From positions 721,428 through 785,427 of the forward strand of contig JBDRQC010000004.1 in the NCBI GenBank assembly GCA_043826505.1: DNA of 64,000 nt, read 5' to 3'. The stretch's first letter is position 1; each line of letters begins with the position of its first letter. Both the position numbers and the translations under genes were made by a program. The notes below the pieces were generated by a model, which did not search any database, had not been told where the DNA came from, and worked only from the letters and a program-made list of their open reading frames with translations. This document shows, piece by piece, positions 1 to 64,000 of the stretch. The DNA is from Chrysiogenia bacterium (lineage in GTDB: Bacteria; Acidobacteriota; Aminicenantia; UBA2199).

Positions 1-206
1 TAACGATATTGCACATATTGGCCATAGCAAATGATTTTTTGCCGCCAAAATTTTATATGTATAATAATTTAGCGTTTTATATTACAATCAATCCTTAATT
101 TTAGGAGATTTCTTCAGTGATAGAGAAAAATGCAGTGGTCGGGGGTGATAAATTGCATTTTTAAAAGTAGTTTGATACTGTAAGGCGAACTTGGGAGGAT
201 AACCCG

Positions 207-1034
207 ATGAACAAAATTATTGCCAAAGAAATACTGTCGGAAAATGTGGTGAAGCTGGTAGTGGAAGCTCCGCAGATTTCCCAAAAGCAGAGCCCCGGCC
301 AATTCGTCATTGTCCGCACCGATGACAGGGGGGAACGCATCCCGCTGACCATTGCCGATGCCGACAAGGAAAAAATGACCATCACCCTGATCATTCAAAT
401 AGTCGGAACTTCCTCTCATAAAATTGCGAACCTGAATCCGGGTGATTCCCTGCTGGACATTTCAGGCCCCCTGGGCAAACCCACGCACGTTGAAAAAGTG
501 GGGACCGTTGTTGCCTGCGGCGGTGGTGTGGGCATTGCCCCTCTTTATCCCATTGCCAGGGCTTTCAAGGAGATCGGCAACAAACTGATCACTGTTCTCG
601 GCGCCCGCAACCGGGAGCTGCTGATCCTGGAAAAGGAGATGGCCGTATTCGCCGATGAAATGATCGTCATGACCGATGACGGTTCATACGGGGAAAAAGG
701 ATTGATCACTGCCGGGATTGAAAAAGTGCTGCTGCGCGAGCCGGTTCACCTGGCAGTGGCCATCGGTCCAGCAGTAATGATGAAATTCGTCGCTTTGCTG
801 ACCAAAAAATACGATGTTGCCACTATCGCCAGCTTGAATACCATTATGGTCGATGGGACCGGGATGTGCGGGGCCTGCCGGGTCACGGTGGGTGGCAAGA
901 CCAAGTTTGTCTGCGTGGACGGGCCGGAATTCGATGCCCACGAAATAGACTACGATGAGATGCTGAAACGGTTGAATACTTATAAGAAAGAAGAACAAGT
1001 TTCTTATGACGGTTATTTGAAATCATTAACTTGA
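207..1034 (+). CDS. nfnA: Small subunit of an NfnAB / sulfide dehydrogenase SudB-like oxidoreductase (PyrK-type FAD/NAD(P) protein with 2Fe-2S)
   Basis: 275-aa ORF. GGGVGIAP dinucleotide motif and a C-terminal Cys cluster (GMCGACRV..FVCVDGPEF) typical of PyrK/SudB/NfnA. GGGAGGA RBS upstream. A gltD-like partner gene starts 12 nt downstream. Confidence 0.75.
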   Translation: MNKIIAKEILSENVVKLVVEAPQISQKQSPGQFVIVRTDDRGERIPLTIADADKEKMTITLIIQIVGTSSHKIANLNPGDSLLDISGPLGKPTHVEKVGTVVACGGGVGIAPLYPIARAFKEIGNKLITVLGARNRELLILEKEMAVFADEMIVMTDDGSYGEKGLITAGIEKVLLREPVHLAVAIGPAVMMKFVALLTKKYDVATIASLNTIMVDGTGMCGACRVTVGGKTKFVCVDGPEFDAHEIDYDEMLKRLNTYKKEEQVSYDGYLKSLT

Positions 1035-1046
1035 AGGAGAAGCAGC

Positions 1047-2534
1047 ATGCCGGTTAATTTCCAGGAATTGAGCGCCGACAGAAATCAGGAATGGCGAAAT
1101 GAAATGAGAAACAGGCTCAGTGCCAAGGAAAGAAGCAACTTGCCCCGGGTAAAAATGCCCGAAATGGAGCCCAGGGACAGGATCCGGGGTTTCAAGGAAG
1201 TCAATGTGGGCTTAAATGAAGATGCGGCCGTGCTTGAATCGCAGCGTTGCCTGGATTGTTCCACCCCATCTTGTATTTCCGGCTGTCCGGTGAACATCGA
1301 TATTCCGGGATTCATCAAATTGATCGAAAAAAAGGATTTTTTGGCAGCGGCCAGAAAATTAAAGGAAACCAACGCCCTGCCCGCCGTATGCGGCCGGGTC
1401 TGTCCCCAGGAGATTCAGTGCGAGGCCCTATGCATCTATCACAAAATGAAAAAGGCTCCGGTGGCCATTGGTTACCTTGAGCGGTTCGCCTCGGATCATG
1501 AACGCTTGGCCGGAAATATTTCCATCCCGCCTATTCAAGCCGGGAACCAGATCAAGGTGGCGGCCATCGGTTCCGGGCCGGCCAGTTTGACTTTTGCCGG
1601 TGAAATGGCGAAAAGCGGCTACCGGGTAACCGTTTTTGAGGCCCTGCATGAACTTGCCGGTGTTTTGAGTTACGGCATTCCCGAGTTTCGCTTGCCCAAA
1701 AGCATTGTCAGATCGGAAATCGCCTATCTGGAAAAGCTGGGAGTGGCGTTTGAAAAAAATGTGATTGTCGGGAAAACCCTGACCATCGAGGATATGAAAA
1801 AACAGGGATTTCAGGGTTTTTTTATCGGCAGCGGGGCCGGACTGCCCAAATTCATGCACATTCCTGGTGAAAATGCCATTGGCGTATATTCATCCAATGA
1901 ATACCTCACCCGGGTCAATCTCATGAAAGCGTATCAATTCCCCCATTACGATACCCCTATTGTGCTGGGGAAGAGGGTGGCCGTGATCGGCGGCGGCAAC
2001 ACGGCAATGGATTCGGTCAGGGTTGCTGTCCGCTTGGGTGCCGAAAAAGCCATGATCGTGTACCGCCGCTCCGAACAGGAAATGCCGGCCCGCATCGAGG
2101 AGATTCACCATGCCAAGGAGGAGGGCGTTGAATTTTTGACCTTGACAAATCCCGTTGAATACATCACCGATGCCGATGGACGGGTCAAGCAGATGAAGGT
2201 TCAAAAAATGGGTTTGGGGGCCGCGGACGACTCGGGACGTAAACGACCGGTGGTGATCCCCGGTTCCGAATACACGATTGATGTGGATACAGTGGTGGTC
2301 GGGGTGGGAACAGACCCCAATCCCCTGATTCCCCGGACGATCCAGGGACTGGAAGTGACCAAGTGGGGAACCATCGTGGTCAATGAGGAGACCATGCAAA
2401 CCGCGCTGCCGGAAATTTTTGCCGGCGGTGATATCGTCCGGGGCGGGGCGACCGTCATTCTGGCCATGGGTGACGGCAAAAAAGCGGCGGAGTCTTTGCA
2501 TGACTATCTGCAACAAAAAAAGCAAATTGTATAG
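1047..2534 (+). CDS. nfnB: Large subunit of NfnAB / SudA / GltD-family NAD(P)H oxidoreductase (2x[4Fe-4S] + FAD)
   Basis: 495 aa. Cys motifs CLDCSTPSCISGCP and CGRVCPQEIQCEALC. Two Rossmann motifs (AAIGSGPASL, VIGGGNTAMD). C-terminal FAGGD. GltD small-chain family paired with a PyrK-like subunit. Confidence 0.75.
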   Translation: MPVNFQELSADRNQEWRNEMRNRLSAKERSNLPRVKMPEMEPRDRIRGFKEVNVGLNEDAAVLESQRCLDCSTPSCISGCPVNIDIPGFIKLIEKKDFLAAARKLKETNALPAVCGRVCPQEIQCEALCIYHKMKKAPVAIGYLERFASDHERLAGNISIPPIQAGNQIKVAAIGSGPASLTFAGEMAKSGYRVTVFEALHELAGVLSYGIPEFRLPKSIVRSEIAYLEKLGVAFEKNVIVGKTLTIEDMKKQGFQGFFIGSGAGLPKFMHIPGENAIGVYSSNEYLTRVNLMKAYQFPHYDTPIVLGKRVAVIGGGNTAMDSVRVAVRLGAEKAMIVYRRSEQEMPARIEEIHHAKEEGVEFLTLTNPVEYITDADGRVKQMKVQKMGLGAADDSGRKRPVVIPGSEYTIDVDTVVVGVGTDPNPLIPRTIQGLEVTKWGTIVVNEETMQTALPEIFAGGDIVRGGATVILAMGDGKKAAESLHDYLQQKKQIV

Positions 2535-2545
2535 TAAATTTATGC

Positions 2546-3655
2546 ATGGGTAATAATAAAGAAAAAAAACCAGAAAACAGCATTCTTGGTGGTTTTTTCA
2601 GAAAAATTCCGCCGCGCAATTTTTGGCATACGATCTTTCGTGATTTCAGGGATATCAAGGAGTTCTATCTCGAAGAAGAGCAAAAGAACCGCCTGGAAAG
2701 CATGCGGCCAATTGCCCGCGGGTTCTATCTGGCCGGTTGGCTGTTGAAAAGTCTATTTTTGAAACTGACACCGATACGCCGCCTGTTGCTGCTCATCGCC
2801 ATATTCATTTTGTTCCTGCAGAACTCCAGGATTCAGCTTGGTTCGCTTGGAGTCAACCTTAATTTTGGAGAACTGGGAAGCCTGATCCTTGTTTTCATTT
2901 TAATGCTGGAATTGAAAGACAAGCTGCTGGCCCGCAATGAGCTTGAGGAAGGCCGGGCGATCCAGATGCGGCTGCTTCCGGACGCCAATCCTGAGATTGC
3001 CGGATGGGATGCATGGCTTTATTCCAAGCCGGCCAATGATGTGGGCGGTGACCTGATCGACTGCATCCGTTTCAACAACGACCACCATATCCTGGTCCTT
3101 GGCGACGTTTCCGGAAAAGGTCTGCCGGCTGCACTGCTCATGGTCAAGCTGCAGGCGACTATTCGCGCCCTTTTCACCGAATCGACCAGGCTTTCGGACC
3201 TGGGTTTTCAAATCAACCAGATTTTTCACCGCGATGGCATCACCAGCAGTTTTGCCACCCTGGTCGTACTGGATATCCGCGGCGATTCGGGAAAAATCAA
3301 GATGCTGAACGCCGGTCATACCCCCCCGGTATTCATACGTGGCGGAATTCCACTTTCAACCGCCAAAGGCAACCCGGCCCTAGGGCTCATGGCCGACACC
3401 CCTTACAATGTGATTGAAACGGTCATGCAAAAGGGCGATGTTCTATTGGCCTATTCCGATGGGATCAATGAAAGCTGCAACCCGCAGGGAGAATGCTTTG
3501 GGAACGATCGGCTTTTTTCCTTAATCAGGGAGTGGCCAGACATTCTACCAACGGATTTGGGGGTACGCATCCTGGAAACCGTCAAGCATTTCAGGGGCGA
3601 AGCCCGTCCCGAAGACGACCAGACTCTGCTCATTATCAAATACTGCGGCCAATAA
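2546..3655 (+). CDS. Membrane-anchored PP2C-family (SpoIIE/RsbU-type) serine phosphatase
   Basis: 369 aa. Hydrophobic N-terminal segments followed by the SpoIIE-type motifs GGDLID..., LGDVSGKGLPAALLM and YSDGINE. Confidence 0.75.
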   Translation: MGNNKEKKPENSILGGFFRKIPPRNFWHTIFRDFRDIKEFYLEEEQKNRLESMRPIARGFYLAGWLLKSLFLKLTPIRRLLLLIAIFILFLQNSRIQLGSLGVNLNFGELGSLILVFILMLELKDKLLARNELEEGRAIQMRLLPDANPEIAGWDAWLYSKPANDVGGDLIDCIRFNNDHHILVLGDVSGKGLPAALLMVKLQATIRALFTESTRLSDLGFQINQIFHRDGITSSFATLVVLDIRGDSGKIKMLNAGHTPPVFIRGGIPLSTAKGNPALGLMADTPYNVIETVMQKGDVLLAYSDGINESCNPQGECFGNDRLFSLIREWPDILPTDLGVRILETVKHFRGEARPEDDQTLLIIKYCGQ

Positions 3656-3741
3656 ATCCAAAACGATTTCCGGAAATTCCATTCTGCTTCCAACCGGACA
3701 TGTAATGATCTCAGGAAATGGATACCGGACGAAAGGCAATT

Positions 3742-4500
3742 TTATTCTTTGTCTTGTGCCGACTTGTAATCGACCCTGACCAGGGTCAGGCCTTTGGCCG
3801 GGGCGGTCTGTCCGGCCCGGCGGCGGTCTTTGGCCGCGAATATGGCCGGAATTTCGTCAGCCTTGATCTTGCCTTTGCCTACATCGATAAGCGTTCCGAC
3901 CATGTTGCGCACCATGTAGCGCAAAAAACTTTTGCCGCGCACGCTGAAGGTGATCTCCTCGTTCTTGACCTGCATTTTGAACATGTCCACTTCGCGCTCT
4001 CTCTTTTTCCCTGGCTCATCAGATGTGAAGGAAGAGAAATCCTTGGCGCCGACAAAATATCTGGCAGCTTTGCGCATGGCCTTCACATCCAGGGGGAAGG
4101 GGATGTGCAGGGCGAAACGCTGGCTGAATGGCGATTGCACCTGGCCGGTGAAAATCCGGTATACATAGGTTTTGCTGTGGGCGCCAAAACGGGCATTGAA
4201 CGATTTGTCCATGAGCTGGCATTCCATAATGCGGATATCCTTGGGCAGCAGTGAATTCAATGCCCGCCGCAGGGATTCTGGTTCGATGGTGATGGGCAGG
4301 TGAAAGTTGGCGGTCAGTCCGCTGGAGTGAACCCCGGCGTCGGTCCTGGAGCTGCCGGTGACCAGGACCTGTTTCTTGGCGATTATTTTCAGGACCCGGA
4401 TCAATTCGGCCTGGATGGTCCGGTATTCAGGACGCTGGAATTGCCAGCCGAAATATTCCGTACCGTCGAAATGGACAACCACGCGGTAGTTGTTGGTCAT
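3742..4500 (-). CDS. truA: tRNA pseudouridine(38-40) synthase
   Basis: 252 aa. N-terminal YDGTxYxGWQxQ-type motif (FDGTEYFGWQFQ) and catalytic GSSRTDAGVH. Confidence 0.9.
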   Translation of the reverse strand: MTNNYRVVVHFDGTEYFGWQFQRPEYRTIQAELIRVLKIIAKKQVLVTGSSRTDAGVHSSGLTANFHLPITIEPESLRRALNSLLPKDIRIMECQLMDKSFNARFGAHSKTYVYRIFTGQVQSPFSQRFALHIPFPLDVKAMRKAARYFVGAKDFSSFTSDEPGKKREREVDMFKMQVKNEEITFSVRGKSFLRYMVRNMVGTLIDVGKGKIKADEIPAIFAAKDRRRAGQTAPAKGLTLVRVDYKSAQDKE

Positions 4501-4515
4501 ATAGCAGTTTATCCC

Positions 4516-5004
4516 TTATTTCAGCTGCTCAAAATAGGCAATGATTTGTTGCATGGCCGCCTGCGTAGACTCCACGGCGATCACGCCGGGGATATCCCAG
4601 GTTTCGATGCCGAAAACCTTCTTGCCGTATACCTGGGCATAGGCGATCTCGGATAGAGTGCCGTAGGCGCCGTTAATTGCCACCAAGACATCGGAATTCA
4701 TCACCACCAGGGCATTGCGCAGGTAGCCCAATCCGGTGGGAATGGCAATATCGGTGAAGCGGTTGGTTTCCTGCGTCGATTTTCCCGGTAAAATGCCAAT
4801 GACCCATCCGCCATGGGTCTTGGCTCCCCTGGCCGAGGCTTCCATGACCCCTTTTAAACCGCCATTAACCAGTAAAAAGCCGTTTTCAGCTATCAAGCGT
4901 CCCATGGTTTCGGCGATTTGCAGATGCCTGACAGCCGGAGAACTGCCCCCGATAAGGCCGATTCTTTTTTTTGAAGCAAACTCGCTGCCAGTTTGCGTTT
5001 TCAA
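4516..5004 (-). CDS. TIGR00725 / LOG-like (SLOG Rossmann-fold) protein
   Basis: 162 aa. IGLIGGS..., VNGGLKGVMEA and GAYGTLSEIA motifs of the LOG/TIGR00725 family. Confidence 0.65.
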   Translation of the reverse strand: MKTQTGSEFASKKRIGLIGGSSPAVRHLQIAETMGRLIAENGFLLVNGGLKGVMEASARGAKTHGGWVIGILPGKSTQETNRFTDIAIPTGLGYLRNALVVMNSDVLVAINGAYGTLSEIAYAQVYGKKVFGIETWDIPGVIAVESTQAAMQQIIAYFEQLK

Positions 5005-5018
5005 ACTGATCGAATGCG

Positions 5019-5210
5019 TTAAACGGCTTTTTTAATTTTTCCGGAACGGATGCAGGCGGTGCAAACCCGCAGGGATTTGTTTGCCCCGTCAACCACGACC
5101 TTGATTTTTTGCAGGTTGGGTTCCCAGCGGCGATTGGTCATTTTATGAGAATGGCTGACATTGTGGCCGTATACCGGCTTTTTTCCGCATATTTCACACA
5201 CTTTTGCCAT
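5019..5210 (-). CDS. rpmB: 50S ribosomal protein L28
   Basis: MAKVCEICGKKPVYGHNVSHSHKMTNRRWEPNLQ matches L28. I chose the ATG at 5210, which has an AGGAGG RBS 8 nt upstream. The ORF-track start at 5240 adds 10 non-conserved residues. Confidence 0.9.
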   Translation of the reverse strand: MAKVCEICGKKPVYGHNVSHSHKMTNRRWEPNLQKIKVVVDGANKSLRVCTACIRSGKIKKAV

Positions 5211-5318
5211 TGCAGAGTCCTCCTTTCGATTGTGGCTCATATTTTACACTTTTTCGCAGGCAAAAGCAATTGTTGAATCTTAATCATGCCCGTGCTATCA
5301 TCGGCTTCTGAGGTAGAC

Positions 5319-6770
5319 ATGAAAAAAACCGGGATTTTTCTGATGTTGCTGCTTTGTGCCTGGCTGGCTTTTGGCGAACATGTATCTTTTGCCGATGCCA
5401 GGCAGGTCGCCGTCAATTGGATCAAAACACTCAATTCCGCTTTCAAGGATCAGGTGGCTTTGACCACAGGGGAGATCCTGCGCCGCGATGGGATCGCCGT
5501 GGGTTACGTGTTCCATTTTTCTCCGGCCGGCTACATGCTGGTCGCGGCCGAGGATTACCTGCCGCCTGTAAAACTTTATTCCCTGAAAAACGATTTTGCC
5601 CGTGAAGGCCGTGATTTCGAAGACCAGGTTATCGGGACCCTCAGTTCCCTTATCCGCAAAGTTAACGCCAAAACCCTGGATCCGGAAAAGTATTTTCTGA
5701 AAAGCAATCGGGATAATTTCTCTCTTTTGAAAAAGGATCGGCCGCAGGCCCAGATGCTGACTATGCCAAATCCAGTGCAGGACGCGGTGCCGTTCTTGCG
5801 GACGGCCTGGAACCAGGGAGATCCTTACAATTTGAAATGTCCGCTGATCAATGGCCGCAGGCCTCCCTGCGGCTGCGTGGCCACTGCTTTCGCCCAGATC
5901 TTCTATCATTATCGGTATCCGGCGGCGGGCCAGGGTTCGCACAGTTACATTTGGAATGGAAAAACCCTGACGGCCCATTTCAACCATCCCTACAAATGGG
6001 ACCAGATGCTTCTCAATTACCAGGCGACAACGGCAAATACGGAACAGAAGGAGGCCGTTGCGCAATTGATGTACGATGTGGGTGTGGCTTTTGAAATGGA
6101 CTACGGCTTGAGGGGCAGCGGCGCCTATGCGACCGATGCCTTGACCGCCCTGCCCGGGTTCTTCAAATACTCTGATGACATAAAGGCGATCGATCGCAGC
6201 CAAGTGAGCACGGACGACCAGTGGTTCGACATTGCCCAGCAGCAGGTGGACAAGGGCTTGCCCGTGGCTTTTTCCATTTACAATGATGATTCCGGCCATG
6301 AAGTGGTCATTGACGGCTACCGTATTTCCCAGGGCGCGACCACTTTTCACATAAACATGGGCTGGGGGGGATCTTACGATGGTTACTATTCCCTGAATAA
6401 TATCGACGGCTTCGAAGTAGACGAATGGCAGATTTTTATTTATGATATTTATCCGCCCGGCTACCTGGACGTACAGCCGCCTAAAAATACGACTGGTGAG
6501 GCTCATTTGAACGAAAGCCTGTTTTTTTCCCAGTATGTCTGCCGCGTTTCCTGGGAGGCAAGCCCCAGCGGGGACACCAATCTGAGCAAGTATATCGTTT
6601 TGCAAAAGGACGGCCAGGGCAATGTGGCGGCCTTGAGCGAGGTCTTGCCTGAAGTCAAGGAATATGTTTTCCGCAACGCTGATTACAGCGCCTGCAGTTA
6701 CGCGGTGGTGGCCGTGGATCAGAACGGCCGGCAATCCACGGCCAAGTTTTTTTCACTGGTTTTGCGCTGA
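5319..6770 (+). CDS. Secreted C10-family (streptopain/SpeB-like) cysteine peptidase with N-terminal inhibitor-like prodomain and C-terminal Fn3-like domain
   Basis: Signal peptide MKKTGIFLMLLLCAWLAFG. Catalytic Cys motif PPCGCVATAFAQIFYHYRYP (Cys codon 5874-5876). Catalytic His motif DSGHEVVIDGY. Start moved to the ATG at 5319. Confidence 0.8.
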   Translation: MKKTGIFLMLLLCAWLAFGEHVSFADARQVAVNWIKTLNSAFKDQVALTTGEILRRDGIAVGYVFHFSPAGYMLVAAEDYLPPVKLYSLKNDFAREGRDFEDQVIGTLSSLIRKVNAKTLDPEKYFLKSNRDNFSLLKKDRPQAQMLTMPNPVQDAVPFLRTAWNQGDPYNLKCPLINGRRPPCGCVATAFAQIFYHYRYPAAGQGSHSYIWNGKTLTAHFNHPYKWDQMLLNYQATTANTEQKEAVAQLMYDVGVAFEMDYGLRGSGAYATDALTALPGFFKYSDDIKAIDRSQVSTDDQWFDIAQQQVDKGLPVAFSIYNDDSGHEVVIDGYRISQGATTFHINMGWGGSYDGYYSLNNIDGFEVDEWQIFIYDIYPPGYLDVQPPKNTTGEAHLNESLFFSQYVCRVSWEASPSGDTNLSKYIVLQKDGQGNVAALSEVLPEVKEYVFRNADYSACSYAVVAVDQNGRQSTAKFFSLVLR

Positions 6771-6777
6771 AAAAAAC

Positions 6778-7236
6778 TTATTTGAAAAACAGGTAACGGA
6801 TACCCTGCAGAAAGGCCAGGACATAAAACCCGGCCAGCACGTCATCGGTCATAATGCCGATACCGCGGGGCAGCGCTTCGCTTTTGTTGACCGGGAATGG
6901 TTTAATGATGTCGAAAATCCGGAAGAGAAAAAAAGCGGCGATATAAAACCCGGCTTGGCGGGGCAGAAACCAGAGGCTGACCAGTTGGCCGGCCACTTCA
7001 TCGATGACGCATTGGCGCGGATCCTTTTTTTGATAATGCTTTTCACAAAGTGCGGCAGCCGGAATGCCGATGGCGTATACAAATGCCGTGATCAGGGCCA
7101 GGAATACAAAGGGCAGCGTCGCCAGCGGGGTAAAAAATACAATCAGGGCTGTCAGCAGAGATGCCCATGTTCCCGGGGCCACGGGCAGGTAGCCGGTTCC
7201 GAAAAAGGTGGCAATCAAGATCCCGGTTTTCTTCAT
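6778..7236 (-). CDS. pgpA: Phosphatidylglycerophosphatase A
   Basis: MKKTGILIATFFGTGYLPVAPGTWASL is the PgpA N-terminal signature. Its ATG overlaps the rimO stop (ATGA). Confidence 0.85.
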   Translation of the reverse strand: MKKTGILIATFFGTGYLPVAPGTWASLLTALIVFFTPLATLPFVFLALITAFVYAIGIPAAALCEKHYQKKDPRQCVIDEVAGQLVSLWFLPRQAGFYIAAFFLFRIFDIIKPFPVNKSEALPRGIGIMTDDVLAGFYVLAFLQGIRYLFFK

Positions 7237-8561
7237 GATTTTTCTCCATGCAGCATTTCGTTCTGAAAGCCGCTGATCTTGATGGAAAGCATGGGGCTGC
7301 CTTCGCTGAATTTCGCTTGCAACCGGCAATGGCCATCGACTTCAGGCGCTTGGGCCCATATGCGGCCGATGGTGCTGTCGTGGGTCCAGGGGGCCAAAGG
7401 TAAAAAATCCAGGGTTTGTCCGACCAGGCCCTGATTGAACTTTTGCATGTTGCGGTCCGAAACATCCAGGAGTATATTTTTTCGGTCTTCGCTAGTCCGA
7501 GGGTTTTTGCGGTTGGGCAGCCTGAATCCGACCGTGTTCTCTTCGGGTGAAAAGGCGAAAACCCCGATCCGCTCCAATTTGGCTTCGCCGGCAAAATCGA
7601 GAAGTTGCTTGAAGTCGTCTTTGCTTTCGCCCGGGAAGCCGACGATGAAGGTGCTGCGCAGGACGGCATGCGGTAATTTTTTTCTGATCTCCCGCACCAA
7701 GCGCAGGTTTTTTTCGTAGCTGCCGCCGCGATTCATTTTTTTCAATACGCGGGCTGAAACATGCTGAAAGGGGAGATCGAAATAGGGCAGGACCGCCGGT
7801 TGGGCAAAGCCATCCAGAATTTCAGGAGTTACCTCTTCGGGCATCAGGTAAAGTACCCGCAGCCAACGGAAACCTATCAAGGATATTTCCTGCAGCAGGG
7901 CCGGCAGTTGCGAATACTTGCCCCTGTCCCTGCCAAAATAGGTAGAATTCTGGGAAATGAGGTTCAATTCCTCCACGCCCTTTTTTTTCAGTGCTTCTGC
8001 TTCCTTCAATATGGAAGGGATGGTCCTGGAGCGGAAGGGTCCGCGGATCTGCGGGATGGAACAGAAACTGCAGGTCATGTTGCAGCCTTCGGAAATTTTG
8101 ATGAAACTGGAATTGGCGGTGGTGAATAGCGACCGCTGGTTTTTGTCGGAATAAAGAAAAAGTTTCTGATCTGGATAAACCGTGGGCTGACCGCTGGCTA
8201 TGGCATCGGCCAATTCCTCGATATCGTTGACGCCCCAGAGGATGTCAACTGTAGCAAAGGTGGTCTGCAATTCCTTATAGTAGCGCTGGATCAGGCAGCC
8301 GAAAACGGCCAACTTTTTAATCCCGCCTTTTTCTTTTTTTTCAAGTGCAGTCAGTATCTCCTCGATGCTCTCTTCCTTGGCGTCGCGGATGAAACCGCAG
8401 GTGTTGATGACCAGCCATTCGGGATCTTCGTATTCCGAAACGATCCCCATGCCCCTTTGCTGCAGCATCCCGGCCAGCACTTCGCTGTCCACCGTGTTCT
8501 TGAAGCAGCCCAGGCTGATGAACGATACGCTCCGACTTTCAGGTTTCCGGCTGTTTTTCAT
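7233..8561 (-). CDS. rimO: Ribosomal protein S12 methylthiotransferase (radical SAM, MiaB family)
   Basis: 442 aa. N-terminal SLGCFKNTVDSE, radical-SAM CNMTCSFCSIP, C-terminal TRAM-like domain. Confidence 0.85.
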   Translation of the reverse strand: MKNSRKPESRSVSFISLGCFKNTVDSEVLAGMLQQRGMGIVSEYEDPEWLVINTCGFIRDAKEESIEEILTALEKKEKGGIKKLAVFGCLIQRYYKELQTTFATVDILWGVNDIEELADAIASGQPTVYPDQKLFLYSDKNQRSLFTTANSSFIKISEGCNMTCSFCSIPQIRGPFRSRTIPSILKEAEALKKKGVEELNLISQNSTYFGRDRGKYSQLPALLQEISLIGFRWLRVLYLMPEEVTPEILDGFAQPAVLPYFDLPFQHVSARVLKKMNRGGSYEKNLRLVREIRKKLPHAVLRSTFIVGFPGESKDDFKQLLDFAGEAKLERIGVFAFSPEENTVGFRLPNRKNPRTSEDRKNILLDVSDRNMQKFNQGLVGQTLDFLPLAPWTHDSTIGRIWAQAPEVDGHCRLQAKFSEGSPMLSIKISGFQNEMLHGEKS

Positions 8562-8663
8562 GGAGATGGCTTCTATCCTGGTTAAAATTCCATTTTAACA
8601 AAACCAGGCCGTGAAGGCAAATTCAGAGTTGAAAAAAATTGTTAAAAGTTGCATTTATTTTTA

Positions 8664-8692
8664 TTGACGGGGCTATTTTTCTATGATATACA
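8664..8692 (+). promoter_or_regulatory. Putative sigma70-type promoter of the five-gene operon
   Basis: TTGACG (8664-8669), 17-nt spacer, TATACA (8687-8692), about 34 nt before the ATG at 8726. Found by pattern match only. Confidence 0.35.
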
Positions 8693-8725
8693 AACTGTGC
8701 ATTACTGTCTGAAAAGGAGGAATAT

Positions 8726-9871
8726 ATGAGTGTTTCTGGTCAAAAATCAACCGGGAAAAAGTATAGGATCGCCTGGCTGCCGGGCGACGGCATCGGCAAG
8801 GAAGTGATGGAAGCGGCCCGGATCGTTCTCGACAAGCTGCAGTTCAACGCCGAGTACATTCACGGTGACATCGGCTGGGAGTTCTGGTGCAAAGAGGGCG
8901 AATCCTTCCCGCAGCGCACCATCGACCTGTTGAAGAGCGTCGACGCCGCCATGTTCGGCGCCATCACCTCCAAGCCGGTCAAGGCGGCCGAGGTCGAGCT
9001 GGTGCCCGAACTGAAGGGCACGGGCCTGGTCTACCGCTCGCCGATCGTGCGCATGCGCCAACTGTTCGATCTCTACACCTGCCTGCGCCCCTGCAAATCC
9101 TACCCGGGCAATCCCATCAATTACAAGGAAGGGATCGACCTGGTGGTCTTCCGCGAAAACACCGAGGACCTCTACGCGGGCGTGGAATTCAATCCCGTGC
9201 CGCAGGAGGTCAGAGACGTACTGCTGAAGAACGCCAAGGGTTTCGCCGCCTTCAAGGACGTGCCCCTGGACCAGTATGCCATCACCTGCAAGATCAACAC
9301 CCGCAAGGGTTCGGAGCGCATCATTCGCGCCGCCTTCGAATATGCCAAGAAGCACGGCTATCCCAAGGTCACCGTGATCCACAAGGCCAATGTCGTGCGC
9401 GCCACCGAGGGGCTGTTCCTCGAGATCGGCAAGGAAGTAGCCAAGGACTTCCCGGGCATCCAAATGGACGATGCCAACATCGACGCCATCTGCATGTGGC
9501 TGCTGAAGAACCCCAAGAACTACTCGGTGCTGGTGGCCACCAATATGTTCGGGGACATCGTTTCAGACCTCTGCGCCCAGATGGTAGGCGGTTTGGGCTT
9601 CGGCTGTTCGGGCAACATCGGCGAAAAACTGGCCGTTTTCGAGCCCACGCACGGCTCGGCGCCCAAGTACGCCGGACAGTACAAGACCAACCCCATGGCC
9701 ACCATTCTGGCGGCCAAGATGATGCTGGACTGGCTGGGTGAGAAAGAGATGGGCGCCAGGATCGAAAAAGCCGTGGGCGAGATAATCGCCGAGGGCCAGG
9801 TGCGAACTTATGATATGGGCGGGACAAGCAAGACCCTGGAAATGGCCGAAGCCATCGCCGCGAAATTGTAG
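8726..9871 (+). CDS. Beta-decarboxylating dehydrogenase of the isocitrate/isopropylmalate/homoisocitrate dehydrogenase family (substrate unresolved)
   Basis: 381 aa. LPGDGIGKEV, FRENTEDLYAGVEF (the IDH/archaeal-type RENTE form, not bacterial LeuB RELTGG), NMFGDIVSDL and GSAPKYAG. AAGGAGG RBS. Confidence 0.8.
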   Translation: MSVSGQKSTGKKYRIAWLPGDGIGKEVMEAARIVLDKLQFNAEYIHGDIGWEFWCKEGESFPQRTIDLLKSVDAAMFGAITSKPVKAAEVELVPELKGTGLVYRSPIVRMRQLFDLYTCLRPCKSYPGNPINYKEGIDLVVFRENTEDLYAGVEFNPVPQEVRDVLLKNAKGFAAFKDVPLDQYAITCKINTRKGSERIIRAAFEYAKKHGYPKVTVIHKANVVRATEGLFLEIGKEVAKDFPGIQMDDANIDAICMWLLKNPKNYSVLVATNMFGDIVSDLCAQMVGGLGFGCSGNIGEKLAVFEPTHGSAPKYAGQYKTNPMATILAAKMMLDWLGEKEMGARIEKAVGEIIAEGQVRTYDMGGTSKTLEMAEAIAAKL

Positions 9872-9926
9872 TCCGGACCGGAGCTTCGGATAGCAGCCGT
9901 GAAAATACGCCTGGGGAGATCGCCAA

Positions 9927-10844
9927 ATGGGTGAAATAAAAATTCATGAAGTGGGATTGCGGGATGGCTTGCAGATCGAGAAGCAAACCGTTCCCTTTGA
10001 GAAAAAAGTGGCTTGGGTGGAGGGTTTGCTCGCTTCCGGCATCGACATGATCCAACTGGGATCATTCGTCAATCCCGAAAAGGTTCCGCAAATGGCCGAT
10101 ACGGACAAACTGTTCGCTCATTTCACCCGGACAGACAGCAAGCCGGCCGGGACGGTTTTTTCCGGCCTGGTCTTGAACGAAAGAGGCTTGGAGCGCGGCC
10201 TGGCCTGCGGCGTGGACATGTTCTGCATGGGGGTTTCGGCCAGCGATACTCACAGCCGTAAAAATACGGGCAAAGGCACCGAGGAAGCCGTGGAGCAGAT
10301 CATTGCCATGGCCCAGGCGGCCATGAAAGCGCAGAAAAGGATACAGGTCTCCATCCAGTCGGCGTTCGGCTGTGGCTTTGAAGGCGCCATTCCCCAAGAG
10401 CGTATATTTTCCATCGTGGACAGGTACCTGGCCGCCGGCATCCGCAATATCAGCCTGGCCGACACGGCCGGGCACGCCTATCCGCAGCAGGTCGAATTTC
10501 TTTATGCTGAAATATTGCAACGCGACGGTCAGCTCGAACTGGCCTGCCATTTCCACAACACCTACGGCCTGGGCCTGGCCAACTGCTATGCCGCCCTGAA
10601 ATCAGGTGTGAAATATTTTGAAGCGGCACTGGGCGGCCTGGGCGGCTGCCCCTTCACCAAAGTGGCGGCCGGGAATGTCTGCACCGAGGATCTAGTGCAT
10701 TCGCTGCAGCGCCAGGACCTGGTCCTGGACATCAACCTGGACAAGCTTATGGGAACCGCCCGCGACATCGGCAGTTTTTTCAACCGCGAGCTGCCCGGCT
10801 CAATCCTGAAAGCGGGTTCGCTGAAAAATTTTAAAAAGGCGTAG
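9927..10844 (+). CDS. HMG-CoA-lyase-family (DRE-TIM metallolyase) hydroxyacyl-CoA lyase
   Basis: 305 aa. IHEVGLRDGLQ, SFVNPEKVPQMAD, HFHNTYGLGLAN and GLGGCPF motifs of the HMGL family. No LeuA-type C-terminal domain. Confidence 0.8.
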   Translation: MGEIKIHEVGLRDGLQIEKQTVPFEKKVAWVEGLLASGIDMIQLGSFVNPEKVPQMADTDKLFAHFTRTDSKPAGTVFSGLVLNERGLERGLACGVDMFCMGVSASDTHSRKNTGKGTEEAVEQIIAMAQAAMKAQKRIQVSIQSAFGCGFEGAIPQERIFSIVDRYLAAGIRNISLADTAGHAYPQQVEFLYAEILQRDGQLELACHFHNTYGLGLANCYAALKSGVKYFEAALGGLGGCPFTKVAAGNVCTEDLVHSLQRQDLVLDINLDKLMGTARDIGSFFNRELPGSILKAGSLKNFKKA

Positions 10845-10859
10845 ACAAGGAGGGTAAAA

Positions 10860-12053
10860 ATGAAATTACTGGAAAAAGTCAGGGTCCTTGACCTGACTAA
10901 TGTCCTTTCCGGCCCTTTTGCCACCATGCACCTGGCGCTGTTGGGTGCCGAGGTGATCAAGGTGGAAAACCCCCAAGGCGGTGACCTGGCCCGCAAACTG
11001 GGCAGCGTCTCCAGCCTGAACAAGCAGCTGATGGGGACCAGCTTCCTGGCCCAGAATGTCAATAAAAAGTCGCTGACCCTGAACCTGAAAGTTGACGAAG
11101 CCAAGGAAATTTTCCTAAAACTGGTCAAGACGGCCGATGTGCTGGTGGAAAATTTCCGGCCCGGGGTCATGGAACGATTGGGTTTTTCCTACCAGAAACT
11201 GACCGAGATCAATCCCAAGCTGATCTACTGCGCCATTTCCGGATTCGGCCAGACCGGCCCCGATGCCTTTAAACCCGCTTATGACCAGATCATCCAGGGC
11301 TTGAGCGGGGTCATGTCCATCAACGGCGATGAACGGTTGAATCCGCTACGCTGCGGTTTTCCGGTCTGCGACACGGTCGGCGGCCTGAATGCCGCCTTTG
11401 CCGTCATGGCAGCCCTGTATCACCGCGAAGTCAGCGGCCAGGGGCAGTTCATCGACGTGTCCCTGCTTGACTCCATCATGCCCTTGATGGGTTGGGTGGC
11501 GGCCAACCTGCTCATCGGCGGTCAGCAGCCGGTGCTGCTGGGCAATGACAATTTCACCGCCGCCCCTTCCGGGACCTTCGTCACCAAGGACGGCTACATC
11601 AATATTGCCGCCAACCAGCAGAAGCAATGGGAAGACCTGGCCGACGCCCTTGGCCTGCCGGAACTGAAGACCGACCCCCGCTTCCAGGAACGGGATGCGC
11701 GCAAAGCCAACCGCAAACCGCTTACCCCGTTGTTGGAAGCAAAGTTGAAAGAGAACACCACGGTTTATTGGGTCGACCTGCTCAATGACAAGGGCATCCC
11801 TTCCGGCGATATTGTCAGCCTGGAAGCGGCCCTGACTTCGGAACAGGCCCGGCACCGGCACGTTATCGAAGAAGTCAAGGAAGAGGGCATCGGTTCCATC
11901 AAGGTTTTCAACATGACCGCCAAGTTTTCCAAGACACCGGCTAAGATCGACGCGCCGCCGCCGCGGCTTTCGGCCCATAGCGAAGATATCCTGAAAGGAC
12001 TGGGTTATGGTCAAAAAGATATAGAAGCCTTAAAAGAAAAAGGAGCGATTTAA
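10860..12053 (+). CDS. Family III (CaiB/BaiF/Frc-type) CoA-transferase
   Basis: 397 aa. VRVLDLTNVLSGPFATMHLALLGAEVIKVE, ENFRPGVMERLG and GFPVCDTVGG, which are typical of family III. Confidence 0.85.
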   Translation: MKLLEKVRVLDLTNVLSGPFATMHLALLGAEVIKVENPQGGDLARKLGSVSSLNKQLMGTSFLAQNVNKKSLTLNLKVDEAKEIFLKLVKTADVLVENFRPGVMERLGFSYQKLTEINPKLIYCAISGFGQTGPDAFKPAYDQIIQGLSGVMSINGDERLNPLRCGFPVCDTVGGLNAAFAVMAALYHREVSGQGQFIDVSLLDSIMPLMGWVAANLLIGGQQPVLLGNDNFTAAPSGTFVTKDGYINIAANQQKQWEDLADALGLPELKTDPRFQERDARKANRKPLTPLLEAKLKENTTVYWVDLLNDKGIPSGDIVSLEAALTSEQARHRHVIEEVKEEGIGSIKVFNMTAKFSKTPAKIDAPPPRLSAHSEDILKGLGYGQKDIEALKEKGAI

Positions 12054-12082
12054 GTTATTAACAAAAAAAAGGAGGTTAAAAC

Positions 12083-13375
12083 ATGGGAATGACAATGGTT
12101 GAAAAGATACTGGCCAAGGCCACCAACCAGGCCGCGGTCAAAGCGGGAGATGTCCTGGAACCCAGGGTCGACATGGCCATGTCGCATGAAAACGGGGCCC
12201 TGGTAATCAACCAGTTCTCTGAAATTTACAAAGATACGGGACTGGATGCCAAGGTTTGGGATCCTGACAAGATCGCCATTATTTTCGATCACCGCGTGCC
12301 GGCCGAAAGTTCAAAAACAGCCGGCAACCAGAAGAAAATCAGGGATTTCGTGGCCAAGCAGGGGATCGCAAAATTTCACGACATTCGCGGCGACAGCGGC
12401 GGCATCTGCCACCAGATCCTCCCCGAATCCGGCTATATCCGACCTGGCAAGGTCGTGGTCGGCACCGACAGCCATACTACCAGCCACGGCGCCCTGGGAG
12501 CCTTTTCATTCGGCATCGGCGCCACTGAAATGGCCGCGGTCTGGGCCCTGGGCCGGGTGCTGAATGTCGAAGTCCCGGGCACCATCAAGGTGATTTGCGA
12601 AGGCAAGTTCAAGCGCCATGTCGCGCCCAAAGACCTGATCCTGCATCTTATCGGCAAACTGAGCGCCGAAGGCGCCAATTTCAAGGTCATCGAATTCCAC
12701 GGTCAGGTCATTGAAAAGATGTCGACTTCGGGCCGCCTGGTGATCTGCAACATGACCGTTGAGGCCGGCGCCACTTCCGGCATTGTACCTCCCGACCGGG
12801 AAACGCAACGTTATTTGCAGGAAGAAGCCGGAGTTAAAGATCAACTTGACATCATCGCTCCGGACCCTGACGCGGTGTACGACCAGGTGATCACTATAAA
12901 TGTTTCCAAGCTGGAACCGCAGATCGCCTGCCCCCATACCGTGGACAACGTCAAGCCCATCAAGGAAGTCGCTGGCATCAAGATCAATCAGATCGTCATC
13001 GGTTCCTGCACCAACGGCCGCCTCGACGATCTGGCCATTGCCGCCAAGATACTGAAGGGCAAGAAAGTGGCCCGCCAGACGCGCATGCTCATCTTTCCGG
13101 CTTCGACAAGGATTTATCTCCAGGCCCTGAAAAAGGGCTATATCACCACCTTCATGGAAGCCGGAGCCGTGATGATGAATTCGGGTTGCGGCCCCTGTTT
13201 GGGTATTCACCAGGGCGCCCTGGCCGACGGTGACGTGGCCCTGGCCACTACCAACCGCAATTTCAAGGGGCGCATGGGCAACCCCAATGCCGAAGTGTAC
13301 CTGTGTTCGCCTGCCGTGGCTGCCGCCAGCGCCATAACCGGCGTCATCACTGATCCCAGAAAAGGAGGAAAATAA
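12083..13375 (+). CDS. Aconitase-superfamily hydro-lyase, large subunit (archaeal-type LeuC/HacA-like)
   Basis: 430 aa. VGTDSHTTSHGALGAF, GSCTNGR and CGPCLG Fe-S cluster ligand motifs. The roughly 420-aa short form resembles LeuC/HacA. Confidence 0.85.
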   Translation: MGMTMVEKILAKATNQAAVKAGDVLEPRVDMAMSHENGALVINQFSEIYKDTGLDAKVWDPDKIAIIFDHRVPAESSKTAGNQKKIRDFVAKQGIAKFHDIRGDSGGICHQILPESGYIRPGKVVVGTDSHTTSHGALGAFSFGIGATEMAAVWALGRVLNVEVPGTIKVICEGKFKRHVAPKDLILHLIGKLSAEGANFKVIEFHGQVIEKMSTSGRLVICNMTVEAGATSGIVPPDRETQRYLQEEAGVKDQLDIIAPDPDAVYDQVITINVSKLEPQIACPHTVDNVKPIKEVAGIKINQIVIGSCTNGRLDDLAIAAKILKGKKVARQTRMLIFPASTRIYLQALKKGYITTFMEAGAVMMNSGCGPCLGIHQGALADGDVALATTNRNFKGRMGNPNAEVYLCSPAVAAASAITGVITDPRKGGK

Positions 13376-13376
13376 G

Positions 13377-13883
13377 ATGGCTAAAGTTGTCTTTAAAGTG
13401 GGAGACGATGTTTCCACCGATATCATTTATCCGGGAAGATTCATGGCCACGGTCCTGCCAACCGAGACCCCGCAATTCGCCTTTATCGATTACCCCGAGT
13501 TCAACGCCAAGGTGAAGAACAAGGAATTCCCGCCGCAGAGCATCATTGTGGGCGGAAAGAACTTCGGTTGCGGTTCCTCGCGCGAGCAGGCCGCGTCGTG
13601 TCTCAAGGGCCCCGATTTCGTGGTGATCGCCCCGAATTTCTCGCGCATTTTCATGCAGAACGCCATCAACCTGGGTTTGAAAATGGTTATCTGTCCGACC
13701 ATTGAGGCCAATGAGGGTGACGAGCTGGAGATCACGGCCGACCAGGTGATCAACAAAACCTCAGGCAAGAGCTTCCCCCTGGTACCGCTGCCCAAGGCCA
13801 GGCAGACCATCATCGACGCCGGGGGGCTGATCCCTTTTACCCGCAAGCTCTTGTTGGACACAAAGGCCAGGCCCGGAATTTGA
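13377..13883 (+). CDS. Aconitase-superfamily hydro-lyase, small subunit (LeuD/HacB-like)
   Basis: 168 aa. GDDVSTDIIYPGRF and GKNFGCGSSREQA motifs. It starts 1 nt after the large-subunit stop. Confidence 0.85.
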   Translation: MAKVVFKVGDDVSTDIIYPGRFMATVLPTETPQFAFIDYPEFNAKVKNKEFPPQSIIVGGKNFGCGSSREQAASCLKGPDFVVIAPNFSRIFMQNAINLGLKMVICPTIEANEGDELEITADQVINKTSGKSFPLVPLPKARQTIIDAGGLIPFTRKLLLDTKARPGI

Positions 13884-13901
13884 TAATTCATTTTTCCTTT
13901 C

Positions 13902-14825
13902 TTGCCCGTGCAGAAGTTCCCGCAGGAGAACAAAGAGGCGCCCATGGGTAGCAATTTCAGAGCAGCCCTGATTACGCTCTCCCGGGCGTTGCCTGCGGTC
14001 CTTTTCAGGGCCGGGATATTCATTGCCGGCGGTTTTTTGGTCATCATATTTTTCGCTATGCTGCTTATCGCCTTGCGCCTTGCCGGTGGCGTCAGCCAAT
14101 CAGTAGTCATTGCTGTTCTCGTACTGGCCGTGCTGGGCGGCTGGGGGTGCAGCCGGGTTTTGCAGCGGTTTTTCCTTTTCCGGCACCGGGCCGCCCTGCT
14201 CTTGCTTTTTTCCGATCGTCCCACCATGGCTCCCGGCCTCTCCGTTGCCATCCAAGAGGTCGGACGCTTTTTCCCAGATCATTCCAGCTGGGCGCTCATG
14301 AACCGCGACCTGCGCCGGGCCTTGTCTGCTTTTTATAATGAGGACAGTGATTTTCCCTTACACCCCGATTCGACTTCGGGCGGGTCCTTTTCGGGAGCCT
14401 TTGAGCGCTTGACGAACATGACACTTGCCCAGGCTGTTCTGGCATTGGCATTTTCCCGCGCCAGCACCGAGCCGAGTCGATCGGTTCGGGAAGGACTGGC
14501 CCTGTATTTCCGGCATGGCCTGGGAAGCCAGCGCCTGGCGCGCCGCTGGCATTGGTTTTCGATTGGCGGACTGGCTTTCCTGTTCCTTTGCCTGGCCATC
14601 CCCAACTGGTTCTTTTTCACAAGCACCGGAACCCCGGTCGAGATCGGGATCGTCCTGGCCGCCGCCATCGCCTGGCTGCTGCACCAAGCCTTTGTCCAAC
14701 CCTTTGTCCTGGCCGGCGTGAGCGGCGCCCTGTTGGCCGAGACCAGGGGGCACACGCCCGACCCGGAATCTTGCGAAAAATTGACCACCTTTTTTCCGGA
14801 TGCAGCCTTGGCTGCCGAACGTTGA
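13902..14825 (+). CDS. Hypothetical multi-pass membrane protein
   Basis: 307-aa ORF with several hydrophobic helices (e.g. IFIAGGFLVIIFFAMLLIAL, FSIGGLAFLFLCLAIPNWFFF). No recognisable family. GC-rich region with many shadow ORFs. Start uncertain (alternative ATG at 13944). Confidence 0.45.
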   Translation: MPVQKFPQENKEAPMGSNFRAALITLSRALPAVLFRAGIFIAGGFLVIIFFAMLLIALRLAGGVSQSVVIAVLVLAVLGGWGCSRVLQRFFLFRHRAALLLLFSDRPTMAPGLSVAIQEVGRFFPDHSSWALMNRDLRRALSAFYNEDSDFPLHPDSTSGGSFSGAFERLTNMTLAQAVLALAFSRASTEPSRSVREGLALYFRHGLGSQRLARRWHWFSIGGLAFLFLCLAIPNWFFFTSTGTPVEIGIVLAAAIAWLLHQAFVQPFVLAGVSGALLAETRGHTPDPESCEKLTTFFPDAALAAER

Positions 14826-14846
14826 AGGGACGGCCTTTTTCCTCAG

Positions 14847-17800
14847 CTAATCGCTTACCGCGACGGTTTTCATCTCGTTTCTGCCGAAATACTGCGGGTG
14901 GTACATGCCCTGGGCTATTGCGGGCATCCAGGTGAAGCGGCCGCTGTACATGGCTTTGATATAATACACTATGCGCAGGTTGCCCAGCATGGAATAGGTA
15001 TAGAAGACCAGGCGGTCGGCGGCGTTCTCCCGGCGCATCCATGGTGTCCGGTATTTGACCTGGTTCGCCGTGTTGAATTCCTTCAATGAACGGGTGCTGC
15101 CGATGTCCTGGCGCAGGAGCTCGAAACCGGCGGCCAGGGGCTCGTCAATGACGCCATAGGGGACCTCCTTGTCGGTCCTGAGGAGCAATTCCACCTGGTA
15201 GACCTGGCCGCGCTTGAATTGATCCACGGCCTGTCCCGTTTCGTTGTAGACCAGGCGCTGAATATCGATGCCGCGGCTTTTCTTTTTTGCCCTGGCCAAT
15301 TGATAGGTCAATTCGCTGGTGACATATACCGACTGGTCGGCCTTGACACTGACTTCGACCATTTCTTTTCGACCAGAGAGTTTTTTGCTGACACTGAGCA
15401 TATCCTGGTAGTCGGTGAATTCCTTGGCGGTTTTTTCGCCCAGAAAAACGATCTCCGCCTTGCGGGCCGTGGTTTTTTCTACTTTTGCCAGGTACTGGTC
15501 CATGGCGCACATGACCCAGAAGTTGGTCTGGGTCGTGTTCCAGCAGTAGGGCTCGGCCTCGAGCAGCCAGCGGATGATGCGTTCGGCCAGAACATGGCCG
15601 GCTTCCACTTCCAGGACGGCCTGAAGGAGCAGGGCAGTGGCGAAGCGCGAAGAGTAGAAAGGGAAGTCGCGGTGGTAGGCGAATTCGCCGGCGTCAAAGT
15701 AAGCGAAGTCAGCCTCGACCTGCAGACTGCTGTTGAACTCGGCCAGCATGGCTGCCAGGAGGTCGGCTGCTTTTCCCTGATTGTTCAGGGCCCGGTACAG
15801 GAAAACCCGGGCCGGCAGGGGCAGCGTGTCCCTTTCAGCAGCCAGCTTTTTCAGCTTTTTGCTATCGGCACTCCTGCTTAGGCTCAGAACAAATTGATAA
15901 AAGCTTTCGCAGGTCTTGTCCAGGCTGGCCCGCCGCAGGTATGCCGACAGCTTCTGCACCAGTTGCGGGTCCACCATGTAATCACGCTCCCGGGCCAGGT
16001 GCAGGCTCCAAAGGACATAGGCGGTCAGGTAGTCCGAGGTGTATTGGCCGCCGCGGTAGTATGAAAGGGCTCCTTGCGAATTCATGAATTCGGGGATGAT
16101 CTTCAGGTAGCCGTTCACGGCCTCTAGTACCTGCCCCTGGTCCAGTCCCAGCTCCAGGCGCTCTGCCAACTGCGGGCTGAATGCCAGGAAGGGCATCACC
16201 TTGGAAGCCCGCTGCTCCATGCATTCATAAGGATAGAAAACAAGTTTTTTGGCGATGTTGACGGCCGGCCGCAGCAGGGAGGGGGCGGCCTTGATAGTGA
16301 TGACCTGGTTTTCGGCTTCGGCCTGGGGCTCAATCATTTTTTTCAGGAACTTGCCGCTGGCGAAATCGATCAGGGTCTCCATGACCAGGCGGTCGGTCAC
16401 AGGCAATTTTTTCTGGAGCCCGTCCTTGTCCGCCCGGGAGACGGCATAAAAATCGATCTTGGCCTCGCCGAGGCGGTCGGCCAGAAAGGGGAATTGGAAC
16501 AGGCTGTTGCCGCGCGCATCCAGGGCGCGGGCAATCTGGGGGTTGCCGTTGATGCTTATCCCCTCCGGCTTGGCCAGTAGGGTGACCGGGAGTTTCTGCG
16601 TGGTGCGGTTGCTGAGCTGGACCCCGGCAAGGAACTCGTCGCCCCGGCGGGCAAACTCGGGCATGGCCTCGGAGATCAGCAGATCCTTGCTGACCATGAT
16701 CTTCTTTGCCGCTGAGCCAAAACTGTCCTCGCCGTAGGCCACGGCCATGATGCGAAAGGTGGAGAGCTGGTCCGAGCTTTCAAATTCAATTTCGGCATTT
16801 CCCCTGGCATCGGTTTCTATGTTTTTGAAGAACAGGACCTCGCGGAAGTCGCTGCGCACGCGGATGCCGGCAATATCGACCGGGACCCCGCCGAGAACTC
16901 CTCCGATCACACCGCCCTCGGCATCTTTCTCCCCTTTCTGGCGGGACATACTTTTCATCTCAGCGGCCATGGGAGCGGGCATGGCCCTGCCCGCGACCCC
17001 GCCCTCCACGCCGAACTCATCAGCGGAGTTCCAATATTTGTCCGCCGATACCGGGATCAGCGCCAGGTCGCAGGGGCGGTGATAATTGCCGTTAAAATAG
17101 ATATCGGACTTCAGGAAAGGATGAAAACCCTTGGCCTCGGCCTTGATCGCGTAACGGCCGCCGGGCAGGCCGGGAAAGCTGTAATATCCTTGCGCGCTGG
17201 TCGTGGTCGTTTTCAGCTTGTTGTGCTTTTCGTCTTCCAGGGTGACAGACGCCCCGGCCAGCGGCGTGGCGTCGGGCCTGAAAATGCAGCCGAAAATAGC
17301 GGGCTCCTTCAGGTCGATGTCCATCATGGGGCGTTCGAAGGTCCAGTGCATGTAGTTTTTTGAATAATAGGTCTGGATCGCATTTCGTCTCGACAAAGAA
17401 GAGTGATAAAAAAGCCTGATCGGGTCAGGGGTCCGGTAGCCCTGCAGGGAAAGGTTGCCCTCGTCCACGGCATAGACAAAAAGTTTGGCCTTCACTCCTG
17501 TTTTTTCTGCATTGCGCACGCGGATCTTCAGGGTGGTTTTGCCGGCCGGCTTGATCTCGGCCGGGCATTCCAGGCCGATATCCAAGGTCTTGCGGCTGTC
17601 TTCGACCATGAATTCTCTGGAGGCCTCCTCGGAGACATTGTTCTCGTACATGGCGACGACGCTGACGCGAAAGCCCGGAAAAAACTCTTTTTTAACAGGG
17701 ATCTCCAGTGGCGTCATCTTTTGCAGCTCGATGACACGGGAATCGAGCACTTTCCCCCTTTCTACGGTCACCAGCGCCTGACCCTCCCGGGTGGAATGAA

Positions 17801-20585
17801 TGAAGCACTTCAGCATCTCACCGTTGCGCAGAGTGGGTTGGTTGGATTCGATCCTCAGCCGGTCGGTTCCCTCGGAGTAGCCGCCGCCCCAGGAAAAGAA
17901 ACTGGCCGAGGTCGAAACCACGCGGCCGTTCACATCGGGGGTATCGCAGCGCAGAATATAATGGCCCGCTTCAGGAACGCGGAAAGCGCGGGTTTTGGTC
18001 TTTTCAATGAAAACATCGTCGGGACCGGATACTTTTTTTTGCAGGCGCCGGGATTTTTCATAATATTGCCTGTAGAGCGTGACGCGGACCTCACCGGAAA
18101 CGGGCTTTCCCTGGAAATCGACCAGGGCCAGCTTGGCGTTGACTTGTTCTTTCAGGTTCTGGTAATAGCCGATATGAATGCCGGTCAAAAGTTTTCCCGG
18201 AAAAAACAGCGATTGGGCACGGGCGGTGAATTCCTTGCCTTCAGCCGATTTCCCCGTTGCAGAAAAGCCGAGTTTGGCCAGGAAATTGGTTTTTTTTAAT
18301 TTGCTCATGGGGATGGCAAGCGTATGTTTGCCTCTCGCATCAAACTTGTCCCCCCCTTTCTGCGGCGGGTCGCTTTTTGCCAGGTCGCGGTCGAGGCCGA
18401 AACTGAACCGCTCCAGCCCATTGGCCGTGAACACTTTGGAATCGTTCGGCGCCAGTCCAAGCATATAATCGAAAGCATCACCAGCCATCGGATTGCCTGC
18501 CAGGTAGGAGCCGCTGACCAGCGGGCGGAACGTGTCTTCCGGCAGATAACGCTCCGCCACGCCGGAGATCTTCAATTCGAAGGTGTTAGGCTGGTAGTAA
18601 TCGATGGTCACGCCGTGCTGGGCTTGCCAGGTTTGCATGCCCGCGACCTTGACCAGGATCTGGTAATGCCCTTTCTTGCCGGCCGGGTCCGAATTGTAAT
18701 CATAATGAAATCCCCCCAGGGGATCGAGCTGCAGCGTATCAGTTTTGATCCGTTGCCAGTCCGGCCCCCTGATCTCCAGGGAAACCGATGTCGCTTTCGG
18801 CGAGGAGACCTTTCCAGAGGCATATTCCTTGACGATGCCGCCGATATGGACCGTATCGCCGGGCTTGTAGAAATCCCGCTCGCTGAACAAGGTGATCCTG
18901 ACCTCGCGGTCGGATGGGGGGCGGCGGTCTATTTTGGCCAGCGCCATGTCGCCGGCGTCGGTATTTTTAGCCGTAATCAGGTCGGTTTTCTGGATCTCCC
19001 TGGAGCTGAGCAGCACGCCTTCAGCAGAGGATTCCCCGAGCGGCTGTGCTTCCTGGCCATATCCTTTGAGAAAGAACGGTATCTTGCCCAACCCTTTGCC
19101 GCTGCGGTTGTCGTACAGCCAATACAGGGTCTGTCCCTGGCCGGCCTTGACCACCATATCCATGTTGCGGCGGTGAAAGACCTGCAATTCGTCGGGACGC
19201 GCCATGGGCAGGCGCATCAGGGCGATGTCGCGGCAGGAGTTGTAAGGCTCATAGCGCTGGACAAGGAATGCAAAGAAGCCCAGGGGCGAGCCCAGTTCAT
19301 TGCCCTTCAGTGCGGGGTTGTTAGATTTTTCCGGCAGGTCGGTCAGCTTTTGCAGGATCTCTTTCTCGACGAATTCAGCCTTGAAATCCCTGCGCTGCAG
19401 CATGCCGAAATCCCGGTTCGTTAACTGGGTATAGAATTCGGGCTTGAGCTTGAGCAGGCGGACACTGGCTTGCTTCATGCTTTTGGCGGTCATGGCCAGT
19501 TTTTTATTCTGCATGGAAAAATCGAGGCGCGGCGAGCGGCTGGAGCAGACCGCGGCTTCGATTTCCAGGCCCTCGGGCAGCCGCTCATTGTAGATGTTGG
19601 TCAACTTCCGATCGATGCGGATGCTCAGGCGGTCGTCCGAAGCCAGCTCGTCGTCAACGCGGATGAACAAGGTATGGTTCTCGTAATGACGGGACTGGAG
19701 GCGGAACGTCAATGGGATTTTATCCTGGCCAACTGATTTAAATATCTTGATGAGGGCGGGATCCGCTTCAGCCAGCCTATTGGCAAAAGGCAGTTGGCAA
19801 TAAGGCGAGTCGGGATAGAGGACCAGGGGCCGTGTTCCTGTGTAGTTGAAATCCGGCACGGTGTCAAAGCTGAAAGTGAATTCCTTGCCGGTCCCCGTGC
19901 TCCCTTCGCTGCCGCAAAAACCTCTTTTAATGATAAATTGATAAAGCATCCCCCGTTCCAGGTCCCTAGCGTAGCTTATCTTGAGCTCCTCTGCTGTTTG
20001 TTGGGAAACCTGGATCGTGACCTGCTTGCCGCTCTTGGCCTCTTTCAGGATGAAGAACTCCTTGGCGCTGCCTGCTGCCACTTCCTGATTGAAGCGCAGG
20101 GTGAAGGCGTCTTTCACCCAAACCTGAAAGTTCAATTTTTCTCCGGCATTTAAATCGGAAAAATAACTCCGGGCCGCTGGCTTGATCTCAACAGGAAATG
20201 CTTGCGGTGTGCTCCATTGCCAGCGCAAGGTCCGCGGCAGGAACTTTCCCGAAAGAGACCGCGTCCCGGCCGGAATTACGGCGGTATAAGTGGTGGAATA
20301 ACGAAAACGGGTCTCGGGCTTGAAGGCCAGGGTGCGGTTGCCGCGCCAGGTGAACTCACCCTTGATTGACGGCGTGATCTGCACGATGGCGCTGCCTGCT
20401 CTTTTTCCCCCCAAAGGCAGCATGTCGTCGGAAAACGTGACGACCAGTTCCTTGTCAGCAAGGTTTTGCAGGTTTCCCGACAGGTTGTATATAACTTTTA
20501 ATTCATCCTTATTCGGGTTCCCGGCCAGTGCCGTGGCCAAAAACACGGTCATGGTGATCGTCAATATTGCAAGTATGGTTTTCAT
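14847..20585 (-). CDS. Large secreted alpha-2-macroglobulin-family protease-trapping protein with a thioester
   Basis: 1912 aa. Signal peptide, repeated MG-type beta-sandwich regions, A2M segment RVRSDFREVLFFKNIETDARGNAEIEF, thioester motif YPYECMEQ and a C-terminal receptor-binding-like domain. AAAGGAGG RBS. Confidence 0.85.
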   Translation of the reverse strand: MKTILAILTITMTVFLATALAGNPNKDELKVIYNLSGNLQNLADKELVVTFSDDMLPLGGKRAGSAIVQITPSIKGEFTWRGNRTLAFKPETRFRYSTTYTAVIPAGTRSLSGKFLPRTLRWQWSTPQAFPVEIKPAARSYFSDLNAGEKLNFQVWVKDAFTLRFNQEVAAGSAKEFFILKEAKSGKQVTIQVSQQTAEELKISYARDLERGMLYQFIIKRGFCGSEGSTGTGKEFTFSFDTVPDFNYTGTRPLVLYPDSPYCQLPFANRLAEADPALIKIFKSVGQDKIPLTFRLQSRHYENHTLFIRVDDELASDDRLSIRIDRKLTNIYNERLPEGLEIEAAVCSSRSPRLDFSMQNKKLAMTAKSMKQASVRLLKLKPEFYTQLTNRDFGMLQRRDFKAEFVEKEILQKLTDLPEKSNNPALKGNELGSPLGFFAFLVQRYEPYNSCRDIALMRLPMARPDELQVFHRRNMDMVVKAGQGQTLYWLYDNRSGKGLGKIPFFLKGYGQEAQPLGESSAEGVLLSSREIQKTDLITAKNTDAGDMALAKIDRRPPSDREVRITLFSERDFYKPGDTVHIGGIVKEYASGKVSSPKATSVSLEIRGPDWQRIKTDTLQLDPLGGFHYDYNSDPAGKKGHYQILVKVAGMQTWQAQHGVTIDYYQPNTFELKISGVAERYLPEDTFRPLVSGSYLAGNPMAGDAFDYMLGLAPNDSKVFTANGLERFSFGLDRDLAKSDPPQKGGDKFDARGKHTLAIPMSKLKKTNFLAKLGFSATGKSAEGKEFTARAQSLFFPGKLLTGIHIGYYQNLKEQVNAKLALVDFQGKPVSGEVRVTLYRQYYEKSRRLQKKVSGPDDVFIEKTKTRAFRVPEAGHYILRCDTPDVNGRVVSTSASFFSWGGGYSEGTDRLRIESNQPTLRNGEMLKCFIHSTREGQALVTVERGKVLDSRVIELQKMTPLEIPVKKEFFPGFRVSVVAMYENNVSEEASREFMVEDSRKTLDIGLECPAEIKPAGKTTLKIRVRNAEKTGVKAKLFVYAVDEGNLSLQGYRTPDPIRLFYHSSLSRRNAIQTYYSKNYMHWTFERPMMDIDLKEPAIFGCIFRPDATPLAGASVTLEDEKHNKLKTTTTSAQGYYSFPGLPGGRYAIKAEAKGFHPFLKSDIYFNGNYHRPCDLALIPVSADKYWNSADEFGVEGGVAGRAMPAPMAAEMKSMSRQKGEKDAEGGVIGGVLGGVPVDIAGIRVRSDFREVLFFKNIETDARGNAEIEFESSDQLSTFRIMAVAYGEDSFGSAAKKIMVSKDLLISEAMPEFARRGDEFLAGVQLSNRTTQKLPVTLLAKPEGISINGNPQIARALDARGNSLFQFPFLADRLGEAKIDFYAVSRADKDGLQKKLPVTDRLVMETLIDFASGKFLKKMIEPQAEAENQVITIKAAPSLLRPAVNIAKKLVFYPYECMEQRASKVMPFLAFSPQLAERLELGLDQGQVLEAVNGYLKIIPEFMNSQGALSYYRGGQYTSDYLTAYVLWSLHLARERDYMVDPQLVQKLSAYLRRASLDKTCESFYQFVLSLSRSADSKKLKKLAAERDTLPLPARVFLYRALNNQGKAADLLAAMLAEFNSSLQVEADFAYFDAGEFAYHRDFPFYSSRFATALLLQAVLEVEAGHVLAERIIRWLLEAEPYCWNTTQTNFWVMCAMDQYLAKVEKTTARKAEIVFLGEKTAKEFTDYQDMLSVSKKLSGRKEMVEVSVKADQSVYVTSELTYQLARAKKKSRGIDIQRLVYNETGQAVDQFKRGQVYQVELLLRTDKEVPYGVIDEPLAAGFELLRQDIGSTRSLKEFNTANQVKYRTPWMRRENAADRLVFYTYSMLGNLRIVYYIKAMYSGRFTWMPAIAQGMYHPQYFGRNEMKTVAVSD
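16212..16223 (-). other. Thioester motif C-M-E-Q of the A2M protein
   Basis: The reverse complement of ctgctccatgca is TGC ATG GAG CAG. It is in frame with the ORF (16212-14847 is divisible by 3). Confidence 0.8.
16861..17300 (-). other. Atypical bait-position insert in the A2M ORF: CarboxypepD_reg-like beta-sandwich (~17050-17300) plus a Gly/Ala/Met low-complexity tract (~16861-17049)
   Basis: GASVTLEDEKHNKLKTTTTSAQGYYSFPGLPGGRYAIKAEAKGF is followed by EGGVAGRAMPAPMAAEMKSMSRQKGEKDAEGGVIGGVLGGVPV. Both lie immediately upstream of the conserved A2M segment. Confidence 0.55.
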
Positions 20586-20587
20586 TT

Positions 20588-20692
20588 CCGCCTCCTTTAT
20601 CTACCTTCAAAACGGATTAGACGGCTCCTGGGCGGGAATTGACTCGGATCTCTTTGCCGGCCATTTCCCAGGCCGGATTATGAGGGAGGCGG
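20588..20692 (-). promoter_or_regulatory. Possible RBS-sequestering long-range stem in the A2M leader
   Basis: On the minus-strand RNA, CCGCCUCC (plus coordinates 20685-20692) is a perfect complement of the RBS segment GGAGGCGG (20588-20595), which lies 2 nt before the ATG. The enclosed region contains the hairpin CCGGCC-N8-GGCCGG (20657-20676). Confidence 0.3.
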
Positions 20693-20732
20693 TTTTTTTT
20701 TACAACCCTTGCGGCTGGTCTGGAAAGATGTT

Positions 20733-21341
20733 TCAGCCGATGTCGGCGTACTGATAAAAATTGGAAGCGATCACTTTTTCGTGGTAATGGGTATTGGTGT
20801 ACTTGTAGCCGTTGTTGTAGAGGATCAGGGCCTTGATCATGTCCCCCTTTGTTTCCTGCAGGTAGCCTTTGAGGATGGTGAGCCCGAGCTCGATGTTGTA
20901 ATCGATTTGGGTGAGCTTTTTGCGGTCAATGTTCAGCTCGTTCTTCCAGACCGGGTAATTCACCTGCATCAAGCCGTAGGCGCCCGCTCTGGATACGGCA
21001 TGACGGTTGAAGCTGCTTTCCACGAAGATAATTGCCGTGACCAGGTAGGGATCGAAACCGTGTTTCCGGCTCAGGGTAAAAACCGAATTGGTGATTTTTG
21101 TCAATCCGGGTTTCTGCAGGCGGAAAATATTTTCCTGGAAGCGGTAGAAATCAGTGTTGGCCATGGCTTCACTGTGGGCTTCTAGCTTAAAATTGAGTTT
21201 ATCGACAGTTGTTTGCAGTGACAGGATGGTTTTCTGGTTTTCGGCCTGCCTGGCCGCCAGAACCACAGCGTATCTCAGGGAAAGCCCTGACAAAACCATA
21301 AAAAACAACAAAATTCCATGTTTTTTTAAAGGGGGATTCAT
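20733..21341 (-). CDS. Lytic transglycosylase (SLT domain), membrane-anchored
   Basis: 202 aa. N-terminal hydrophobic anchor. SLT catalytic region AIIFVESSFNRHAVSRAGAYGLMQV. Confidence 0.8.
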   Translation of the reverse strand: MNPPLKKHGILLFFMVLSGLSLRYAVVLAARQAENQKTILSLQTTVDKLNFKLEAHSEAMANTDFYRFQENIFRLQKPGLTKITNSVFTLSRKHGFDPYLVTAIIFVESSFNRHAVSRAGAYGLMQVNYPVWKNELNIDRKKLTQIDYNIELGLTILKGYLQETKGDMIKALILYNNGYKYTNTHYHEKVIASNFYQYADIG

Positions 21342-21449
21342 TTTTTTCCTCGGATTCTATTGAATTGAAAAAATTATAGCACTTTTCATGGAAACTGTCA
21401 AGAGTTCCATGTCAGCGGCCGTTGCTTGCGGTTTAAAAAAAGCTGAAAG

Positions 21450-21710
21450 TTATTCTTGTTCTGAATTGTTGCGTTTGATCTTTATATCGTTCAGGCCTCT
21501 GAATTGCAGGGAAAGGGGGCAGGAGCCGGTGAAGGCGCTGAGCAGGGTGATGATGCCCAGCAGTCCGATCCAGTTTTTATAATAGATCCCGGCGCCGATG
21601 ACGCAGAGCGAAATGATGACGCGGATCCACTTGGCCGTCTGGTTGGTGTTGCATTTGGGTGTTTTGCTCATGGGCATATTATAGCGCATGTCGGCTGGTT
21701 TTTCAATCAC
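21450..21710 (-). CDS. DUF2892 (YgaP-like) small membrane protein
   Basis: IRVIISLCVIGAGIY...LLGIITLLSAFTGSCPLS fits DUF2892. The ORF-track start is a GTG overlapping the upstream stop. Internal ATGs at 21689, 21677 and 21671 are alternatives. Confidence 0.6.
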   Translation of the reverse strand: MIEKPADMRYNMPMSKTPKCNTNQTAKWIRVIISLCVIGAGIYYKNWIGLLGIITLLSAFTGSCPLSLQFRGLNDIKIKRNNSEQE

Positions 21711-22474
21711 TGCGTATGGTGCGGAGCGGATCGCTTCAGGTCGATGGCCTTGAAGTACTTCATGGCGGTTCCCCAGGAAGATACCGAGGCGATGACTAAG
21801 CCGGCAAAACCATCAAGAAATCCCAATCTCCAGAAATAATGCCTGAAAAAAGTCACCGGTGGCAGGACCAGCAGGCGCAGGACCAGGCATTTCTTTTTTT
21901 GGCTGATGATCTCCTCGGACAGAAATGAGGAATAACGTTCCAAGCGGCGTATGTGGTCACCGATATCACGGTAAGTGAAGTGCAAGATTTCGCCTGGTAA
22001 AGAGGCGACAACACCGGTCACCTTCAACCTTTCATGGATCCTCCCCTTCCAAGTCGCGGCATTTTTTTTGAAAAGCCTGATCTTGCGATCGGGGTACCAG
22101 CCCGAATGGCGGATCCAGCGCCCCAGATAGTAAGTTTTTCTCTTGATGGCGTAGGCGGACGCTTTTAGCGGAAAATTACTTTCTTTCAAATCGCTGATCG
22201 AGCGTTTCAGTTCGGGAGAAACCCTCTCGTCTGCGTCCAGGTTTAGTATCCACTCATGACTGGCTTTTTGCATGGCGATATTTTTCTGCTGGCCGTAATC
22301 TTCAAAGCGATTTTGATAGAAAGTCGCCCGGGCCTGCCTGGCGATTTCAGGGGTACGGTCGGTTGAATAAGAATCGACCACGATTATCTCATCGACTACG
22401 CCCTGCAAACTGTCCAGAGCGTCGGGCAGACGATCTTCCTCGTTGTATGTAATGATAACCGCTGAGATCTTCAT
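21707..22474 (-). CDS. Family 2 glycosyltransferase (KdtX/WaaE-like)
   Basis: MKISAVIITYNEEDRLPDALDSL and a DADE motif. I preferred the ATG at 22474, which has an AGGCGG upstream, over 22489. Confidence 0.75.
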   Translation of the reverse strand: MKISAVIITYNEEDRLPDALDSLQGVVDEIIVVDSYSTDRTPEIARQARATFYQNRFEDYGQQKNIAMQKASHEWILNLDADERVSPELKRSISDLKESNFPLKASAYAIKRKTYYLGRWIRHSGWYPDRKIRLFKKNAATWKGRIHERLKVTGVVASLPGEILHFTYRDIGDHIRRLERYSSFLSEEIISQKKKCLVLRLLVLPPVTFFRHYFWRLGFLDGFAGLVIASVSSWGTAMKYFKAIDLKRSAPHHTQ

Positions 22475-22570
22475 GCCGCCTGGTTCCATGAGAGAAAATT
22501 ACCTGAATTCGGGCCGGTTGTCAATGAAAGCCGGGCCGCTTCCGCCGTGATTCGCTTGGCGGGCTGCCTC

Positions 22571-24091
22571 TCAATGCCGGAAATGGCGGATGCCTGTAAA
22601 AAGCAGGGTGACGCCGAGTTTCTGTGCGGCCAGGATCACGTCGGGGTCCTTGATCGATCCGCCGGGCTCGACCAGGATGGCGATATTGTGTTTGGCTGCC
22701 AGTTCGACCGAATCGGGAAAAGGGAAAAACGCGTCGGAAAGGAGCACCGCTCCGGCCGGAGAGGATTGACATTTGCGGATGGCCAGTTCCACCGCATCGA
22801 TGCGGCTGGCCTGGCCGGCGCCCACGCCGATCAAGGTGAGATCCTTGACAATGATTATGCCGTTTGATTTGACGTATTTGATGATTTTCCAGCCGAAGCC
22901 CACGTCACCCTTTTCATTTTTGCTCAAAGGCTTTCCGGATTGCAAAGTGAAGGATTTCGCGTCAACTGCCTGGTTGTCTCGGTCTTGATAGACGAAACCT
23001 CCGGGGATGGTCTTGAAATCCGCATTTTCCATGTAGCCGGCCGGCATGCGGATCAGGCGCAGGTTTTTTTTCTTGTGCAGGATCTGCAAGGCGTCATCCG
23101 CATAGTCAGGAGCGAGAACGACCTCAAAAAAAATCTCACTCATGGCTGCGGCGGTTTTGGCTTCGAGGCGGTGATTGAAACCCACGATGCCGCCGAAAGC
23201 AGAACGCGGATCGCCGTGGAAAGCGTTTTGAAATGCGGGCAGCTGGCCGGCGGCCAGGGCGGCACCGCAAGGATTCTGATGTTTGACGATGGCCGCGAAA
23301 TGTTTTTTTTCCTGGAATTCGTTCAGCAGCTCATACATCATGGCCAGGTCCAGGATGTTGTTGAAAGACAAAGCTTTGCCCTGCAGCTGGTTGATGGCGC
23401 CAAAGGGCGAACGGCGGTCACGGATGGCCATGAAAGCCGCCTGGTGGGGATTCTCGCCGTAGCGCAGCGTCTGCGTCCTGCGGCCGCCGATGTTTAAAAA
23501 ATCGGGGGGAGATATCTCGCCGGAATGCAGGTAGGCCGCGATCAACGAGTCATAAAACGAGGTATAGGCGAAGGCCTTTTGCGCCAATTTTTTTCTCGAT
23601 TCCATTGAGATGTCACTGTTGCTCTCAATCGCGGCGATGACCGGTGCGTAATCCTTTTCATCAATGAGCACGATGGTATCACGAAAATTTTTGGCGGCAG
23701 CGCGGACCAGGGCCGGGCCGCCAATATCAATGTTTTCCAGCATGGCATCCAAATCAGCGGCTTTTTTTTCGAGGGCGTCCTCAAAGGGGTAAAAGTTGAT
23801 GATCACCAGGTCGATCTTGGCCGTGCGGAATTCCTGTAACTGCCGCAAATGATCATTTGTTCTTTTGGCCAGGACCGGACCGAAAATCAGCGGATGCAGG
23901 GTTTTTACCCGGCCGTCAAGAATTTCCGGGAAATTGGTGATCTGGGAAACCTCGGTCACCGGGATGTTCCATTTCTTAAGGTAAGCAGCGGTTCCGCCGG
24001 TGGAAATGATTTCCCACCCGGCTTTAAGCAAAGCCGCGGCGATTGTATCGATATTTTCCTTATGGTAAACGCTGATCAATGCCCGTTTCAT
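22571..24091 (-). CDS. purH: Bifunctional AICAR transformylase / IMP cyclohydrolase
   Basis: MKRALISVYHKENI...STGGTA...VKTLHP and a C-terminal AICARFT domain. Start set at the conserved MKRALISV (24091). The 36-codon upstream extension in the ORF track is not PurH-like. Confidence 0.9.
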   Translation of the reverse strand: MKRALISVYHKENIDTIAAALLKAGWEIISTGGTAAYLKKWNIPVTEVSQITNFPEILDGRVKTLHPLIFGPVLAKRTNDHLRQLQEFRTAKIDLVIINFYPFEDALEKKAADLDAMLENIDIGGPALVRAAAKNFRDTIVLIDEKDYAPVIAAIESNSDISMESRKKLAQKAFAYTSFYDSLIAAYLHSGEISPPDFLNIGGRRTQTLRYGENPHQAAFMAIRDRRSPFGAINQLQGKALSFNNILDLAMMYELLNEFQEKKHFAAIVKHQNPCGAALAAGQLPAFQNAFHGDPRSAFGGIVGFNHRLEAKTAAAMSEIFFEVVLAPDYADDALQILHKKKNLRLIRMPAGYMENADFKTIPGGFVYQDRDNQAVDAKSFTLQSGKPLSKNEKGDVGFGWKIIKYVKSNGIIIVKDLTLIGVGAGQASRIDAVELAIRKCQSSPAGAVLLSDAFFPFPDSVELAAKHNIAILVEPGGSIKDPDVILAAQKLGVTLLFTGIRHFRH

Positions 24092-24239
24092 TGTGCACCC
24101 CCGGAATTTTTCATTATATCTATAATAACTGCCGAAAGCAAAGTTCCACGGCAGCGAGATCTCAATTGGGGGACCGTGTCCCCTTTGGATGGATTTCACA
24201 AACTCCCGTTTTTGTGCTACAATAAGACCTCTCAGGTTC

Positions 24240-24314
24240 CGGGGTGTAGCGCAGCCTGGCTAGCGCGTTCCGTTCGGGTCGGAAAGGCCGGAGGTTCAAA
24301 TCCTCTCACCCCGA
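24240..24314 (+). tRNA. tRNA-Pro (anticodon CGG)
   Basis: Hand-folded cloverleaf. Acceptor CGGGGTG/CACCCCG, anticodon stem TTCCG/CGGAA, loop TTCGGGT, T-loop TTCAAAT. No encoded CCA. Confidence 0.9.
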
Positions 24315-24468
24315 TTTTTCCCCTCCGTTCAACCCTCCGCTTCCCATCAATAAAAAAAACCGCGGGAGCCATTTTTCCCAGTTTGCATGACCTTGGCAAG
24401 TGAAGTTTTACCTGAGATGATCAAAAAAACATATTTATTCCTGAATTACTAACCTAAAAATGATAATA

Positions 24469-24513
24469 TTTTACCTATCATTCGTGTACTCTCAATCTTG
24501 ATGGGGAATTCTG
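24469..24513 (+). promoter_or_regulatory. Conserved 45-nt upstream element, copy A (upstream of the GGDEF sensor gene)
   Basis: TTTTACCTATCATTCGTGTACTCTCAATCTTGATGGGGAATTCTG matches copy B at 28647-28691 at 35 of 45 positions in an ungapped alignment. Confidence 0.5.
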
Positions 24514-24614
24514 GGCACTGCTGTGAAATTTATTGATAATTAAAATCACATAATATACTATACAATTTCAAATATTAAAATGAATCCAGTATTGAAGAGA
24601 ACGGGGATTATTCA

Positions 24615-27600
24615 ATGGTAAAAAGATGGATACTCATGATATTGATCGGATTAAGCGTTACTTCAATCCTGGCTCAGGAACGCCTGCGCTGCAAGCAATT
24701 GTCCTTGGACCAGGGACTTTCCCAGAGTTCTATTTTCACTATTGTCCAGGATAAATCAGGCTTCATCTGGATCGGCACCGAATCGGGGCTCAACCGCTAC
24801 GACGGCTATCAGTTCAAGGTTTACAGGCAGGATGTGGATGATCCCAATAGCTTGAGCAACAATATTGTCGAGTCTCTGCTGGTCGATTCGAGCGGAACAT
24901 TGTGGGTGGGAACAGACAATGGGCTCTGCCGCTATGTCCTTGAAAAGGATCATTTTGTTTCTTATCTGCATGATCCAAAAAAGAATGATTCGTTGAGCAA
25001 TAATCGTGTCTTTAACATTTATGAAGACAGTTCGGGAAATCTCTGGATTGGGACGGACGGAGGGTTGAATTGCCTGGACCGGCAAAGCGGCCGGTTCCAG
25101 CGTTTTCAAACCAAGCGCGATGCCAGCGCCACTTTGAGCCATAATCATGTACGCTCCATTCTCCAGGATCACCATGGTTTCCTCTGGGTGGGGACGGCTG
25201 GTGGCGGCCTTAACCGTTTAAATCTCCAGACTGGGCAGTTCGATCATTTTCGCCAGGCAGCGACTGAGGAAACCAGCATCAGTGACGATACGGTACTCGC
25301 CCTTTATGAGGACTCCTCAGGCAATCTCTGGGTGGGGACGCGAAAAGGTCTTGATCGCCTCGATCCTTCCCGTCAATCTTGCCAGCACTACCGGCACAAT
25401 CCCAACGACCCTTTCAGCTTGAGCAATGACTGGATAAACTGCATCTACAAGGACCGCTCAGGAGTTTTGTGGATCGGGACCAATGAAGGGGGAGTCAATA
25501 AATACCTGCCTGAAAGAAACGGATTCACCAGCTTTCGGCACAATCCGAACGATGTGACCAGCCTTGCTGGCGACCGGATTCGCGCCGTTATCGAGGATGA
25601 TTCGGGAAACATCTGGTTCGGAACCTACGAAGCCGGTATCTCCAAATACAACAAGGCTATCGCCAAATTCAAGCTCTACCATTCCGAACCCAACAACCCA
25701 AACAGCTTAAGCAGCAGCGATGTGAGGCAAATTTTCAAGGAAGATCAGAATATTATCTGGGTGGCTACGGAAGGCGGCGGTTTGAATCGTATTGACCGGG
25801 CTAGCGGAACATACACTGTGTTCATGAAAAATCCGCTTGACCCGCAGAGTATATCATCCAATCATCTTTTTTCCATTTTAAAAGATCGTGAAGGCATCAT
25901 GTGGATTACGACGGCTGATGGCGGTTTGAACAGGTTCGATGCCAAGCAGGGCAAATTTTCCCTTTATATGAACGATCCCCTCAATCCGCAGAGCATCAGC
26001 CATAACTTTATACGCACCATTGCCGAAGACCGCGCCGGCTACCTATGGCTCGGCACGGACGGTGGCGGAATGAACCGCTTTGACAAAAAAACCGGCCTCT
26101 GCAAAAGGTTTCTGCCGGAGCCGGAAAACCCCAACAGTTTGAGTTCTTTAAGAGTATTTTCCCTTTTTATTGATAAATCCGACATCATCTGGATCGGAAC
26201 CGGCGGCGGCGGATTGAACCGCTTCGACCCTGCTACGGAAACCTTCAAGGTCTTTCGTTATGATCCAAAAGTATCCGACGGTATCATGGATGATTATGTC
26301 ATATGCCTAACTGAGGACAGCCGCGGTTTTCTCTGGCTGGGAACAGCGCAAGGCTTGACACGGTTTGATCGCGAAAAGGAGGTGTTTCGCACCTACACCG
26401 AGAGGGATGGCCTCCCCGACCATACGATTTACGCTGTTGTCGAGGATCGGCAAAAAAATCTTTGGGTGACCACGAACCGTGGCTTGTCGCGTTTCAATCC
26501 GCTCACCGGAAAATTCAAAAATTTCCATTTAGATGATGGCCTGCAGGGTTATGAATTCAACACCTATAGTTTCTGCAAAGGTGATGATGGAGAGCTTTTT
26601 TTCGGCGGTATTCAGGGACTCAATTCTTTTTATCCCGAGCAGATCACTGATAATCCCCACATCCCCTCCATCGTGCTAACTCGTTTTCAACTCTTGAATA
26701 AAGATGTCCCCATTGGCAAAAAAGTGGGGGGGCGGGTGGTGATGGACAAAAACATCGGTGCAACGGATGTGCTCACCCTTTCCTACAAACAGAATGTCTT
26801 TTCTTTTGAATTTGCGGCCCTTGATTATAAGGCGCCGGAAAAAAACCAGTACGCCTATATGATGGTTGGTCTGGACGAGGAGTGGAATTATGTGGGCAAT
26901 CGCCATTTTGTGGCCTATGCCGGCATCCCACCGGGGAAATATATGTTTCGCGTCAAGGGCTCCAACAACGACGGCGTTTGGAACATTAAAGGAGTGTCAT
27001 TGCGAATCACCATTACCCCGCCTTTCTGGCAGACCTGGTGGTTTAGAATTCTCATCGGTCTTTTAACTCTCATGGGGATCTTCTTTCTGTTCAGTTTAAG
27101 GATAAGAAATATGAAAGCCCATAAAGAAGAACTGGAGCGGTTGGTTGAGGCCAAAACACAGGAACTGAAGTACACCAATGAGCAATTGTTGAATGCCAAC
27201 AGCAGACTGGAATATCTGTCTTTGACCGATGCCCTGACTCAATTGCCCAACCGTCGCAATTTTGAATTGTTTTTTATCCAAGAATGGAATCGCTGTAATC
27301 GGGATTCCCAACCTTTGTCTTTGCTGATGATCGACATCGATTATTTCAAATATTTCAACGACACCTATGGCCATCTGATGGGTGATGAGTGTCTTAAAAA
27401 AATCTCCGCCATCATTAAAAAAAGCACTCCCAGGACCTCTGATTTTTCAGCCCGGCTGGGCGGAGAAGAATTTATCATCGTTTTATCCAACACGCCGGTT
27501 CCCGGAGCCGTTCTTGTGGCTGAAAGATTGCGCTCAAGAGTGGAAGAAGCGGCTATCGTCCATAAAGGCTCCAAGGTCAATTCGGTGGTAACCATAAGCA

Positions 27601-27725
27601 TTGGAGTGGGCACAATGACTCCCAAGCAAGATGTGGAAAGCGATTATTTGATCAGTATTACCGATCAGGCATTGTATCAGGCTAAGCAGGATGGCCGTAA
27701 CCGCTATGCCGTTATCAATATCTGA
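24615..27725 (+). CDS. Periplasmic beta-propeller (two-component regulator propeller + Y_Y_Y) sensor diguanylate cyclase
   Basis: 1036 aa. Signal peptide, many LWIGTxxGLNRxD blade repeats, one TM helix (WWFRILIGLLTLMGIFFLF), a coiled coil and a GGDEF domain. The active site GGEEF (27459-27473) and the I-site RTSD five residues upstream are both intact. Confidence 0.85.
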   Translation: MVKRWILMILIGLSVTSILAQERLRCKQLSLDQGLSQSSIFTIVQDKSGFIWIGTESGLNRYDGYQFKVYRQDVDDPNSLSNNIVESLLVDSSGTLWVGTDNGLCRYVLEKDHFVSYLHDPKKNDSLSNNRVFNIYEDSSGNLWIGTDGGLNCLDRQSGRFQRFQTKRDASATLSHNHVRSILQDHHGFLWVGTAGGGLNRLNLQTGQFDHFRQAATEETSISDDTVLALYEDSSGNLWVGTRKGLDRLDPSRQSCQHYRHNPNDPFSLSNDWINCIYKDRSGVLWIGTNEGGVNKYLPERNGFTSFRHNPNDVTSLAGDRIRAVIEDDSGNIWFGTYEAGISKYNKAIAKFKLYHSEPNNPNSLSSSDVRQIFKEDQNIIWVATEGGGLNRIDRASGTYTVFMKNPLDPQSISSNHLFSILKDREGIMWITTADGGLNRFDAKQGKFSLYMNDPLNPQSISHNFIRTIAEDRAGYLWLGTDGGGMNRFDKKTGLCKRFLPEPENPNSLSSLRVFSLFIDKSDIIWIGTGGGGLNRFDPATETFKVFRYDPKVSDGIMDDYVICLTEDSRGFLWLGTAQGLTRFDREKEVFRTYTERDGLPDHTIYAVVEDRQKNLWVTTNRGLSRFNPLTGKFKNFHLDDGLQGYEFNTYSFCKGDDGELFFGGIQGLNSFYPEQITDNPHIPSIVLTRFQLLNKDVPIGKKVGGRVVMDKNIGATDVLTLSYKQNVFSFEFAALDYKAPEKNQYAYMMVGLDEEWNYVGNRHFVAYAGIPPGKYMFRVKGSNNDGVWNIKGVSLRITITPPFWQTWWFRILIGLLTLMGIFFLFSLRIRNMKAHKEELERLVEAKTQELKYTNEQLLNANSRLEYLSLTDALTQLPNRRNFELFFIQEWNRCNRDSQPLSLLMIDIDYFKYFNDTYGHLMGDECLKKISAIIKKSTPRTSDFSARLGGEEFIIVLSNTPVPGAVLVAERLRSRVEEAAIVHKGSKVNSVVTISIGVGTMTPKQDVESDYLISITDQALYQAKQDGRNRYAVINI

Positions 27726-27843
27726 TTAAATTGCCAACCGATGATTTTTCCGACAATGGAAACAAACAATTTAAAGCAATGTTTTGCAAATACTTGCCGA
27801 AATAAATAAAAAAAGATTACAATGTCAACATAGGGAGAAAACA

Positions 27844-28551
27844 ATGGAGAATGAAAAAGTTCGTATCGCCATGATTTCCATGAACGAAGGCGGGGGCAAA
27901 TTTTATCATTTGCTTATTGAGCGCTTCAAAGAAGTTACTATTGAATTTTATAAGACCGTCGGTCAATTTAAAAAGGAATGCGGCGATAAAAAGTATAACG
28001 GCATTATTGTAGATATGTATACAATTGTCAGCGCCTCCACTGAAGAAAAGGGTTTTTTCTTTTCAATGCAAAAAGGACTGCCGGTGATGCAGATGAAGCA
28101 TGGATTTCAACCGCAGGAGGTCAGCGGCTTTATCGATCAAAAAAAAGTGGGAAAGCTGTCAGGAATCGAGTTTGTGGAAAATTTTATCCACACGAGTTGC
28201 ATGAAGATACCGCCGCGCGGCATCAGGTTGTTCGAAAGAAAAAAGATTCTTTTGAAGATCCAGCTTTTATTGACACAAAAGGATCTTCCGATCAAGGGCG
28301 AGTTGTTGGATATCTCACAGGAAGGGTGTTTCATTATGGTGCCTCATGAAGTGAGCATACAAAATGAAAACAGAATTTGGATCACTATCAACGATCTGAT
28401 GGATAAAGATTTAATAGCATGCAGCGTAAAATGGAAAAAAACTCAACTAACTAATGATAAATCAGTTGTTGGATTGGGGGCCAAATTTGAAAAAATATCC
28501 AAGAAACAGAAAACGGAAATTCTCGATTTATTAAAAAATGCCAGCTCCTGA
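27844..28551 (+). CDS. Stand-alone PilZ-domain c-di-GMP receptor with a receiver-like N-terminal domain
   Basis: The C-terminal PilZ motifs are RLFER (RxxxR) and DISQEG (DxSxxG, about 28309-28326). Start at the ATG at 27844, with an AGGGAG RBS. Confidence 0.7.
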   Translation: MENEKVRIAMISMNEGGGKFYHLLIERFKEVTIEFYKTVGQFKKECGDKKYNGIIVDMYTIVSASTEEKGFFFSMQKGLPVMQMKHGFQPQEVSGFIDQKKVGKLSGIEFVENFIHTSCMKIPPRGIRLFERKKILLKIQLLLTQKDLPIKGELLDISQEGCFIMVPHEVSIQNENRIWITINDLMDKDLIACSVKWKKTQLTNDKSVVGLGAKFEKISKKQKTEILDLLKNASS

Positions 28552-28646
28552 TTAGTGCTTGAACGAGATTTTTCAAGTGCCATTTTGCCTGAGGGGATTA
28601 ATAAAATTGTGTTCACTCCCGATTGATTAAACCAAAATAACAATGT

Positions 28647-28691
28647 TTTTACCTATAATTCCTGTATTCTTGAACTTGATGGAAGTTTCTG
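28647..28691 (+). promoter_or_regulatory. Conserved 45-nt upstream element, copy B (upstream of the CslA-like GT2 gene)
   Basis: TTTTACCTATAATTCCTGTATTCTTGAACTTGATGGAAGTTTCTG. It ends 12 nt before the predicted -35 box of the GT2 promoter. Confidence 0.5.
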
Positions 28692-28702
28692 ACCCCTTAC
28701 GC

Positions 28703-28731
28703 TTGAACCGACAATGATTTTGTTGTATAAT
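28703..28731 (+). promoter_or_regulatory. Putative sigma70 promoter of the GT2 synthase gene
   Basis: TTGAAC (28703-28708), 17-nt spacer, TATAAT (28726-28731), 31 nt before the ATG. Confidence 0.5.
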
Positions 28732-28762
28732 TTATTTTCAATAGTGACCTTATGGGGATGAA

Positions 28763-30262
28763 ATGGAAAATCTAAACGCAGTTATTGTGGTGCTTTATTT
28801 TGTGGTGCTTTCGATCCTGGCCATTTTCGGCGCGCACCGATATTATATGGTTTATTTATATTATAGATACAAAAATGCAGTTCCCAAGCCAGAAAGCGAG
28901 TTCGACGAATTGCCGCGGGTGACCATTCAGCTGCCCATGTATAATGAAATGTATGTAGCGGAACGCTTGATCGATGCGGTAGTAAAAATGGACTATCCCC
29001 GGGAATTGCTGGAGATACAGGTCTTGGATGATTCCACTGACGAAACCGTGGCTATTGCCCAGCGGCGGGTGAATTTTTACAAAAAGCAAGGCATGGACAT
29101 TTCCTACCTGCAGCGAAAAAATCGCAAGGGATTCAAGGCCGGGGCGCTGGAAGAAGGCATGAAGGTGGCCAAGGGCGAATTCATTGCCGTTTTTGATGCC
29201 GATTTCATTCCCCACAAGCATTTCCTGATGAACACCATCCACTATTTCACATCTGATAAGGTGGCCATGGTGCAGATGCGTTGGAGCCACTTGAATCGTA
29301 ATTTTTCGCTGATGACCAATTTGCAGTCGATCTTCCTGGATGGCCACTTCGTGATCGAACACACGGCTCGCAACCGATCCGGAAGATTTTTCAATTTTAA
29401 TGGCACAGCTGGGATCTGGCGTAAAATCGCAATTATCGATGGTGGCGGCTGGCAGCATGATACCCTGACCGAGGACCTCGACTTGAGTTACCGCACCCAG
29501 ATGAAGGGGTGGCAGTTCATCTATCTCCCTGATCATTCGGTCCCTGCCGAATTGCCCGTGGATATTGTTGCCTTCAAAGCTCAACAGCATCGCTGGGCCA
29601 AAGGCTCCATTCAAACAGCCAAAAAACTGCTGCCCAGAATATTCAAGGCGTCATTGCCCCTGAAGGTGAAAGTTGAAGCGTTTTTTCACCTGGCGGCCAA
29701 TACGGCCTACCTCTTGATGGTGCCGTTGTCAATTTCCATCCTGCCGGTGGTGATTTTAAGACGAAATTTGGTTTGGGGCCAGATGTTTATATATGATGTG
29801 CCCTTATTCCTGATGGCTACGGCCTCGGTTTCCGCTTTTTATATTGTTTCACAAAAAGAAATCTATTCCAATTGGACCAACACCTTCAAGTATCTTCCGC
29901 TGCTTATGGGGTTGGGGATCGGATTGTCAGTTAACAATTCCGTCGCGGTTTTGGAAGCCCTTTTCAATAAGGAATCTGAATTCGTGCGTACTCCCAAATT
30001 CGGGATCGAGAAAAAAAATGACACTTGGGCTTCTAAAAAATACAAAGGGAACAAGAATCTTCTAATTCCCGTGGTTGAGCTCGCTCTCGGCCTTTATTTT
30101 ACATTTGCCGTGATCACCTGCGTCATTGAAGGCATTTGGCTGACCCTCCCCTTTCTCATGCTTTTTCAATACGGGTATCTATATATTGCCTTTCTTTCAT
30201 TTTCTACAATTTTCAAAAACAAGTTTCTATTGAAAAAAGCCAGCGTCAGCATCGTCAGCTGA
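28763..30262 (+). CDS. Processive membrane GT2 polysaccharide synthase, CslA/CslC-like (beta-1,4 mannan/glucan synthase-like)
   Basis: 499 aa. N- and C-terminal TM helices. Motifs VTIQLPMYNE, IQVLDDSTDET, FDADF, NGTAGIWR, TEDLDLSYR and QQHRWAKG (QxxRW). No C-terminal PilZ domain. Confidence 0.8.
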   Translation: MENLNAVIVVLYFVVLSILAIFGAHRYYMVYLYYRYKNAVPKPESEFDELPRVTIQLPMYNEMYVAERLIDAVVKMDYPRELLEIQVLDDSTDETVAIAQRRVNFYKKQGMDISYLQRKNRKGFKAGALEEGMKVAKGEFIAVFDADFIPHKHFLMNTIHYFTSDKVAMVQMRWSHLNRNFSLMTNLQSIFLDGHFVIEHTARNRSGRFFNFNGTAGIWRKIAIIDGGGWQHDTLTEDLDLSYRTQMKGWQFIYLPDHSVPAELPVDIVAFKAQQHRWAKGSIQTAKKLLPRIFKASLPLKVKVEAFFHLAANTAYLLMVPLSISILPVVILRRNLVWGQMFIYDVPLFLMATASVSAFYIVSQKEIYSNWTNTFKYLPLLMGLGIGLSVNNSVAVLEALFNKESEFVRTPKFGIEKKNDTWASKKYKGNKNLLIPVVELALGLYFTFAVITCVIEGIWLTLPFLMLFQYGYLYIAFLSFSTIFKNKFLLKKASVSIVS

Positions 30263-30323
30263 TTCTTGCCGGAGAAGAATTTTCTCAATGCAGCCAATGA
30301 TTCGCGGACAATATTGAAACAAT

Positions 30324-31367
30324 ATGAGATTCAGCGCCTATTTTATCAAATTTTCCCATTCCCAGGCCAATTTCACTGGCAATGTCCAGATCGCGGGCAA
30401 AAGCGTAGCAGCTAATTTCAGTAAAATAAGCGATGATCTGTTCGCGGCTCATTTTAAAAACCAGGTTGAATTCAGTTTCCGGCAGGAAATAGATTTTAAA
30501 AACGTCAAGGGTCGTTTTACAGTGCTATTGCCAGTTCTATCACAGTACAATCAGAGAAAACTGAAAAAGTTGGCGGAAATCCTGCGATCTATCCAGGATA
30601 AAGCTTTCAGGGAAATCATCTTGGCTCTGTTGACCGTGGAAAATTTTCTGGAAGTGGAAAGCCTGCTTTATTTTTTTTCCCTGGAAAGAAGCGCGGCGGC
30701 AAAGGTTTTGATCGAATTGGAACTTGCCAGGCAACTGAAAGTCATCAATCTTAATTATTTGTTCGTCACGTCCTGGGAGCATTTTCTGCAAAACCTGGCC
30801 GCTATGGAAAGCGGTTTGCGGCAGGCGTATGAAGGCAGGGAAAGAACCTTGAAATTCACTCAATTGGAAAAGACGGTCAAAATCCCCCAGGAAACCATTT
30901 TTTTCAAGTACTTGTTAACAAAATGCAGCCAGGAGTTTCCTTGCAAAGTGCTGCCTAATATGCTGATTTTTTCCAAGCTGCCCTTGATGGGCGAAGAAAA
31001 AACGCGTATGGCCGATATAGAAAAAACCTTGAAAGCCAACAAACTTCTGATATTTACCATTGAAAATGTTCAGAAAAACACGGACTACTCTCTCAAACAG
31101 ATAAATGATTCACTTTGGTACATGCTCGACGAGGAAAAATTCCTGCAATTGGATGAGAGGCATTTTATCTTTAGTGATGAATACAACAAGATCATCAACC
31201 GTTTGAAAAAATTCAAGCGTAACCAGGGCGATATTTTAACTTTTGATGATCTGCGCGCCGTCACTTCCTACAGCAGAAAATATCTCATTGTTTTGTTTGA
31301 ATATTGGGATGGACACAATATTACCCGGCGGGTGGGTAATAAAAGACAGATTTTGCTTGGAGTCTGA
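30324..31367 (+). CDS. SelB C-terminal (winged-helix, SECIS-binding domain IV)-like protein lacking the GTPase domains
   Basis: The C-terminus ILTFDDLRAVTSYSRKYLIVLFEYWDGHNITRRVGNKRQIL matches the terminal SelB winged helix (FRDLLGTSRKYAIPLLEYxDxxGxTRRVGDxRVL pattern). Upstream WH-like repeats are present. An in-frame TGA at 30315 rules out an N-terminal extension. Confidence 0.6.
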   Translation: MRFSAYFIKFSHSQANFTGNVQIAGKSVAANFSKISDDLFAAHFKNQVEFSFRQEIDFKNVKGRFTVLLPVLSQYNQRKLKKLAEILRSIQDKAFREIILALLTVENFLEVESLLYFFSLERSAAAKVLIELELARQLKVINLNYLFVTSWEHFLQNLAAMESGLRQAYEGRERTLKFTQLEKTVKIPQETIFFKYLLTKCSQEFPCKVLPNMLIFSKLPLMGEEKTRMADIEKTLKANKLLIFTIENVQKNTDYSLKQINDSLWYMLDEEKFLQLDERHFIFSDEYNKIINRLKKFKRNQGDILTFDDLRAVTSYSRKYLIVLFEYWDGHNITRRVGNKRQILLGV

Positions 31368-32375
31368 TCAGGGAAGCGTAATGCCCAGGCGGGTTTTCGC
31401 TGCGCCCACAACATCATTGAAAACTTTTTCCTGCTCTGCCAGGGGCTGTCCTTTGGTTTTTACATAAAAAATGAGATGTTGCAGCAATTTCAAGGCCTCT
31501 TCGGAATATTTTTCGTCGTTCAGCAGGTGGGCTTCGGCCAGATAATCCAAGGCGTTGTCCAAATTATCGTTTTGGTTAAGTAAAACCCCCAGATCGTATG
31601 CCACCTTGGCATTTCTCTTCATTTGGTATGAAGTTTTCAGGTTCTCAATGGCCTTATCCTGGTCTTTCAATCGTGCGTACCAGAGCCCCAGCATTTTATA
31701 GTAATCAGCATGGGGTTTGTTCTGGTTTATGGCTTCTACGCCGCGGATCGCTTCTCTCAAGTTGTCGTTCTTGAGCATGCGTTCGCTTAAAGCCAAAACG
31801 AAATTGGCGGATTTGTCCGATTTATCCAATTGGTATGCCTCAAGTGCCTTGTTTAAAGCGTTCACGGCGTTTTGCGGGTCGTTGGGTTTGGCTGCCAGTA
31901 ATTGCACCTGAATGCGCAGGGCCGGGGCAACGTAATTGTTGTCGATGAGTGAGTTGTTCTGGGTAGCGCTGTTAAGTTTTCTGGCTAGTATAATGACTTT
32001 TTCGGCGTAGCTATAGGCCATGTCCAGATCTTTTTTGGTCAGGTTATAGGCATTGGCCAGGAAAAGATAAAGGCGCAGCTTGTAGCTGGATTCGAGCTCC
32101 TCGTAGGTCAGTGCTTTTTCACCGAATTCGATGGTTCGTTCATATTGCTGCAGCTGGTATGTGGTTTCTGCTAGGTGGAGGTACATATAAATGGAATTTC
32201 GGTCTTCCTTGCCGCCGTATTTATTGTAATATTCATCGAGTTTTTGCATTTTGACTTTCAGGTCTTTTTCGCCAACGAGGGCGATCCAGGCGTCGGTCTG
32301 TTCCTTGTCCAGGGCGAGCACTCCTGTCAAGGCGATGGTTATAAGAATTAAAATAAGAAAGGAAAGTTTCTTCAT
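31368..32375 (-). CDS. Secreted TPR-repeat protein
   Basis: 335 aa. Signal peptide MKKLSFLILILITIALTGVLA. Repeated TPR-like A/Y/L helical pairs. Its stop abuts the stop of the convergent gene (tga|tca at 31365-31370). Confidence 0.65.
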   Translation of the reverse strand: MKKLSFLILILITIALTGVLALDKEQTDAWIALVGEKDLKVKMQKLDEYYNKYGGKEDRNSIYMYLHLAETTYQLQQYERTIEFGEKALTYEELESSYKLRLYLFLANAYNLTKKDLDMAYSYAEKVIILARKLNSATQNNSLIDNNYVAPALRIQVQLLAAKPNDPQNAVNALNKALEAYQLDKSDKSANFVLALSERMLKNDNLREAIRGVEAINQNKPHADYYKMLGLWYARLKDQDKAIENLKTSYQMKRNAKVAYDLGVLLNQNDNLDNALDYLAEAHLLNDEKYSEEALKLLQHLIFYVKTKGQPLAEQEKVFNDVVGAAKTRLGITLP

Positions 32376-32507
32376 TGCTGAAATCCTCCAATTTTTGAAT
32401 TTAGTATTAATTATAAATAAAATAGTTCGCCAATGTCAAGTTAAATTCTGGCAAGCACTAAAAAATGAGCATTTGACTAAAATTATGTTCCCCGGTAAAA
32501 TAAAAAA

Positions 32508-33818
32508 GTGATAAAGGCATGGATTTTTTGTTGCTGTTTAGTTTTTGCGCTCGTTCCCGTCGCCGCGCAAACGGTCACGGTTAGTTCCTTCGAATTGCCC
32601 AATGGCCTGAAAGTAATCCTTTCTCCCAGCAGCGACATGCAGGCCGCTGCGGTCTGCGTTTATCACATGCATGGCGCCCGCAATGAGCCTGCCGACACCC
32701 GTGGAATATCCTACCTGTATCAGTATCTGATGTTCGATGGAAACGAAAACCTTGAGCCGTACGACCATGTCCTTTTCGTCAATAAAATGGGCGGAATCGT
32801 CAGCGGGCGGGTGAATTATGACAATGCCGTTTTTTATGAGACGCTTCCGGCCCAGGAGATCAATGTGGCCCTTTGGCTGGAAAGCGAACGCTTGAAAAGC
32901 CTGCGCCTGCAGGATGCAAATATTGACTATCACAAGAACCAGATCTTCAATCGCATAAATCGTCTCTGGGAATCGAGCCAGAATTTCAAGGCACAGACTT
33001 GGGTCAATTCCAAGGTTTTTGAAGGTTCGGCGTATGAATACCCGCTGTATGGAGACCTGAACAATATCCGTTTTTTAAGCAACGATAGGATAAGGGAGAA
33101 CTATCGCAATTTTCAGAGTCTTGCCAATATCCTCCTGATTATTGCAGGGAAATTTGATATCAATGAATTGCGGGCCGGGATCAACAAGTTTTTCCAGGAT
33201 ATCCCTCCTGGCCGGAAGCCTTCCAACCCGGTTTTCAGCGCCCACAACCAGCGAAAATCCTTTTTGCTTAAAAATTGGATGATTGAGGGCCTGAAAAGAA
33301 ATTTTGTAGTGTATGGCATCAAGGCTCCGGCCAAGATCGGCTATAATTTCATGTATTTCGATTTTTTACGCTATTACCTGACCGATCCGCGCTTTGCCCG
33401 GCTTGACCATGTTCTCAACATTGTAAACAAATTGGATGTCGAGATCGAGAGCAGTTTCACCGATTATATGGAGGCCAATTGCCTTACCATCCAGATCTCG
33501 GCCACCAAGCGCATCAATCTTGAAAAAGCCAAATATGTTCTGGAAAAAGAATTCCAGGCCCTGAGCAGCAATCCCATAAGCAACAGTGATGTGAGAGCTA
33601 TTCGCTCCCTGATGGAAATTGATTTTTTAAAAAGCATGATCTCTTTGGAGGAAAGATGCTTACGCATCGGCGAATTCTTTCATATGTTCGGCGAACTGAA
33701 TTTTTTTGACGTTCAGCTCAAGCGCCTGCGCAAGATCACTTCTTATGATATTATGGAAAGCGCGAAAAAATATCTGGTGAAGCAAAACCAGGTTGTCCTG
33801 AATGTTTATGACAAATAG
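32508..33818 (+). CDS. M16 (pitrilysin/insulinase) family protein lacking the HxxEH zinc motif
   Basis: 436 aa. Signal peptide. M16 fold pattern (ELPNGLKVIL, NAVFYET). The zinc-motif position reads YLYQY. GTG start. Confidence 0.65.
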   Translation: MIKAWIFCCCLVFALVPVAAQTVTVSSFELPNGLKVILSPSSDMQAAAVCVYHMHGARNEPADTRGISYLYQYLMFDGNENLEPYDHVLFVNKMGGIVSGRVNYDNAVFYETLPAQEINVALWLESERLKSLRLQDANIDYHKNQIFNRINRLWESSQNFKAQTWVNSKVFEGSAYEYPLYGDLNNIRFLSNDRIRENYRNFQSLANILLIIAGKFDINELRAGINKFFQDIPPGRKPSNPVFSAHNQRKSFLLKNWMIEGLKRNFVVYGIKAPAKIGYNFMYFDFLRYYLTDPRFARLDHVLNIVNKLDVEIESSFTDYMEANCLTIQISATKRINLEKAKYVLEKEFQALSSNPISNSDVRAIRSLMEIDFLKSMISLEERCLRIGEFFHMFGELNFFDVQLKRLRKITSYDIMESAKKYLVKQNQVVLNVYDK

Positions 33819-35217
33819 AATTTCGCAGCTCCGCTCCATTTTGTATTTACTGGGGGGGGTGTTGTTATTTCTGGGATGCAGTCGGGCGCTTGCCTCGGAA
33901 ACGCGGCTTTTTTCTTTCACGACGTCCAAGGGATTGGTCGTCAAGGTCTTGCAGGACAACGACATGCCTTTCATCCATGCCCAATTGCTCATTTACCTGG
34001 ACGGCAGCTCGCAGAATTATACATCCCTGGCCATCTCGCAGTTGATGGCCATGAATATGTTTGAGCGGGAATTGAATTCACCGCCTTCCAATCTTATGGA
34101 TATGCTGCAGCGGCAGGGTAACGACTACCAAGTCGAACAAAACCCGGAATATGTGAAGATCACCATGAATTTCCTGCCGGACCGTCTGGCGGCTTTTCCG
34201 AAACTGCTGAAGGAAATTTTTTATTACCAATCCTTTCATTTAAAGAAATTCAACCAAAGCAAGGAAAAATTCTGGACTTTGTTCGCCAAAAACAGTGATT
34301 GGAAAAAGGAATTGGCTTTTTTACTGGCTTACCAGCAAATGACCGGAAATTTTTATTTCTCCCAGGGTTTGCTGCTCCAGGATATTTTAAACAGGATCAA
34401 TCTGGCTCAATTGCGTTCGTTCCTTTTAAAAACCTTCCGTCCGGATAACGCCCTGCTGATCTTGAAAGGGAAAATCAATCCTTACTTCATCCTGGGCATG
34501 ATCGAAAAGGATCTGCCGCAGCCGTCCCCGCAGCCTTCCAAAACCAAAAAAGATGGAATCGCCCTCAATGCCAACCGCAAGATCTTTGTCCTGAATGTCA
34601 ATTCCGCTGAACAGCCGTCGGTCTATTGGTTCGATGCGGCCCCGGCTGTGACCGATGTCAGTTATCTACCATATGTGATCGGCAATTTTGCCCTGTTCGG
34701 TTTTCCAGGCGGGCGGATTTACCAATCCCAAAAAAACCAGTTTTCCATGGCCGGCTATAAGGTCAATTCCGAAACCTATCATTTGAAAAAATTCACCGTT
34801 TTCTGCAATTATCTGCGTTTGAAATACAATGATCTGGAAAATTTCCTTTTGCTGGTGGATCAGGAGAGGAGAAAATTCGTCGTCCGTCCCATTGAAAGGA
34901 AGGAATACCTTGACGCCTTGAATTATTACATCGGCCGGGCTCAGGTGGAGACGAGCCGATTCGATTATGACCTGCAGGCAGAGATCGACCGATTTCAGAG
35001 CCAGGGAGTGGGATCGCTCGCAACGCCGATCGGACCGCAAATTTTTCAGGAAGTGAGTCTCAACCGCGTGATGCAGGTCATGGACGAACAGATGGGATCC
35101 AGACACCGAAGCAGCGGCCGGGAAAAAGGGATCGTGGTTCTGATCGGCAATGCCAATCTGATTTTTAACAGCTTGAAAATATTAAAAACGGAAGCGCTTG
35201 AAATCTCGGTGGATTAA
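33802..35217 (+). CDS. M16-family-like lipoprotein, also without HxxEH
   Basis: 471 aa. Lipobox LFLGC. M16-like N-terminal pattern (TSKGLVVKVLQDNDMPF...). No HxxEH anywhere. Overlaps the upstream gene by 17 nt. Confidence 0.55.
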   Translation: MFMTNRISQLRSILYLLGGVLLFLGCSRALASETRLFSFTTSKGLVVKVLQDNDMPFIHAQLLIYLDGSSQNYTSLAISQLMAMNMFERELNSPPSNLMDMLQRQGNDYQVEQNPEYVKITMNFLPDRLAAFPKLLKEIFYYQSFHLKKFNQSKEKFWTLFAKNSDWKKELAFLLAYQQMTGNFYFSQGLLLQDILNRINLAQLRSFLLKTFRPDNALLILKGKINPYFILGMIEKDLPQPSPQPSKTKKDGIALNANRKIFVLNVNSAEQPSVYWFDAAPAVTDVSYLPYVIGNFALFGFPGGRIYQSQKNQFSMAGYKVNSETYHLKKFTVFCNYLRLKYNDLENFLLLVDQERRKFVVRPIERKEYLDALNYYIGRAQVETSRFDYDLQAEIDRFQSQGVGSLATPIGPQIFQEVSLNRVMQVMDEQMGSRHRSSGREKGIVVLIGNANLIFNSLKILKTEALEISVD

Positions 35218-35221
35218 AACA

Positions 35222-35293
35222 AGGCGGCGACCGGATTTGAACCGATGAATAGCGCTTTTGCAGAGCGCTGCCTTACCACTTGGCTACGCCGCC
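35222..35293 (-). tRNA. tRNA-Cys (anticodon GCA)
   Basis: The reverse complement folds with acceptor GGCGGCG/CGCCGCC, anticodon stem GCGCT/AGCGC, loop CTGCAAA and discriminator U. No encoded CCA. Confidence 0.9.
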
Positions 35294-35295
35294 AA

Positions 35296-35370
35296 TGGAG
35301 CGGGAAACGGGATTTGAACCCGCAACATCAACCTTGGCAAGGTTGCGCTCTACCATTGAGCTATTCCCGC
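35296..35370 (-). tRNA. tRNA-Gly (anticodon GCC), CCA encoded
   Basis: The reverse complement is GCGGGAATAGCTCAATGGTAGAGCGCAACCTTGCCAAGGTTG...TTCCCGCTCCA. Anticodon loop TTGCCAA. 3'-CCA present. Confidence 0.9.
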
Positions 35371-35380
35371 TTTGGCATTA

Positions 35381-35409
35381 AGGATAATCGAAATTGCTTT
35401 TTTTGTCAA
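35381..35409 (-). promoter_or_regulatory. Putative promoter of the tRNA-Gly/tRNA-Cys pair
   Basis: Minus strand: TTGACA (35404-35409), 17-nt spacer, TATCCT (35381-35386), about 10 nt before the tRNA-Gly 5' end. Confidence 0.4.
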
Positions 35410-35473
35410 GAGTTTTCGCTTTGAATTCAACTTGACATTGACGGCCGCCAGCCTGCTAATATTTCAGTTTTGC

Positions 35474-35887
35474 TCAAGCTTTTCCGGGAGCTTCAAGCAG
35501 GGCTATAATTTCCGGCGGTAAAAAAGGGTGGCCTTTTTCATTCAGCGCCGTACCGGTGGTGCGGGCTGAAAGAACAAGCCTTTGGTCCGGGTAGTGGAAG
35601 ATGTCCTGCAAAAAAACAAAGCGTATGGGCGAAACGCGCTTCAGGTTCAATCCGATCCAGAAAACATCGCCGCTGCGCAGCGGGATTTTGTAATCAAGCT
35701 CCGCCCGCACCACCACCAAAAAAATTTTTTCTTGCGTGAGCCTGTTGAAATCAATGCCCACCGAAAGCAGGAATTCATGGCGGCAGTGTTCGAGGTAATT
35801 CTGGTAGATCGCGTTGTTGACGATACCCTGCATATCGCATTCGTAATCGCGCACTTTGAGATCAAGTTTGAAAATGTAGTCAGTCAT
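35474..35887 (-). CDS. Acyl-CoA thioesterase, YbgC/4HBT hot-dog family
   Basis: 137 aa. VRDYECDMQGIVNNAIYQNYLEHCRHEFL is typical of the YbgC/FadM family. Confidence 0.8.
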   Translation of the reverse strand: MTDYIFKLDLKVRDYECDMQGIVNNAIYQNYLEHCRHEFLLSVGIDFNRLTQEKIFLVVVRAELDYKIPLRSGDVFWIGLNLKRVSPIRFVFLQDIFHYPDQRLVLSARTTGTALNEKGHPFLPPEIIALLEAPGKA

Positions 35888-35925
35888 CTCGTAACCTTTG
35901 ACATATAACCGGGAATTTCATTGTT

Positions 35926-36447
35926 TTATGATTTATTGCCGGTACCATGCATTTGCTCGACCGAGTGCAGCATCAAGTCGGCAAAAGCTCGAGCATCTTC
36001 AAGGTCGGCGAGGTCGGGGTGGCCATGGGCGCTTTGGGCTTCCATTGCCCAGGCACGCTCATGCGGCTTTTCCATCCAAACATCGAGCAGTTCGAGTTTT
36101 ACCTGGCCGCGGCAGCCGAAGGTGCCCAATATGGTCTGGCCGCCTGTCAGGCTGATGGCCGCGTAAAAGGCGGAAATGGCTTTTTCACCGCCGCGTAGAG
36201 ATCCATGGGTGGCGAAAAAGGCCAGTTTTTTCCCTTGCGGGATGCTTTTCAGAAAATGGGTCACTTTGGCCGGAACGCTGTGGTGATGAACCGGGAAACC
36301 GCAAAAGATGAGGTCATACATGCCAGGATCATCGACCTGTTCGATAGGCAAAATTTTTTTTTGCGTTTGTCGAATGCCGGATAATATCGTCTCGGCGACT
36401 TTGAGTGTATTTCCGGTTTCGGAATAATAAACGACCAGGATGTTCAT
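35926..36447 (-). CDS. Flavodoxin-family protein
   Basis: 173 aa. MNILVVYYSETGNTLKVAE FMN-binding N-terminus. Confidence 0.75.
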   Translation of the reverse strand: MNILVVYYSETGNTLKVAETILSGIRQTQKKILPIEQVDDPGMYDLIFCGFPVHHHSVPAKVTHFLKSIPQGKKLAFFATHGSLRGGEKAISAFYAAISLTGGQTILGTFGCRGQVKLELLDVWMEKPHERAWAMEAQSAHGHPDLADLEDARAFADLMLHSVEQMHGTGNKS

Positions 36448-36527
36448 GCCGCCTCCTTCGCAGGTGGAATTGTAGCGGATTGATGAGCCAAAGTCCAGAG
36501 TGGGACTGAAATACCATGGCAGGTTAT

Positions 36528-37499
36528 TCAGGCGGGATTTGCAGGCGAGTTTTCGATTTTACCAGGGCTCTGGCGCAATGCCAGAAGGATACCGGCCAGA
36601 ATAATGGCAGCAGCCGCTATTTTCAACAAGGACGGGTTTTCGCCCAAAAAGAGAAAAGCCAGGATCGCGGCACCGATCGGTTCGCCCAGAGTAGCGATGG
36701 CTACATAAGCGGCCGGGAGATGGGCCAACGACCAATTAAAAGTCGAGTGACCCAGTAATTGCGGAACCAGGGCCAGAAGCAGGAACCAGCCGTAGGTTGT
36801 TGGCCGAAAGCCGGTCAAAGGCTGGCGAAAAAGCAATGCTGTGATCAGCAGGATTAGTGCCGCGAAGCCATAAACCAGGGTTACGTATGGGATCAGGGAC
36901 ATGTGGCGGCGCAGATGCCGCCCGATCAACCAATAGCCGCTGACAGCCAGGGCACCGGCCAGGGCCAGGGCGTTGCCCAGCAAAGGCCGTGCATAAAAGC
37001 CGGAACCGGACTCGGCAAAGCTTATGACAATGCTTCCGCCCATGGCCAGCGATAGTCCGGCCAACAAGGCCGGCGGCAAGGGCTCATCCAGAAAAACCCG
37101 GGCCGCCAGCGCCACCCACAGCGGCGATGTCGAGACCAGAACCACTGAACTGGCCACGGAAGTATATTCGAGCGAAGTGATCCAGGTGCCAAAATGGATG
37201 GCCAGGAAAAATCCCGAAGCCAGTGCCCAACCCCAATCTGAGGCGTTGAGTTCAAACAGCTCTCTGCGGCAGTGCAACCAGGCCACTGGCAGCAAGATCA
37301 GCGCTGCCAGTCCCAGGCGGAAAGCTGCGATGGTCAGGGATGGGGCGTCCTCCTGGGCAATGCGGACGAAGATCGATCCCGAGGATACGGCCAGGATGCC
37401 TATGGTCAGGGCCAGGCGCGGAGGCACAATTGGAATATTGCTCGGATTTTTCATGGAAAGTCGTACAATTTTCTCTTTTGTTTTGGTAATAACGGGCAT
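36528..37499 (-). CDS. DMT-superfamily (EamA-type) transporter
   Basis: 323 aa, about 10 TM helices, two EamA-like halves. Start uncertain (alternative ATG at 37454). Confidence 0.75.
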   Translation of the reverse strand: MPVITKTKEKIVRLSMKNPSNIPIVPPRLALTIGILAVSSGSIFVRIAQEDAPSLTIAAFRLGLAALILLPVAWLHCRRELFELNASDWGWALASGFFLAIHFGTWITSLEYTSVASSVVLVSTSPLWVALAARVFLDEPLPPALLAGLSLAMGGSIVISFAESGSGFYARPLLGNALALAGALAVSGYWLIGRHLRRHMSLIPYVTLVYGFAALILLITALLFRQPLTGFRPTTYGWFLLLALVPQLLGHSTFNWSLAHLPAAYVAIATLGEPIGAAILAFLFLGENPSLLKIAAAAIILAGILLALRQSPGKIENSPANPA

Positions 37500-37588
37500 T
37501 TGTTTCTTGGAATGCTGGTTTCCACTTATGGCATTCTATGGCCGCTGGCAATTGATGTCAACAAACCGAAACGATCCATTGTTTTTTT

Positions 37589-37993
37589 TCACTTCAGAGT
37601 TTTCATGCCCAATAGGTGCAGGGTAACCCCTGCTCCGACCGCCAGCAGCACGACCCTGATCCAAAGCGCATCCAGCACCACCAGACCTGAAAAAGCGAGA
37701 GTGCCCCACAGCAGTACGAGAGTCGCCACCTTGGTTTGCCGGGAGATGGCCCTGTGTTCCCAGTATTGGCGGATATAGCGGCCGAACCACTTATGGGTGA
37801 TGAGCCAATTGTACAAACGGTCTGAACTGCGCAAAAAACAGGCGGCAGCCAGGAGAAGAAAAGGAGTAGTAGGCAGGAGCGGCAGGAAGATGCCGGCGGC
37901 ACCAAGTGCGACCGCAACAATACCGCAGCACGCCAGCAGCAGCCTTTTGCCTTTGCCGATGTTCCTTTCCCCTTCCAAATCGGGACGGATCAT
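37589..37993 (-). CDS. DUF454 (YbaN-like) inner-membrane protein
   Basis: LLPTTPFLLLAAACFLRSSDRLYNWLITHKWFGRYI is the YbaN signature. ATGA overlap with the upstream small ORF. Confidence 0.75.
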   Translation of the reverse strand: MIRPDLEGERNIGKGKRLLLACCGIVAVALGAAGIFLPLLPTTPFLLLAAACFLRSSDRLYNWLITHKWFGRYIRQYWEHRAISRQTKVATLVLLWGTLAFSGLVVLDALWIRVVLLAVGAGVTLHLLGMKTLK

Positions 37994-38172
37994 TTCTTAT
38001 AAGTGAAAGCGCGGGACAAAAGGCCTGAAACGACCAGGGCGATCGCGAAAATGCTTGCGCTTATAATGGGAAAAATCGCCTTGGCGACAAGCAGTATCGC
38101 CAAAACCAGGCAGACACTGAGAAAGCTTAAGGCCGCCGTTTTTCTATTCATGGTCCACCGTGCATGATTCAT
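37990..38172 (-). CDS. Small hypothetical membrane protein
   Basis: About 60 aa with two hydrophobic helices. Its stop overlaps the ybaN-like start (ATGA). No family recognised. Confidence 0.35.
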   Translation of the reverse strand: MNHARWTMNRKTAALSFLSVCLVLAILLVAKAIFPIISASIFAIALVVSGLLSRAFTYKK

Positions 38173-38809
38173 CACCGCTGCAACATTCCAGCCCGGCCGC
38201 TTTTGCGAACGCTTCCCTTCCTTCGCTGACCGAAAAATAGATCAGGCCCAGCGCACCCAGGCTGTCGGCAAAACCGAATCCAGTTACCTGGTAGATCAAA
38301 CTGGATGCCAGCAGCACCAGTGACATGTAGATGCAGGCCATAGTGCAATTGGCGTCGGCCAGGATGGGCGATGAGTGGAGCGCACGCCCGACTTTGCGTT
38401 TGGCCAGGACCAAGGCCCACATGATCGCGATGGAAATGATTGAAATGATAAGGCCGGGAACTGTCGTTTCCGGCGTGTGGGCATTGAACAGGGCGTATAC
38501 GGCACTGACCGCAAGTCCGGCAGCTAGTACATAGAAGGATGTGCCGGTCATTCGCAGTGCGGTCCTTTCGAAACGTGAGCGCTCCCTTTCCGCATTGCGG
38601 CGAATGCGCAGCACCATTGCCAGAATGCCAACCCCGGACATAACCTCAATGAATGAGTCGACGCCAAAACCGAAAAGGGTCAGTGCTTCATCCTGGGCGC
38701 CGAAATAGACCGAGACGAGTCCTTCGGCCAGATTGTACAGGATCGTGAACAGGGCGAGCCACAAAGCATAGCGCCAGATTTTTTCTGGGTTTTTCGCTTG
38801 AGGGGCCAT
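38144..38809 (-). CDS. Cation-efflux-like membrane protein (TM domain only) with a Cys-rich C-terminal tail
   Basis: NLAEGLVSVYFG..FGVDSFIEV resembles CDF TM helices 1-2. The tail ends ECCSGDESCTVDHE. Start at the ATG at 38809. An alternative TTG at 38872 overlaps the phzF-like stop. Confidence 0.55.
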   Translation of the reverse strand: MAPQAKNPEKIWRYALWLALFTILYNLAEGLVSVYFGAQDEALTLFGFGVDSFIEVMSGVGILAMVLRIRRNAERERSRFERTALRMTGTSFYVLAAGLAVSAVYALFNAHTPETTVPGLIISIISIAIMWALVLAKRKVGRALHSSPILADANCTMACIYMSLVLLASSLIYQVTGFGFADSLGALGLIYFSVSEGREAFAKAAGLECCSGDESCTVDHE

Positions 38810-38868
38810 GGATGATTCATTCTGTCTTGTATTGAGGCAAAAAACGTCGCGAGGATCTTCAGGGAAGA

Positions 38869-39744
38869 TCAAATGAATTCACCTTTGGCGACGACAATGG
38901 ATTTGCCGCCGACGGAGATATTGATGCTATCCCCTTGACGCTCCGCCTTCAAGAGCAGGAGCGACGGTCGACCGATCTCGTAGCCCTGCTCGCTGCGGAT
39001 GTCGATGCTGTCCTTGCCGAAATAACGATGCTTGACCAGGTAGCCGGCCAGGCAGCCGTTGCCGCTGCCAGTGGCCGGGTCCTCGGGAATGCCGAAACAA
39101 TCGACAAAGACCCGCACGCTGATGTCGTTCGCAGCTTCGTGGGCTTGCGGGCAGAAGATCAGTATCCCCTTGGCCCATGAGTCTTTTATAAATGCGAAAT
39201 ATTTTTCCCGGTCTACTTTCGCACTTTTCAAGGCGGTTATGGTCTTCAGCGGTACGATGAAAAAAGGCAGTCCCGTGGAAACTTCCTGGATCGGAAAGCG
39301 ATCGTCGATGGCTGATGCAGGCAAAGCGAGTATTGCGGCCAGGGACGCAACCGGGTGCTGTTTCCCGAATTCCGGCTCGACCTGCTTCATCCAGCCGTAG
39401 CCGTCCCGGCCGAAAGTTACCGGGATCCTGCCCACCTGCAAATTCAAGGATACCGAATCGCCCTTTCCCTTCAGGATCTCGTTGCAAACAATGAAAGCGG
39501 TCCCAAGGGTCGGATGGCCCGCGAAGGGGACCTCCTCTCCCGGGGTGAAGATGCGCACGTCGAAGCCGCCATCGCGAGGCTCGTCCTTGAGAATGAACGT
39601 GGTCTCGGAAAAATTGGTTTCGCGGGCAAGGCGCTGCATCTCTTCGCTGCTTAGAGATTCGGCCCGGCGGAAGACGGCCAGCTGGTTGCCGGCGTATTTC
39701 TTCTCGGCGAAGACATCGACGATATAAAAAGTGAGTTTTTTCAT
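38869..39744 (-). CDS. PhzF-family isomerase-like protein
   Basis: 291 aa. FYIVDVFAEKKYAGNQLAVF and the ETTF, FAGHPTLG, ISVR and PATGSGNGCLAGYL motifs. Confidence 0.85.
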   Translation of the reverse strand: MKKLTFYIVDVFAEKKYAGNQLAVFRRAESLSSEEMQRLARETNFSETTFILKDEPRDGGFDVRIFTPGEEVPFAGHPTLGTAFIVCNEILKGKGDSVSLNLQVGRIPVTFGRDGYGWMKQVEPEFGKQHPVASLAAILALPASAIDDRFPIQEVSTGLPFFIVPLKTITALKSAKVDREKYFAFIKDSWAKGILIFCPQAHEAANDISVRVFVDCFGIPEDPATGSGNGCLAGYLVKHRYFGKDSIDIRSEQGYEIGRPSLLLLKAERQGDSINISVGGKSIVVAKGEFI

Positions 39745-39787
39745 AAGTATCCTCCGAATCTTATTAATTCACAGTAACTGCGGGCTG

Positions 39788-40024
39788 TCATTTCTTCCCG
39801 GAAATATACCGGCAGTAGCCGAAGGCGATCGGCCCTTCTTTGGTGGTTTCGCAGGGGAATTCCGGGCAGGCGAAACACATGGTGATGCCTTTTTCAAAGG
39901 CGCAGGTGGCAATCTTGCAGAATTTGTTTTCCTTGGGCACGCACCCATGGGGATAATTCGGGCACTTCTTTTGTATCATCAAGGGGCATTTTTCGCAGCC
40001 GATGCCGCATACTCCGATTTTCAT
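39788..40024 (-). CDS. DUF3795-like small Cys-rich protein
   Basis: 78 aa with 12 Cys. CGIGCEKCP...CPEFPC pattern. Confidence 0.6.
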   Translation of the reverse strand: MKIGVCGIGCEKCPLMIQKKCPNYPHGCVPKENKFCKIATCAFEKGITMCFACPEFPCETTKEGPIAFGYCRYISGKK

Positions 40025-40037
40025 TTTGGTTACTCCC

Positions 40038-40718
40038 TTATTTTCCTGTCTTGCCCGGCCGGATCACCTTGTAGACCAGCCACAATCGGCCCTTGCCCAG
40101 GGATTTGCTTTTTTTCAGGCTCAATCCTACATCAGCCCTGACATCATCAAACAGGGGGAATGGTTTTTTGCCGATGATGAGCGGATGGACCAGCAGGCTG
40201 ATCTCGTCCACCAGGCCGCTGTTAAGCAAAATGCCGTTCAGGGTTTTCCCCGTGTCGGTCAGGACGGTTTTTGCTCTGTACTCCTTGGCCAGCAGCTCGA
40301 GCACGTGGGCATATTCGAACGGCCGGTTGCCCATGTAATGCCAGTCGTAGTTGCGCTCGGTCAGGTAGCGCAGGTATCCCTTGGGGGTCAAATTGCCCGT
40401 GAGGATGACAATGTCGCGGCAGAGTTCGAAGCGCCGCAGGGAGTGAAGCTTTCCTTTCAACTTGCCGGCCGTGTCGGGTATGACCCATAGTGGCAGTTTC
40501 TTGTCCCGCTTGGGCTTGATGAAGTCCTTGTCCTGTTCTTTCGGTATTCGCACCGAGAACAACTTCAGACCCTCGATGGCCGTGTTCGAGCCGATAAGAT
40601 GAATATCGGCCCTGTAACTCCCCACGATGCGGTAGTGAGCGGCCATGTCGACCTCGAACCCGAGCAGGGAGCCGTCCAGGCTGATTGAACTGTGCATAAT
40701 GACTTTCATCTGTTTCAT
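40038..40718 (-). CDS. Dihydrofolate reductase-like / RibD C-terminal domain protein
   Basis: MKVIMHSSISLDGS and LLVHPLIIG motifs. ATG at 40718 with a GGAGG RBS 6 nt upstream. Confidence 0.7.
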   Translation of the reverse strand: MKQMKVIMHSSISLDGSLLGFEVDMAAHYRIVGSYRADIHLIGSNTAIEGLKLFSVRIPKEQDKDFIKPKRDKKLPLWVIPDTAGKLKGKLHSLRRFELCRDIVILTGNLTPKGYLRYLTERNYDWHYMGNRPFEYAHVLELLAKEYRAKTVLTDTGKTLNGILLNSGLVDEISLLVHPLIIGKKPFPLFDDVRADVGLSLKKSKSLGKGRLWLVYKVIRPGKTGK

Positions 40719-40786
40719 CCCATACCTCCGATTGCTGGTTCTGATGAGCGCAGGAGTCACCGATCCCGAATTCAATTTATGCCGTT

Positions 40787-41059
40787 TTAAAGAAACCGGA
40801 TTGACAGGGCAACCAGGGCCAGGAGCAGCGCGGCGTTGATCGGAATGACATATTGTAAGTACAATGGCCCGACCTTGCCGGTCTCCTGGATGGTTACTTC
40901 CCTGTAGCGGCCCAAATTTCTGAAAATGTAGAATCCCCAGAACGGGAAAGGTGTCTTGAGCCCCCGTTTATCCAAGAACTCCGCGATGCGGATGGCTGTA
41001 ACCACCGCCCAGACCACACAGGCCAGAGCCAAGCAGGCGAAAACATAAAAAACACCCAT
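40787..41059 (-). CDS. Small hypothetical membrane protein
   Basis: 90 aa with two or three hydrophobic helices. No family recognised. Confidence 0.4.
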   Translation of the reverse strand: MGVFYVFACLALACVVWAVVTAIRIAEFLDKRGLKTPFPFWGFYIFRNLGRYREVTIQETGKVGPLYLQYVIPINAALLLALVALSIRFL

Positions 41060-41197
41060 GGTTCACCTCTGTCGATGCCGATGTTTTATATTGAAAACGC
41101 GCCACTGCCATTTTATCAGTTTTTCCAATAATTTTCCCATTCGCCTGGGAAATTGGTGGTGATGTGGAAGGGAAGAAAAAAATGATTAAAGGCAATA

Positions 41198-41749
41198 TCA
41201 GCCGAGGTCGACCTCGATCAGGCAATGGGGATCGCCGCGCTGGATCGAGCTCTTGAGGACGACCTTCACTTCCTTGCCGGCCAGGGCGCCGTAAACGGCC
41301 TTGGTCCAGCCTTGGGTGCACAGGCAATAGTCGGCGGGCAGCGGTTCCTTTATGTCGGCCACCAGCGGGCAGAAGCACTTGTCGTAAGTAAGGGTGATCT
41401 TGTTGCCGTTGCGTTTGGCGTTGTTGGCGCCGATGTGCTGGCGCATGGCGGCCAGGAACTTGTCTACATCGCCATTGAACGACTTGGCCCAAGCCTGTGA
41501 GCCGCCGCGCTCGGCGCAGGCCCGGCCGTTGTCCTCGATCACCTTCACCATTTCGGCCTCGGCCAGATCTTTCTTCATGTTGCCCAGCCAGGCCGTGAGC
41601 CAGCCCAACAGAAACTTGTTCTTTGCCGCCATCTTTTTCTCCCCTGCTGCGGCCGTTGCCTCCTGGGCCGTGGCCTTGCCGCTTGCGCCCAGCAGCGTTC
41701 CCGCCGCCGCTACTCCCAAAGCGCCCTTTAAAAAGTTTTTTCGCTTCAT
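41198..41749 (-). CDS. Hypothetical exported protein with a Tat-like signal and a C-terminal CxC...CxC...C motif
   Basis: MKRKNFLKGALGVAAAGTLLGASGKATAQ signal. KCFCPLV...YCLCTQGW...PHCLIEV. No confident family assignment. Confidence 0.55.
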   Translation of the reverse strand: MKRKNFLKGALGVAAAGTLLGASGKATAQEATAAAGEKKMAAKNKFLLGWLTAWLGNMKKDLAEAEMVKVIEDNGRACAERGGSQAWAKSFNGDVDKFLAAMRQHIGANNAKRNGNKITLTYDKCFCPLVADIKEPLPADYCLCTQGWTKAVYGALAGKEVKVVLKSSIQRGDPHCLIEVDLG

Positions 41750-41774
41750 GCTTGCTCCATATTAAATTAGTTTA

Positions 41775-41803
41775 ATTATAGTAATACGATTTTAATCAAG
41801 CAA
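41775..41803 (-). promoter_or_regulatory. Putative promoter of the 41198-41749 gene
   Basis: Minus strand: TTGCTT (41798-41803), 17-nt spacer, TATAAT (41775-41780), about 25 nt before the ATG. Confidence 0.45.
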
Positions 41804-41945
41804 GTTTATTTCGTTCATTAATGATCATGGTGCGGCTTTCATAACCATCGGGCAAGCCCTGAATTGAGGGAGCGTGTGGTTTGGGCATGAGCATTTGTTT
41901 GGTCAAGGACGAACGGTTTTCTTATTGGTATATTTTTTTAATGTA

Positions 41946-41968
41946 GGGGCGGGTTTTAAACCCGCCCT
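41946..41968. repeat. REP-like GC-rich palindrome (GTAGGGGCGGGTTTTAAACCCGCCCTGTAG)
   Basis: A roughly 9-bp stem (GGGCGGGTT/AACCCGCCC) flanked by GTAG on both sides. It lies in an otherwise unassigned 315-nt spacer. Confidence 0.6.
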
Positions 41969-42118
41969 GTAGTTAAAAAAACGGAATCCACCAACGAAAA
42001 AAGATAAATACATGAGTGATCGATTGGGCAGTCTTGGCCACTGTCAGAGGTAAGAATTTCCTCGTTTATAGCCTTACAACATCGAACTTTAAACCTGAAT
42101 TTTACTTTTTTTTAATTC

Positions 42119-43474
42119 CTAATCCTGTTTTTTATGCATCAGGAAGCGGTCGTAGAGGGCCAGGCCCACCATGGAGACCACTCCCATGCCGGCCACGATC
42201 AGCCAAATGGCGTTGGGATTGGCCGGCCGGCCCTTGGCGACCGGGTTGGAGATGAAGATCTCGAACAGGCGGCCACCCAGGGGCGCGCCCACGATCGAGC
42301 CCAGGGCCACGGGCAGGTTGGCGTAGCCCAGGTACAGCCCCTCCTGTCCCTTGGGGGCAATGGCGCCGATGTACTCGTAGATGCGCGGCGAGGCGAACAT
42401 CTCGCCCAGGGCCATGGAAGCGATGGAAACGAGCAGAAAGATCCCGGCCAGCGGCAGCAGGACATGGAAACTTCCGAAACGAAGCAGGGTGACTTTCAGC
42501 GAAATATCGGCGAACAGCACGGGCGCCAGTATGTTGACCAGCATGCCGGCAGTGGTTACCAGGACACCAAAAATGATCGAGCGCACCGGTGTCCATTTTT
42601 TCGCGAAGCGGGTGATGAGCAGCTGCAGGGAGACGATCATGATCGGGTTGACCAGGGTGTAGAGCTCGACCGGGGCCTGGGGATCGATCCAGCGCAGGAA
42701 CAGCGGGATCAGGTTGTAGAGCTGAACATAAAGGATCCAGAACATGCCGATGACCACCAGGAAAAAGACGAACTTCCAGTTGCGCAGGACGGTGATGATA
42801 CCCAGCAGCGCCTGGCTCAGTGTCTTCTTGGCAGCGACCTGGCCGTCCTTCTTGCCGTCAGAGACGTATTCGGGTTCTCGATAGATAAAGAATACGATCA
42901 GCAGGCCGACGATTGTGAAAGCGAAGGCCACCGGAAAAAAGATGGCCGGGATGCCCAGCTGGCTGCGCACGAAATAAGAAACGCCGCGGCCGCTGATCGA
43001 ACCGATGTTGATGACCATGTAAAAAATGCCGAAGCCCAGGGTGGCGCGCAATCCGGATGTTTTCTGCACCGTGCCGGCGATGCAGGGTTTGACGATCGAG
43101 CCGCCTAGGCCGATGAGGACGATTCCCAGCAGGACAGGGATGGTGTAATTGCTCCCGGCCGGCCAGAAACTCTGCACGTTGCCCATGACCAGGTAGCCCA
43201 GGGAAAGCATGATGAAAGCGGTGACCAGGGAGCGCTTGAAGCCGTACTTGTCGGCCAGGGTGCCGCTGACGATGGGTAGGAAGTAGATCAGCCCCCAAAG
43301 TAGAGAGCCGTTGAGGAAAGTGGCGAAGGTAGGACTCATGCCCAGGTTTTCCGTCAGGTAGATGACCACGAACGAGGCCATGGCATAATAGGCGCCCCGT
43401 TCGAACAGTTCGATGGTGTTGGCCGTCCAGAAAGTGGCGGGAAAGCGTGCGGGTTTGCTCTCAGGCGAATTCAT
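42119..43474 (-). CDS. POT/PTR2-family peptide:proton symporter (MFS)
   Basis: 451 aa. FWTANTIELFERGAYYAMASF (ExxERFxYY-type motif). 12-14 TM helices. Confidence 0.8.
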   Translation of the reverse strand: MNSPESKPARFPATFWTANTIELFERGAYYAMASFVVIYLTENLGMSPTFATFLNGSLLWGLIYFLPIVSGTLADKYGFKRSLVTAFIMLSLGYLVMGNVQSFWPAGSNYTIPVLLGIVLIGLGGSIVKPCIAGTVQKTSGLRATLGFGIFYMVINIGSISGRGVSYFVRSQLGIPAIFFPVAFAFTIVGLLIVFFIYREPEYVSDGKKDGQVAAKKTLSQALLGIITVLRNWKFVFFLVVIGMFWILYVQLYNLIPLFLRWIDPQAPVELYTLVNPIMIVSLQLLITRFAKKWTPVRSIIFGVLVTTAGMLVNILAPVLFADISLKVTLLRFGSFHVLLPLAGIFLLVSIASMALGEMFASPRIYEYIGAIAPKGQEGLYLGYANLPVALGSIVGAPLGGRLFEIFISNPVAKGRPANPNAIWLIVAGMGVVSMVGLALYDRFLMHKKQD

Positions 43475-43488
43475 TGAAGACCTCCGGG

Positions 43489-45215
<1,727 letters not shown>

Positions 45216-45237
<22 letters not shown>

Positions 45238-46466
45238 TCGTTCAGTTCCTTGAGAGAGATTTTGATCTGTTCCTGGTTGGCCATGTTCTTGATGGAAACC
45301 GAGCTGCTCTGGATCTCGTTCTCAGCCAGGATCAGGGTGAAGGCGGCAGCGACACGATCGGCCTTCTTGAACTGTTTTTTTAGGTTCTTGCCCTGGTAAT
45401 CGAGGTAGACCGGGTAGCCTTCTTCGCGCAAAACTTGGGCCATCTGTACGGCATGGGCCAGCCACTGCTGGTCCTCATAGGCCACGAAAATGATTTTGGG
45501 CCGAGCTGGTTCCAGCCGCTCCAGGTGCAGGATAATGCGCTCCATGCCGGCGGCAAAACCGATGGCTGCCATGTCGGGTCCGCCCAATTCCCGGATCAGG
45601 TTGTTGTAGCGGCCGCCGCCCAGCAGTGCGTTCTGGGCCCCCAGCTGACCCGAGGTGATTTCAAAGGCGGTCTTGGTGTAGTAGTCCAGGCCGCGCACCA
45701 AACGCGGGTTCAACTGGAAGGAAACGTTCATCCAGCTCAAGGTCTCGCGCACCGCGGCGAAATGGTCCCGGCATTCGCCGCACAGGTGATCGCTGATGAG
45801 AGGCAGGCTGGCGGCGACTTCAGCGCAGGCTGGCAGTTTGCAGTCAAAGATGCGCAACGGGTTGCCGTCGACTTTGCGCCGGCAATCAGAGCACAACCGG
45901 CTCTCCTGGGCGCGCGCCGCCTTGCGCAGCACAAGCAGGTAGTCGGGGCGGCATTGCGGACAGCCAACCGAATTCAGCTCCAATTGCATGGCTTCAATCC
46001 CGATTTTCTTAAGGAAATCCACAGCCGAAAACATGACCTCGGCGTCTACTTGCGGCGAATCGTCAGCGAAAACCTCGACTCCGAATTGTTGAAACTGGCG
46101 GTAGCGTCCCTTTTGCGGCTTGTCATAGCGAAACATGGATCCAATGTAGTAAAAGCGCAGCGGGGACAGGGTATCGAAAAGGTTGTTTTCGATGGCCGCC
46201 CGCACCACCGATGCCGTGTTCTCGGGCCTTAGGGTCAGGCTGCGGTCCGATTTGTCGGAGAAAGTGTACATTTCCTTTTGGACGATTTCAGTTTCGCTGC
46301 CGATGCCGCGGCTGAACAATTCACTGTGTTCGAAAATCGGAGTGCGGATCTCCTGATAGAGAAATTTTTTATAATAGGCGTGGATGGCATTTTCCAGATC
46401 ATGCCATTTTTGGATCTCGGGAGCGAAAATGTCGCGTGTGCCTTTCGGCGCTTTGATTTCGTTCAT
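45216..46466 (-). CDS. hisS: Histidyl-tRNA synthetase
   Basis: 416 aa. PKGTRD, LRPENTASVVRA, FRYDKPQKGRYRQFQQFGVE and GGGRYNNL. Its 3' end overlaps the aspS start by 22 nt. Confidence 0.92.
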
Positions 46467-48064
46467 AGGTACCCCAGTGATTTTAATGTGTTCATGGTTT
46501 CTTGGTCAAATTTATTCAGTTTGCGTTTGTTGGCGGTGATGATCCGGGATATCTTCAACACCGATTTGACCATCTCCGAGCGCTGTCCCGATGGATCGGG
46601 CCCGAGGTACAGGTTTTCGATGCCGTGGCGATCCTGATTCAGGTTGATGAACTCCCAATTGTTCCCGGGTCGCCCCGGGTAAAAGATGACCTGCCAGGGG
46701 AAATGGAGCACCGAGAAGGCGTCGAAATAGGCTTCGGGAGAGTATGTCTCCAAGAAAAGCTTGGGATCGGAAGAAGCGGACAAAACGCTGGCACCTAGCA
46801 TGTGCTTGGGCGATTTGGCGCCGATCAGGGCCAGGAGGGTGGGCGCGACGCTGAAATTCGAGACCAGGGCGTTTTGAGCCTGCCGGCGCGGTATGCCTTT
46901 ACCGCTGAGCATGAACGGAACTTGGGTGTAAACCTTGTTCAAATAATGGATGTGCCCGAAATGGGATCCGTACTCGCCCAGACCTTCGCCGTGGTCGCCC
47001 ATGACCAGGAAGGTCGATTTATCGTAGAGATTTTCTTTTTTTAAATGGTCCAGAAGCAGGCCGATCTGGGAATCCATATAGCGGATCTCTTTTGCATATC
47101 CGCTTATTTTGGCTTCATTGCTGATTTTAAGCAGGTATTTAAAAGACAGTTCCGCACGGCAGGACGCTTTTCCCTTGTTGATCACAACAAGAAAGGATTC
47201 GGCATTTGCTGAGTTGAGGGTGACCATTCCGTAGCGCTCTTTGCGGCGAATCAGGTCCGGGGAGCAGGTCAGGGTGATGGCGGCGTCGGGTTCCAGGGCC
47301 TTGACATTCAGATCGGCATAGATGATTCCAGTGAAGGCCTGCTTTTCCAAAATGGGGGCAGGTATTTCCGAATCCAAACGAATCAGGTTTTCTCCCGGTT
47401 CCAAGATCAGGGGAAGGCGCAGTACCGGCTGATCGGTGCTCGGGCCGCTGAACAGCAGCTTTTGGCCGCAGCGTACAGTGAACCTCTCTTGGTTTTCGGG
47501 CGGGAAATAGGGTTCGTGGGGATCGGAATAGTGGATCCAGATAAAGGACTTTTTCCCATTGATTTTGTCGATCAGGGCAAAAGCGTCGCGATTGACCTCG
47601 GCGGCGGTTTTATACCACAGGCCGGGCTTGAAGTTTTCCAGGAAGTTGTCGAAGCCCCGGGCCAAACCGAAATTGCGCTTCAATACGGCCAGGGATATAA
47701 CGGCGCCGGTGGCGTAACCATTTTTTTTCATGATCTCGGCCAGGGAGTGGTTGGGAATAACACGCTCCTGACCGTTGTTGTAGAGCTTCAATACGTGCGG
47801 GGGCAGTGAATAAAACATGGCTGCGTGACTGGGTAAAGTGATGGGAATGACCGAGTAGGCGTTTTTGTAGTGCAGTCCAGCGTCGGCCAGGGCGGCAAGG
47901 TTCGGAGTGCTTGTGTTCCCGGTAATTGAGTAGTCGATCGCGTCTGCCCGGGTAGTATCCAGGGTGATCAGGAAGATGTGTTCCGGTGCCGAGCCACTAA
48001 AAAAAAGCAAAAAAAAAGCCAGAAACAGCAGGGGCGGCACCAGCCAGAGCAGTTTTATTTTCAT
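46463..48064 (-). CDS. Sulfatase-like hydrolase/transferase (alkaline phosphatase superfamily), exported
   Basis: 533 aa. N-terminal TM/signal segment, FLITLDTTRADA metal-site motif, TLPSH at the nucleophile position (Thr codon 47837-47839), GDHGEGLGEYG. Confidence 0.75.
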   Translation of the reverse strand: MKIKLLWLVPPLLFLAFFLLFFSGSAPEHIFLITLDTTRADAIDYSITGNTSTPNLAALADAGLHYKNAYSVIPITLPSHAAMFYSLPPHVLKLYNNGQERVIPNHSLAEIMKKNGYATGAVISLAVLKRNFGLARGFDNFLENFKPGLWYKTAAEVNRDAFALIDKINGKKSFIWIHYSDPHEPYFPPENQERFTVRCGQKLLFSGPSTDQPVLRLPLILEPGENLIRLDSEIPAPILEKQAFTGIIYADLNVKALEPDAAITLTCSPDLIRRKERYGMVTLNSANAESFLVVINKGKASCRAELSFKYLLKISNEAKISGYAKEIRYMDSQIGLLLDHLKKENLYDKSTFLVMGDHGEGLGEYGSHFGHIHYLNKVYTQVPFMLSGKGIPRRQAQNALVSNFSVAPTLLALIGAKSPKHMLGASVLSASSDPKLFLETYSPEAYFDAFSVLHFPWQVIFYPGRPGNNWEFINLNQDRHGIENLYLGPDPSGQRSEMVKSVLKISRIITANKRKLNKFDQETMNTLKSLGYL

Positions 48065-48540
48065 TTTGAGAAAGCGGAACGCAAGGTGTTGAACACCGTT
48101 TCCAGGTCGTAGGAAAGCAGCCTGGTGTCACCGACAACGGCCATGAAATTGGCGTCCCCTTGCCAACGGGGCACGATATGCTGGTGAAAATGGTCCTTGA
48201 CCCCGGCCCCGGCCGCATTGCCGATGTTCATACCTATGTTGAAACCGTCGGGATGGAAGCTTGTTTTTAAAATGGTCAGGGAACGGTTGGTCAGCTGCCA
48301 CATCTCCAGAAGATCGGTGGCGGTCATTTCCTCGGGGGCGGCGATATGGGCATTGGGGGTGATCAGCAGATGGCCGGTGCTGTAGGGATATTTGTTCAGG
48401 ATGATGAAAAATTTATTGCCGCGATAGCAGATCAGGGAGTCATGATCTTCTTTGCTCAGTGCCTGGCAGAACACGCAGCCGATATTTTTTTTAAAGTTGG
48501 AAATGAATTCCCAGCGCCAGGGGGCAGATAAATATTTCAT
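48061..48540 (-). CDS. HIT-family nucleotide hydrolase/transferase
   Basis: 159 aa. Histidine triad HFHQHIVPRW. NKYPYSTGHLLI. Confidence 0.8.
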   Translation of the reverse strand: MKYLSAPWRWEFISNFKKNIGCVFCQALSKEDHDSLICYRGNKFFIILNKYPYSTGHLLITPNAHIAAPEEMTATDLLEMWQLTNRSLTILKTSFHPDGFNIGMNIGNAAGAGVKDHFHQHIVPRWQGDANFMAVVGDTRLLSYDLETVFNTLRSAFSK

Positions 48541-48572
48541 TACTTGTTACCTGCCCCTGACCCAACCTGTCG

Positions 48573-50282
48573 TCATTTTTTTTTGTCCAGTTCGTTCTGC
48601 AGCAGATCGCCGATGGTCGTGACCTGGTCATCGCCCCCTTTCATGTATTTCTGGATCTCTTCCCGCTCCCGGACCTTGTTCAGCGCCCTTAGGCTGAGAT
48701 AAACCTTTTTGCGGTCGAGTTCGGTCCGCGATATCATGGCTTCAAGCTTGTCGCCAGGCTTGTATTTCTGTTCCAGATCCTGCAGGGTGATCCTCTCTTC
48801 GTCAATGTCGCCGATGCGGATAAAACCTTCGATATTGCGGGTGATTTCCACGGAGATACCGCCGTCGGTGATCTTGCGGACCGTTACCTCAATGGTATTG
48901 CCTGGTTTGTGCTTGGAGAAAAATGTTTTCCATTCACTTTCCGATAAATGTTTGATCCCCAGTTGAACCTTATAATTGCGGTCCAATTCGTTGCTGATGA
49001 TCATGGCGTCGATCTCTTCACCTTCCTTCATGTATTCTTCCGGGGATTCGATATGGTAATAGCTGATATCAGATATCTTCACCACTCCTTCGACTCCTTG
49101 TTCCAGTCCCAGGAAAACCCGTGATTTTAGGATCTTTTTCACTTTGGCCCTGACGATCTCCCCGCGCGAATGTTTTTCCAGGTATTTTTCTTCCGGGCGC
49201 ATTTCCAGCTGCTTCAAGCCCAGCTTGATCTTGCGGTCTTCTTTGCTGAACTCAATCACTTGCACCCATAACTTGTCGCCCACGGCTACGTATTCCTCAA
49301 CCGAGGTCGGACGCCCTTCCCAGGTCAGGTCCGAGATGTGCAGTAGCCCCTCGACTCCTTCTTCCAGCTCGATGAAGGCGCCGAAGCTGACGATCTTGAC
49401 GACCTTGGCGATCAACCTTTTGCCGATGGGATATCTGGTCTCGATGTCAATCCAGGGATCGGTGAATTTTTGCTTGATGCCCAAGGAGATCTTCCCTCTA
49501 TCCTTGTCTATCTCCAGCACTTTGACTTCGATCTCATCGCCTTTGCGCAGTTTTTCTTTGGGATGATTGATGCGGCCGTAGGAGATGTTGTCCTTGTGCA
49601 CCAGGCCTTCAAGGCCGCCCAGATCGACAAATGCCCCGTAGTCAATGATCGAGGTCACCATACCCTTGACCACTTGTCCGACTGCGAGTGACCCCAGCAG
49701 GTTTTTCAATTTTTCCTGCTTTTCATCTTCGAGAAGGATACGGCGTGAGACAGTGCCGCTCTTTTCCTTTTTATTCAGTTTAACCACCTTGAACCAGAAG
49801 TCCTTGCCCAGCATTTTTTTGGGTGCTTTGACTTTCTGGATATCCACCTGGCTCATGGGTAGAAACATCTCCACTCCCATGTCGACTAAAAAGCCTTTTT
49901 CGTCGGGGGTCAATTTGGTGATTTTTCCCAGCAGGGGTATGTTCTTTTTATAGGCGCGGAAAACATTTTCCCAGCCTTCCTGTTCGTCGAGCTGCTTTTT
50001 TGAAACGATGATGTATCCTTCCTTGAAATTGACGTTTTTGGAAAGCACCGAGATTGCGTCACCGATCTTGTATTTCATGTTCCCGTCCCAGTCCAGCAAT
50101 TCCTGACGGTCCAGAATGCCTTCGGTTTTTTGGCCAATGTCGATCACCACGCGGTTCTCGACAATATCCACGATGCGGCCTTCAATGGCAGCATTGGAAG
50201 CGAGATTTTTCAGGTCGTAATCCTTTACCAGTTCGGAAAAATCCTCGGAATTGTTCTCGATGGTGTCATTTGTGTCTGACAT
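48573..50282 (-). CDS. rpsA: 30S ribosomal protein S1
   Basis: 569 aa with six S1 (OB) repeats (e.g. VVKGMVTSIIDYGAFVDLGGLEGLVH). AAGGAG RBS. Confidence 0.9.
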   Translation of the reverse strand: MSDTNDTIENNSEDFSELVKDYDLKNLASNAAIEGRIVDIVENRVVIDIGQKTEGILDRQELLDWDGNMKYKIGDAISVLSKNVNFKEGYIIVSKKQLDEQEGWENVFRAYKKNIPLLGKITKLTPDEKGFLVDMGVEMFLPMSQVDIQKVKAPKKMLGKDFWFKVVKLNKKEKSGTVSRRILLEDEKQEKLKNLLGSLAVGQVVKGMVTSIIDYGAFVDLGGLEGLVHKDNISYGRINHPKEKLRKGDEIEVKVLEIDKDRGKISLGIKQKFTDPWIDIETRYPIGKRLIAKVVKIVSFGAFIELEEGVEGLLHISDLTWEGRPTSVEEYVAVGDKLWVQVIEFSKEDRKIKLGLKQLEMRPEEKYLEKHSRGEIVRAKVKKILKSRVFLGLEQGVEGVVKISDISYYHIESPEEYMKEGEEIDAMIISNELDRNYKVQLGIKHLSESEWKTFFSKHKPGNTIEVTVRKITDGGISVEITRNIEGFIRIGDIDEERITLQDLEQKYKPGDKLEAMISRTELDRKKVYLSLRALNKVREREEIQKYMKGGDDQVTTIGDLLQNELDKKK

Positions 50283-50300
50283 GTCGTGTCTCCTTAACGT

Positions 50301-51143
50301 TTACAGTTTCTGCAGGAAATTTTTTACGTTATTCAGTTCCTGCGGTGAGGTAGAAGCTCCGGCGCTAATACCTATGGAATTGAATTTCCTTAACTTGGCC
50401 AGGGTGGCTTTGTTCTGCAGATCGGCGCAGGTTTCGATCTGCAGGGAATTTTTGTTTTTCCCCCTGGCGATATTATAAAGTTTTTTAGTGTTGGATGAAA
50501 TCTTGCTGCCGACAACGATGATTGCGTCGACTGCGGGTGCCAGTTTTTTTACGGCTTCCTGGCGGTCCCGGGTGGCTTGGCAGATGGTGTTGAATATGTG
50601 CAGTTTTTCGGTTTTATCCAGCAGTATGGCGACAACCTCTTTGAAAAATTCGGTATTAAGGGTGGTCTGGGCAACCACGCTGATCTCGCGACAACGGGAC
50701 AGAGCCCGGGCCGCGGCCAGGGAGTTGATGATCCGCACTTTTTTAGAATAGCTTCTGGCCGCGATGATCTCGGGATGGCGCTTGTCGCCCACGATCAGGA
50801 TTTTGTTATTGGCTTTATCCAGCGCCTCGATGATCTTTTGTCCTTTTTTGACCAGTGGGCAAGTGGCGTCCAGGGTGGCTATGCCTTTCCGGTGCAGGCG
50901 CTGTTCGATATCGCGGCGAATGCCGTGAGTACGGATGCAAAGGGTCTTGTTTTTGGCGATTTTGTCGACTGCAGAAATATGTTCGATGCCTTTCGCCGCC
51001 AAATCGTTCAAAACCGGGACATTGTGGATTAGAGGGCCGAAAGTCTGAATCTTTTTTCCCTGGCGATGGTATTCATTGATCAGTTTCAAGGCTCTTTTTA
51101 CTCCAAAACAAAATCCCGCCTCTTCGGCGACTAATATTTTCAT
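50301..51143 (-). CDS. ispH: 4-hydroxy-3-methylbut-2-enyl diphosphate reductase
   Basis: 280 aa. GFCFGVKRA, GPLIHN, THG, TCPLV, NTIC and SSNT motifs. Confidence 0.9.
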   Translation of the reverse strand: MKILVAEEAGFCFGVKRALKLINEYHRQGKKIQTFGPLIHNVPVLNDLAAKGIEHISAVDKIAKNKTLCIRTHGIRRDIEQRLHRKGIATLDATCPLVKKGQKIIEALDKANNKILIVGDKRHPEIIAARSYSKKVRIINSLAAARALSRCREISVVAQTTLNTEFFKEVVAILLDKTEKLHIFNTICQATRDRQEAVKKLAPAVDAIIVVGSKISSNTKKLYNIARGKNKNSLQIETCADLQNKATLAKLRKFNSIGISAGASTSPQELNNVKNFLQKL

Positions 51144-51268
51144 GAATCAGATCACAATCATACAATATCATGGCTGTTTTGTCAACCAAAAATTGCATTC
51201 CTTCCAACGTGGCCGCGGCTTGACAACTTGCTGGCCATGGATTATAAACTTTCCGGAGGTAGCCCGCC

Positions 51269-53296
51269 ATGACGCAGAATCGGAACGATAACCGGCGCCT
51301 GTCTTTGCCTGAACAATTGCCGGTCAAAAAAGATTTTATTTCCGGCATCCGGCGAGCCCCGGATCGGGGATTTTGCCTTAGCCCCGCCCAAACCAGGATA
51401 GCCCTGAAAAATGCATTGCGCTATATCCCCACCCCGCTCCATAAAGAGATCGCGCCCGAGTTCATGGATGAGTTGCTCAACCATGGGCGCATATATGGCT
51501 ACCGTTACCGACCGGAGGGCAGCCTGAAAGCCCGTCCGCTGGATGAATATCCGGGGAAAATCCTCGAGGCCAAGGCCTTTCAGGTGATGATCGACAATAA
51601 CCTGGATTTCGACGTTGCCCTTTATCCCTATGAACTTGTGACCTATGGCGAGAGCGGCCAGGTTTTTCAGAACTGGATGCAATACAATCTGGTCAAGTTG
51701 TATCTGCAGGAGATGACCGACCGGCAGACGCTGGTGGTTTATTCCGGACATCCGCTCGGCCTTTTTGAATCCCCTGCCGATGCGCCGCGGGTCATTGCCA
51801 CCAACGGCATGCTGGTGGGCATGTACGACAATCTGGCTGGTTTTGCCCAGGCTGCGGCCATGGGGGTTTCCAATTACGGACAGATGACGGCCGGGGGCTG
51901 GATGTATATAGGACCCCAGGGCATCGTTCACGGCACCTACCTGACCTTGCTCAATGCCGGGCGCATGTATCTGGGAATTCCCGCTCAAAAGGACTTGGCA
52001 GGAGTGGTTTATCTTAGCTCCGGACTGGGCGGCATGAGCGGTGCCCAGGCCAAGGCCGTGGAGATAGCCGGAGGTATCGGGGTGTTGGCCGAAGTCGACT
52101 ATTCGCGCATCGTAACCAGGCACAAGCAGGGCTGGGTATCGAAAATTTCTTCCAACCTCGATGAGATCGCCCGCTGGTTGGACGAATATCGCAAAAGCAA
52201 AAAACCCATATCGATCGCCTATCACGGTAATGTTGTGGATCTATGGGAATATGTGTTGAGCCACGATATCCCCATTGAGCTGGCCTCGGATCAAACTTCG
52301 TGCCACGATGTCTACGGTGGCGGCTATACTCCGGCCGGCGTTACTTTTGAGGAAGGGCGGCGCTTGCTGCGAGAGCAGCCTGCTGAGTTCCGCAGGCGGG
52401 CCGACGAGTCGCTGATCAGGCAATTCCGCCTGATTCAAAAAATGGCACCCAAGGGTACCCGTTTCTGGGATTACGGCAATTCTTTTTTAAAGGCAGTATT
52501 TGACGCCGGCGCCACCGACATCACGGCCAACGGGCTCGATGCCAGCGACGGCTTCATCTTTCCCAGCTATGTCGAACATATCATGGGCCCGCTGTGTTTT
52601 GACTATGGTTACGGTCCTTTTCGCTGGGTGTGCTTGAGCGGCAAGGCCGAAGATTTGGCAAAGACCGATCGGGCCGCCATGTCGTGCCTTGATCCCGACC
52701 GCCGGGCCATGGACCGCGATAATTTCGAGTGGATCAGGAATGCCGGCAAGAACAAACTAGTGGTCGGCACCCAGGCGCGTATCCTCTATGCCGATGCCGA
52801 GGGCCGGGTGAGAATCGCCCTGAAATTCAATGAGTTGGTGCGTCAGGGCGTAATCGGTCCGGTGATGCTGGGACGCGATCATCATGATGTTTCCGGCACA
52901 GATTCCCCTTTCCGGGAAACAGCCAACATCCGTGATGGCAGCAACCTGACCGCCGACATGGCCGTGCACAACTTCGCCGGTGACGCCGCCCGCGGCATGT
53001 CCATGGTCGTGCTCTCCAATGGCGGCGGCGTGGGCATCGGCAAGGCATTCAATGGCGGTTTCGGCCTGGTCCTGGACGGCAGCGAGCGCCGCGACCGCAT
53101 CATCGCTTCGGCCATGGAATGGGATGTGCTCAATGGCATCGCCCGCCGCGCCTGGGCCCGAAATGAAAACGCCATGGAAACCGCCGCTGCCTGGAATGGC
53201 CAGCACCCGGAACGCGGCCACATCACCCTGCCCCATTTGGCCGACGACAAACTGGTCAACGACCTGGTCAAGAAGAGCTTCCCAGAGAAAAAATAA
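51269..53296 (+). CDS. hutU: Urocanate hydratase family protein, long (675-aa) form
   Basis: LVTYGESGQVFQNWMQY, TLVVYSGHPLG, SGLGGMSGAQ (NAD site) and GRDHHD. GGAGG RBS. No other hut genes in the window, so the substrate is not certain. Confidence 0.75.
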   Translation: MTQNRNDNRRLSLPEQLPVKKDFISGIRRAPDRGFCLSPAQTRIALKNALRYIPTPLHKEIAPEFMDELLNHGRIYGYRYRPEGSLKARPLDEYPGKILEAKAFQVMIDNNLDFDVALYPYELVTYGESGQVFQNWMQYNLVKLYLQEMTDRQTLVVYSGHPLGLFESPADAPRVIATNGMLVGMYDNLAGFAQAAAMGVSNYGQMTAGGWMYIGPQGIVHGTYLTLLNAGRMYLGIPAQKDLAGVVYLSSGLGGMSGAQAKAVEIAGGIGVLAEVDYSRIVTRHKQGWVSKISSNLDEIARWLDEYRKSKKPISIAYHGNVVDLWEYVLSHDIPIELASDQTSCHDVYGGGYTPAGVTFEEGRRLLREQPAEFRRRADESLIRQFRLIQKMAPKGTRFWDYGNSFLKAVFDAGATDITANGLDASDGFIFPSYVEHIMGPLCFDYGYGPFRWVCLSGKAEDLAKTDRAAMSCLDPDRRAMDRDNFEWIRNAGKNKLVVGTQARILYADAEGRVRIALKFNELVRQGVIGPVMLGRDHHDVSGTDSPFRETANIRDGSNLTADMAVHNFAGDAARGMSMVVLSNGGGVGIGKAFNGGFGLVLDGSERRDRIIASAMEWDVLNGIARRAWARNENAMETAAAWNGQHPERGHITLPHLADDKLVNDLVKKSFPEKK

Positions 53297-53303
53297 CTGT
53301 AGC

Positions 53304-53410
53304 GGCGACCCGTTGGGTCGCCCTGATGACGAGTAGGTCGCCCTTCTGTTATTCCCCGACATTTATGGCGTTTTAGCGGAACGCCCCTACCGATTCCCCG
53401 ACATCCATGG
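53304..53410. repeat. Composite REP-like element: two hairpins plus short direct repeats
   Basis: Hairpin GGCGACCC-GTT-GGGTCGCC (53304-53322). Half-site repeat TAGGTCGCCC (53334-53343). Direct repeats ATTCCCCGACATNNATGG (53351-53368 and 53393-53410, 16 of 18 identical). Hairpin GGCGTT-N7-AACGCC (53367-53385). CGCCCCTAC (53382-53390) is the reverse complement of the GTAGGGGCG at 41943. Confidence 0.6.
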
Positions 53411-53522
53411 GAGCACAGCCGGGATATATAGAGAGCAATGTGTGAGGTGGTTTTAAATGCGGTTTTTTGTTTGTTTGGGCGATTTATTTAGCAAATTCTT
53501 ATGAAATTCCAAGAAAAAACGA

Positions 53523-53551
53523 TTGAATCAGCGTCAATTTTCCTTTATAAT
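53523..53551 (+). promoter_or_regulatory. Putative sigma70 promoter of the speE-fusion gene
   Basis: TTGAAT (53523-53528), 17-nt spacer, TATAAT (53546-53551). AAGGAG RBS at 53575-53580. Confidence 0.5.
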
Positions 53552-53589
53552 GAAATCTGTTCGCATGTAGAAGCAAGGAGAAAATACTC

Positions 53590-55353
53590 ATGGGTTTGGT
53601 AAAAAAAGGAAAAGAACTCTGGTTTTATGAACAGCTTTATACCGACACTACCTACGGTTTTAAGGTGTCCAGGGTGATTGTTCCCGAAACCGACACCGGC
53701 TTTCAAAAATTGATGATCCTGGAAACCGACCGCTTCGGCCGGGTGTTGGTGTTGGACGGCATCGTGCAGCTGACCGAAGAGGACGAGGGCATCTACCATG
53801 AGTGGATTGCCCACTGGCCGATCTTCGCCCTGAACCGGCCGGCCAGGCACGTGCTGATCATCGGCGGCGGCGACTGCGGCGTGGCCCGCGAAGTGCTCCG
53901 CCATAAATCGGTGCAAAAGGTGACCATGGTGGAGATCGATAAAATGGTCTGCGACCTGTGCCGCGAGCATATGCCGTCGATATGCGAGGGAGTGTACGAG
54001 GATCCCCGCTTCAAACTGATCATTGGTGACGGAGCCGAAGCGATCCGGCAAATGAAGGGAAAATGCGATGTGATCGTCATCGATTCCACCGATCCGATCG
54101 GGCCGGCCAAGAGCCTGTTCAACACCGACTTTTATCAAAGCGTTTATGACGCCCTGGTCGAAGGCGGTATTACCATCCACCAGACCGGGGCGTTGATTCT
54201 GCAGCCGTTCGAATGCCCGGGCAGCTGGCGGCAGATCGAGCGCAGCTTTGATGATGTCCGGGTGGTGCAATTCGCCAATGTGAGTTATATGGGCGGCCCC
54301 TTCAGCCTGACCGCCGGTTCCAAAGGCGGGAACGTATTCAAAAACGCCGAACGCAATGCCCAGAAGGCCTACAAAAAAGCGGGTTTCAAGACCAGCTGGT
54401 ATTCGCCGCAGATCCCGGCCATCCCCTATCCTGAATTTCAGAAAAGGCTGGAAACCGACAAATACGGCGAAGAGATTGTTATGAACATTGAACTTCCGGC
54501 CAACAGTTCTCCCGGGGCAAGGCAAGTGGAAAGATGGGCCAAGCAAACCTGCACGGCAATCAAGATGAAAACATTCGGCGAACCGATCATGGCCAGTTCA
54601 AAGTTGGCTGATGGGGACACGCTGGTGCAATACGTGGAAACCAGCGCCATCAATTACCGGCGCCACGGGCGGGTAGCGGCGCTCAATTGCTTCACCTGCG
54701 CCTACTTGCCGGTAAATGACGCCATCAAAACTTCGATCGATTATTTCAAGGCCGCTAAAGCGCTTTGCTGGCACCTGCCGCGCGGTTCTTTTGCCGACAT
54801 AAAAAAAATAAGAAAAAACACCAGAATCTTTGAATACAGATTGAGCGCTGACAAAATCTCGCAGGTTTTTCAACCGCGCCTGATCGAAAGCAGCGAGGCA
54901 TTTGCTCCTGGTTTTCTTTTTTTCCGAGAAAAGGGAACGGCGGCGTTTGAATTGGTCATGGACCTGTACGATTGCGATTACGCTAAGATTTCAAGCCCGG
55001 CCGTAGTGGCCCGCTGGGCTGGAAACGAATTTCCGAAAACAACCGGGCTGAAAACCATAGGCAAGGCCGATGCGCCCGATTTTGGCCATGCCAAGAAAAA
55101 AACAGCCGGGCCGTCCGTGGTGCAGCTGTTCCAGGGTGGTTCCAATATCAGCCACTATTCGGTCAACTGGCTTATGATCGTGGTCAATGTCGTGGCCAAA
55201 CAGGAGTTCTCCCTGGAGAAGGCCATTCGCCGGACCATGAAATATTTCAAGGGCAAATATGCAGTTTGCTGGCTTCTGCCCCGGGGCAATGCCGGGCAGT
55301 CTCTGAAAAAGCTCGCCGACAGCACCTTTATTTTTGAGGTCAAGGGCAAGTAG
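53590..55353 (+). CDS. Spermidine synthase (aminopropyltransferase) fused to two tandem AdoMetDC-like (SpeH-fold) modules
   Basis: Residues 1 to about 288 are SpeE (VLVLDG, IIGGGDCGVAREVLRH, VIVIDSTDPIGPA). Residues from about 293 to 587 form two modules, each resembling class-1 pyruvoyl AdoMetDC and ending CWHLPRG / CWLLPRG. Confidence 0.7.
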   Translation: MGLVKKGKELWFYEQLYTDTTYGFKVSRVIVPETDTGFQKLMILETDRFGRVLVLDGIVQLTEEDEGIYHEWIAHWPIFALNRPARHVLIIGGGDCGVAREVLRHKSVQKVTMVEIDKMVCDLCREHMPSICEGVYEDPRFKLIIGDGAEAIRQMKGKCDVIVIDSTDPIGPAKSLFNTDFYQSVYDALVEGGITIHQTGALILQPFECPGSWRQIERSFDDVRVVQFANVSYMGGPFSLTAGSKGGNVFKNAERNAQKAYKKAGFKTSWYSPQIPAIPYPEFQKRLETDKYGEEIVMNIELPANSSPGARQVERWAKQTCTAIKMKTFGEPIMASSKLADGDTLVQYVETSAINYRRHGRVAALNCFTCAYLPVNDAIKTSIDYFKAAKALCWHLPRGSFADIKKIRKNTRIFEYRLSADKISQVFQPRLIESSEAFAPGFLFFREKGTAAFELVMDLYDCDYAKISSPAVVARWAGNEFPKTTGLKTIGKADAPDFGHAKKKTAGPSVVQLFQGGSNISHYSVNWLMIVVNVVAKQEFSLEKAIRRTMKYFKGKYAVCWLLPRGNAGQSLKKLADSTFIFEVKGK

Positions 55354-55473
55354 TTTCGGATGGTCGTTTTCTGATCAAAATTGTCCAAGGGTGGGTTTAT
55401 GGCACGGCAGCTATTTGTTAATAAGTTGATGATAGGGCACTCAACTAAAATTTATATTTCAGTTATTAAATTG

Positions 55474-55502
55474 TTGACAAATTGGAAAAATTGGCATATA
55501 TT
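55474..55502 (+). promoter_or_regulatory. Putative sigma70 promoter of dnaK
   Basis: TTGACA (55474-55479), 17-nt spacer, TATATT (55497-55502). AAGGAG RBS at 55521-55526. Confidence 0.55.
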
Positions 55503-55532
55503 TAAGTACTAGAAAAAATTAAGGAGTTAAAT

Positions 55533-57452
55533 ATGGGCAAAATAATCGGTATTGACTTGGGAACAACCAATTCGGTTGTGGCGATAATGGAAAAGGGTGA
55601 TATTAAGATTATCACCAATTCCGAAGGTGGCCGGACCACCCCATCGGTGGTCGCTTTTACCAAGGATGGCGGCCGGCTTGTCGGCCAGGTGGCCAAACGC
55701 CAATCGATCACCAATCCGGAGAACACTGTCTATTCCATCAAGCGCTTCATGGGACGCAGAATCTCTGAAGTCAGCGATGAAATCAAAATGGTTCCCTTCA
55801 AAGTGGTGGGCGGGCCCAACGATGATGCCCGCGTCAGCATTGAAGGCAAACAATATTCACCTCCCGAGATCTCGGCCCTGATTTTGCAGAAACTCAAGGA
55901 ATCGGCTGAGGACTATCTCGGGGAAAAGGTCACCGAGGCGGTCATAACTGTCCCGGCCTATTTTAATGATGCCCAGCGCCAGGCTACCAAAGATGCTGGA
56001 AAAATAGCCGGTCTGGACGTGAAGCGCATCATCAACGAACCTACGGCCGCAGCCCTGGCTTACGGCATGGACAAGAAAAAAGATGAGTTGATCGCCGTCT
56101 ATGATTTTGGCGGCGGCACATTCGATATTTCCATCCTTGAGATCGGCGAAAATATCGTTGAGGTTAAATCGACCAATGGAGACACCCATCTGGGTGGCGA
56201 CAACATCGACCAGAAGTTGATCGACTGGATCGCCGAGGAATTCAAAAAAGATCAGGGCATCGATCTGACCAAGGACAAGATGGCCTTGCAGCGCCTGAAG
56301 GAAGCAGCCGAAAAAGCCAAGATCGAACTCTCAACCACACAGGAAACCGAGATCAACCTTCCTTTCGTCACGGCCGACGCTTCGGGACCCAAGCACCTGA
56401 TCCTCAAATTAAGCCGAGCCAAGCTGGAACAACTGGTCGGAGACATACTTGAACGGTCCATTGCTCCCTGCCGGCTGGCTATCAAGGACGCCGGAGTGAG
56501 TACTGCCGATATCAAGGAGATCATCCTGGTTGGCGGCATGACCCGCATGCCCTACATACAGGAATTGGTCAAGAAGCTTTTTGGAAAGGAAGGCAATAAA
56601 AGCGTGAATCCTGATGAAGTGGTCGCGGCCGGCGCCGCGGTTCAGGGCGGTGTCCTGGGCGGTGAAGCCAAGGATATACTGCTACTGGATGTCACGCCGT
56701 TGTCGTTGGGCATTGAAACCATGGGCGGTATTTCACACAAATTGATCGAGCGCAACACCACGATCCCGACCAAGAAAACCGACATTTTCACCACCGCTGA
56801 AGACAATCAGTCCACCGTGGAAATCCATATCCTTCAGGGAGAAAGGGAGATGGCTCGCGATAACCGCACTCTGGGTAAGTTTCACCTGACCGGCCTGCCG
56901 CCCGCGCCGCGCGGGGTTCCCCAGGTTGAAGTAACTTTTGATATCGATGCCAACGGCATTTTGAATGTGTCGGCCAAGGATCTGGCCACCTCCAAGCAGC
57001 AGGCCATCACCATCACCTCATCGAGCGGCCTCAATGACAAAGAGATCGACAAAATGGTCAAAGACGCAGAAAAATTCCGCGAAGATGACCAGCAAAAGAA
57101 AGAGGCTATTGAAAATCGCAACAAGCTAGATCAATTGTCCTACGCCCTGGAAAAACTGGTAAAAGAGAACAAGGAAAAGATCCCCGCGGACATGGTCAGT
57201 GAAGTCGAAACTGCAGTTAAACGCGCCAGGGAAGCGGTGGAAAAAGGGGACAATCAGAAGATCATCGAAGAGATAGAAAATATCAATAAATTATCCGGCA
57301 AGCTATCTACTGAAATGTACAAGACGGCCGGCGCCCAAAAAGAGCCCCAACCCGGGCCCGATACAGACAAAGCGCCGGAAGCCGAGGCCGCTGCCAGCGA
57401 AGGCGAGGTCATCGATGCCGAATTCGAGGACATCGGCAAGGACAAAAAGTAA
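55533..57452 (+). CDS. dnaK: Molecular chaperone DnaK (Hsp70)
   Basis: 639 aa. [31 protein letters not shown]. No grpE or dnaJ adjacent. Confidence 0.95.
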
Positions 57453-57483
57453 TTTTTCTGTTTTTTTCTTAACTCTCCCCAGG

Positions 57484-57512
57484 CAAGGGGCAGCGGTCAA
57501 AACTGTCCCTTG
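57484..57512 (+). terminator. Possible intrinsic terminator after dnaK
   Basis: 10-bp stem CAAGGGGCAG / CTGTCCCTTG (one G-U pair), 9-nt loop, followed by CTTT. The U-tract is weak. Confidence 0.35.
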
Positions 57513-57587
57513 CTTTACGTTCACTCCGCTTCTATTTGCTTTATCTGCCAGTATGTGCTAATTTTAATTTACACTACAGGAGGCACA

Positions 57588-58469
57588 ATGAAAATAAAAA
57601 TTATTGTTGTGATTTTTTCAATAATGCTTTTTACCGCTTTTTGCAGTGAGAAAGTCGATCGCAAAGGTGTGGATCTGAAACTTTCACTCGCTCCGGAAAC
57701 AATAACTGACTCCCTGTATTTGAAAATGGATTATGAATTCACGACCGCGAGTGATTTTAAAAAATTTAATAATGATTATGCCATTTTTGTCCATTTCTGG
57801 CGGGTAAACAGCAAGGAAATGTTACTTCAGGATGATCATCCACCTCTGAAAAAAGTCAGTGAGTGGGTTGCCAATGACAATATCAAGTATTCGCGGGTAT
57901 TGTTCATTCCGCAATTTTTAAACGAGTTCGACGTTGATTTTGAAGGATACGAAGCATTGAAGTTGACGGTGGGCCTGTACAATCAGAAGATGCAGGAAAA
58001 ATCCATTGTACTTTTTGAAAAGAAAATCAATATCCAGCCTGCTTCGATCAATGCTCCGGAGATTGTTTATGATGAGGGGTGGAACGAGATTGAAACCGAC
58101 ATCAATGCCGTTGAGCAGTTCAGCAAGAGTTGGCGTTGGACCACGGCCAAATCGGTTTGCATTATTGAGAATCCCCAAAAAGAATCCACGCTGATCATCA
58201 AGGGCGGTGTAAACAAAACCGTGTTTCAGGACCAGAAAGTGACATTAAGGATCAATGATATATTGTTGGATGAATTCATTCCCGCTGAAGCGAATTTTTC
58301 AAAAGAATATACGGTGAGCCCGCAAATGATGGGCAATACCGATGAATTTTCCCTGAAATTCGAAACTGACAGGGTTTTTGTGCCGGCCAAAGTGTTTCCT
58401 AACAGCAAAGACAACCGGGAACTCGGAGCCCAGATTTTCTTCATCTATTTCCGGGAAAAACTGCAATAA
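57588..58469 (+). CDS. Hypothetical exported protein / possible lipoprotein
   Basis: Start at the ATG at 57588 with a GGAGG RBS. Signal MKIKIIVVIFSIMLFTAFC. No family recognised. Confidence 0.55.
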   Translation: MKIKIIVVIFSIMLFTAFCSEKVDRKGVDLKLSLAPETITDSLYLKMDYEFTTASDFKKFNNDYAIFVHFWRVNSKEMLLQDDHPPLKKVSEWVANDNIKYSRVLFIPQFLNEFDVDFEGYEALKLTVGLYNQKMQEKSIVLFEKKINIQPASINAPEIVYDEGWNEIETDINAVEQFSKSWRWTTAKSVCIIENPQKESTLIIKGGVNKTVFQDQKVTLRINDILLDEFIPAEANFSKEYTVSPQMMGNTDEFSLKFETDRVFVPAKVFPNSKDNRELGAQIFFIYFREKLQ

Positions 58470-58524
58470 AAGTATCCCCCGCTGCTGGGGCGGGATTGAC
58501 GTTTCTGACTGGTGAGGTGGCAGT

Positions 58525-58740
58525 ATGCTCGAAAGAGACTTGAAGGAACTGCTTGCGGTAGAAGGCAGTCTGGAAGCCGAAATCATCAAGTCCAAACTGG
58601 AGAGTTTCGCTATCCCGGTATTGTTGCAATACGAAGCCGTAGGGCGTATTTTTGGTATTACCATGAATGGCCTGGGCAAAGTAAAAATATTGGTGCCGGA
58701 ATCTTTTTTGGAAGAAGCACGAAAAGTTTTAGCCGAATAA
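58525..58740 (+). CDS. DUF2007-like small protein (putative signal-transducing fold)
   Basis: 71 aa. The EAEIIKSKLESFAIPV...ILVPESFLEEARKVL pattern matches DUF2007. Confidence 0.55.
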   Translation: MLERDLKELLAVEGSLEAEIIKSKLESFAIPVLLQYEAVGRIFGITMNGLGKVKILVPESFLEEARKVLAE

Positions 58741-58815
58741 GGCCATAAACGTGGTCCCGAGTTTATGCGGTGATGAAAAAATACGTCCGCTCACCAGGCT
58801 TTTGCCGGTAGAAAA

Positions 58816-59598
58816 TCAGAGCTTGAATTCCTTGAAGGTATCATTCACCCGCTCAAGATCTGCCGGTGAATTCAAATCGTATTTTATGACGCTCAGGGAA
58901 ATAAAGTTGTTTTGGACGGCCCAGACATCGGTGCCCTGGCTGTCGGCATAAGCGGGAGTCCCGGTTCCAATCCAATAATATTTGCGGCCTCTCGGATCGA
59001 TCCTTTCAACAATATCGGGAGTATACTTCTTGTTTCCCAGTTTAGTGATTGCGATTTCCCCACGATTGGGGAAGGGGATGTTCAGATTGAAAACGACGCC
59101 GTTGTGTAGGTGGGAGAGTAATTTGTCAAGGACCTTGGCCGTTATGTGCGCACCGGCGGCAAAATCGAATTCCTGCCGTTGATACTGGCCCAGGCCGGCA
59201 AGCAAAGAAACGGCAAGTGAGGGAATGCCGTAAAGGTAGCCGGAGAAAGCGCCGCCCACGGTTCCGGAAAAAAAAATGTCTTCAGAGAGGTTTTCACCCA
59301 AATTCATTCCCGAAACGATGAAGTCGGGATGAATGGGAAGTATTTTTTGCAGGGCGATATTGACACAGTCGGCTGTTGTGCCGTTGATGGCAAAGACCTT
59401 CTCCTCTACCTGGTTGATGCGCAGCGGATGATTCAATGTCAACGCCATACTGATGGCACTTTTTTCCCGGTCTGGAGCAACGACCCAGACATGATATTTA
59501 TTTTCCAGTTCATTTTTTAGGGCAATAAGCCCCTTTGAATAGAAACCATCATCGTTGGTCAATAGTATTGTTTTCATTTGGTTGGGAGTTTTTTTCAA
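58816..59598 (-). CDS. surE: 5'/3'-nucleotidase SurE
   Basis: ILLTNDDGFYSKGL, SGMNLGENL and GTVGGA motifs. Confidence 0.88.
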   Translation of the reverse strand: MKKTPNQMKTILLTNDDGFYSKGLIALKNELENKYHVWVVAPDREKSAISMALTLNHPLRINQVEEKVFAINGTTADCVNIALQKILPIHPDFIVSGMNLGENLSEDIFFSGTVGGAFSGYLYGIPSLAVSLLAGLGQYQRQEFDFAAGAHITAKVLDKLLSHLHNGVVFNLNIPFPNRGEIAITKLGNKKYTPDIVERIDPRGRKYYWIGTGTPAYADSQGTDVWAVQNNFISLSVIKYDLNSPADLERVNDTFKEFKL

Positions 59599-59599
59599 G

Positions 59600-59674
59600 T
59601 CGGGGCGAGTGGATTCGAACCACCGACCACACGCACCCCAAGCGTGTACGCTAACCAGACTGCGCTACGCCCCG
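59600..59674 (-). tRNA. tRNA-Pro (anticodon GGG)
   Basis: The reverse complement is CGGGGCGTAGCGCAGTCTGGTTAGCGTACACGCTTGGGGTGCGTG...CGCCCCGA. Anticodon loop TTGGGGT. No encoded CCA. Confidence 0.9.
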
Positions 59675-59680
59675 GCTCAA

Positions 59681-60052
59681 TCAGTTTTTATCATCTTTGG
59701 CTAGTAATGTCAATATTTCGCTGAGGCCGCGGCGGATACTCTTAAGCTTTTCCGGATCGACAGGCTCCTGATTTGACCCTGGCTGGGTGTTGGCCAGGTC
59801 GCCGAAATTTTGCAGCAATAATTCCCTGATCTTGTCCTTCCCGCACTTTTCAATAATCAGCCATTGCTTAATGGCCATGATGATCTCGATATCGCGGCGG
59901 CTATAAAATTTCTCGCCGCTTTGGTTGACCACGGAAGCAAAAGCCGCGAACTCCTTTTCCCAATAATCCAGCACCCGGCCGTCAAGCTTGACCATTTGCA
60001 TGACCTCCTTGCGGCGGAAAGTCAGTTTATCGGGAATTTTGTTTTCAGCCAT
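59681..60052 (-). CDS. MerR-family HTH transcriptional regulator
   Basis: FRRKEVMQMVKLDGRVLDYWEKEF...YSRRDIEIIMAIKQWL is a MerR-type HTH. I preferred the ATG at 60052, which has an AGGAG upstream, over the TTG at 60076. Confidence 0.65.
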   Translation of the reverse strand: MAENKIPDKLTFRRKEVMQMVKLDGRVLDYWEKEFAAFASVVNQSGEKFYSRRDIEIIMAIKQWLIIEKCGKDKIRELLLQNFGDLANTQPGSNQEPVDPEKLKSIRRGLSEILTLLAKDDKN

Positions 60053-60131
60053 ATAACCTTTTCTACTCCTGAACAAATTATAGCGGAATTTGGATGTTAA
60101 TGAAATAAGGCATAAATATTTTCTGGTTCTT

Positions 60132-60743
60132 TTAGAAGTTGATCGCTATGCTGCCGCCGAAATAAAAGCCGTTCTTGAATCCGGCCTCGGCCCTGAGCAG
60201 GAATTTGTCCCTGATATTGCCGATGACACCAACCGGCAGGTGGCCCACGGGGACAATGAGTTTTTTCTGGTAAGAATCGCGGATGGTTGTGCCCAGCTCA
60301 TCCTGGTAAGACCCTTCGGCGAAGATGCTCATGCGGCCGATGCCAATGCCCGCGCCGATATACGGGTGGATTGGTGAGGCCGGAAAAACATGCATGAGGA
60401 TCGTGGCGGTGATATTCAGTTGGGTGATTTCGCCTGAGCCGTAAAAACGGTTGTTGTATTGTTCCACCCGGAAATAGCCTTCTCCGGAAATGCGGCTGTA
60501 TTCCAGGCTGTACACTCCACTGAATACCGAGCGTGGTCCTTTGTCTCCATAAGAATAGGCTTCGAAACACATGGCGGTTCCCTTCAATTGCGGGTGTTCG
60601 TATAGAGCCAAGTCCAAAAGGGCGTTGGGGATGCCGAAGGAACTGATCCTGATTCCCGCGCCGTAGCGGAACAAGCTGCTGTCGGCGGCGGGCAAGATAA
60701 TGGAAAGGCAAATGATAATAAAAAGAAATGTTTTTACTTTCAT
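60132..60743 (-). CDS. Outer-membrane beta-barrel protein
   Basis: 203 aa. Signal peptide, alternating hydrophobic beta-strand pattern, C-terminal aromatic residue (…SIAINF). Confidence 0.6.
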   Translation of the reverse strand: MKVKTFLFIIICLSIILPAADSSLFRYGAGIRISSFGIPNALLDLALYEHPQLKGTAMCFEAYSYGDKGPRSVFSGVYSLEYSRISGEGYFRVEQYNNRFYGSGEITQLNITATILMHVFPASPIHPYIGAGIGIGRMSIFAEGSYQDELGTTIRDSYQKKLIVPVGHLPVGVIGNIRDKFLLRAEAGFKNGFYFGGSIAINF

Positions 60744-60751
60744 GATACTCC

Positions 60752-62224
60752 TCAGTCCATTCGGTAATTTGGTGATTCTTCGGTGATTATCACGTCGTGA
60801 ACGTGGCTTTCTTTTAAGCTGGCGTTGCTGATGCGGATAAAGCGTGATTTATCGCGCAGTTCGGTCATGGTGCGGCAGCCGGTCAGACCCATACCGGCTC
60901 TGACGCCGCCAATAAGCAGCGGGATCAGGTTCATAACAGAGCCGCGATAAGGAACCCGCCCTTCGATGCCCTCGGGAACCAGTTTGGATTCAGCATATTC
61001 ATCGTCCTGGAAATAGCGGTCGCGGCTTCCGGCCTTCATGGCAGCTATTGAACCCATGCCGCGATATTTTTTATATGATCGGCCCTGGTAAATAACCATT
61101 TCTCCCGGGCTTTCGTCGGTTCCGGCCAGAATGGATCCGATCATAACCGAATGGGCTCCGGCGGCAAGGGCTTTGGTGATATCCCCGGAAAACTTGATGC
61201 CGCCATCGGCAATAACCGGCACGCGGCCGGCGACTTCGTTTGCTACAGCCATGATGGCCGATATTTGCGGGACTCCGGCTCCGGTCACTACGCGAGTGGT
61301 GCAGATCGATCCGGGGCCGATGCCGACTTTCAGACCGTCCACTCCCAGGGCCAGCAGTTCCCTGGCTGCGGCGGCTGTGGCGATATTGCCCACGACCAGA
61401 TCCACCCCGCTTGCGGCAGCCCGAACATTTTCTATGGTCTGCATAACCTTACGAGAGTGGGCATGCGAGGTGTCGATGACCAGAGCGTCCACTTTGGCGG
61501 CAATCAGGGCGCTGACCCTTTCCATGGTATCAGCGCCCGTACCCACGGCGGCGCCTACCTGCAGACGGCCCATATTATCCTTGGAAGCGGTAGGGAATTT
61601 CTCGGTTTTGACTATGTCCTTGAATGTGATCAGTCCCTTCAGAAAATTGTCTTTATCGACCACCGGGAGCTTTTCAATGCGGTTAATGTGCAAAAGCTGT
61701 TTGGCTTCGGCCATTTTGATGTTCTCGCCGGCGGTGATTAAATTGACAGCCTTCATGATGGTAGAAATTTTGTCACTGAAATTGCCGGCAAAACGCAGAT
61801 CGCGATTGGTCAGGATGCCGACCAGTTTCCCCTGCTTATCGACGATAGGCAAACCCGAAATACCTTTTTCCCTGACAAGCTGCAATGCTTCTTGGATGGT
61901 ATTGTCCGGATGCAAGGTTATGGGGTTGACGATCATGCCCGATTCCGAGCGCTTGACTTTGAGCACTTCGCCGGCCTGCTCGGCGATGGACAAATTCTTA
62001 TGAATGATGGCCATACCGCCAAGCTGGGCCATGGCAATGGCCATTCGCGATTCAGAAACGGTATCCATGGCCGCCGAAACCAGGGGAATGCGCAGTTGAA
62101 TGCGGCGGGAGAACATGGTCGCCGTTTCCGTCTGGCTGGGCAGTACTTCAGAATATGCGGGAACCAGCAGCACGTCGTCGAAGGTAAGGCCCTGATCAGC
62201 AATTATTTTTTCATCTGTGTTCAT
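60752..62224 (-). CDS. guaB: IMP dehydrogenase
   Basis: [18 protein letters not shown] pair, [11 protein letters not shown] (catalytic Cys), GGIKFSGD. The ATG at 62224 overlaps the secA stop (ATGA). Confidence 0.92.
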
Positions 62225-64000
62225 CGTCTCTTTTTGTGTTTGCCTCCGGGCATCTTGAATGCCGGAGCGGACATTTTTGGTTTCTTTTTTTTGCGCCAAT
62301 CCTCGATTTCCTCGTCGCTTACCGGCCTGAACAGGAACAGAAAGCGCAGGACCTCTTCATCGATCCGGTTCAGCAATGCTTCATACATCTGGTAGCTTTC
62401 TTTCTTGTATTCGATGAGTGGATCCTTCTGGGCGTAGCCGCGCAAGCCAATGCCCTCTTTCAGGTGATCTATGCTGAGCAAATGGTCTTTCCATTGCGAA
62501 TCGATCACTTGGAGCAGGATCATCCTTTCCAACTCGCGCATCTGGGTGGCGCCGACGAGAGCTTCCTTTTCCTGGTAGATGGCCTTGATTTGCTTAAGAA
62601 CGTTCTCCTTCAGGAGCAGGGGCGGGGAATCACGGAAATCATCCTGGGGGACTTGTCTGAGATCCAAACCGAATTGAAGGAGGATTTCCTTTTGGAATGC
62701 CTCTACGTCCCATTGATCGGATTCCTTGTTCTCATCGATGTAGAAGGAGAATATATCCTCATAAAGATCATGTTGAAGCTCCTGAATGTAGTCATTAAAA
62801 TCCTTGCCGAAAAGGATGTCCCGGCGCAGGGAGTAAATGTGCTGGCGCTGCTTGTTCATTACGTCATCGTACTCGAGCAGGTGTTTGCGGATGGAAAAAT
62901 TCTGTCCTTCGATCTGTTTTTGCGCGTTTTCAATTGCCCGGGAAACCAGTCGGTTCTCCAGAGGAACACCGTTGCTCATGCCGGCGCGAACCAGCATGCT
63001 GCGGATGCGATCCGAACCGAGTATTTTCATAAGGTCGTCTTCCAGGGAAATATAGAAACGCGAGGAGCCGGGGTCGCCCTGGCGTCCCGAACGCCCGCGC
63101 AATTGGTTGTCAATGCGGCGGGCCTCGTGTCGTTCGGTGCCCAGGATGTGCAGGCCGCCGCGTTCGATCACCGCCTGGCGCTCAAGGTTCACCTGTTCGT
63201 TAATCTCGGCTTGCGCTTTTTCCTTGACCACAGGCGGCGCCGTTTCCGGGCTGAAGCCCTTTTTCTTTAATTCTTCCCGGAGCAGGGATTCCGGGTTTCC
63301 ACCCAGGAGAATATCGGTGCCGCGGCCGGCCATATTGGTGGCCAGGGTCACCGAATTGAGTCGCCCGGCCTGGGCAACGATCTCCGCTTCCGATTCGTGG
63401 TATTTGGCGTTGAGCACCACGTGACGGACTTTTTCCCGCTGAAGTCTGCGGCTGAGCAGTTCAGAATTTTCAATGGATATCGTCCCGACCAGCACCGGCT
63501 GGCCTTTTTCGTTTAAAGCTTTGATTTCACTGGCCACCGCCTGCCATTTTTCCTCCTTGCTGCCATAGATCATGTCGGAGAACTCGGTGCGAATCAAAAC
63601 TCTGTTGGTTGGGACCTCGATGACGTCGAGGTGATAAATGTGTGAGAATTCGGCCGCTTCGGTTATGGCGGTTCCGGTCATGCCGGAAAGTTTTTTGTAC
63701 ATGCGGAAATAATTTTGGAATGTGATGGAGGCCAGGGTTTGGTACTCCTGCTCGACCTTGACGTTTTCCTTGGCTTCCAGGGCCTGGTGCAGGCCGTCAG
63801 AATAGCGGCGACCCGGCATGATGCGACCGGTGAATTCATCGACGATCAGCACCTGGTCGTCCTTGACCAGGTAGTCCACGTCGCGGTTGAAGATCAAATG
63901 GGCTTTGAGCGACTGATATATCTGATGAAGGAGGTCCATGTTCGGCAGGTCGTAGAGATTGTCGATGCGGAAAAATTTCTCGGCTTCGTTAATGCCGTTT
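62221..64000 (-). CDS. secA: Preprotein translocase ATPase SecA (C-terminal part; the gene continues beyond the window)
   Basis: [37 protein letters not shown] and [17 protein letters not shown]. The reading frame stays open to the window edge. Confidence 0.92.

Follow-up and report, generated by a model that had tools for sequence, protein, structure and literature searches.

A widely distributed five-gene operon with a predicted role in thioester-conserving shortening of 2-oxoacids

The front half of the alpha-aminoadipate pathway (homocitrate synthase, HacAB/Lys4 and homoisocitrate dehydrogenase) and the LeuA/CimA-LeuCD-LeuB series are elongation modules whose isomerase and dehydrogenase families recur in an operon that we describe here from an Aminicenantes bacterium, where it lies in a 64-kb stretch of DNA analyzed as a whole (the window). 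Where those modules have a condensing synthase, the operon has an HMGL-type lyase and a CoA-transferase. Chloroflexus aurantiacus reportedly possesses a succinyl-CoA:(R)-citramalate CoA-transferase (Sct) and an (R)-citramalyl-CoA lyase (Ccl); these are, as in the operon, an adjacent family III transferase (~44 kDa) and HMGL-type lyase (~34 kDa). The Chloroflexus pair activates and cleaves a 2-substituted malate, as the operon's pair is predicted to do, but is not known to be linked to an isomerase and a dehydrogenase. To our knowledge, all characterized pairs of an HMGL-type lyase and a family III transferase (Sct/Ccl and SUGCT/HMGCL) activate and cleave an acid. We propose that its most likely role is to take one carbon off 2-oxoacids derived from amino acids with the thioester bond saved, a reading that we give a probability of about 0.5; the operon's lyase and transferase would replace the irreversible condensing synthase of a 2-oxoacid elongation module.

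The operon consists of five open reading frames on the forward strand (8726-13883), and ORF calling recovered the co-directional layout of the initial annotation, with gaps of 55, 15, 29 and 1 nt. Their full-length Pfam matches are, in order, Iso_dh, HMGL-like, CoA_transf_3, Aconitase and Aconitase_C. The first gene, DH (8726-9871), encodes an Iso_dh dehydrogenase of 381 aa (PF00180 over its full length, E = 4.6e-88). It is followed by LY (9927-10844; 305 aa; PF00682), an HMG-CoA-lyase-type (DRE-TIM) lyase of 3-hydroxy-3-substituted acyl-CoA, and CT (10860-12053; 397 aa; PF02515 over its full length, E = 1e-121), a family III CoA-transferase of the Frc/CaiB/SUGCT type. LSU (12083-13375; 430 aa; PF00330) and SSU (13377-13883; 168 aa; PF00694) are the large (LeuC/HacA type) and small (LeuD/HacB type) subunits of a heterodimeric aconitase-family hydro-lyase. 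Four of the five genes have an AGGAGG-type ribosome-binding site ahead of the start codon; LY has a weaker GGGGAG. A weak sigma-70-like promoter candidate (TTGACG-17 nt-TATACA; 8664-8692, forward strand), read by eye 5' of DH, is missing from the output of a consensus scan. No Rfam elements were found between positions 7000 and 16000, nor did tblastn find paralogues of the five proteins elsewhere in the window. The annotated window genes have housekeeping, peptidase or transport functions, with peptidase, peptide-transporter and urocanase genes present and no leu/ilv or TCA genes among them.

A sixth co-directional ORF, missed by the initial annotation, is located 3' of SSU (ORF6; 13944-14825, forward strand). 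It encodes a membrane protein of no known family, with hydrophobic segments at ~9-74 and 202-254 and no Pfam or NCBIfam match. An ORF occupies this position in four loci, and tblastn matches (40-83% identical) are present in 18 of 22 Aminicenantes-type loci, the other four contigs ending short of it; no matches were found at cluster loci of other phyla, the linkage being confined to Aminicenantes. The membership of ORF6 in the operon is uncertain.

LY passes the cut-off of HMG-CoA lyase subfamily NF004283 (275.8 versus 246 bits), its nearest solved structures are bacterial HMG-CoA lyases, and its catalytic and metal motifs (R12-D13, HFH, GGCPF and GN) are intact. Against all NCBIfam synthase models it scores 74 bits or less, with cut-offs above 400, and these models identify no LeuA/CimA/NifV/citrate-synthase-type gene in the operon, as had been noted before. 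CT is best matched by the succinate--glutarate CoA-transferase model (289 versus 750 bits) and passes no equivalog cut-off; its nearest structures are those of human SUGCT and of a protein named as a formyl-CoA transferase. The synthase-independent elongation or cleavage logic put forward in the initial annotation holds; the particular routes and direction that it named find partial support.

LSU passes the subfamily cut-offs of NF001614 and TIGR01343 (hacA_fam) and fails the HacA and LeuC equivalogs; among solved structures it is nearest to Methanocaldococcus jannaschii LeuC (410.6 bits), followed by HacA of the same species (390.5 bits), and its three cluster-ligand cysteines are C309, C369 and C372. 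SSU matches TIGR02087 (LEUD_arch; 113.8 versus 108.95 bits) and has the GSSRE motif. Its substrate-recognition loop, YPGRFMATVL (earlier read as DIIYPGRFMAT, which is indeed the sequence), is nearly invariant among 45 orthologues and aligns with PARYLVY in MjLeuD, PGPYLRT in MjHacB and PGRYNLT in Pyrococcus horikoshii; it lacks the MjHacB Arg. Both subunits are overall nearest to the M. jannaschii isopropylmalate/citramalate isomerase. This affinity would suit a biosynthetic operon running from acetyl-CoA and pyruvate through citramalyl-CoA, citramalate and 3-methylmalate to 2-oxobutyrate, for isoleucine, with the thioester saved and no synthase; variants would lead through 2-isopropylmalate to leucine, or from 2-oxoglutarate to 2-oxoadipate. 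The Chloroflexus lyase and transferase provide a precedent, a core biosynthetic operon could well be as strongly conserved and as self-contained as this one, and we estimate that the overall sequence would be thermodynamically feasible in this direction too at abundant acetate. Condensation without thioester hydrolysis would, however, be unfavorable when substrates are scarce, and we consider the forward direction unlikely in view also of the dehydrogenase and the gene neighborhoods.

DH belongs to the isocitrate/isopropylmalate/homoisocitrate family of beta-decarboxylating dehydrogenases and contains the FRENTEDLYAG motif pointed out previously. It scores under every NCBIfam equivalog cut-off (the best being the homoisocitrate dehydrogenase model AksF2, 343 versus 540 bits), far under all those for isocitrate dehydrogenase (IDH), and its top PDB matches are homoisocitrate dehydrogenases. 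The substrate loop, YRSPIVRMR, matches gYSSPIVALR of Schizosaccharomyces pombe homoisocitrate dehydrogenase, with S-P-I-V identical to the fungal enzyme, whereas isocitrate dehydrogenases have S-x-N-V. The loop is unlike that of bacterial or archaeal LeuB (Thermus LeuB being among those compared), which speaks against forward biosynthesis. At positions -4 and -3 it has hydrophobic residues, which isopropylmalate dehydrogenases share; Arg-Ser precede the loop, as in Escherichia coli IDH, an E. coli-type IDH insertion is also present, and Arg85 of Thermus homoisocitrate dehydrogenase is missing. The sequence HGSAPKYAG resembles Bacillus subtilis NADP-IDH, while NAD enzymes read HGSAPDIAG; by its residues, DH thus has a cofactor motif of the NADP type, and the LeuB and homoisocitrate dehydrogenases of biosynthesis with which it was compared have the NAD type. 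The substrate loop and the cofactor motif of DH are both essentially invariant among 40 orthologues.

The NADP-type motif, the insertion and the Arg-Ser pair would also fit a citrate series, in which a citryl-CoA lyase, a citrate CoA-transferase, a small aconitase and an NADP-isocitrate dehydrogenase would either take the place of citrate synthase while conserving energy or cleave citrate without ATP in a reductive TCA segment; a broad distribution would likewise fit central metabolism. However, the gamma-carboxylate-binding Asn of isocitrate dehydrogenases is Ile in all DH orthologues, DH falls far short of the IDH models, and the hydro-lyase belongs with LeuCD/HacAB rather than with aconitase. 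The citrate/isocitrate candidate of the initial annotation is in conflict with the dehydrogenase loop; we regard it as improbable and, among the substrate series considered, the least supported.

Conservation was assessed in 80 GTDB species loci retrieved via close relatives of LY. CT adjoins LY in all 80, the isomerase subunits are found in 57 of 62 loci with room downstream, and DH in 46 of 64 with room upstream; where flanks suffice, the five-gene set is complete in 42 of 54 loci and the order DH-LY-CT-LSU-SSU is kept in 41. These loci are labelled as at least six phyla, between which the cluster proteins are 64-83% identical, and in several lineages the genes overlap or sit a few nucleotides apart. 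An HMG-CoA lyase and its transferase might have come to lie by chance beside an unrelated leuCD/leuB-like set, and LY-CT do stand alone in six loci with enough flank, while in Zixibacteria DH is not adjacent to the rest. Because the same gene order recurs across phyla although the flanking genes differ, the grouping is non-random, far beyond chance, and such a juxtaposition, which the initial annotation had named as the alternative, is effectively ruled out. We found no published description of the cluster, in line with the earlier impression of novelty; it is a previously undescribed operon that uncultured anaerobes from many bacterial phyla have in common.

At most loci, the Aminicenantes window among them, the neighboring genes are uninformative, and the recurrent metabolic neighbors are amino-acid catabolic genes only. 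In three Anaerolineae loci, same-strand genes of the lysine-to-2-aminoadipate type adjoin the cluster: a piperideine-6-carboxylate dehydrogenase (AmaB; NF050084, 763 versus 730 bits), which in one locus (L026) lies 58 nt from DH, an FAD oxidase, an ornithine/lysine-cyclodeaminase-family protein and a D-amino-acid-dehydrogenase-like protein. In two further loci AmaB and the cluster are transcribed divergently, lysine 2,3-aminomutase is present in another, and saccharopine-dehydrogenase-family genes occur in six; none of 80 metagenome loci has an AmaB-type gene. In Bacteroidota/Ignavibacteriae-labelled MAGs, the cluster ends a tight same-strand string that begins with a Cys_Met_Meta_PP enzyme (source names methionine gamma-lyase or cystathionine gamma-lyase), sometimes followed by a family I CoA-transferase, and continues with a four-subunit 2-oxoacid:ferredoxin oxidoreductase. 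This string occurs in nine diverged lineages, three of three sampled homologues among them. The lysine and methionine-lyase contexts point to different 2-oxoacids. The methionine-gamma-lyase-type gene, CoA-transferase and oxidoreductase could instead be a separate methionine-to-propionate unit merely adjoining the cluster.

The oxidoreductase directly upstream would give the citrate series a contiguous path from succinyl-CoA through 2-oxoglutarate, isocitrate and citrate to acetyl-CoA and oxaloacetate, but its NCBI name is VorB, not KorA, and the lysine and methionine-lyase linkages would be left unexplained. The VorB name would be in keeping with another 2-oxoacid, such as leucine-derived 2-oxoisocaproate shortened to 2-oxoisovalerate before VOR-type oxidation. 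LIV-type ABC transporters 3' of the cluster in several Anaerolineales loci and the hydrophobic loop positions, like those of isopropylmalate dehydrogenases, would agree with this; yet LIV-type binding proteins are not single-ligand, the DH loop also has Arg and Ser like tricarboxylate enzymes, and no branched-chain aminotransferase is linked to the cluster; we think it quite improbable. Forward biosynthesis fares poorly here as well: about 165 loci contain no ilv, leu or lysW-type neighbors, and the recurring ones are catabolic. Ignavibacterium, known from culture, lacks the genes for branched-chain amino acid and lysine biosynthesis (PMC3362086), and biosynthesis is accordingly a less likely role for the cluster in its phylum. 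From the initial annotation we thus retain the citramalate/2-oxobutyrate pair as a candidate in reverse, and not its biosynthetic direction.

Since the only recurrent metabolic neighbors are amino-acid catabolic, in two unrelated lineages, chain shortening is the favored direction, and we infer direction and substrate from these two contexts. The operon would operate mainly in reverse, in amino-acid fermentation. DH would reductively carboxylate R-CH2-CO-COOH to a 3-R-malate, a step that its NADP-type motif suits; the Fe-S isomerase would convert this to a 2-R-malate, CT would activate the acetate-derived carboxyl with succinyl-CoA or acetyl-CoA as donor, and LY would cleave the 2-R-malyl-CoA to acetyl-CoA and R-CO-COOH. 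The net reaction would be 2-oxoacid(n+1) + CO2 + NADPH -> 2-oxoacid(n) + acetate-equivalent, with zero thioester loss and one reducing equivalent spent. All four enzyme types are intact, with their catalytic motifs, which supports this proposal; the peptidase, peptide-transporter and urocanase genes of the window also fit it. We estimate that the reductive carboxylation would be thermodynamically tight and the whole sequence roughly -10 kJ/mol at assumed concentrations.

The leading substrate, put forward tentatively, is 2-oxoadipate, which would pass through homoisocitrate, homocitrate and homocitryl-CoA to 2-oxoglutarate and acetyl-CoA. This series, absent from the candidates of the initial annotation, is best supported on the DH loop, because of its identity to the fungal homoisocitrate enzyme, and by the linkage to lysine-catabolic genes; the isopropylmalate/citramalate affinity of the isomerase and the two missing arginines, in SSU and DH, would count against it. 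A close second, likewise doubtful, is 2-oxobutyrate, derived from methionine or threonine, which would be converted through 3-methylmalate, (R)-citramalate and (R)-citramalyl-CoA to pyruvate and acetyl-CoA. A single broad-specificity enzyme set could possibly serve both series.

Compared with known systems, the operon differs from the elongation modules, beyond its lyase and transferase, in an NADP-type dehydrogenase motif with no equivalog cut-off passed and in a context that is catabolic where theirs is biosynthetic. Among proteins of solved structure, CT is closest to human SUGCT and LY to HMG-CoA lyases of bacteria or human. These recall 3-hydroxy-3-methylglutarate salvage and leucine catabolism, but methylcrotonyl-CoA carboxylase or methylglutaconyl-CoA hydratase neighbors are absent at the operon, and, judged by reaction chemistry, 3-hydroxy-3-methylglutarate would be implausible as the substrate of a pathway in which a beta-decarboxylating dehydrogenase acts after an isomerase of the aconitase family. 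Citrate lyase (CitDEF) and the citryl-CoA synthetase/citryl-CoA lyase of Hydrogenobacter follow the same logic, from a 2-substituted malate thioester to an acetyl-thioester and a 2-oxoacid, with non-homologous proteins (CitE/CitF or ACL-type, versus a DRE-TIM lyase and a family III transferase); the operon would use free CoA, not ACP, and no ATP step. Pseudomonas putida reportedly degrades lysine via AmaA/AmaB to 2-aminoadipate and 2-oxoadipate, from which HglS leads through D-2-hydroxyglutarate to 2-oxoglutarate. By its AmaB equivalog and pipecolate-pathway-type genes, the Anaerolineae cluster occupies the place expected of the enzymes from 2-oxoadipate to 2-oxoglutarate. HglS is a decarboxylating oxygenase that depends on O2, whereas the cluster would yield 2-oxoglutarate anaerobically, by carboxylation and cleavage; if 2-oxoadipate is the substrate, it would provide an oxygen-independent end to lysine/2-aminoadipate catabolism.

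Five genes on the forward strand of the window, spanning 8726-13883, match their Pfam families over full length and encode a predicted dehydrogenase (DH, Iso_dh; 8726-9871), an HMGL-like lyase (LY; 9927-10844), a family III CoA-transferase (CT, CoA_transf_3; 10860-12053) and the large and small subunits of an aconitase-type isomerase (LSU, Aconitase, 12083-13375; SSU, Aconitase_C, 13377-13883). Their positions, strand and intergenic gaps of 55, 15, 29 and 1 nt are exactly those of the initial annotation, and four of the five start codons have an AGGAGG-type ribosome-binding site upstream. Downstream on the same strand, a sixth ORF (13944-14825) codes for a membrane protein that matches no family. 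The source names attached to close homologues place the host among the Aminicenantes (Acidobacteriota). The promoter-like site said to be shared by the operon can be located as TTGACG-17-TATACA at 8664-8692, but it is weak and absent from the output of a consensus scan. No riboswitch or T-box that would name an amino acid was detected in window positions 7000-16000 at E<=1, and the same search in the loci of seven relatives returned only tRNAs. A search of the window and 84 homologous loci found no leuA-, leuB- or leuCD-like paralogues.

Four long Aminicenantes contigs, examined for three LY homologues, all carry these five genes in identical order, although the upstream flank varies (RimO versus a nitroreductase). 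A scan of one genome per species then gave 80 loci, which we searched by tblastn with the window proteins (64-83% identity). CT adjoins LY in 80 of 80; both isomerase subunits were found in 57 of the 62 loci with room downstream, and DH in 46 of the 64 with room upstream. The set is complete in 42 of 54 loci, 41 of which have the order DH-LY-CT-LSU-SSU. The loci are labeled as Aminicenantes/Acidobacteriota, Chloroflexota (Anaerolineales), Ignavibacteria/Bacteroidota, Caldithrix, Armatimonadetes, Zixibacteria, Omnitrophota and others, although the taxon labels of metagenome-assembled genomes (MAGs) are approximate and not wholly reliable. Beyond the five genes, no broadly conserved neighbor was found in the species loci; the genes beside the LY-CT-only loci, the Zixibacteria loci and the split locus L066 (secretion, VWA, beta-lactamase, methylase or kinase genes) are uninformative. 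The initial annotation had named, as part of what would show the arrangement to be accidental, a separation of LY and CT from the remaining genes in related genomes. Given the shared order and the invariant LY-CT adjacency, the five genes are kept together, their grouping exceeds chance, and a fortuitous juxtaposition, which would also sit oddly with the absence of conserved flanks, is very improbable. The cluster may have escaped notice because every one of the 80 species loci comes from metagenomes.

Several loci depart from the compact layout. In L066, a 7-kb insertion (12226-18831) encoding a C5 DNA methylase, GHKL ATPase/kinase-like proteins and a radical SAM/SPASM protein splits the cluster between CT and LSU. 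The LY-CT gap is unusually long (160-295 nt) in Chloroflexota (L030, 10909-11205; L039, 6759-7035; L055, 10903-11065). In the window, the cluster is followed on the reverse strand by a gene for a 1912-aa alpha2-macroglobulin-like protein (14847-20585), which adjoins the cluster in most Aminicenantes loci and whose orthologues have MG2, A2M_BRD, A2M and bMG10 domains. Two forward-strand ORFs of 275 and 495 aa (207-1034 and 1047-2534) match in length and relative position two genes of the homologous locus L003 with DHODB_Fe-S_bind and Fer4_20/Pyr_redox_2 domains; in several Aminicenantes loci this NfnAB/GltD-like pair recurs ahead of the cluster, and the putative pair could be a source of NADPH. 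A 494-aa C10 peptidase of the streptopain family with a weakly I69-inhibitor-like N-terminal region (5286-6770, forward) fits a proteolytic lifestyle, and a 675-aa urocanase (51269-53296, forward), with domains from residue 87, indicates histidine catabolism. The stretch from about 24000 to 36000 has a GC content of 0.43-0.47, against 0.52-0.58 elsewhere in the window, and may be an acquired island; it encodes a 1036-aa Reg_prop/Y_Y_Y/GGDEF protein, a PilZ protein, glycosyltransferases, a SelB-wing protein and M16 peptidases.

LY, a DRE-TIM metallolyase by family (PF00682), exceeds the cut-off of the HMG-CoA lyase subfamily model NF004283 (275.8 bits versus 246; residues 3-296 aligned to profile positions 6-295 of 300), and its closest solved structures are HMG-CoA lyases. 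Its translation contains R12-D13, H-F-H, GLGGCPF and AAGN, the catalytic and metal-binding motifs of these enzymes; the residue roles are those of human HMGCL (Arg-Asp at strand 1, H-x-H, the Cys of the GGCP loop and an Asn ligand). Among models for condensing synthases (LeuA, CimA, NifV and homocitrate synthase), the best reaches only 74 bits against a cut-off of 517, and LY, at only 305 aa, does not fit a synthase with its specific C-terminal part. The operon has no LeuA/CimA/NifV-type gene, as first proposed. The constant neighbors of LY across loci are CT, LSU, SSU and DH; no liu- or mcc-type genes that would suggest leucine catabolism or ketogenesis occur in any locus. We rejected 3-hydroxy-3-methylglutarate as the acid on grounds of reaction chemistry, as it has neither an alpha-carboxyl for aconitase-type enzymes nor a beta-carboxyl for decarboxylation. 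CT aligns almost end to end with PF02515 (residues 4-373 to positions 1-365 of 366; E = 1e-121). Its best models are the succinate-glutarate, formyl-CoA, oxalate and mesaconate transferases, and human SUGCT is among its closest structures; it falls under the cut-off of every characterized equivalog considered, carnitine included (best 289 versus 750 bits).

DH stays under every curated cut-off. Homoisocitrate dehydrogenases (HICDHs) lead both its model and its structure hits, with scores below the equivalog thresholds of AksF2 (343 versus 540) and AksF (308 versus 500); the LeuB models are likewise missed (TIGR00169, 203 versus 353; PRK03437, 272 versus 393; LEU3_arch, 339 versus 410), as is every isocitrate dehydrogenase (IDH) model. 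The loop before the first substrate-binding arginine, Y-R-S-P-I-V-R-M-R, is essentially invariant among 40 orthologues and shares its S-P-I-V core with that of Schizosaccharomyces pombe HICDH (Y-S-S-P-I-V-A-L-R; 3ty3). It is unlike the corresponding segments of Thermus HICDH (A-I-R85-Y) and Sulfolobus tokodaii isopropylmalate dehydrogenase (D-V-V-V, in DVVVKLR), and differs from that of Thermus LeuB (ETGLLSLR). For this comparison yeast LYS12 served as a probe, and the conclusions are drawn from the retrieved PDB sequences. In the E. coli and Bacillus subtilis IDHs the same position reads R-S-L-N-V. DH keeps the equivalent of E. coli Ser113, and the Asn115 equivalent is Ile in all orthologues; with S-P-I-V in place of S-x-N-V, DH has no counterpart of the asparagine with which IDHs bind the isocitrate gamma-carboxylate. 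Relatives carrying S-x-N-V motifs group separately. The mid-protein insertion of E. coli-type IDHs is present, and the cofactor motif, HGSAPKYAG, resembles that of B. subtilis NADP-IDH, unlike the HGSAPDIAG of NAD-dependent Thermus HICDH and an NAD-IDH. The citrate/isocitrate/2-oxoglutarate series offered in the initial annotation is therefore disfavored by the lost asparagine and the failed IDH models, and we regard it as unlikely. The nearest non-orthologous relatives (P0129, P0133, P0135, P0138, P0148 and P0156; 38-47% identity), none of which, to our knowledge, has been characterized, include Iso_dh-MoCF_biosynth fusions of 715-764 aa and one fusion to an RraA-like aldolase domain.

LSU has three cysteine ligands for a [4Fe-4S] cluster (C309, C369 and C372), and SSU has the motif GCGSSREQA. 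Together they pass the LeuCD/HacAB subfamily cut-offs NF001614, TIGR01343, TIGR02086 and TIGR02087 and fail at the equivalog level (LSU, HacA_Meth 488.8 versus 550 and LEU2 464.8 versus 610; SSU, leud 107 versus 246 and HacB 105 versus 230). Their closest structures are LeuC/LeuD of Methanocaldococcus jannaschii (Mj), slightly ahead of HacA/HacB. The recognition loop of SSU, P-G-R-F-M-A-T, is of neither the YLVY nor the YLRT type (MjLeuD, P-A-R-Y-L-V-Y; MjHacB, P-G-P-Y-L-R-T); its counterpart in Pyrococcus horikoshii is P-G-R-Y-N-L-T. We had initially deduced an alkyl-malate substrate from Val in DH at the position of Thermus HICDH Arg85 and Ala in SSU at that of MjHacB Arg26. This was dropped because S-P-I-V occurs in S. 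pombe HICDH and because the P. horikoshii small subunit, which has no MjHacB-type arginine, can replace that of a homoaconitase (PMC7308503). Overall, the specificity clues in these sequences count against isocitrate and lean toward homoisocitrate, with small alkyl-malates still allowed.

In some Anaerolineae loci, the cluster adjoins genes for the conversion of lysine to 2-aminoadipate. In L061, an ornithine/lysine-cyclodeaminase-family gene, a sarcosine/pipecolate-oxidase-type FAD oxidase and a piperideine-6-carboxylate dehydrogenase (AmaB; NF050084, 763 bits versus 730) precede DH-LY-CT-LSU-SSU on the same strand; in L026 only 58 nt separate AmaB from DH. The same lysine genes, with a D-amino-acid-dehydrogenase-like gene, follow the cluster in L056, and AmaB is divergent from it in L054 and L080. 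Saccharopine-dehydrogenase-family genes stand beside it in six further loci, and L052 also carries an equivalog-level lysine 2,3-aminomutase. This linkage is lineage-restricted, with no AmaB, OCD, DAO or KamA gene beside the cluster among the 80 metagenome loci, and is accordingly given less weight. 2-Aminoadipate yields 2-oxoadipate, from which the homocitryl-CoA route would be the only one to keep all five predicted enzymes within their canonical reaction types: 2-oxoadipate, CO2 and NADPH would give homoisocitrate, then homocitrate and homocitryl-CoA, which would be cleaved to acetyl-CoA and 2-oxoglutarate. The term homocitryl-CoA did not occur in the literature searched.

A different context is found in MAGs labeled Bacteroidota/Ignavibacteriae, where the cluster forms the end of a tight same-strand string whose genes overlap or nearly abut. 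At its head is a Cys_Met_Meta_PP enzyme, annotated in the source records as methionine gamma-lyase or cystathionine gamma-lyase; in some lineages a family I (AcetylCoA_hydro) CoA-transferase comes next, and the string continues with the delta, alpha, beta and gamma subunits of a 2-oxoacid:ferredoxin oxidoreductase (2-oxoglutarate/2-oxoacid oxidoreductase at JGI, VorB at NCBI), two small ORFs and DH-LY-CT-LSU-SSU. The arrangement recurs in nine diverged lineages (74-81% identity), including three of three homologues sampled, and the oxidoreductase is convergent downstream of the cluster in two further loci. The small ORFs, which are conserved (L166, 14219-14722; L167, 16723-17238; L168, 15444-15945) encode an 82-aa protein without a family and a rubrerythrin-like protein of 70-83 aa; in L166 an OsmC gene overlaps the end of SSU. 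Immediately ahead of the PLP enzyme in L166 (8937-10004), and likewise ahead of the cluster in L001 (8069-8695) and L002 (8076-8702), is a nitroreductase/TM1586_NiRdase-type gene; it may recur by chance or be an accessory gene common to both settings. 2-Oxobutyrate is the 2-oxoacid that gamma-lyases of this family release, and the presence of one beside the cluster suggests a C4 analogue of the route, in which 2-oxobutyrate, CO2 and NADPH would give 3-methylmalate, (R)-citramalate and (R)-citramalyl-CoA, and finally pyruvate and acetyl-CoA. This series would match Chloroflexus Ccl/Sct, the only analogue of the lyase/transferase pair known to have been characterized. Alternatively, the oxidoreductase could use 2-oxoglutarate and feed succinyl-CoA to CT, or the gamma-lyase-type enzyme, family I CoA-transferase and oxidoreductase could form a separate unit converting methionine to propionate.

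Both proposed series run toward chain shortening, and several observations favor this direction. Biosynthetic neighbors of the ilv, leu or lysW type are absent from about 165 loci, where the recurrent neighbors are catabolic enzymes, amino-acid/peptide transporters and EamA-type carriers. In the cultured Ignavibacterium, the pathways for making branched-chain amino acids and lysine are missing entirely (PMC3362086). Genes for a C10 peptidase, a urocanase and a POT-type transporter are present in the window itself. Where a lyase is known to be paired with a family III transferase, the pair serves to activate and cleave an acid, and carboxylations usually draw on NADPH as reductant. Textbook free energies lead us to estimate that the reverse sequence, which loses no thioester, lies close to equilibrium and is slightly exergonic with acids at millimolar levels, a high NADPH/NADP ratio and 10-30 mM CO2. 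A forward, biosynthetic use is conceivable but doubtful given these neighbors, and the use of other 2-oxoacid substrates is improbable. We put the odds that the cluster operates as chain shortening at about even, with the 2-oxoadipate and 2-oxobutyrate series sharing them about equally. The sequence of steps, which could be called reverse 2-oxoacid elongation, would comprise NADPH-dependent reductive carboxylation, aconitase-type isomerization, CoA transfer and HMGL-type cleavage. Our working proposal, to which we assign a probability of roughly 45%, is that uncultured anaerobes of many phyla rely on this hitherto unrecognized route to shorten lysine-derived 2-oxoadipate to 2-oxoglutarate by way of homocitryl-CoA, a new intermediate, or 2-oxobutyrate from methionine or threonine to pyruvate, or both; it would be a redox-consuming, thioester-conserving and O2-independent alternative to the oxidative decarboxylation of 2-oxoacids.

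The initial annotation knew of no described operon with this combination, and our literature search, which included work on Aminicenantes, likewise found no description of the cluster or its proposed chemistry. It stands a realistic chance of being a new catabolic pathway. If so, it would add a route to amino-acid fermentation and explain how abundant uncultured sediment and digester bacteria (Aminicenantes, Anaerolineae, Ignavibacteria, Zixibacteria and Calditrichota) get rid of 2-oxoadipate or 2-oxobutyrate with neither a need for oxygen nor a further output of reducing equivalents. The replacement of the synthase by a lyase and a CoA-transferase would make the classical elongation module reversible, a design of interest for synthetic CO2-incorporating pathways. 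The routine labels of these genes (HMG-CoA lyase, 3-isopropylmalate dehydratase, isocitrate dehydrogenase), which would mislead metabolic reconstruction from MAGs, would be corrected. Were it to run forward, it would still be a novelty: a route to 2-oxobutyrate or 2-oxoadipate that spares ATP and needs no synthase.

Among known systems, the cluster would work much like the 2-oxoacid elongation module, yet it is without the defining synthase and fails all equivalog tests. Citrate lyase and citryl-CoA synthetase/lyase resemble it in logic only. In comparison with lysine catabolism in Pseudomonas, the Anaerolineae cluster occupies the place of HglS and D-2-hydroxyglutarate dehydrogenase. With Chloroflexus Sct/Ccl it shares an adjacent HMGL-type lyase and family III CoA-transferase, a pairing present here in every one of the 80 species loci.

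Follow-up and report, generated by a model that had tools for sequence, protein, structure and literature searches.

A spermidine synthase fused to two SpeDC-like modules in Candidatus Aminicenantes: a possible polyamine-biosynthesis proenzyme with one composite decarboxylase site

The gene at 53590..55353 (+) in the window, by which we mean the whole 64-kb stretch of DNA that was analysed, raises the question of what kind of enzyme results when a spermidine synthase carries two modules resembling AdoMetDC at its C-terminus. The original prediction described this fusion and offered two interpretations, namely a one-polypeptide machine that makes decarboxylated AdoMet (dcAdoMet) and uses it for aminopropyl transfer, or a neofunctionalised decarboxylase. 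The ORF and every peptide string quoted for it are present in the DNA, and the codons given for Ser352 (54643-54645) and Ser518 (55141-55143) are both correct. The product (SpeE::module 1::module 2; 587 aa, 65.9 kDa) is identical to NCBI MFH2107967.1, a record named "polyamine aminopropyltransferase", and public records of the fusion in general carry only this name or "spermidine synthase". A Shine-Dalgarno sequence, AAGGAG (53575..53580, +), can be read 9 nt before the ATG, and further upstream a consensus scan found a sigma-70-like promoter candidate, TTGAAT-17-TATAAT (53523..53551, +; 10 of 12 positions), as a pattern match alone. An Rfam scan of 53200-55600 gave no match, and thus we find no riboswitch in this region.

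The N-terminal part had been read as a complete SpeE extending to about residue 288, and several lines of evidence bear this out. NCBIfam NF002010 ("polyamine aminopropyltransferase") scores 288 bits over aa 8-275 (cut-off 260), the Pfam models Spermine_synth (PF01564; E 2e-47, 161 bits) and Spermine_synt_N (PF17284; E 4e-10, 40 bits) both match, and TIGR00417 falls just below its cut-off (239 vs 249.55). E. coli SpeE (3o4f) aligns to aa 11-278 with an E of 4e-59, and these matches, together with column counts, place the domain at aa 1-283 (53590..54438, +). The catalytic motifs are intact and line up with those of 3o4f. For instance, GGGD (aa 92-95, part of GGGDCG at 92-97; GGGD(C/G)G in the family), Y69-H70 of the YH motif and E115-I116 of VEID are invariant in 55 homologues, as are D165, D168 and P169 of DSTDP (aa 165-169), in which S166 and T167 are near-invariant. 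Judged by its sequence, this part is a SpeE aminopropyltransferase, for which both the aminopropyl transfer and the acceptor amine are predicted. The substrate of E. coli SpeE is putrescine, and the domain is nearer to that enzyme (203 bits) than to 1uir from T. thermophilus (136 bits).

Two modules follow with no linker after SpeE. Module 1 (aa 292-417; 54463..54840, +) and module 2 (aa 450-587; 54937..55350, +) are separated by an inter-module linker (aa 418-449; 54841..54936, +), which is the least conserved segment of the protein (mean identity of 44%). This linker aligns weakly with the C-terminal tail of SpeE, and therefore the duplicated unit may have included the tail, a suggestion that we make with low confidence. 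The two halves of the C-terminal tandem recognise each other by BLASTP (E 2e-10), and the family profiles of the two modules align by hhalign with a probability of 98.6% (E 5.6e-16, 122 columns). Pfam AdoMet_dc (PF02675) matches in two stretches, with 27.4 bits for the C-terminal fragment (E 4e-6; cut-off 25), 24.3 bits for the whole protein, which is under the cut-off, and 14.7 bits for module 2 alone (E 0.039); precomputed matches to the same family exist in the relatives P0031 and P0033-P0041. An AlphaFold2 model of aa 284-587 (pLDDT 89.1, pTM 0.90) matches the alpha-beta-beta-alpha sandwich of solved AdoMetDC structures, and a Foldseek search of the PDB with this model returned AdoMetDC in all 15 top matches. 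The human proenzyme (1msv/1jl0) was matched over about 330 columns spanning both modules (E 8e-8, probability 1.0) and the T. maritima enzyme (1tmi/1tlu/1vr7) over one module (TMt 0.85, rmsd 1.8 A), and the T. brucei prozyme was also among the matches. By phmmer, neither the C-terminal half nor the stand-alone ETS protein P0034 found AdoMetDC in the PDB; the clade is too divergent for this method, and the link is therefore shown via Pfam, hhalign and Foldseek. The resemblance is thus far above chance level, and it is confirmed that the ORF encodes a complete SpeE followed directly by two homologous AdoMetDC-fold modules.

The next question is to which branch of the AdoMetDC fold these modules belong. 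Aligned by hhalign with stand-alone proteins of the "QLIETS..GHF..YLNIFSC" type, modules 1 and 2 gave E values of 1e-22 and 4.4e-21, whereas against canonical SpeD module 1 reached a probability of only 32% (E 4.8e-4) and module 2 gave no match. A phmmer search with canonical SpeD did not retrieve the ORF, and an NJ tree (no bootstrap) placed both modules within the ETS clade, apart from canonical SpeD. Li et al. 2023 (JBC 299:105005) showed biochemically that the "QLIETS...H[FY]...F[ST]C" clade is SpeDC, a descendant of class 1b AdoMetDC that acts as a pyruvoyl-dependent L-ornithine decarboxylase. They found this motif in the SpeD2/SpeDC domain of D. phosphitoxidans and Omnitrophica fusions and identified the Ser of ETS (S229) as the pyruvoyl Ser, with S229A abolishing ODC activity. 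In the same work, Thr-Ser is the usual processing dipeptide of SpeDC (Fig. S5 and section 7, PMC10407285), so that the earlier view of Thr-Ser as a degenerate Glu-Ser has to be given up. Compared with canonical examples from loci L001, L056, L063, L071 and L072, both modules also miss the "ESH[IL][ST][IL]H[TS][WY]PE" with its ribose-binding Glu, module 1 reading ETSAINYRR and module 2 QGGSNISHYSVNW, and neither has the canonical Pro or Glu; this Pro is completely conserved in bona fide class 1b AdoMetDC (PMC10407285).

At the level of single residues, the picture is more mixed. The residues diagnostic of SpeDC are Gln, Thr, Phe and Tyr (Li et al. 2023, Fig. 8), and of these, Gln (Gln347, Gln512) and Thr (Thr351) are present, while the Phe position is taken by Tyr523 (51 Tyr and 4 Phe in 55 homologues) and the Tyr position by Ala364 in module 1 and Val531 in module 2. 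Among relatives with a single module, P0052 has all four and P0031 has three of them (Gln, Thr, Tyr), carrying a Tyr instead of the Phe. The fused subfamily also shows FTC instead of FSC and its own "HYS[PV][HN]W" segment. Given that two of the four diagnostic positions are altered, together with FTC and this segment, the fused enzymes may have changed their specificity. An arginine decarboxylase (from Pelagiphage HTVC201P) is nested in the SpeDC clade (Li et al. 2023). By profile, the modules belong with the branch that converts ornithine to putrescine and not with the AdoMet-decarboxylating branch, and their own substrate is the least certain point.

The distribution of the catalytic residues suggests how the two modules may work together. 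The predicted autoprocessing bond lies between Thr351 and Ser352 (54640..54645, +), Ser352 being the putative pyruvoyl precursor; this call is based on a gapless alignment to both SpeDC-type proteins and canonical SpeD, on Fig. S5 of PMC10407285 and on conservation, since none of the 55 sequences deviates from E350, T351, S352 and A353. Module 1 also keeps Cys370 of the FTC motif (54697..54699, +), which is invariant and corresponds to Cys83, the proton donor of T. maritima. Its His is gone owing to a 2-residue deletion (N355 is found there), and its FG...S loop has a 4-residue deletion. The YDC motif, the FG...GPS loop and the His are all found in module 2, which no longer has the processing Ser (Gly517 in its place) or the Cys (Lys537). 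Its His522-Tyr523 (55153..55158, +) are the counterparts of T. maritima His68 and of the SpeDC-diagnostic Phe, and a strongly conserved loop, APDFGHAKKKTAGPS (aa 495-509; 55072..55116, +), ends at Ser509, the equivalent of T. maritima Ser55 at -8 from the Ser position. The AKKK within this loop has a low pLDDT and is therefore probably a flexible active-site loop.

Thus, S63, H68 and C83 of T. maritima have their counterparts in S352, H522 and C370, a set that is complete only across both modules. The original prediction of a pseudo-dimer with complementary halves is upheld, as the FTC Cys and Thr-Ser are found in module 1 only and the YDC motif, as well as the catalytic His that we have now found, in module 2 only. 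Among the 55 sequences in the conservation count, which are 43-47% identical at the extremes, Q347, T351, S352 and C370 of module 1 and S509, H522 and G517 of module 2 are invariant, and the positions of the other site vary (N or S at 355; R, K, N or D at 537). Which half of AdoMetDC supplies which residue was reportedly addressed by Toms et al. 2004. In the AdoMetDC fold, one half contributes Ser and Cys to the site and the other contributes His (PMC1282579), and His522 is predicted to serve the pyruvoyl site of module 1 across the pseudo-dimer interface. With its geometry mapped by homology, the tandem leaves a predicted single, shared composite active site, laid out as in the class 2 enzymes of eukaryotes.

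The original prediction also proposed a cleavage dipeptide in module 2, Gly-Ser518. This part is not supported, since Ser518 is out of register. Module 2 aligns to the family without gaps, which places an invariant Gly, Gly517 (55138..55140, +), at the position of the processing Ser, and the DSSP register of the model agrees: the hairpin turn of module 2 is at Q515-G516 and the strand resumes at G517, while in module 1 the turn is at E350-T351 and the strand resumes at S352. As a processing site, Ser518 was also rejected because such a site would have neither Cys (537 = R/K/N/D) nor partner His (355 = N/S), and we counted against it that position 518 is Ala in one of the 55 sequences. With Gly517 at the processing-Ser position, the other potential site, which would consist of Gly517, residue 537 and Asn355, is judged to be dead.

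The survey of related genomes that had been suggested found the SpeE-tandem fusion at 57 loci in species-representative genomes, most of which are Ca. Aminicenantes. The gene order urocanase-fusion-dnaK occurs in around 20 of them, and around 20 others have SurA-like or S41 protease neighbours. Polyamine genes lie nearby at a single one of these loci, L056, in a Patescibacteria genome, where a canonical AdoMet_dc-APT gene (109 bits) is found directly downstream of the fusion. Canonical speD is located directly upstream of SpeE::single-module genes at L071 and L072, the gene of the ETS-type protein P0037 overlaps with a canonical speD, and the canonical speD beside a SpeE::SpeDC-like gene in relatives reads "SESH..HTWPE". 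No ureohydrolase gene was found in the clusters of L056, L071, L072 and P0037, and no agmatinase gene in those of L056, L071 and L072. In the 64-kb window itself, there is no canonical speD or other polyamine gene. Of around 40 window genes annotated by Pfam, none is speA, speB, speC or speD, their functions being housekeeping or unrelated, and a search of the window for a second AdoMetDC-like gene gave nothing better than E 0.7, whether with an HMM of the ETS family, with two canonical SpeD sequences of class 1b or with an approximate E. coli SpeD.

We propose, with a probability of roughly 0.5, that the product is a proenzyme with two functions in polyamine biosynthesis, in which SpeE is joined to a single-chain SpeDC-type pseudo-dimer with one composite active site. 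According to the model, the two modules would pack together within one chain, like the protomers of the class 1b dimer or the halves of eukaryotic AdoMetDC. By homology, the proenzyme would cleave itself at Thr351|Ser352, converting Ser352 into the pyruvoyl cofactor and producing two chains that the shared sheet would hold together, beta of 39.5 kDa (SpeE with the initial strands of module 1) and alpha of 26.5 kDa, with His522 and Ser509 of module 2 assisting. The pyruvoyl group would form a Schiff base with L-ornithine, which is the least certain element of the scheme, CO2 would be lost, and protonation by Cys370 would give putrescine. The SpeE domain could then transfer an aminopropyl group from dcAdoMet, presumably supplied by a separate canonical SpeD, to that putrescine, yielding spermidine. 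Since SpeE would stay with the beta chain after self-cleavage, the scheme would also offer a testable case of substrate hand-over between an enzyme with a protein-derived cofactor and its downstream partner.

Other explanations have to be considered. The same architecture and chemistry could act on a different amino acid, mainly L-arginine, which would be converted to agmatine, although lysine or 2,4-diaminobutyrate are also conceivable. There have been several switches between ornithine and arginine in the AdoMetDC fold, also within the SpeDC clade, and the loss of the diagnostic Tyr and the fused subfamily's own HYS[PV][HN]W and PDFGH.K.KTAG.S signatures would fit a change of substrate. In the arginine version, the SpeE domain would be an N1-aminopropylagmatine synthase, and agmatine-using bacterial homologues of SpeE are known (PMC11107197). 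However, two of the four ODC-diagnostic residues, Gln and Thr, are invariant, the SpeE domain scores highest with the putrescine-using E. coli enzyme, and the fusions at L056, L071 and L072 come without a gene for agmatinase or ureohydrolase; we therefore consider a substrate other than ornithine unlikely. The one-polypeptide dcAdoMet machine of the original prediction, with the tandem as a genuine but divergent AdoMet decarboxylase whose product goes directly to the fused SpeE, appears very unlikely. In its favour are the fusion to the enzyme that consumes dcAdoMet, the Pfam AdoMet_dc match, the existence of functional AdoMetDC-APT fusions (in the opposite domain order), a window devoid of canonical speD and the Pro at His+3, as in HTWPE, of several single-module fused relatives. 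Nevertheless, the modules carry Thr-Ser, Gln and other SpeDC signatures instead of ESH..HTWPE, their profiles are close to the SpeDC clade and remote from canonical SpeD, and the acidic ribose-binding residue (E72 in T. maritima, E247 in human) is absent, the segment here being HYSVNW. In addition, a separate canonical speD adjoins the fusion genes of relatives (L056, L071 and L072), which would be redundant if the fusion itself decarboxylated AdoMet.

It is also conceivable that the tandem is catalytically dead and serves SpeE as an oligomerisation or regulatory scaffold, for which the AdoMetDC-like N-terminal domain of human spermine synthase and the T. brucei prozyme would be models. Taken as a catalyst, module 2 has clearly degenerated, the prozyme is among the Foldseek matches, and there is precedent for inactivated AdoMetDC-fold domains that are retained for dimerisation (PMC12803844). 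Nonetheless, Q347, T351, S352, C370, S509 and H522 do not vary across the 55 sequences while the other site drifts, as one would expect of a working single site and not of a scaffold, and we find this explanation highly improbable. Thus, of the two options in the original prediction, the evidence favours the neofunctionalised decarboxylase.

The proposed SpeE-SpeDC proenzyme can be compared with several known systems. With SpeDC (Li, Liang, Phillips & Michael 2023), the modules share the AdoMetDC fold, "VQ[LF]IETS", Thr-Ser, the diagnostic Gln and Thr, a separate canonical speD found alongside, and the placement of His (+5) and Cys (+20) relative to Ser, a spacing that is kept in module 2 and in single-module relatives. 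In contrast to SpeDC, the catalytic set is divided here between two tandem modules, the diagnostic Tyr is missing, Phe has become Tyr, FTC takes the place of FSC, and the decarboxylase, whose activity here is predicted, is joined to the C-terminus of SpeE. The SpeD1-SpeD2 (AdoMetDC-SpeDC) fusions also have two AdoMetDC-fold domains in one chain; for example, that of V. vadensis has a degraded C-terminal domain, and its N-terminal domain alone self-cleaves (Li et al. 2023). Nevertheless, those fusions pair different paralogues, a bona fide SpeD and a SpeDC, and their N-terminal domain retains Ser, His and Cys, whereas here both modules are of the SpeDC type and come from an internal duplication, the His is found in the second module only, and there are complementary loss and an additional SpeE domain. 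AdoMetDC-APT fusions (in Pelagibacter, delta-proteobacteria and Krumholzibacteria) and the derived spermine synthase of animals likewise combine both domains in one polypeptide, but here the APT comes first and the decarboxylase is of the SpeDC type and duplicated.

The closest architectural parallel in the Foldseek results is the class 2 AdoMetDC of eukaryotes (human 1jl0/1msv, potato 1mhm), which is the best match spanning two modules. It is a single-chain pseudo-dimer whose N-terminal half provides the pyruvoyl Ser and the Cys and whose C-terminal half provides the His and has lost self-cleavage (PMC1282579), the same division of Ser, Cys and His as seen here. In contrast, the Foldseek identity to the human enzyme is around 10%, and the inferred substrate differs; a Pfam scan at E<=10 gave no match to the eukaryotic AdoMetDC family PF01536. 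The likeness is architectural, and the duplication is independent, having taken place within Aminicenantes-type bacteria.

Relatives with a single module offer a possible starting point for this duplication. We found SpeE joined directly to one ETS-type module in metagenomic proteins of 418-469 aa (P0031, P0045, P0048-P0050, P0052-P0054 and P0074), which are annotated only as spermidine synthase and of which the searchable literature yielded no description. Unlike the tandem, they hold Ser, His and Cys together in their one module, and therefore presumably pair between chains. The 53590-55353 protein is 50% identical to P0031 over SpeE and one module, each of its modules is around 39-43% identical to the single module of P0031, and the two modules are 28-29% identical to each other; in an NJ tree (no bootstrap), the subtree of module 1 is congruent with that of module 2. 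In the explanation favoured here, the tandem arose by module duplication inside an existing SpeE::SpeDC-like gene, followed by complementary residue loss.

Duplication, fusion and subfunctionalisation have long been proposed as the origin of eukaryotic AdoMetDC. To our knowledge, the step from homodimer to single-chain pseudo-dimer has been inferred for that enzyme and never observed between like domains. We suggest tentatively, at somewhat less than even odds, that Aminicenantes-type bacteria independently re-invented a class 2 pyruvoyl decarboxylase by in-gene duplication of a SpeDC-like module and complementary loss, with the enzyme still attached to SpeE after self-cleavage. If so, they would provide an extant prokaryotic case of this route and a natural model for the change from a homodimer with two shared sites to a single-chain pseudo-dimer with one, for which ancestor-like single-module forms of the P0031 type survive for comparison. 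One gene product would turn ornithine into putrescine and hand it straight to aminopropyl transfer, which predicts a putrescine route in these organisms without PLP-dependent ODC or ADC. It would also add two undescribed AdoMetDC-fold architectures, APT-SpeDC and APT-SpeDC'-SpeDC'', and the annotation of a gene that is conserved throughout an entire uncultured class would be corrected.

Two sequences from the survey deserve a separate comment. P0046 (2705 aa) gave 27 "matches" but was discarded as a false positive, being a eukaryote-like protein of Cys-rich repeats. A homologue search with the SpeD-APT protein of L056, in which we looked for SpeD orthologues of Aminicenantes, returned Patescibacteria proteins only. 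L056 is therefore a genuine CPR genome, and it probably acquired the tandem fusion horizontally.

The open reading frame at 53590-55353 (+) encodes a protein of 587 residues in which a spermidine synthase (SpeE) is followed by two modules with the S-adenosylmethionine decarboxylase (AdoMetDC) fold, and the motifs quoted in the original prediction were all found there at their given codons. Judged by its matches, the N-terminal half is an ordinary and, as had been proposed, complete SpeE: it is recognized by NF002010 over residues 8-275 (288 bits, cut-off 260), by the Pfam Spermine_synth and tetramerisation domains (E 2e-47 and 4e-10), and by E. coli SpeE 3o4f over residues 11-278 (E 4e-59), and GGGD, D165 and D168 of DSTDP, YH, and the EI of VEID show no variation among 55 homologues. 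At residue 96 (window 53875-53877), the glycine-rich loop reads GGGDCG instead of the usual GGGDGG, and the homologues are split almost evenly at this position (Cys in 27, Gly in 28). No linker separates SpeE from module 1, as the terminal SpeE helix (PEFQKRLE) passes directly into the first module 1 strand (KYGEEIVM).

The two modules (residues 292-417 and 450-587) resemble each other (BLASTP E 2e-10; family profiles E 5.6e-16, probability 98.6%), and Pfam AdoMet_dc matches two stretches, with a score above the cut-off of 25 for the C-terminal fragment (27.4 bits) and below it for the whole protein (24.3 bits). An AlphaFold2 model of residues 284-587, built from 27 family sequences, reached a pLDDT of 89.1 and a pTM of 0.90 and repeats the same order of strands and helices twice. 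Its top 15 Foldseek matches in the PDB are exclusively AdoMetDC; the human proenzyme and the T. brucei AdoMetDC/prozyme cover both modules (about 320-330 columns, probability 1.0), while the class 1b enzymes of T. maritima and Aquifex match one module (TMt 0.82-0.85), with rmsd values of 1.8-1.9 A and 3.0 A, respectively. Thus, the observation of a SpeE fused to two AdoMetDC-like modules is confirmed.

Which branch of the AdoMetDC family these modules belong to is a different matter. A search with the C-terminal 304 residues recovered only 32 proteins among 5.8 billion, including P0031, a SpeE with one module, and a search with that single module led to stand-alone PF02675 proteins of about 122 residues with the motif 'VQLIETSAIxGHF....AYLNIFSC' (here called ETS proteins). 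The canonical class 1b SpeD sequences recovered in this analysis read '..AESHISIHTWPE....DIF[MT]CG'; between the GxS motif and the Cys, they align gaplessly with the ETS proteins, pairing Thr with Glu, Ser with Ser, and His with His. A motif of the form 'QLIETS..SGHF...Y[IL]D[IV]FSC' is known from the SpeD2 domain of the D. phosphitoxidans/Omnitrophica SpeD1SpeD2 proteins, where the pyruvoyl Ser lies at ETS (Fig. S5, PMC10407285) and an S229A substitution removes L-ornithine decarboxylase activity without affecting AdoMetDC activity (PMC10407285). The diagnostic residues of these ornithine decarboxylases (SpeDC) in the ETS region are Gln, Thr, Phe, and Tyr, and a Pro, as in HTWPE, is fully conserved in bona fide AdoMetDC (PMC10407285). 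In hhalign comparisons, modules 1 and 2 match the ETS family with E values of 1e-22 and 4.4e-21, whereas against canonical SpeD module 1 reaches only 4.8e-4 (probability 32%) and module 2 gives no match. We do not class the protein as a bona fide AdoMetDC, and the Thr-Ser of module 1, previously read as a departure from Glu-Ser, is on these alignments the ordinary processing dipeptide of a neofunctionalised clade and not a decayed form.

In the AdoMetDC fold, one half of the sandwich provides the pyruvoyl Ser and the Cys, and the other provides the His (with the Glu in AdoMetDC); class 1b enzymes, which form homodimers, combine all of these residues in one chain, and the eukaryotic enzyme is such a pair in fused form, with a C-half that has lost cleavage (PMC1282579). 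The T. maritima residues are S63, H68, and C83 (PMC10407285). We mapped the catalytic residues through family alignments and counted them over 55 full-length homologues. Module 1 keeps Gln347, Glu350, Thr351, Ser352, and Cys370 in all 55; its His has been lost through a two-residue deletion that leaves Asn or Ser at position 355, Thr344 replaces the Ser at -8, and its FG...S loop is four residues shorter. Module 2 retains the full loop APDFGHAKKKTAGPS, whose last residue, Ser509, is equivalent to T. maritima Ser55, as well as Gln512 and, in 55 of 55, His522, followed by Tyr (51) or Phe (4) at position 523; its Ser position is invariably Gly517 and its Cys position, 537, is R, K, N, or D. The DSSP secondary structure of the model supports this register, with a turn at E350-T351 and a strand from S352 in module 1, and a turn at Q515-G516 and a strand from G517 in module 2. 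Ser518, which had been proposed as a second processing residue, is thus off register by one, and it is Ala in one homologue. This supports the proposed pseudo-dimer with complementary halves: S352, C370, H522, and S509 form a complete and invariant predicted active site, and the reciprocal site (G517, residue 537, N355, and T344) is by the same mapping dead. The division of Ser/Cys in the N-half and His in the C-half is the same as in the eukaryotic class 2 enzyme and is more strictly complementary than in the SpeD1-degraded-SpeD2 protein of V. vadensis, whose N-domain retains all three residues (PMC10407285). Cleavage at Thr351/Ser352 would split off SpeE together with the beta part of module 1 as a fragment of 39.5 kDa and leave one of 26.5 kDa. 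The module 2 loop (window 55072-55116, residues 495-509) is strongly conserved in the 55 homologues, and its AKKK tip is the sole internal segment with a pLDDT below 50; this probably flexible, Lys-rich element beside the predicted site might act as a lid, bind a carboxylate, or contact SpeE.

Gene neighbourhoods in relatives bear on the function of the fused modules. The stand-alone ETS gene P0037 overlaps the end of a canonical speD, and the SpeE::single-module genes P0045 (L072) and P0050 (L071) have a canonical speD directly upstream ('VSESH[IL]T[IL]HTWPE..DVFFCN'). A four-gene polyamine cluster of a Patescibacteria MAG (L056:9131-13988) begins with a tandem fusion of 591 residues; the second gene (362 residues) combines a full, canonical AdoMet_dc domain (109 bits, AESHISLHTYPE...DIFTCG) with a partial aminopropyltransferase domain, and a D-Ala-D-Ala-ligase-like ATP-grasp protein (336 residues) and a second, stand-alone SpeE (296 residues) follow. 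With an aminopropyltransferase gene on either side, the ATP-grasp gene suggests a step in which polyamines are conjugated. With a separate AdoMetDC adjoining the fusion, an AdoMetDC role for the fused modules would be redundant. No ureohydrolase was found in the clusters of P0037, the L071 and L072 fusions, or the L056 tandem fusion, which mildly favours ornithine over arginine as substrate.

We therefore consider the protein to be, with a probability of about one half, a SpeE joined to a single-site, pseudo-dimeric pyruvoyl decarboxylase of the SpeDC type that would supply putrescine from ornithine. The dcAdoMet would come from a separate SpeD of this organism and the amine acceptor from the SpeDC-like part, and the SpeE domain would join the two, a division of labour that fits the neighbouring speD genes of the relatives. 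The same architecture acting on another amino acid is a distinctly less probable reading, and we think it improbable that the tandem is an inactive scaffold. Equally doubtful is that the modules are true AdoMetDC, since they lie close to the ETS family and remote from canonical SpeD, and canonical speD or AdoMet_dc genes stand beside the fusions in L056, L071, and L072. Thus, what the original prediction observed holds, and so does part of its interpretation, but its headline of a one-polypeptide machine making dcAdoMet for aminopropyl transfer is not supported by this clade affinity and these neighbours. Known fusions (in Pelagibacter, delta-proteobacteria, Krumholzibacteria, and the ancestor of animal spermine synthase) place AdoMetDC first and the aminopropyltransferase last, the reverse of the order found here with SpeDC-type modules, and SpeD1-SpeD2 tandems, including degraded ones, have been described (PMC10407285). 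In the literature searched, neither an aminopropyltransferase-first fusion to SpeDC-type modules nor a like-with-like tandem is described.

The protein is 50% identical to P0031 over SpeE plus one module; each module shares about 39-43% identity with the single module of P0031, and the two share 28-29% with each other. A neighbour-joining tree built without bootstrap groups the clades of module 1 and module 2 with P0031 inside a SpeE-fused single-module clade that adjoins the stand-alone ETS clade and is distant from canonical SpeD, and the branching order is identical in both module subtrees. This nesting and agreement point to a single duplication, within an existing fusion gene and before these lineages diverged. 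The linker between the modules aligns weakly with the C-terminal tail of SpeE, a hint, held with low confidence, that the repeated unit contained this tail. P0052 (L069:68-1324), a SpeE::single-module protein of 418 residues with the full SpeDC signature (Q, T, F, Y, and FSC), falls with stand-alone Omnitrophota-type SpeDC, apart from the other fused forms, which suggests that SpeE-SpeDC fusions arose more than once.

The fusion recurs in related genomes, a point that the original prediction had asked to have surveyed: with one genome per GTDB species, the tandem form was found at 57 loci, almost all in Ca. Aminicenantes MAGs and one on a complete 4.28-Mb chromosome, nearly always as an uninterrupted frame of 590-650 residues. 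In two loci (L050:9133-10912 and L058:9160-10918), the reading frame shifts between the SpeE part and the tandem part, at the junction or close to it; indel errors in long-read assemblies are the probable cause, with a genuinely split gene pair as the less likely alternative. L056 is a real Patescibacteria genome, and its fusion was therefore probably acquired horizontally from the Aminicenantes lineage. A profile search of 1.84 billion cluster representatives yielded only 186 matches at E<=1e-3: one full-length tandem, about nine SpeE::single-module proteins (418-469 residues), and otherwise stand-alone or SpeD1SpeD2 forms. Hit lists from this profile call for caution, as P0046, a eukaryote-like protein of 2705 residues with a Cys-rich repeat, was a repeat-driven false positive (positions 273-305 matched in 27 stretches, E 5e-27). 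NCBI labels are inconsistent for MAGs with near-identical fusion genes: the record titles of L003-L059 name Chrysiogenales, Chrysiogenia, Spirochaetota, Brevinematales, Clostridia, Eubacteriales, Patescibacteria, and Acidobacteria besides Aminicenantes, and most of these MAGs are probably Aminicenantia. The MAG CAWIGG01 has three copies on separate contigs (L042, L043, and L050), and CAWAOD01 has two.

An identical protein from a 788-kb MAG contig is deposited in GenBank as MFH2107967.1, under the name 'polyamine aminopropyltransferase [Chrysiogenia bacterium]'; its cluster mates carry the labels Aminicenantes, Acidobacteriota, Chrysiogenales, or Patescibacteria, and the annotation of none goes past SpeE. 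The fusion is the sole polyamine gene in the 64-kb window, where a search for canonical SpeD found none. A promoter-like site lies at 53523-53551, AAGGAG stands 9 bases 5' of the ATG, and no Rfam family matched the 5' region; the gene looks monocistronic because the downstream dnaK has a promoter-like site of its own. Upstream lies a urocanase homologue of 675 residues (51269-53296), in which all three Pfam urocanase domains start only at residue 87, an N-terminal extension of about 85 residues relative to typical HutU. About 20 of the 57 loci have the same arrangement of urocanase, fusion gene, and dnaK. Antisense frames of 200-333 residues (53545-54546, 51242-52225, and 52757-53362, all on the minus strand) overlie the real SpeE and urocanase genes and are seen again in related loci; we rejected them as genes and regard them as compositional artefacts. 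Unrelated to the fusion, the window also holds a glycosyltransferase, a bacterial alpha-2-macroglobulin of 1912 residues (14847-20585, -), and a Reg_prop/Y_Y_Y/GGDEF diguanylate cyclase of 1036 residues (24615-27725, +) followed by a PilZ-domain protein (27784-28551, +).
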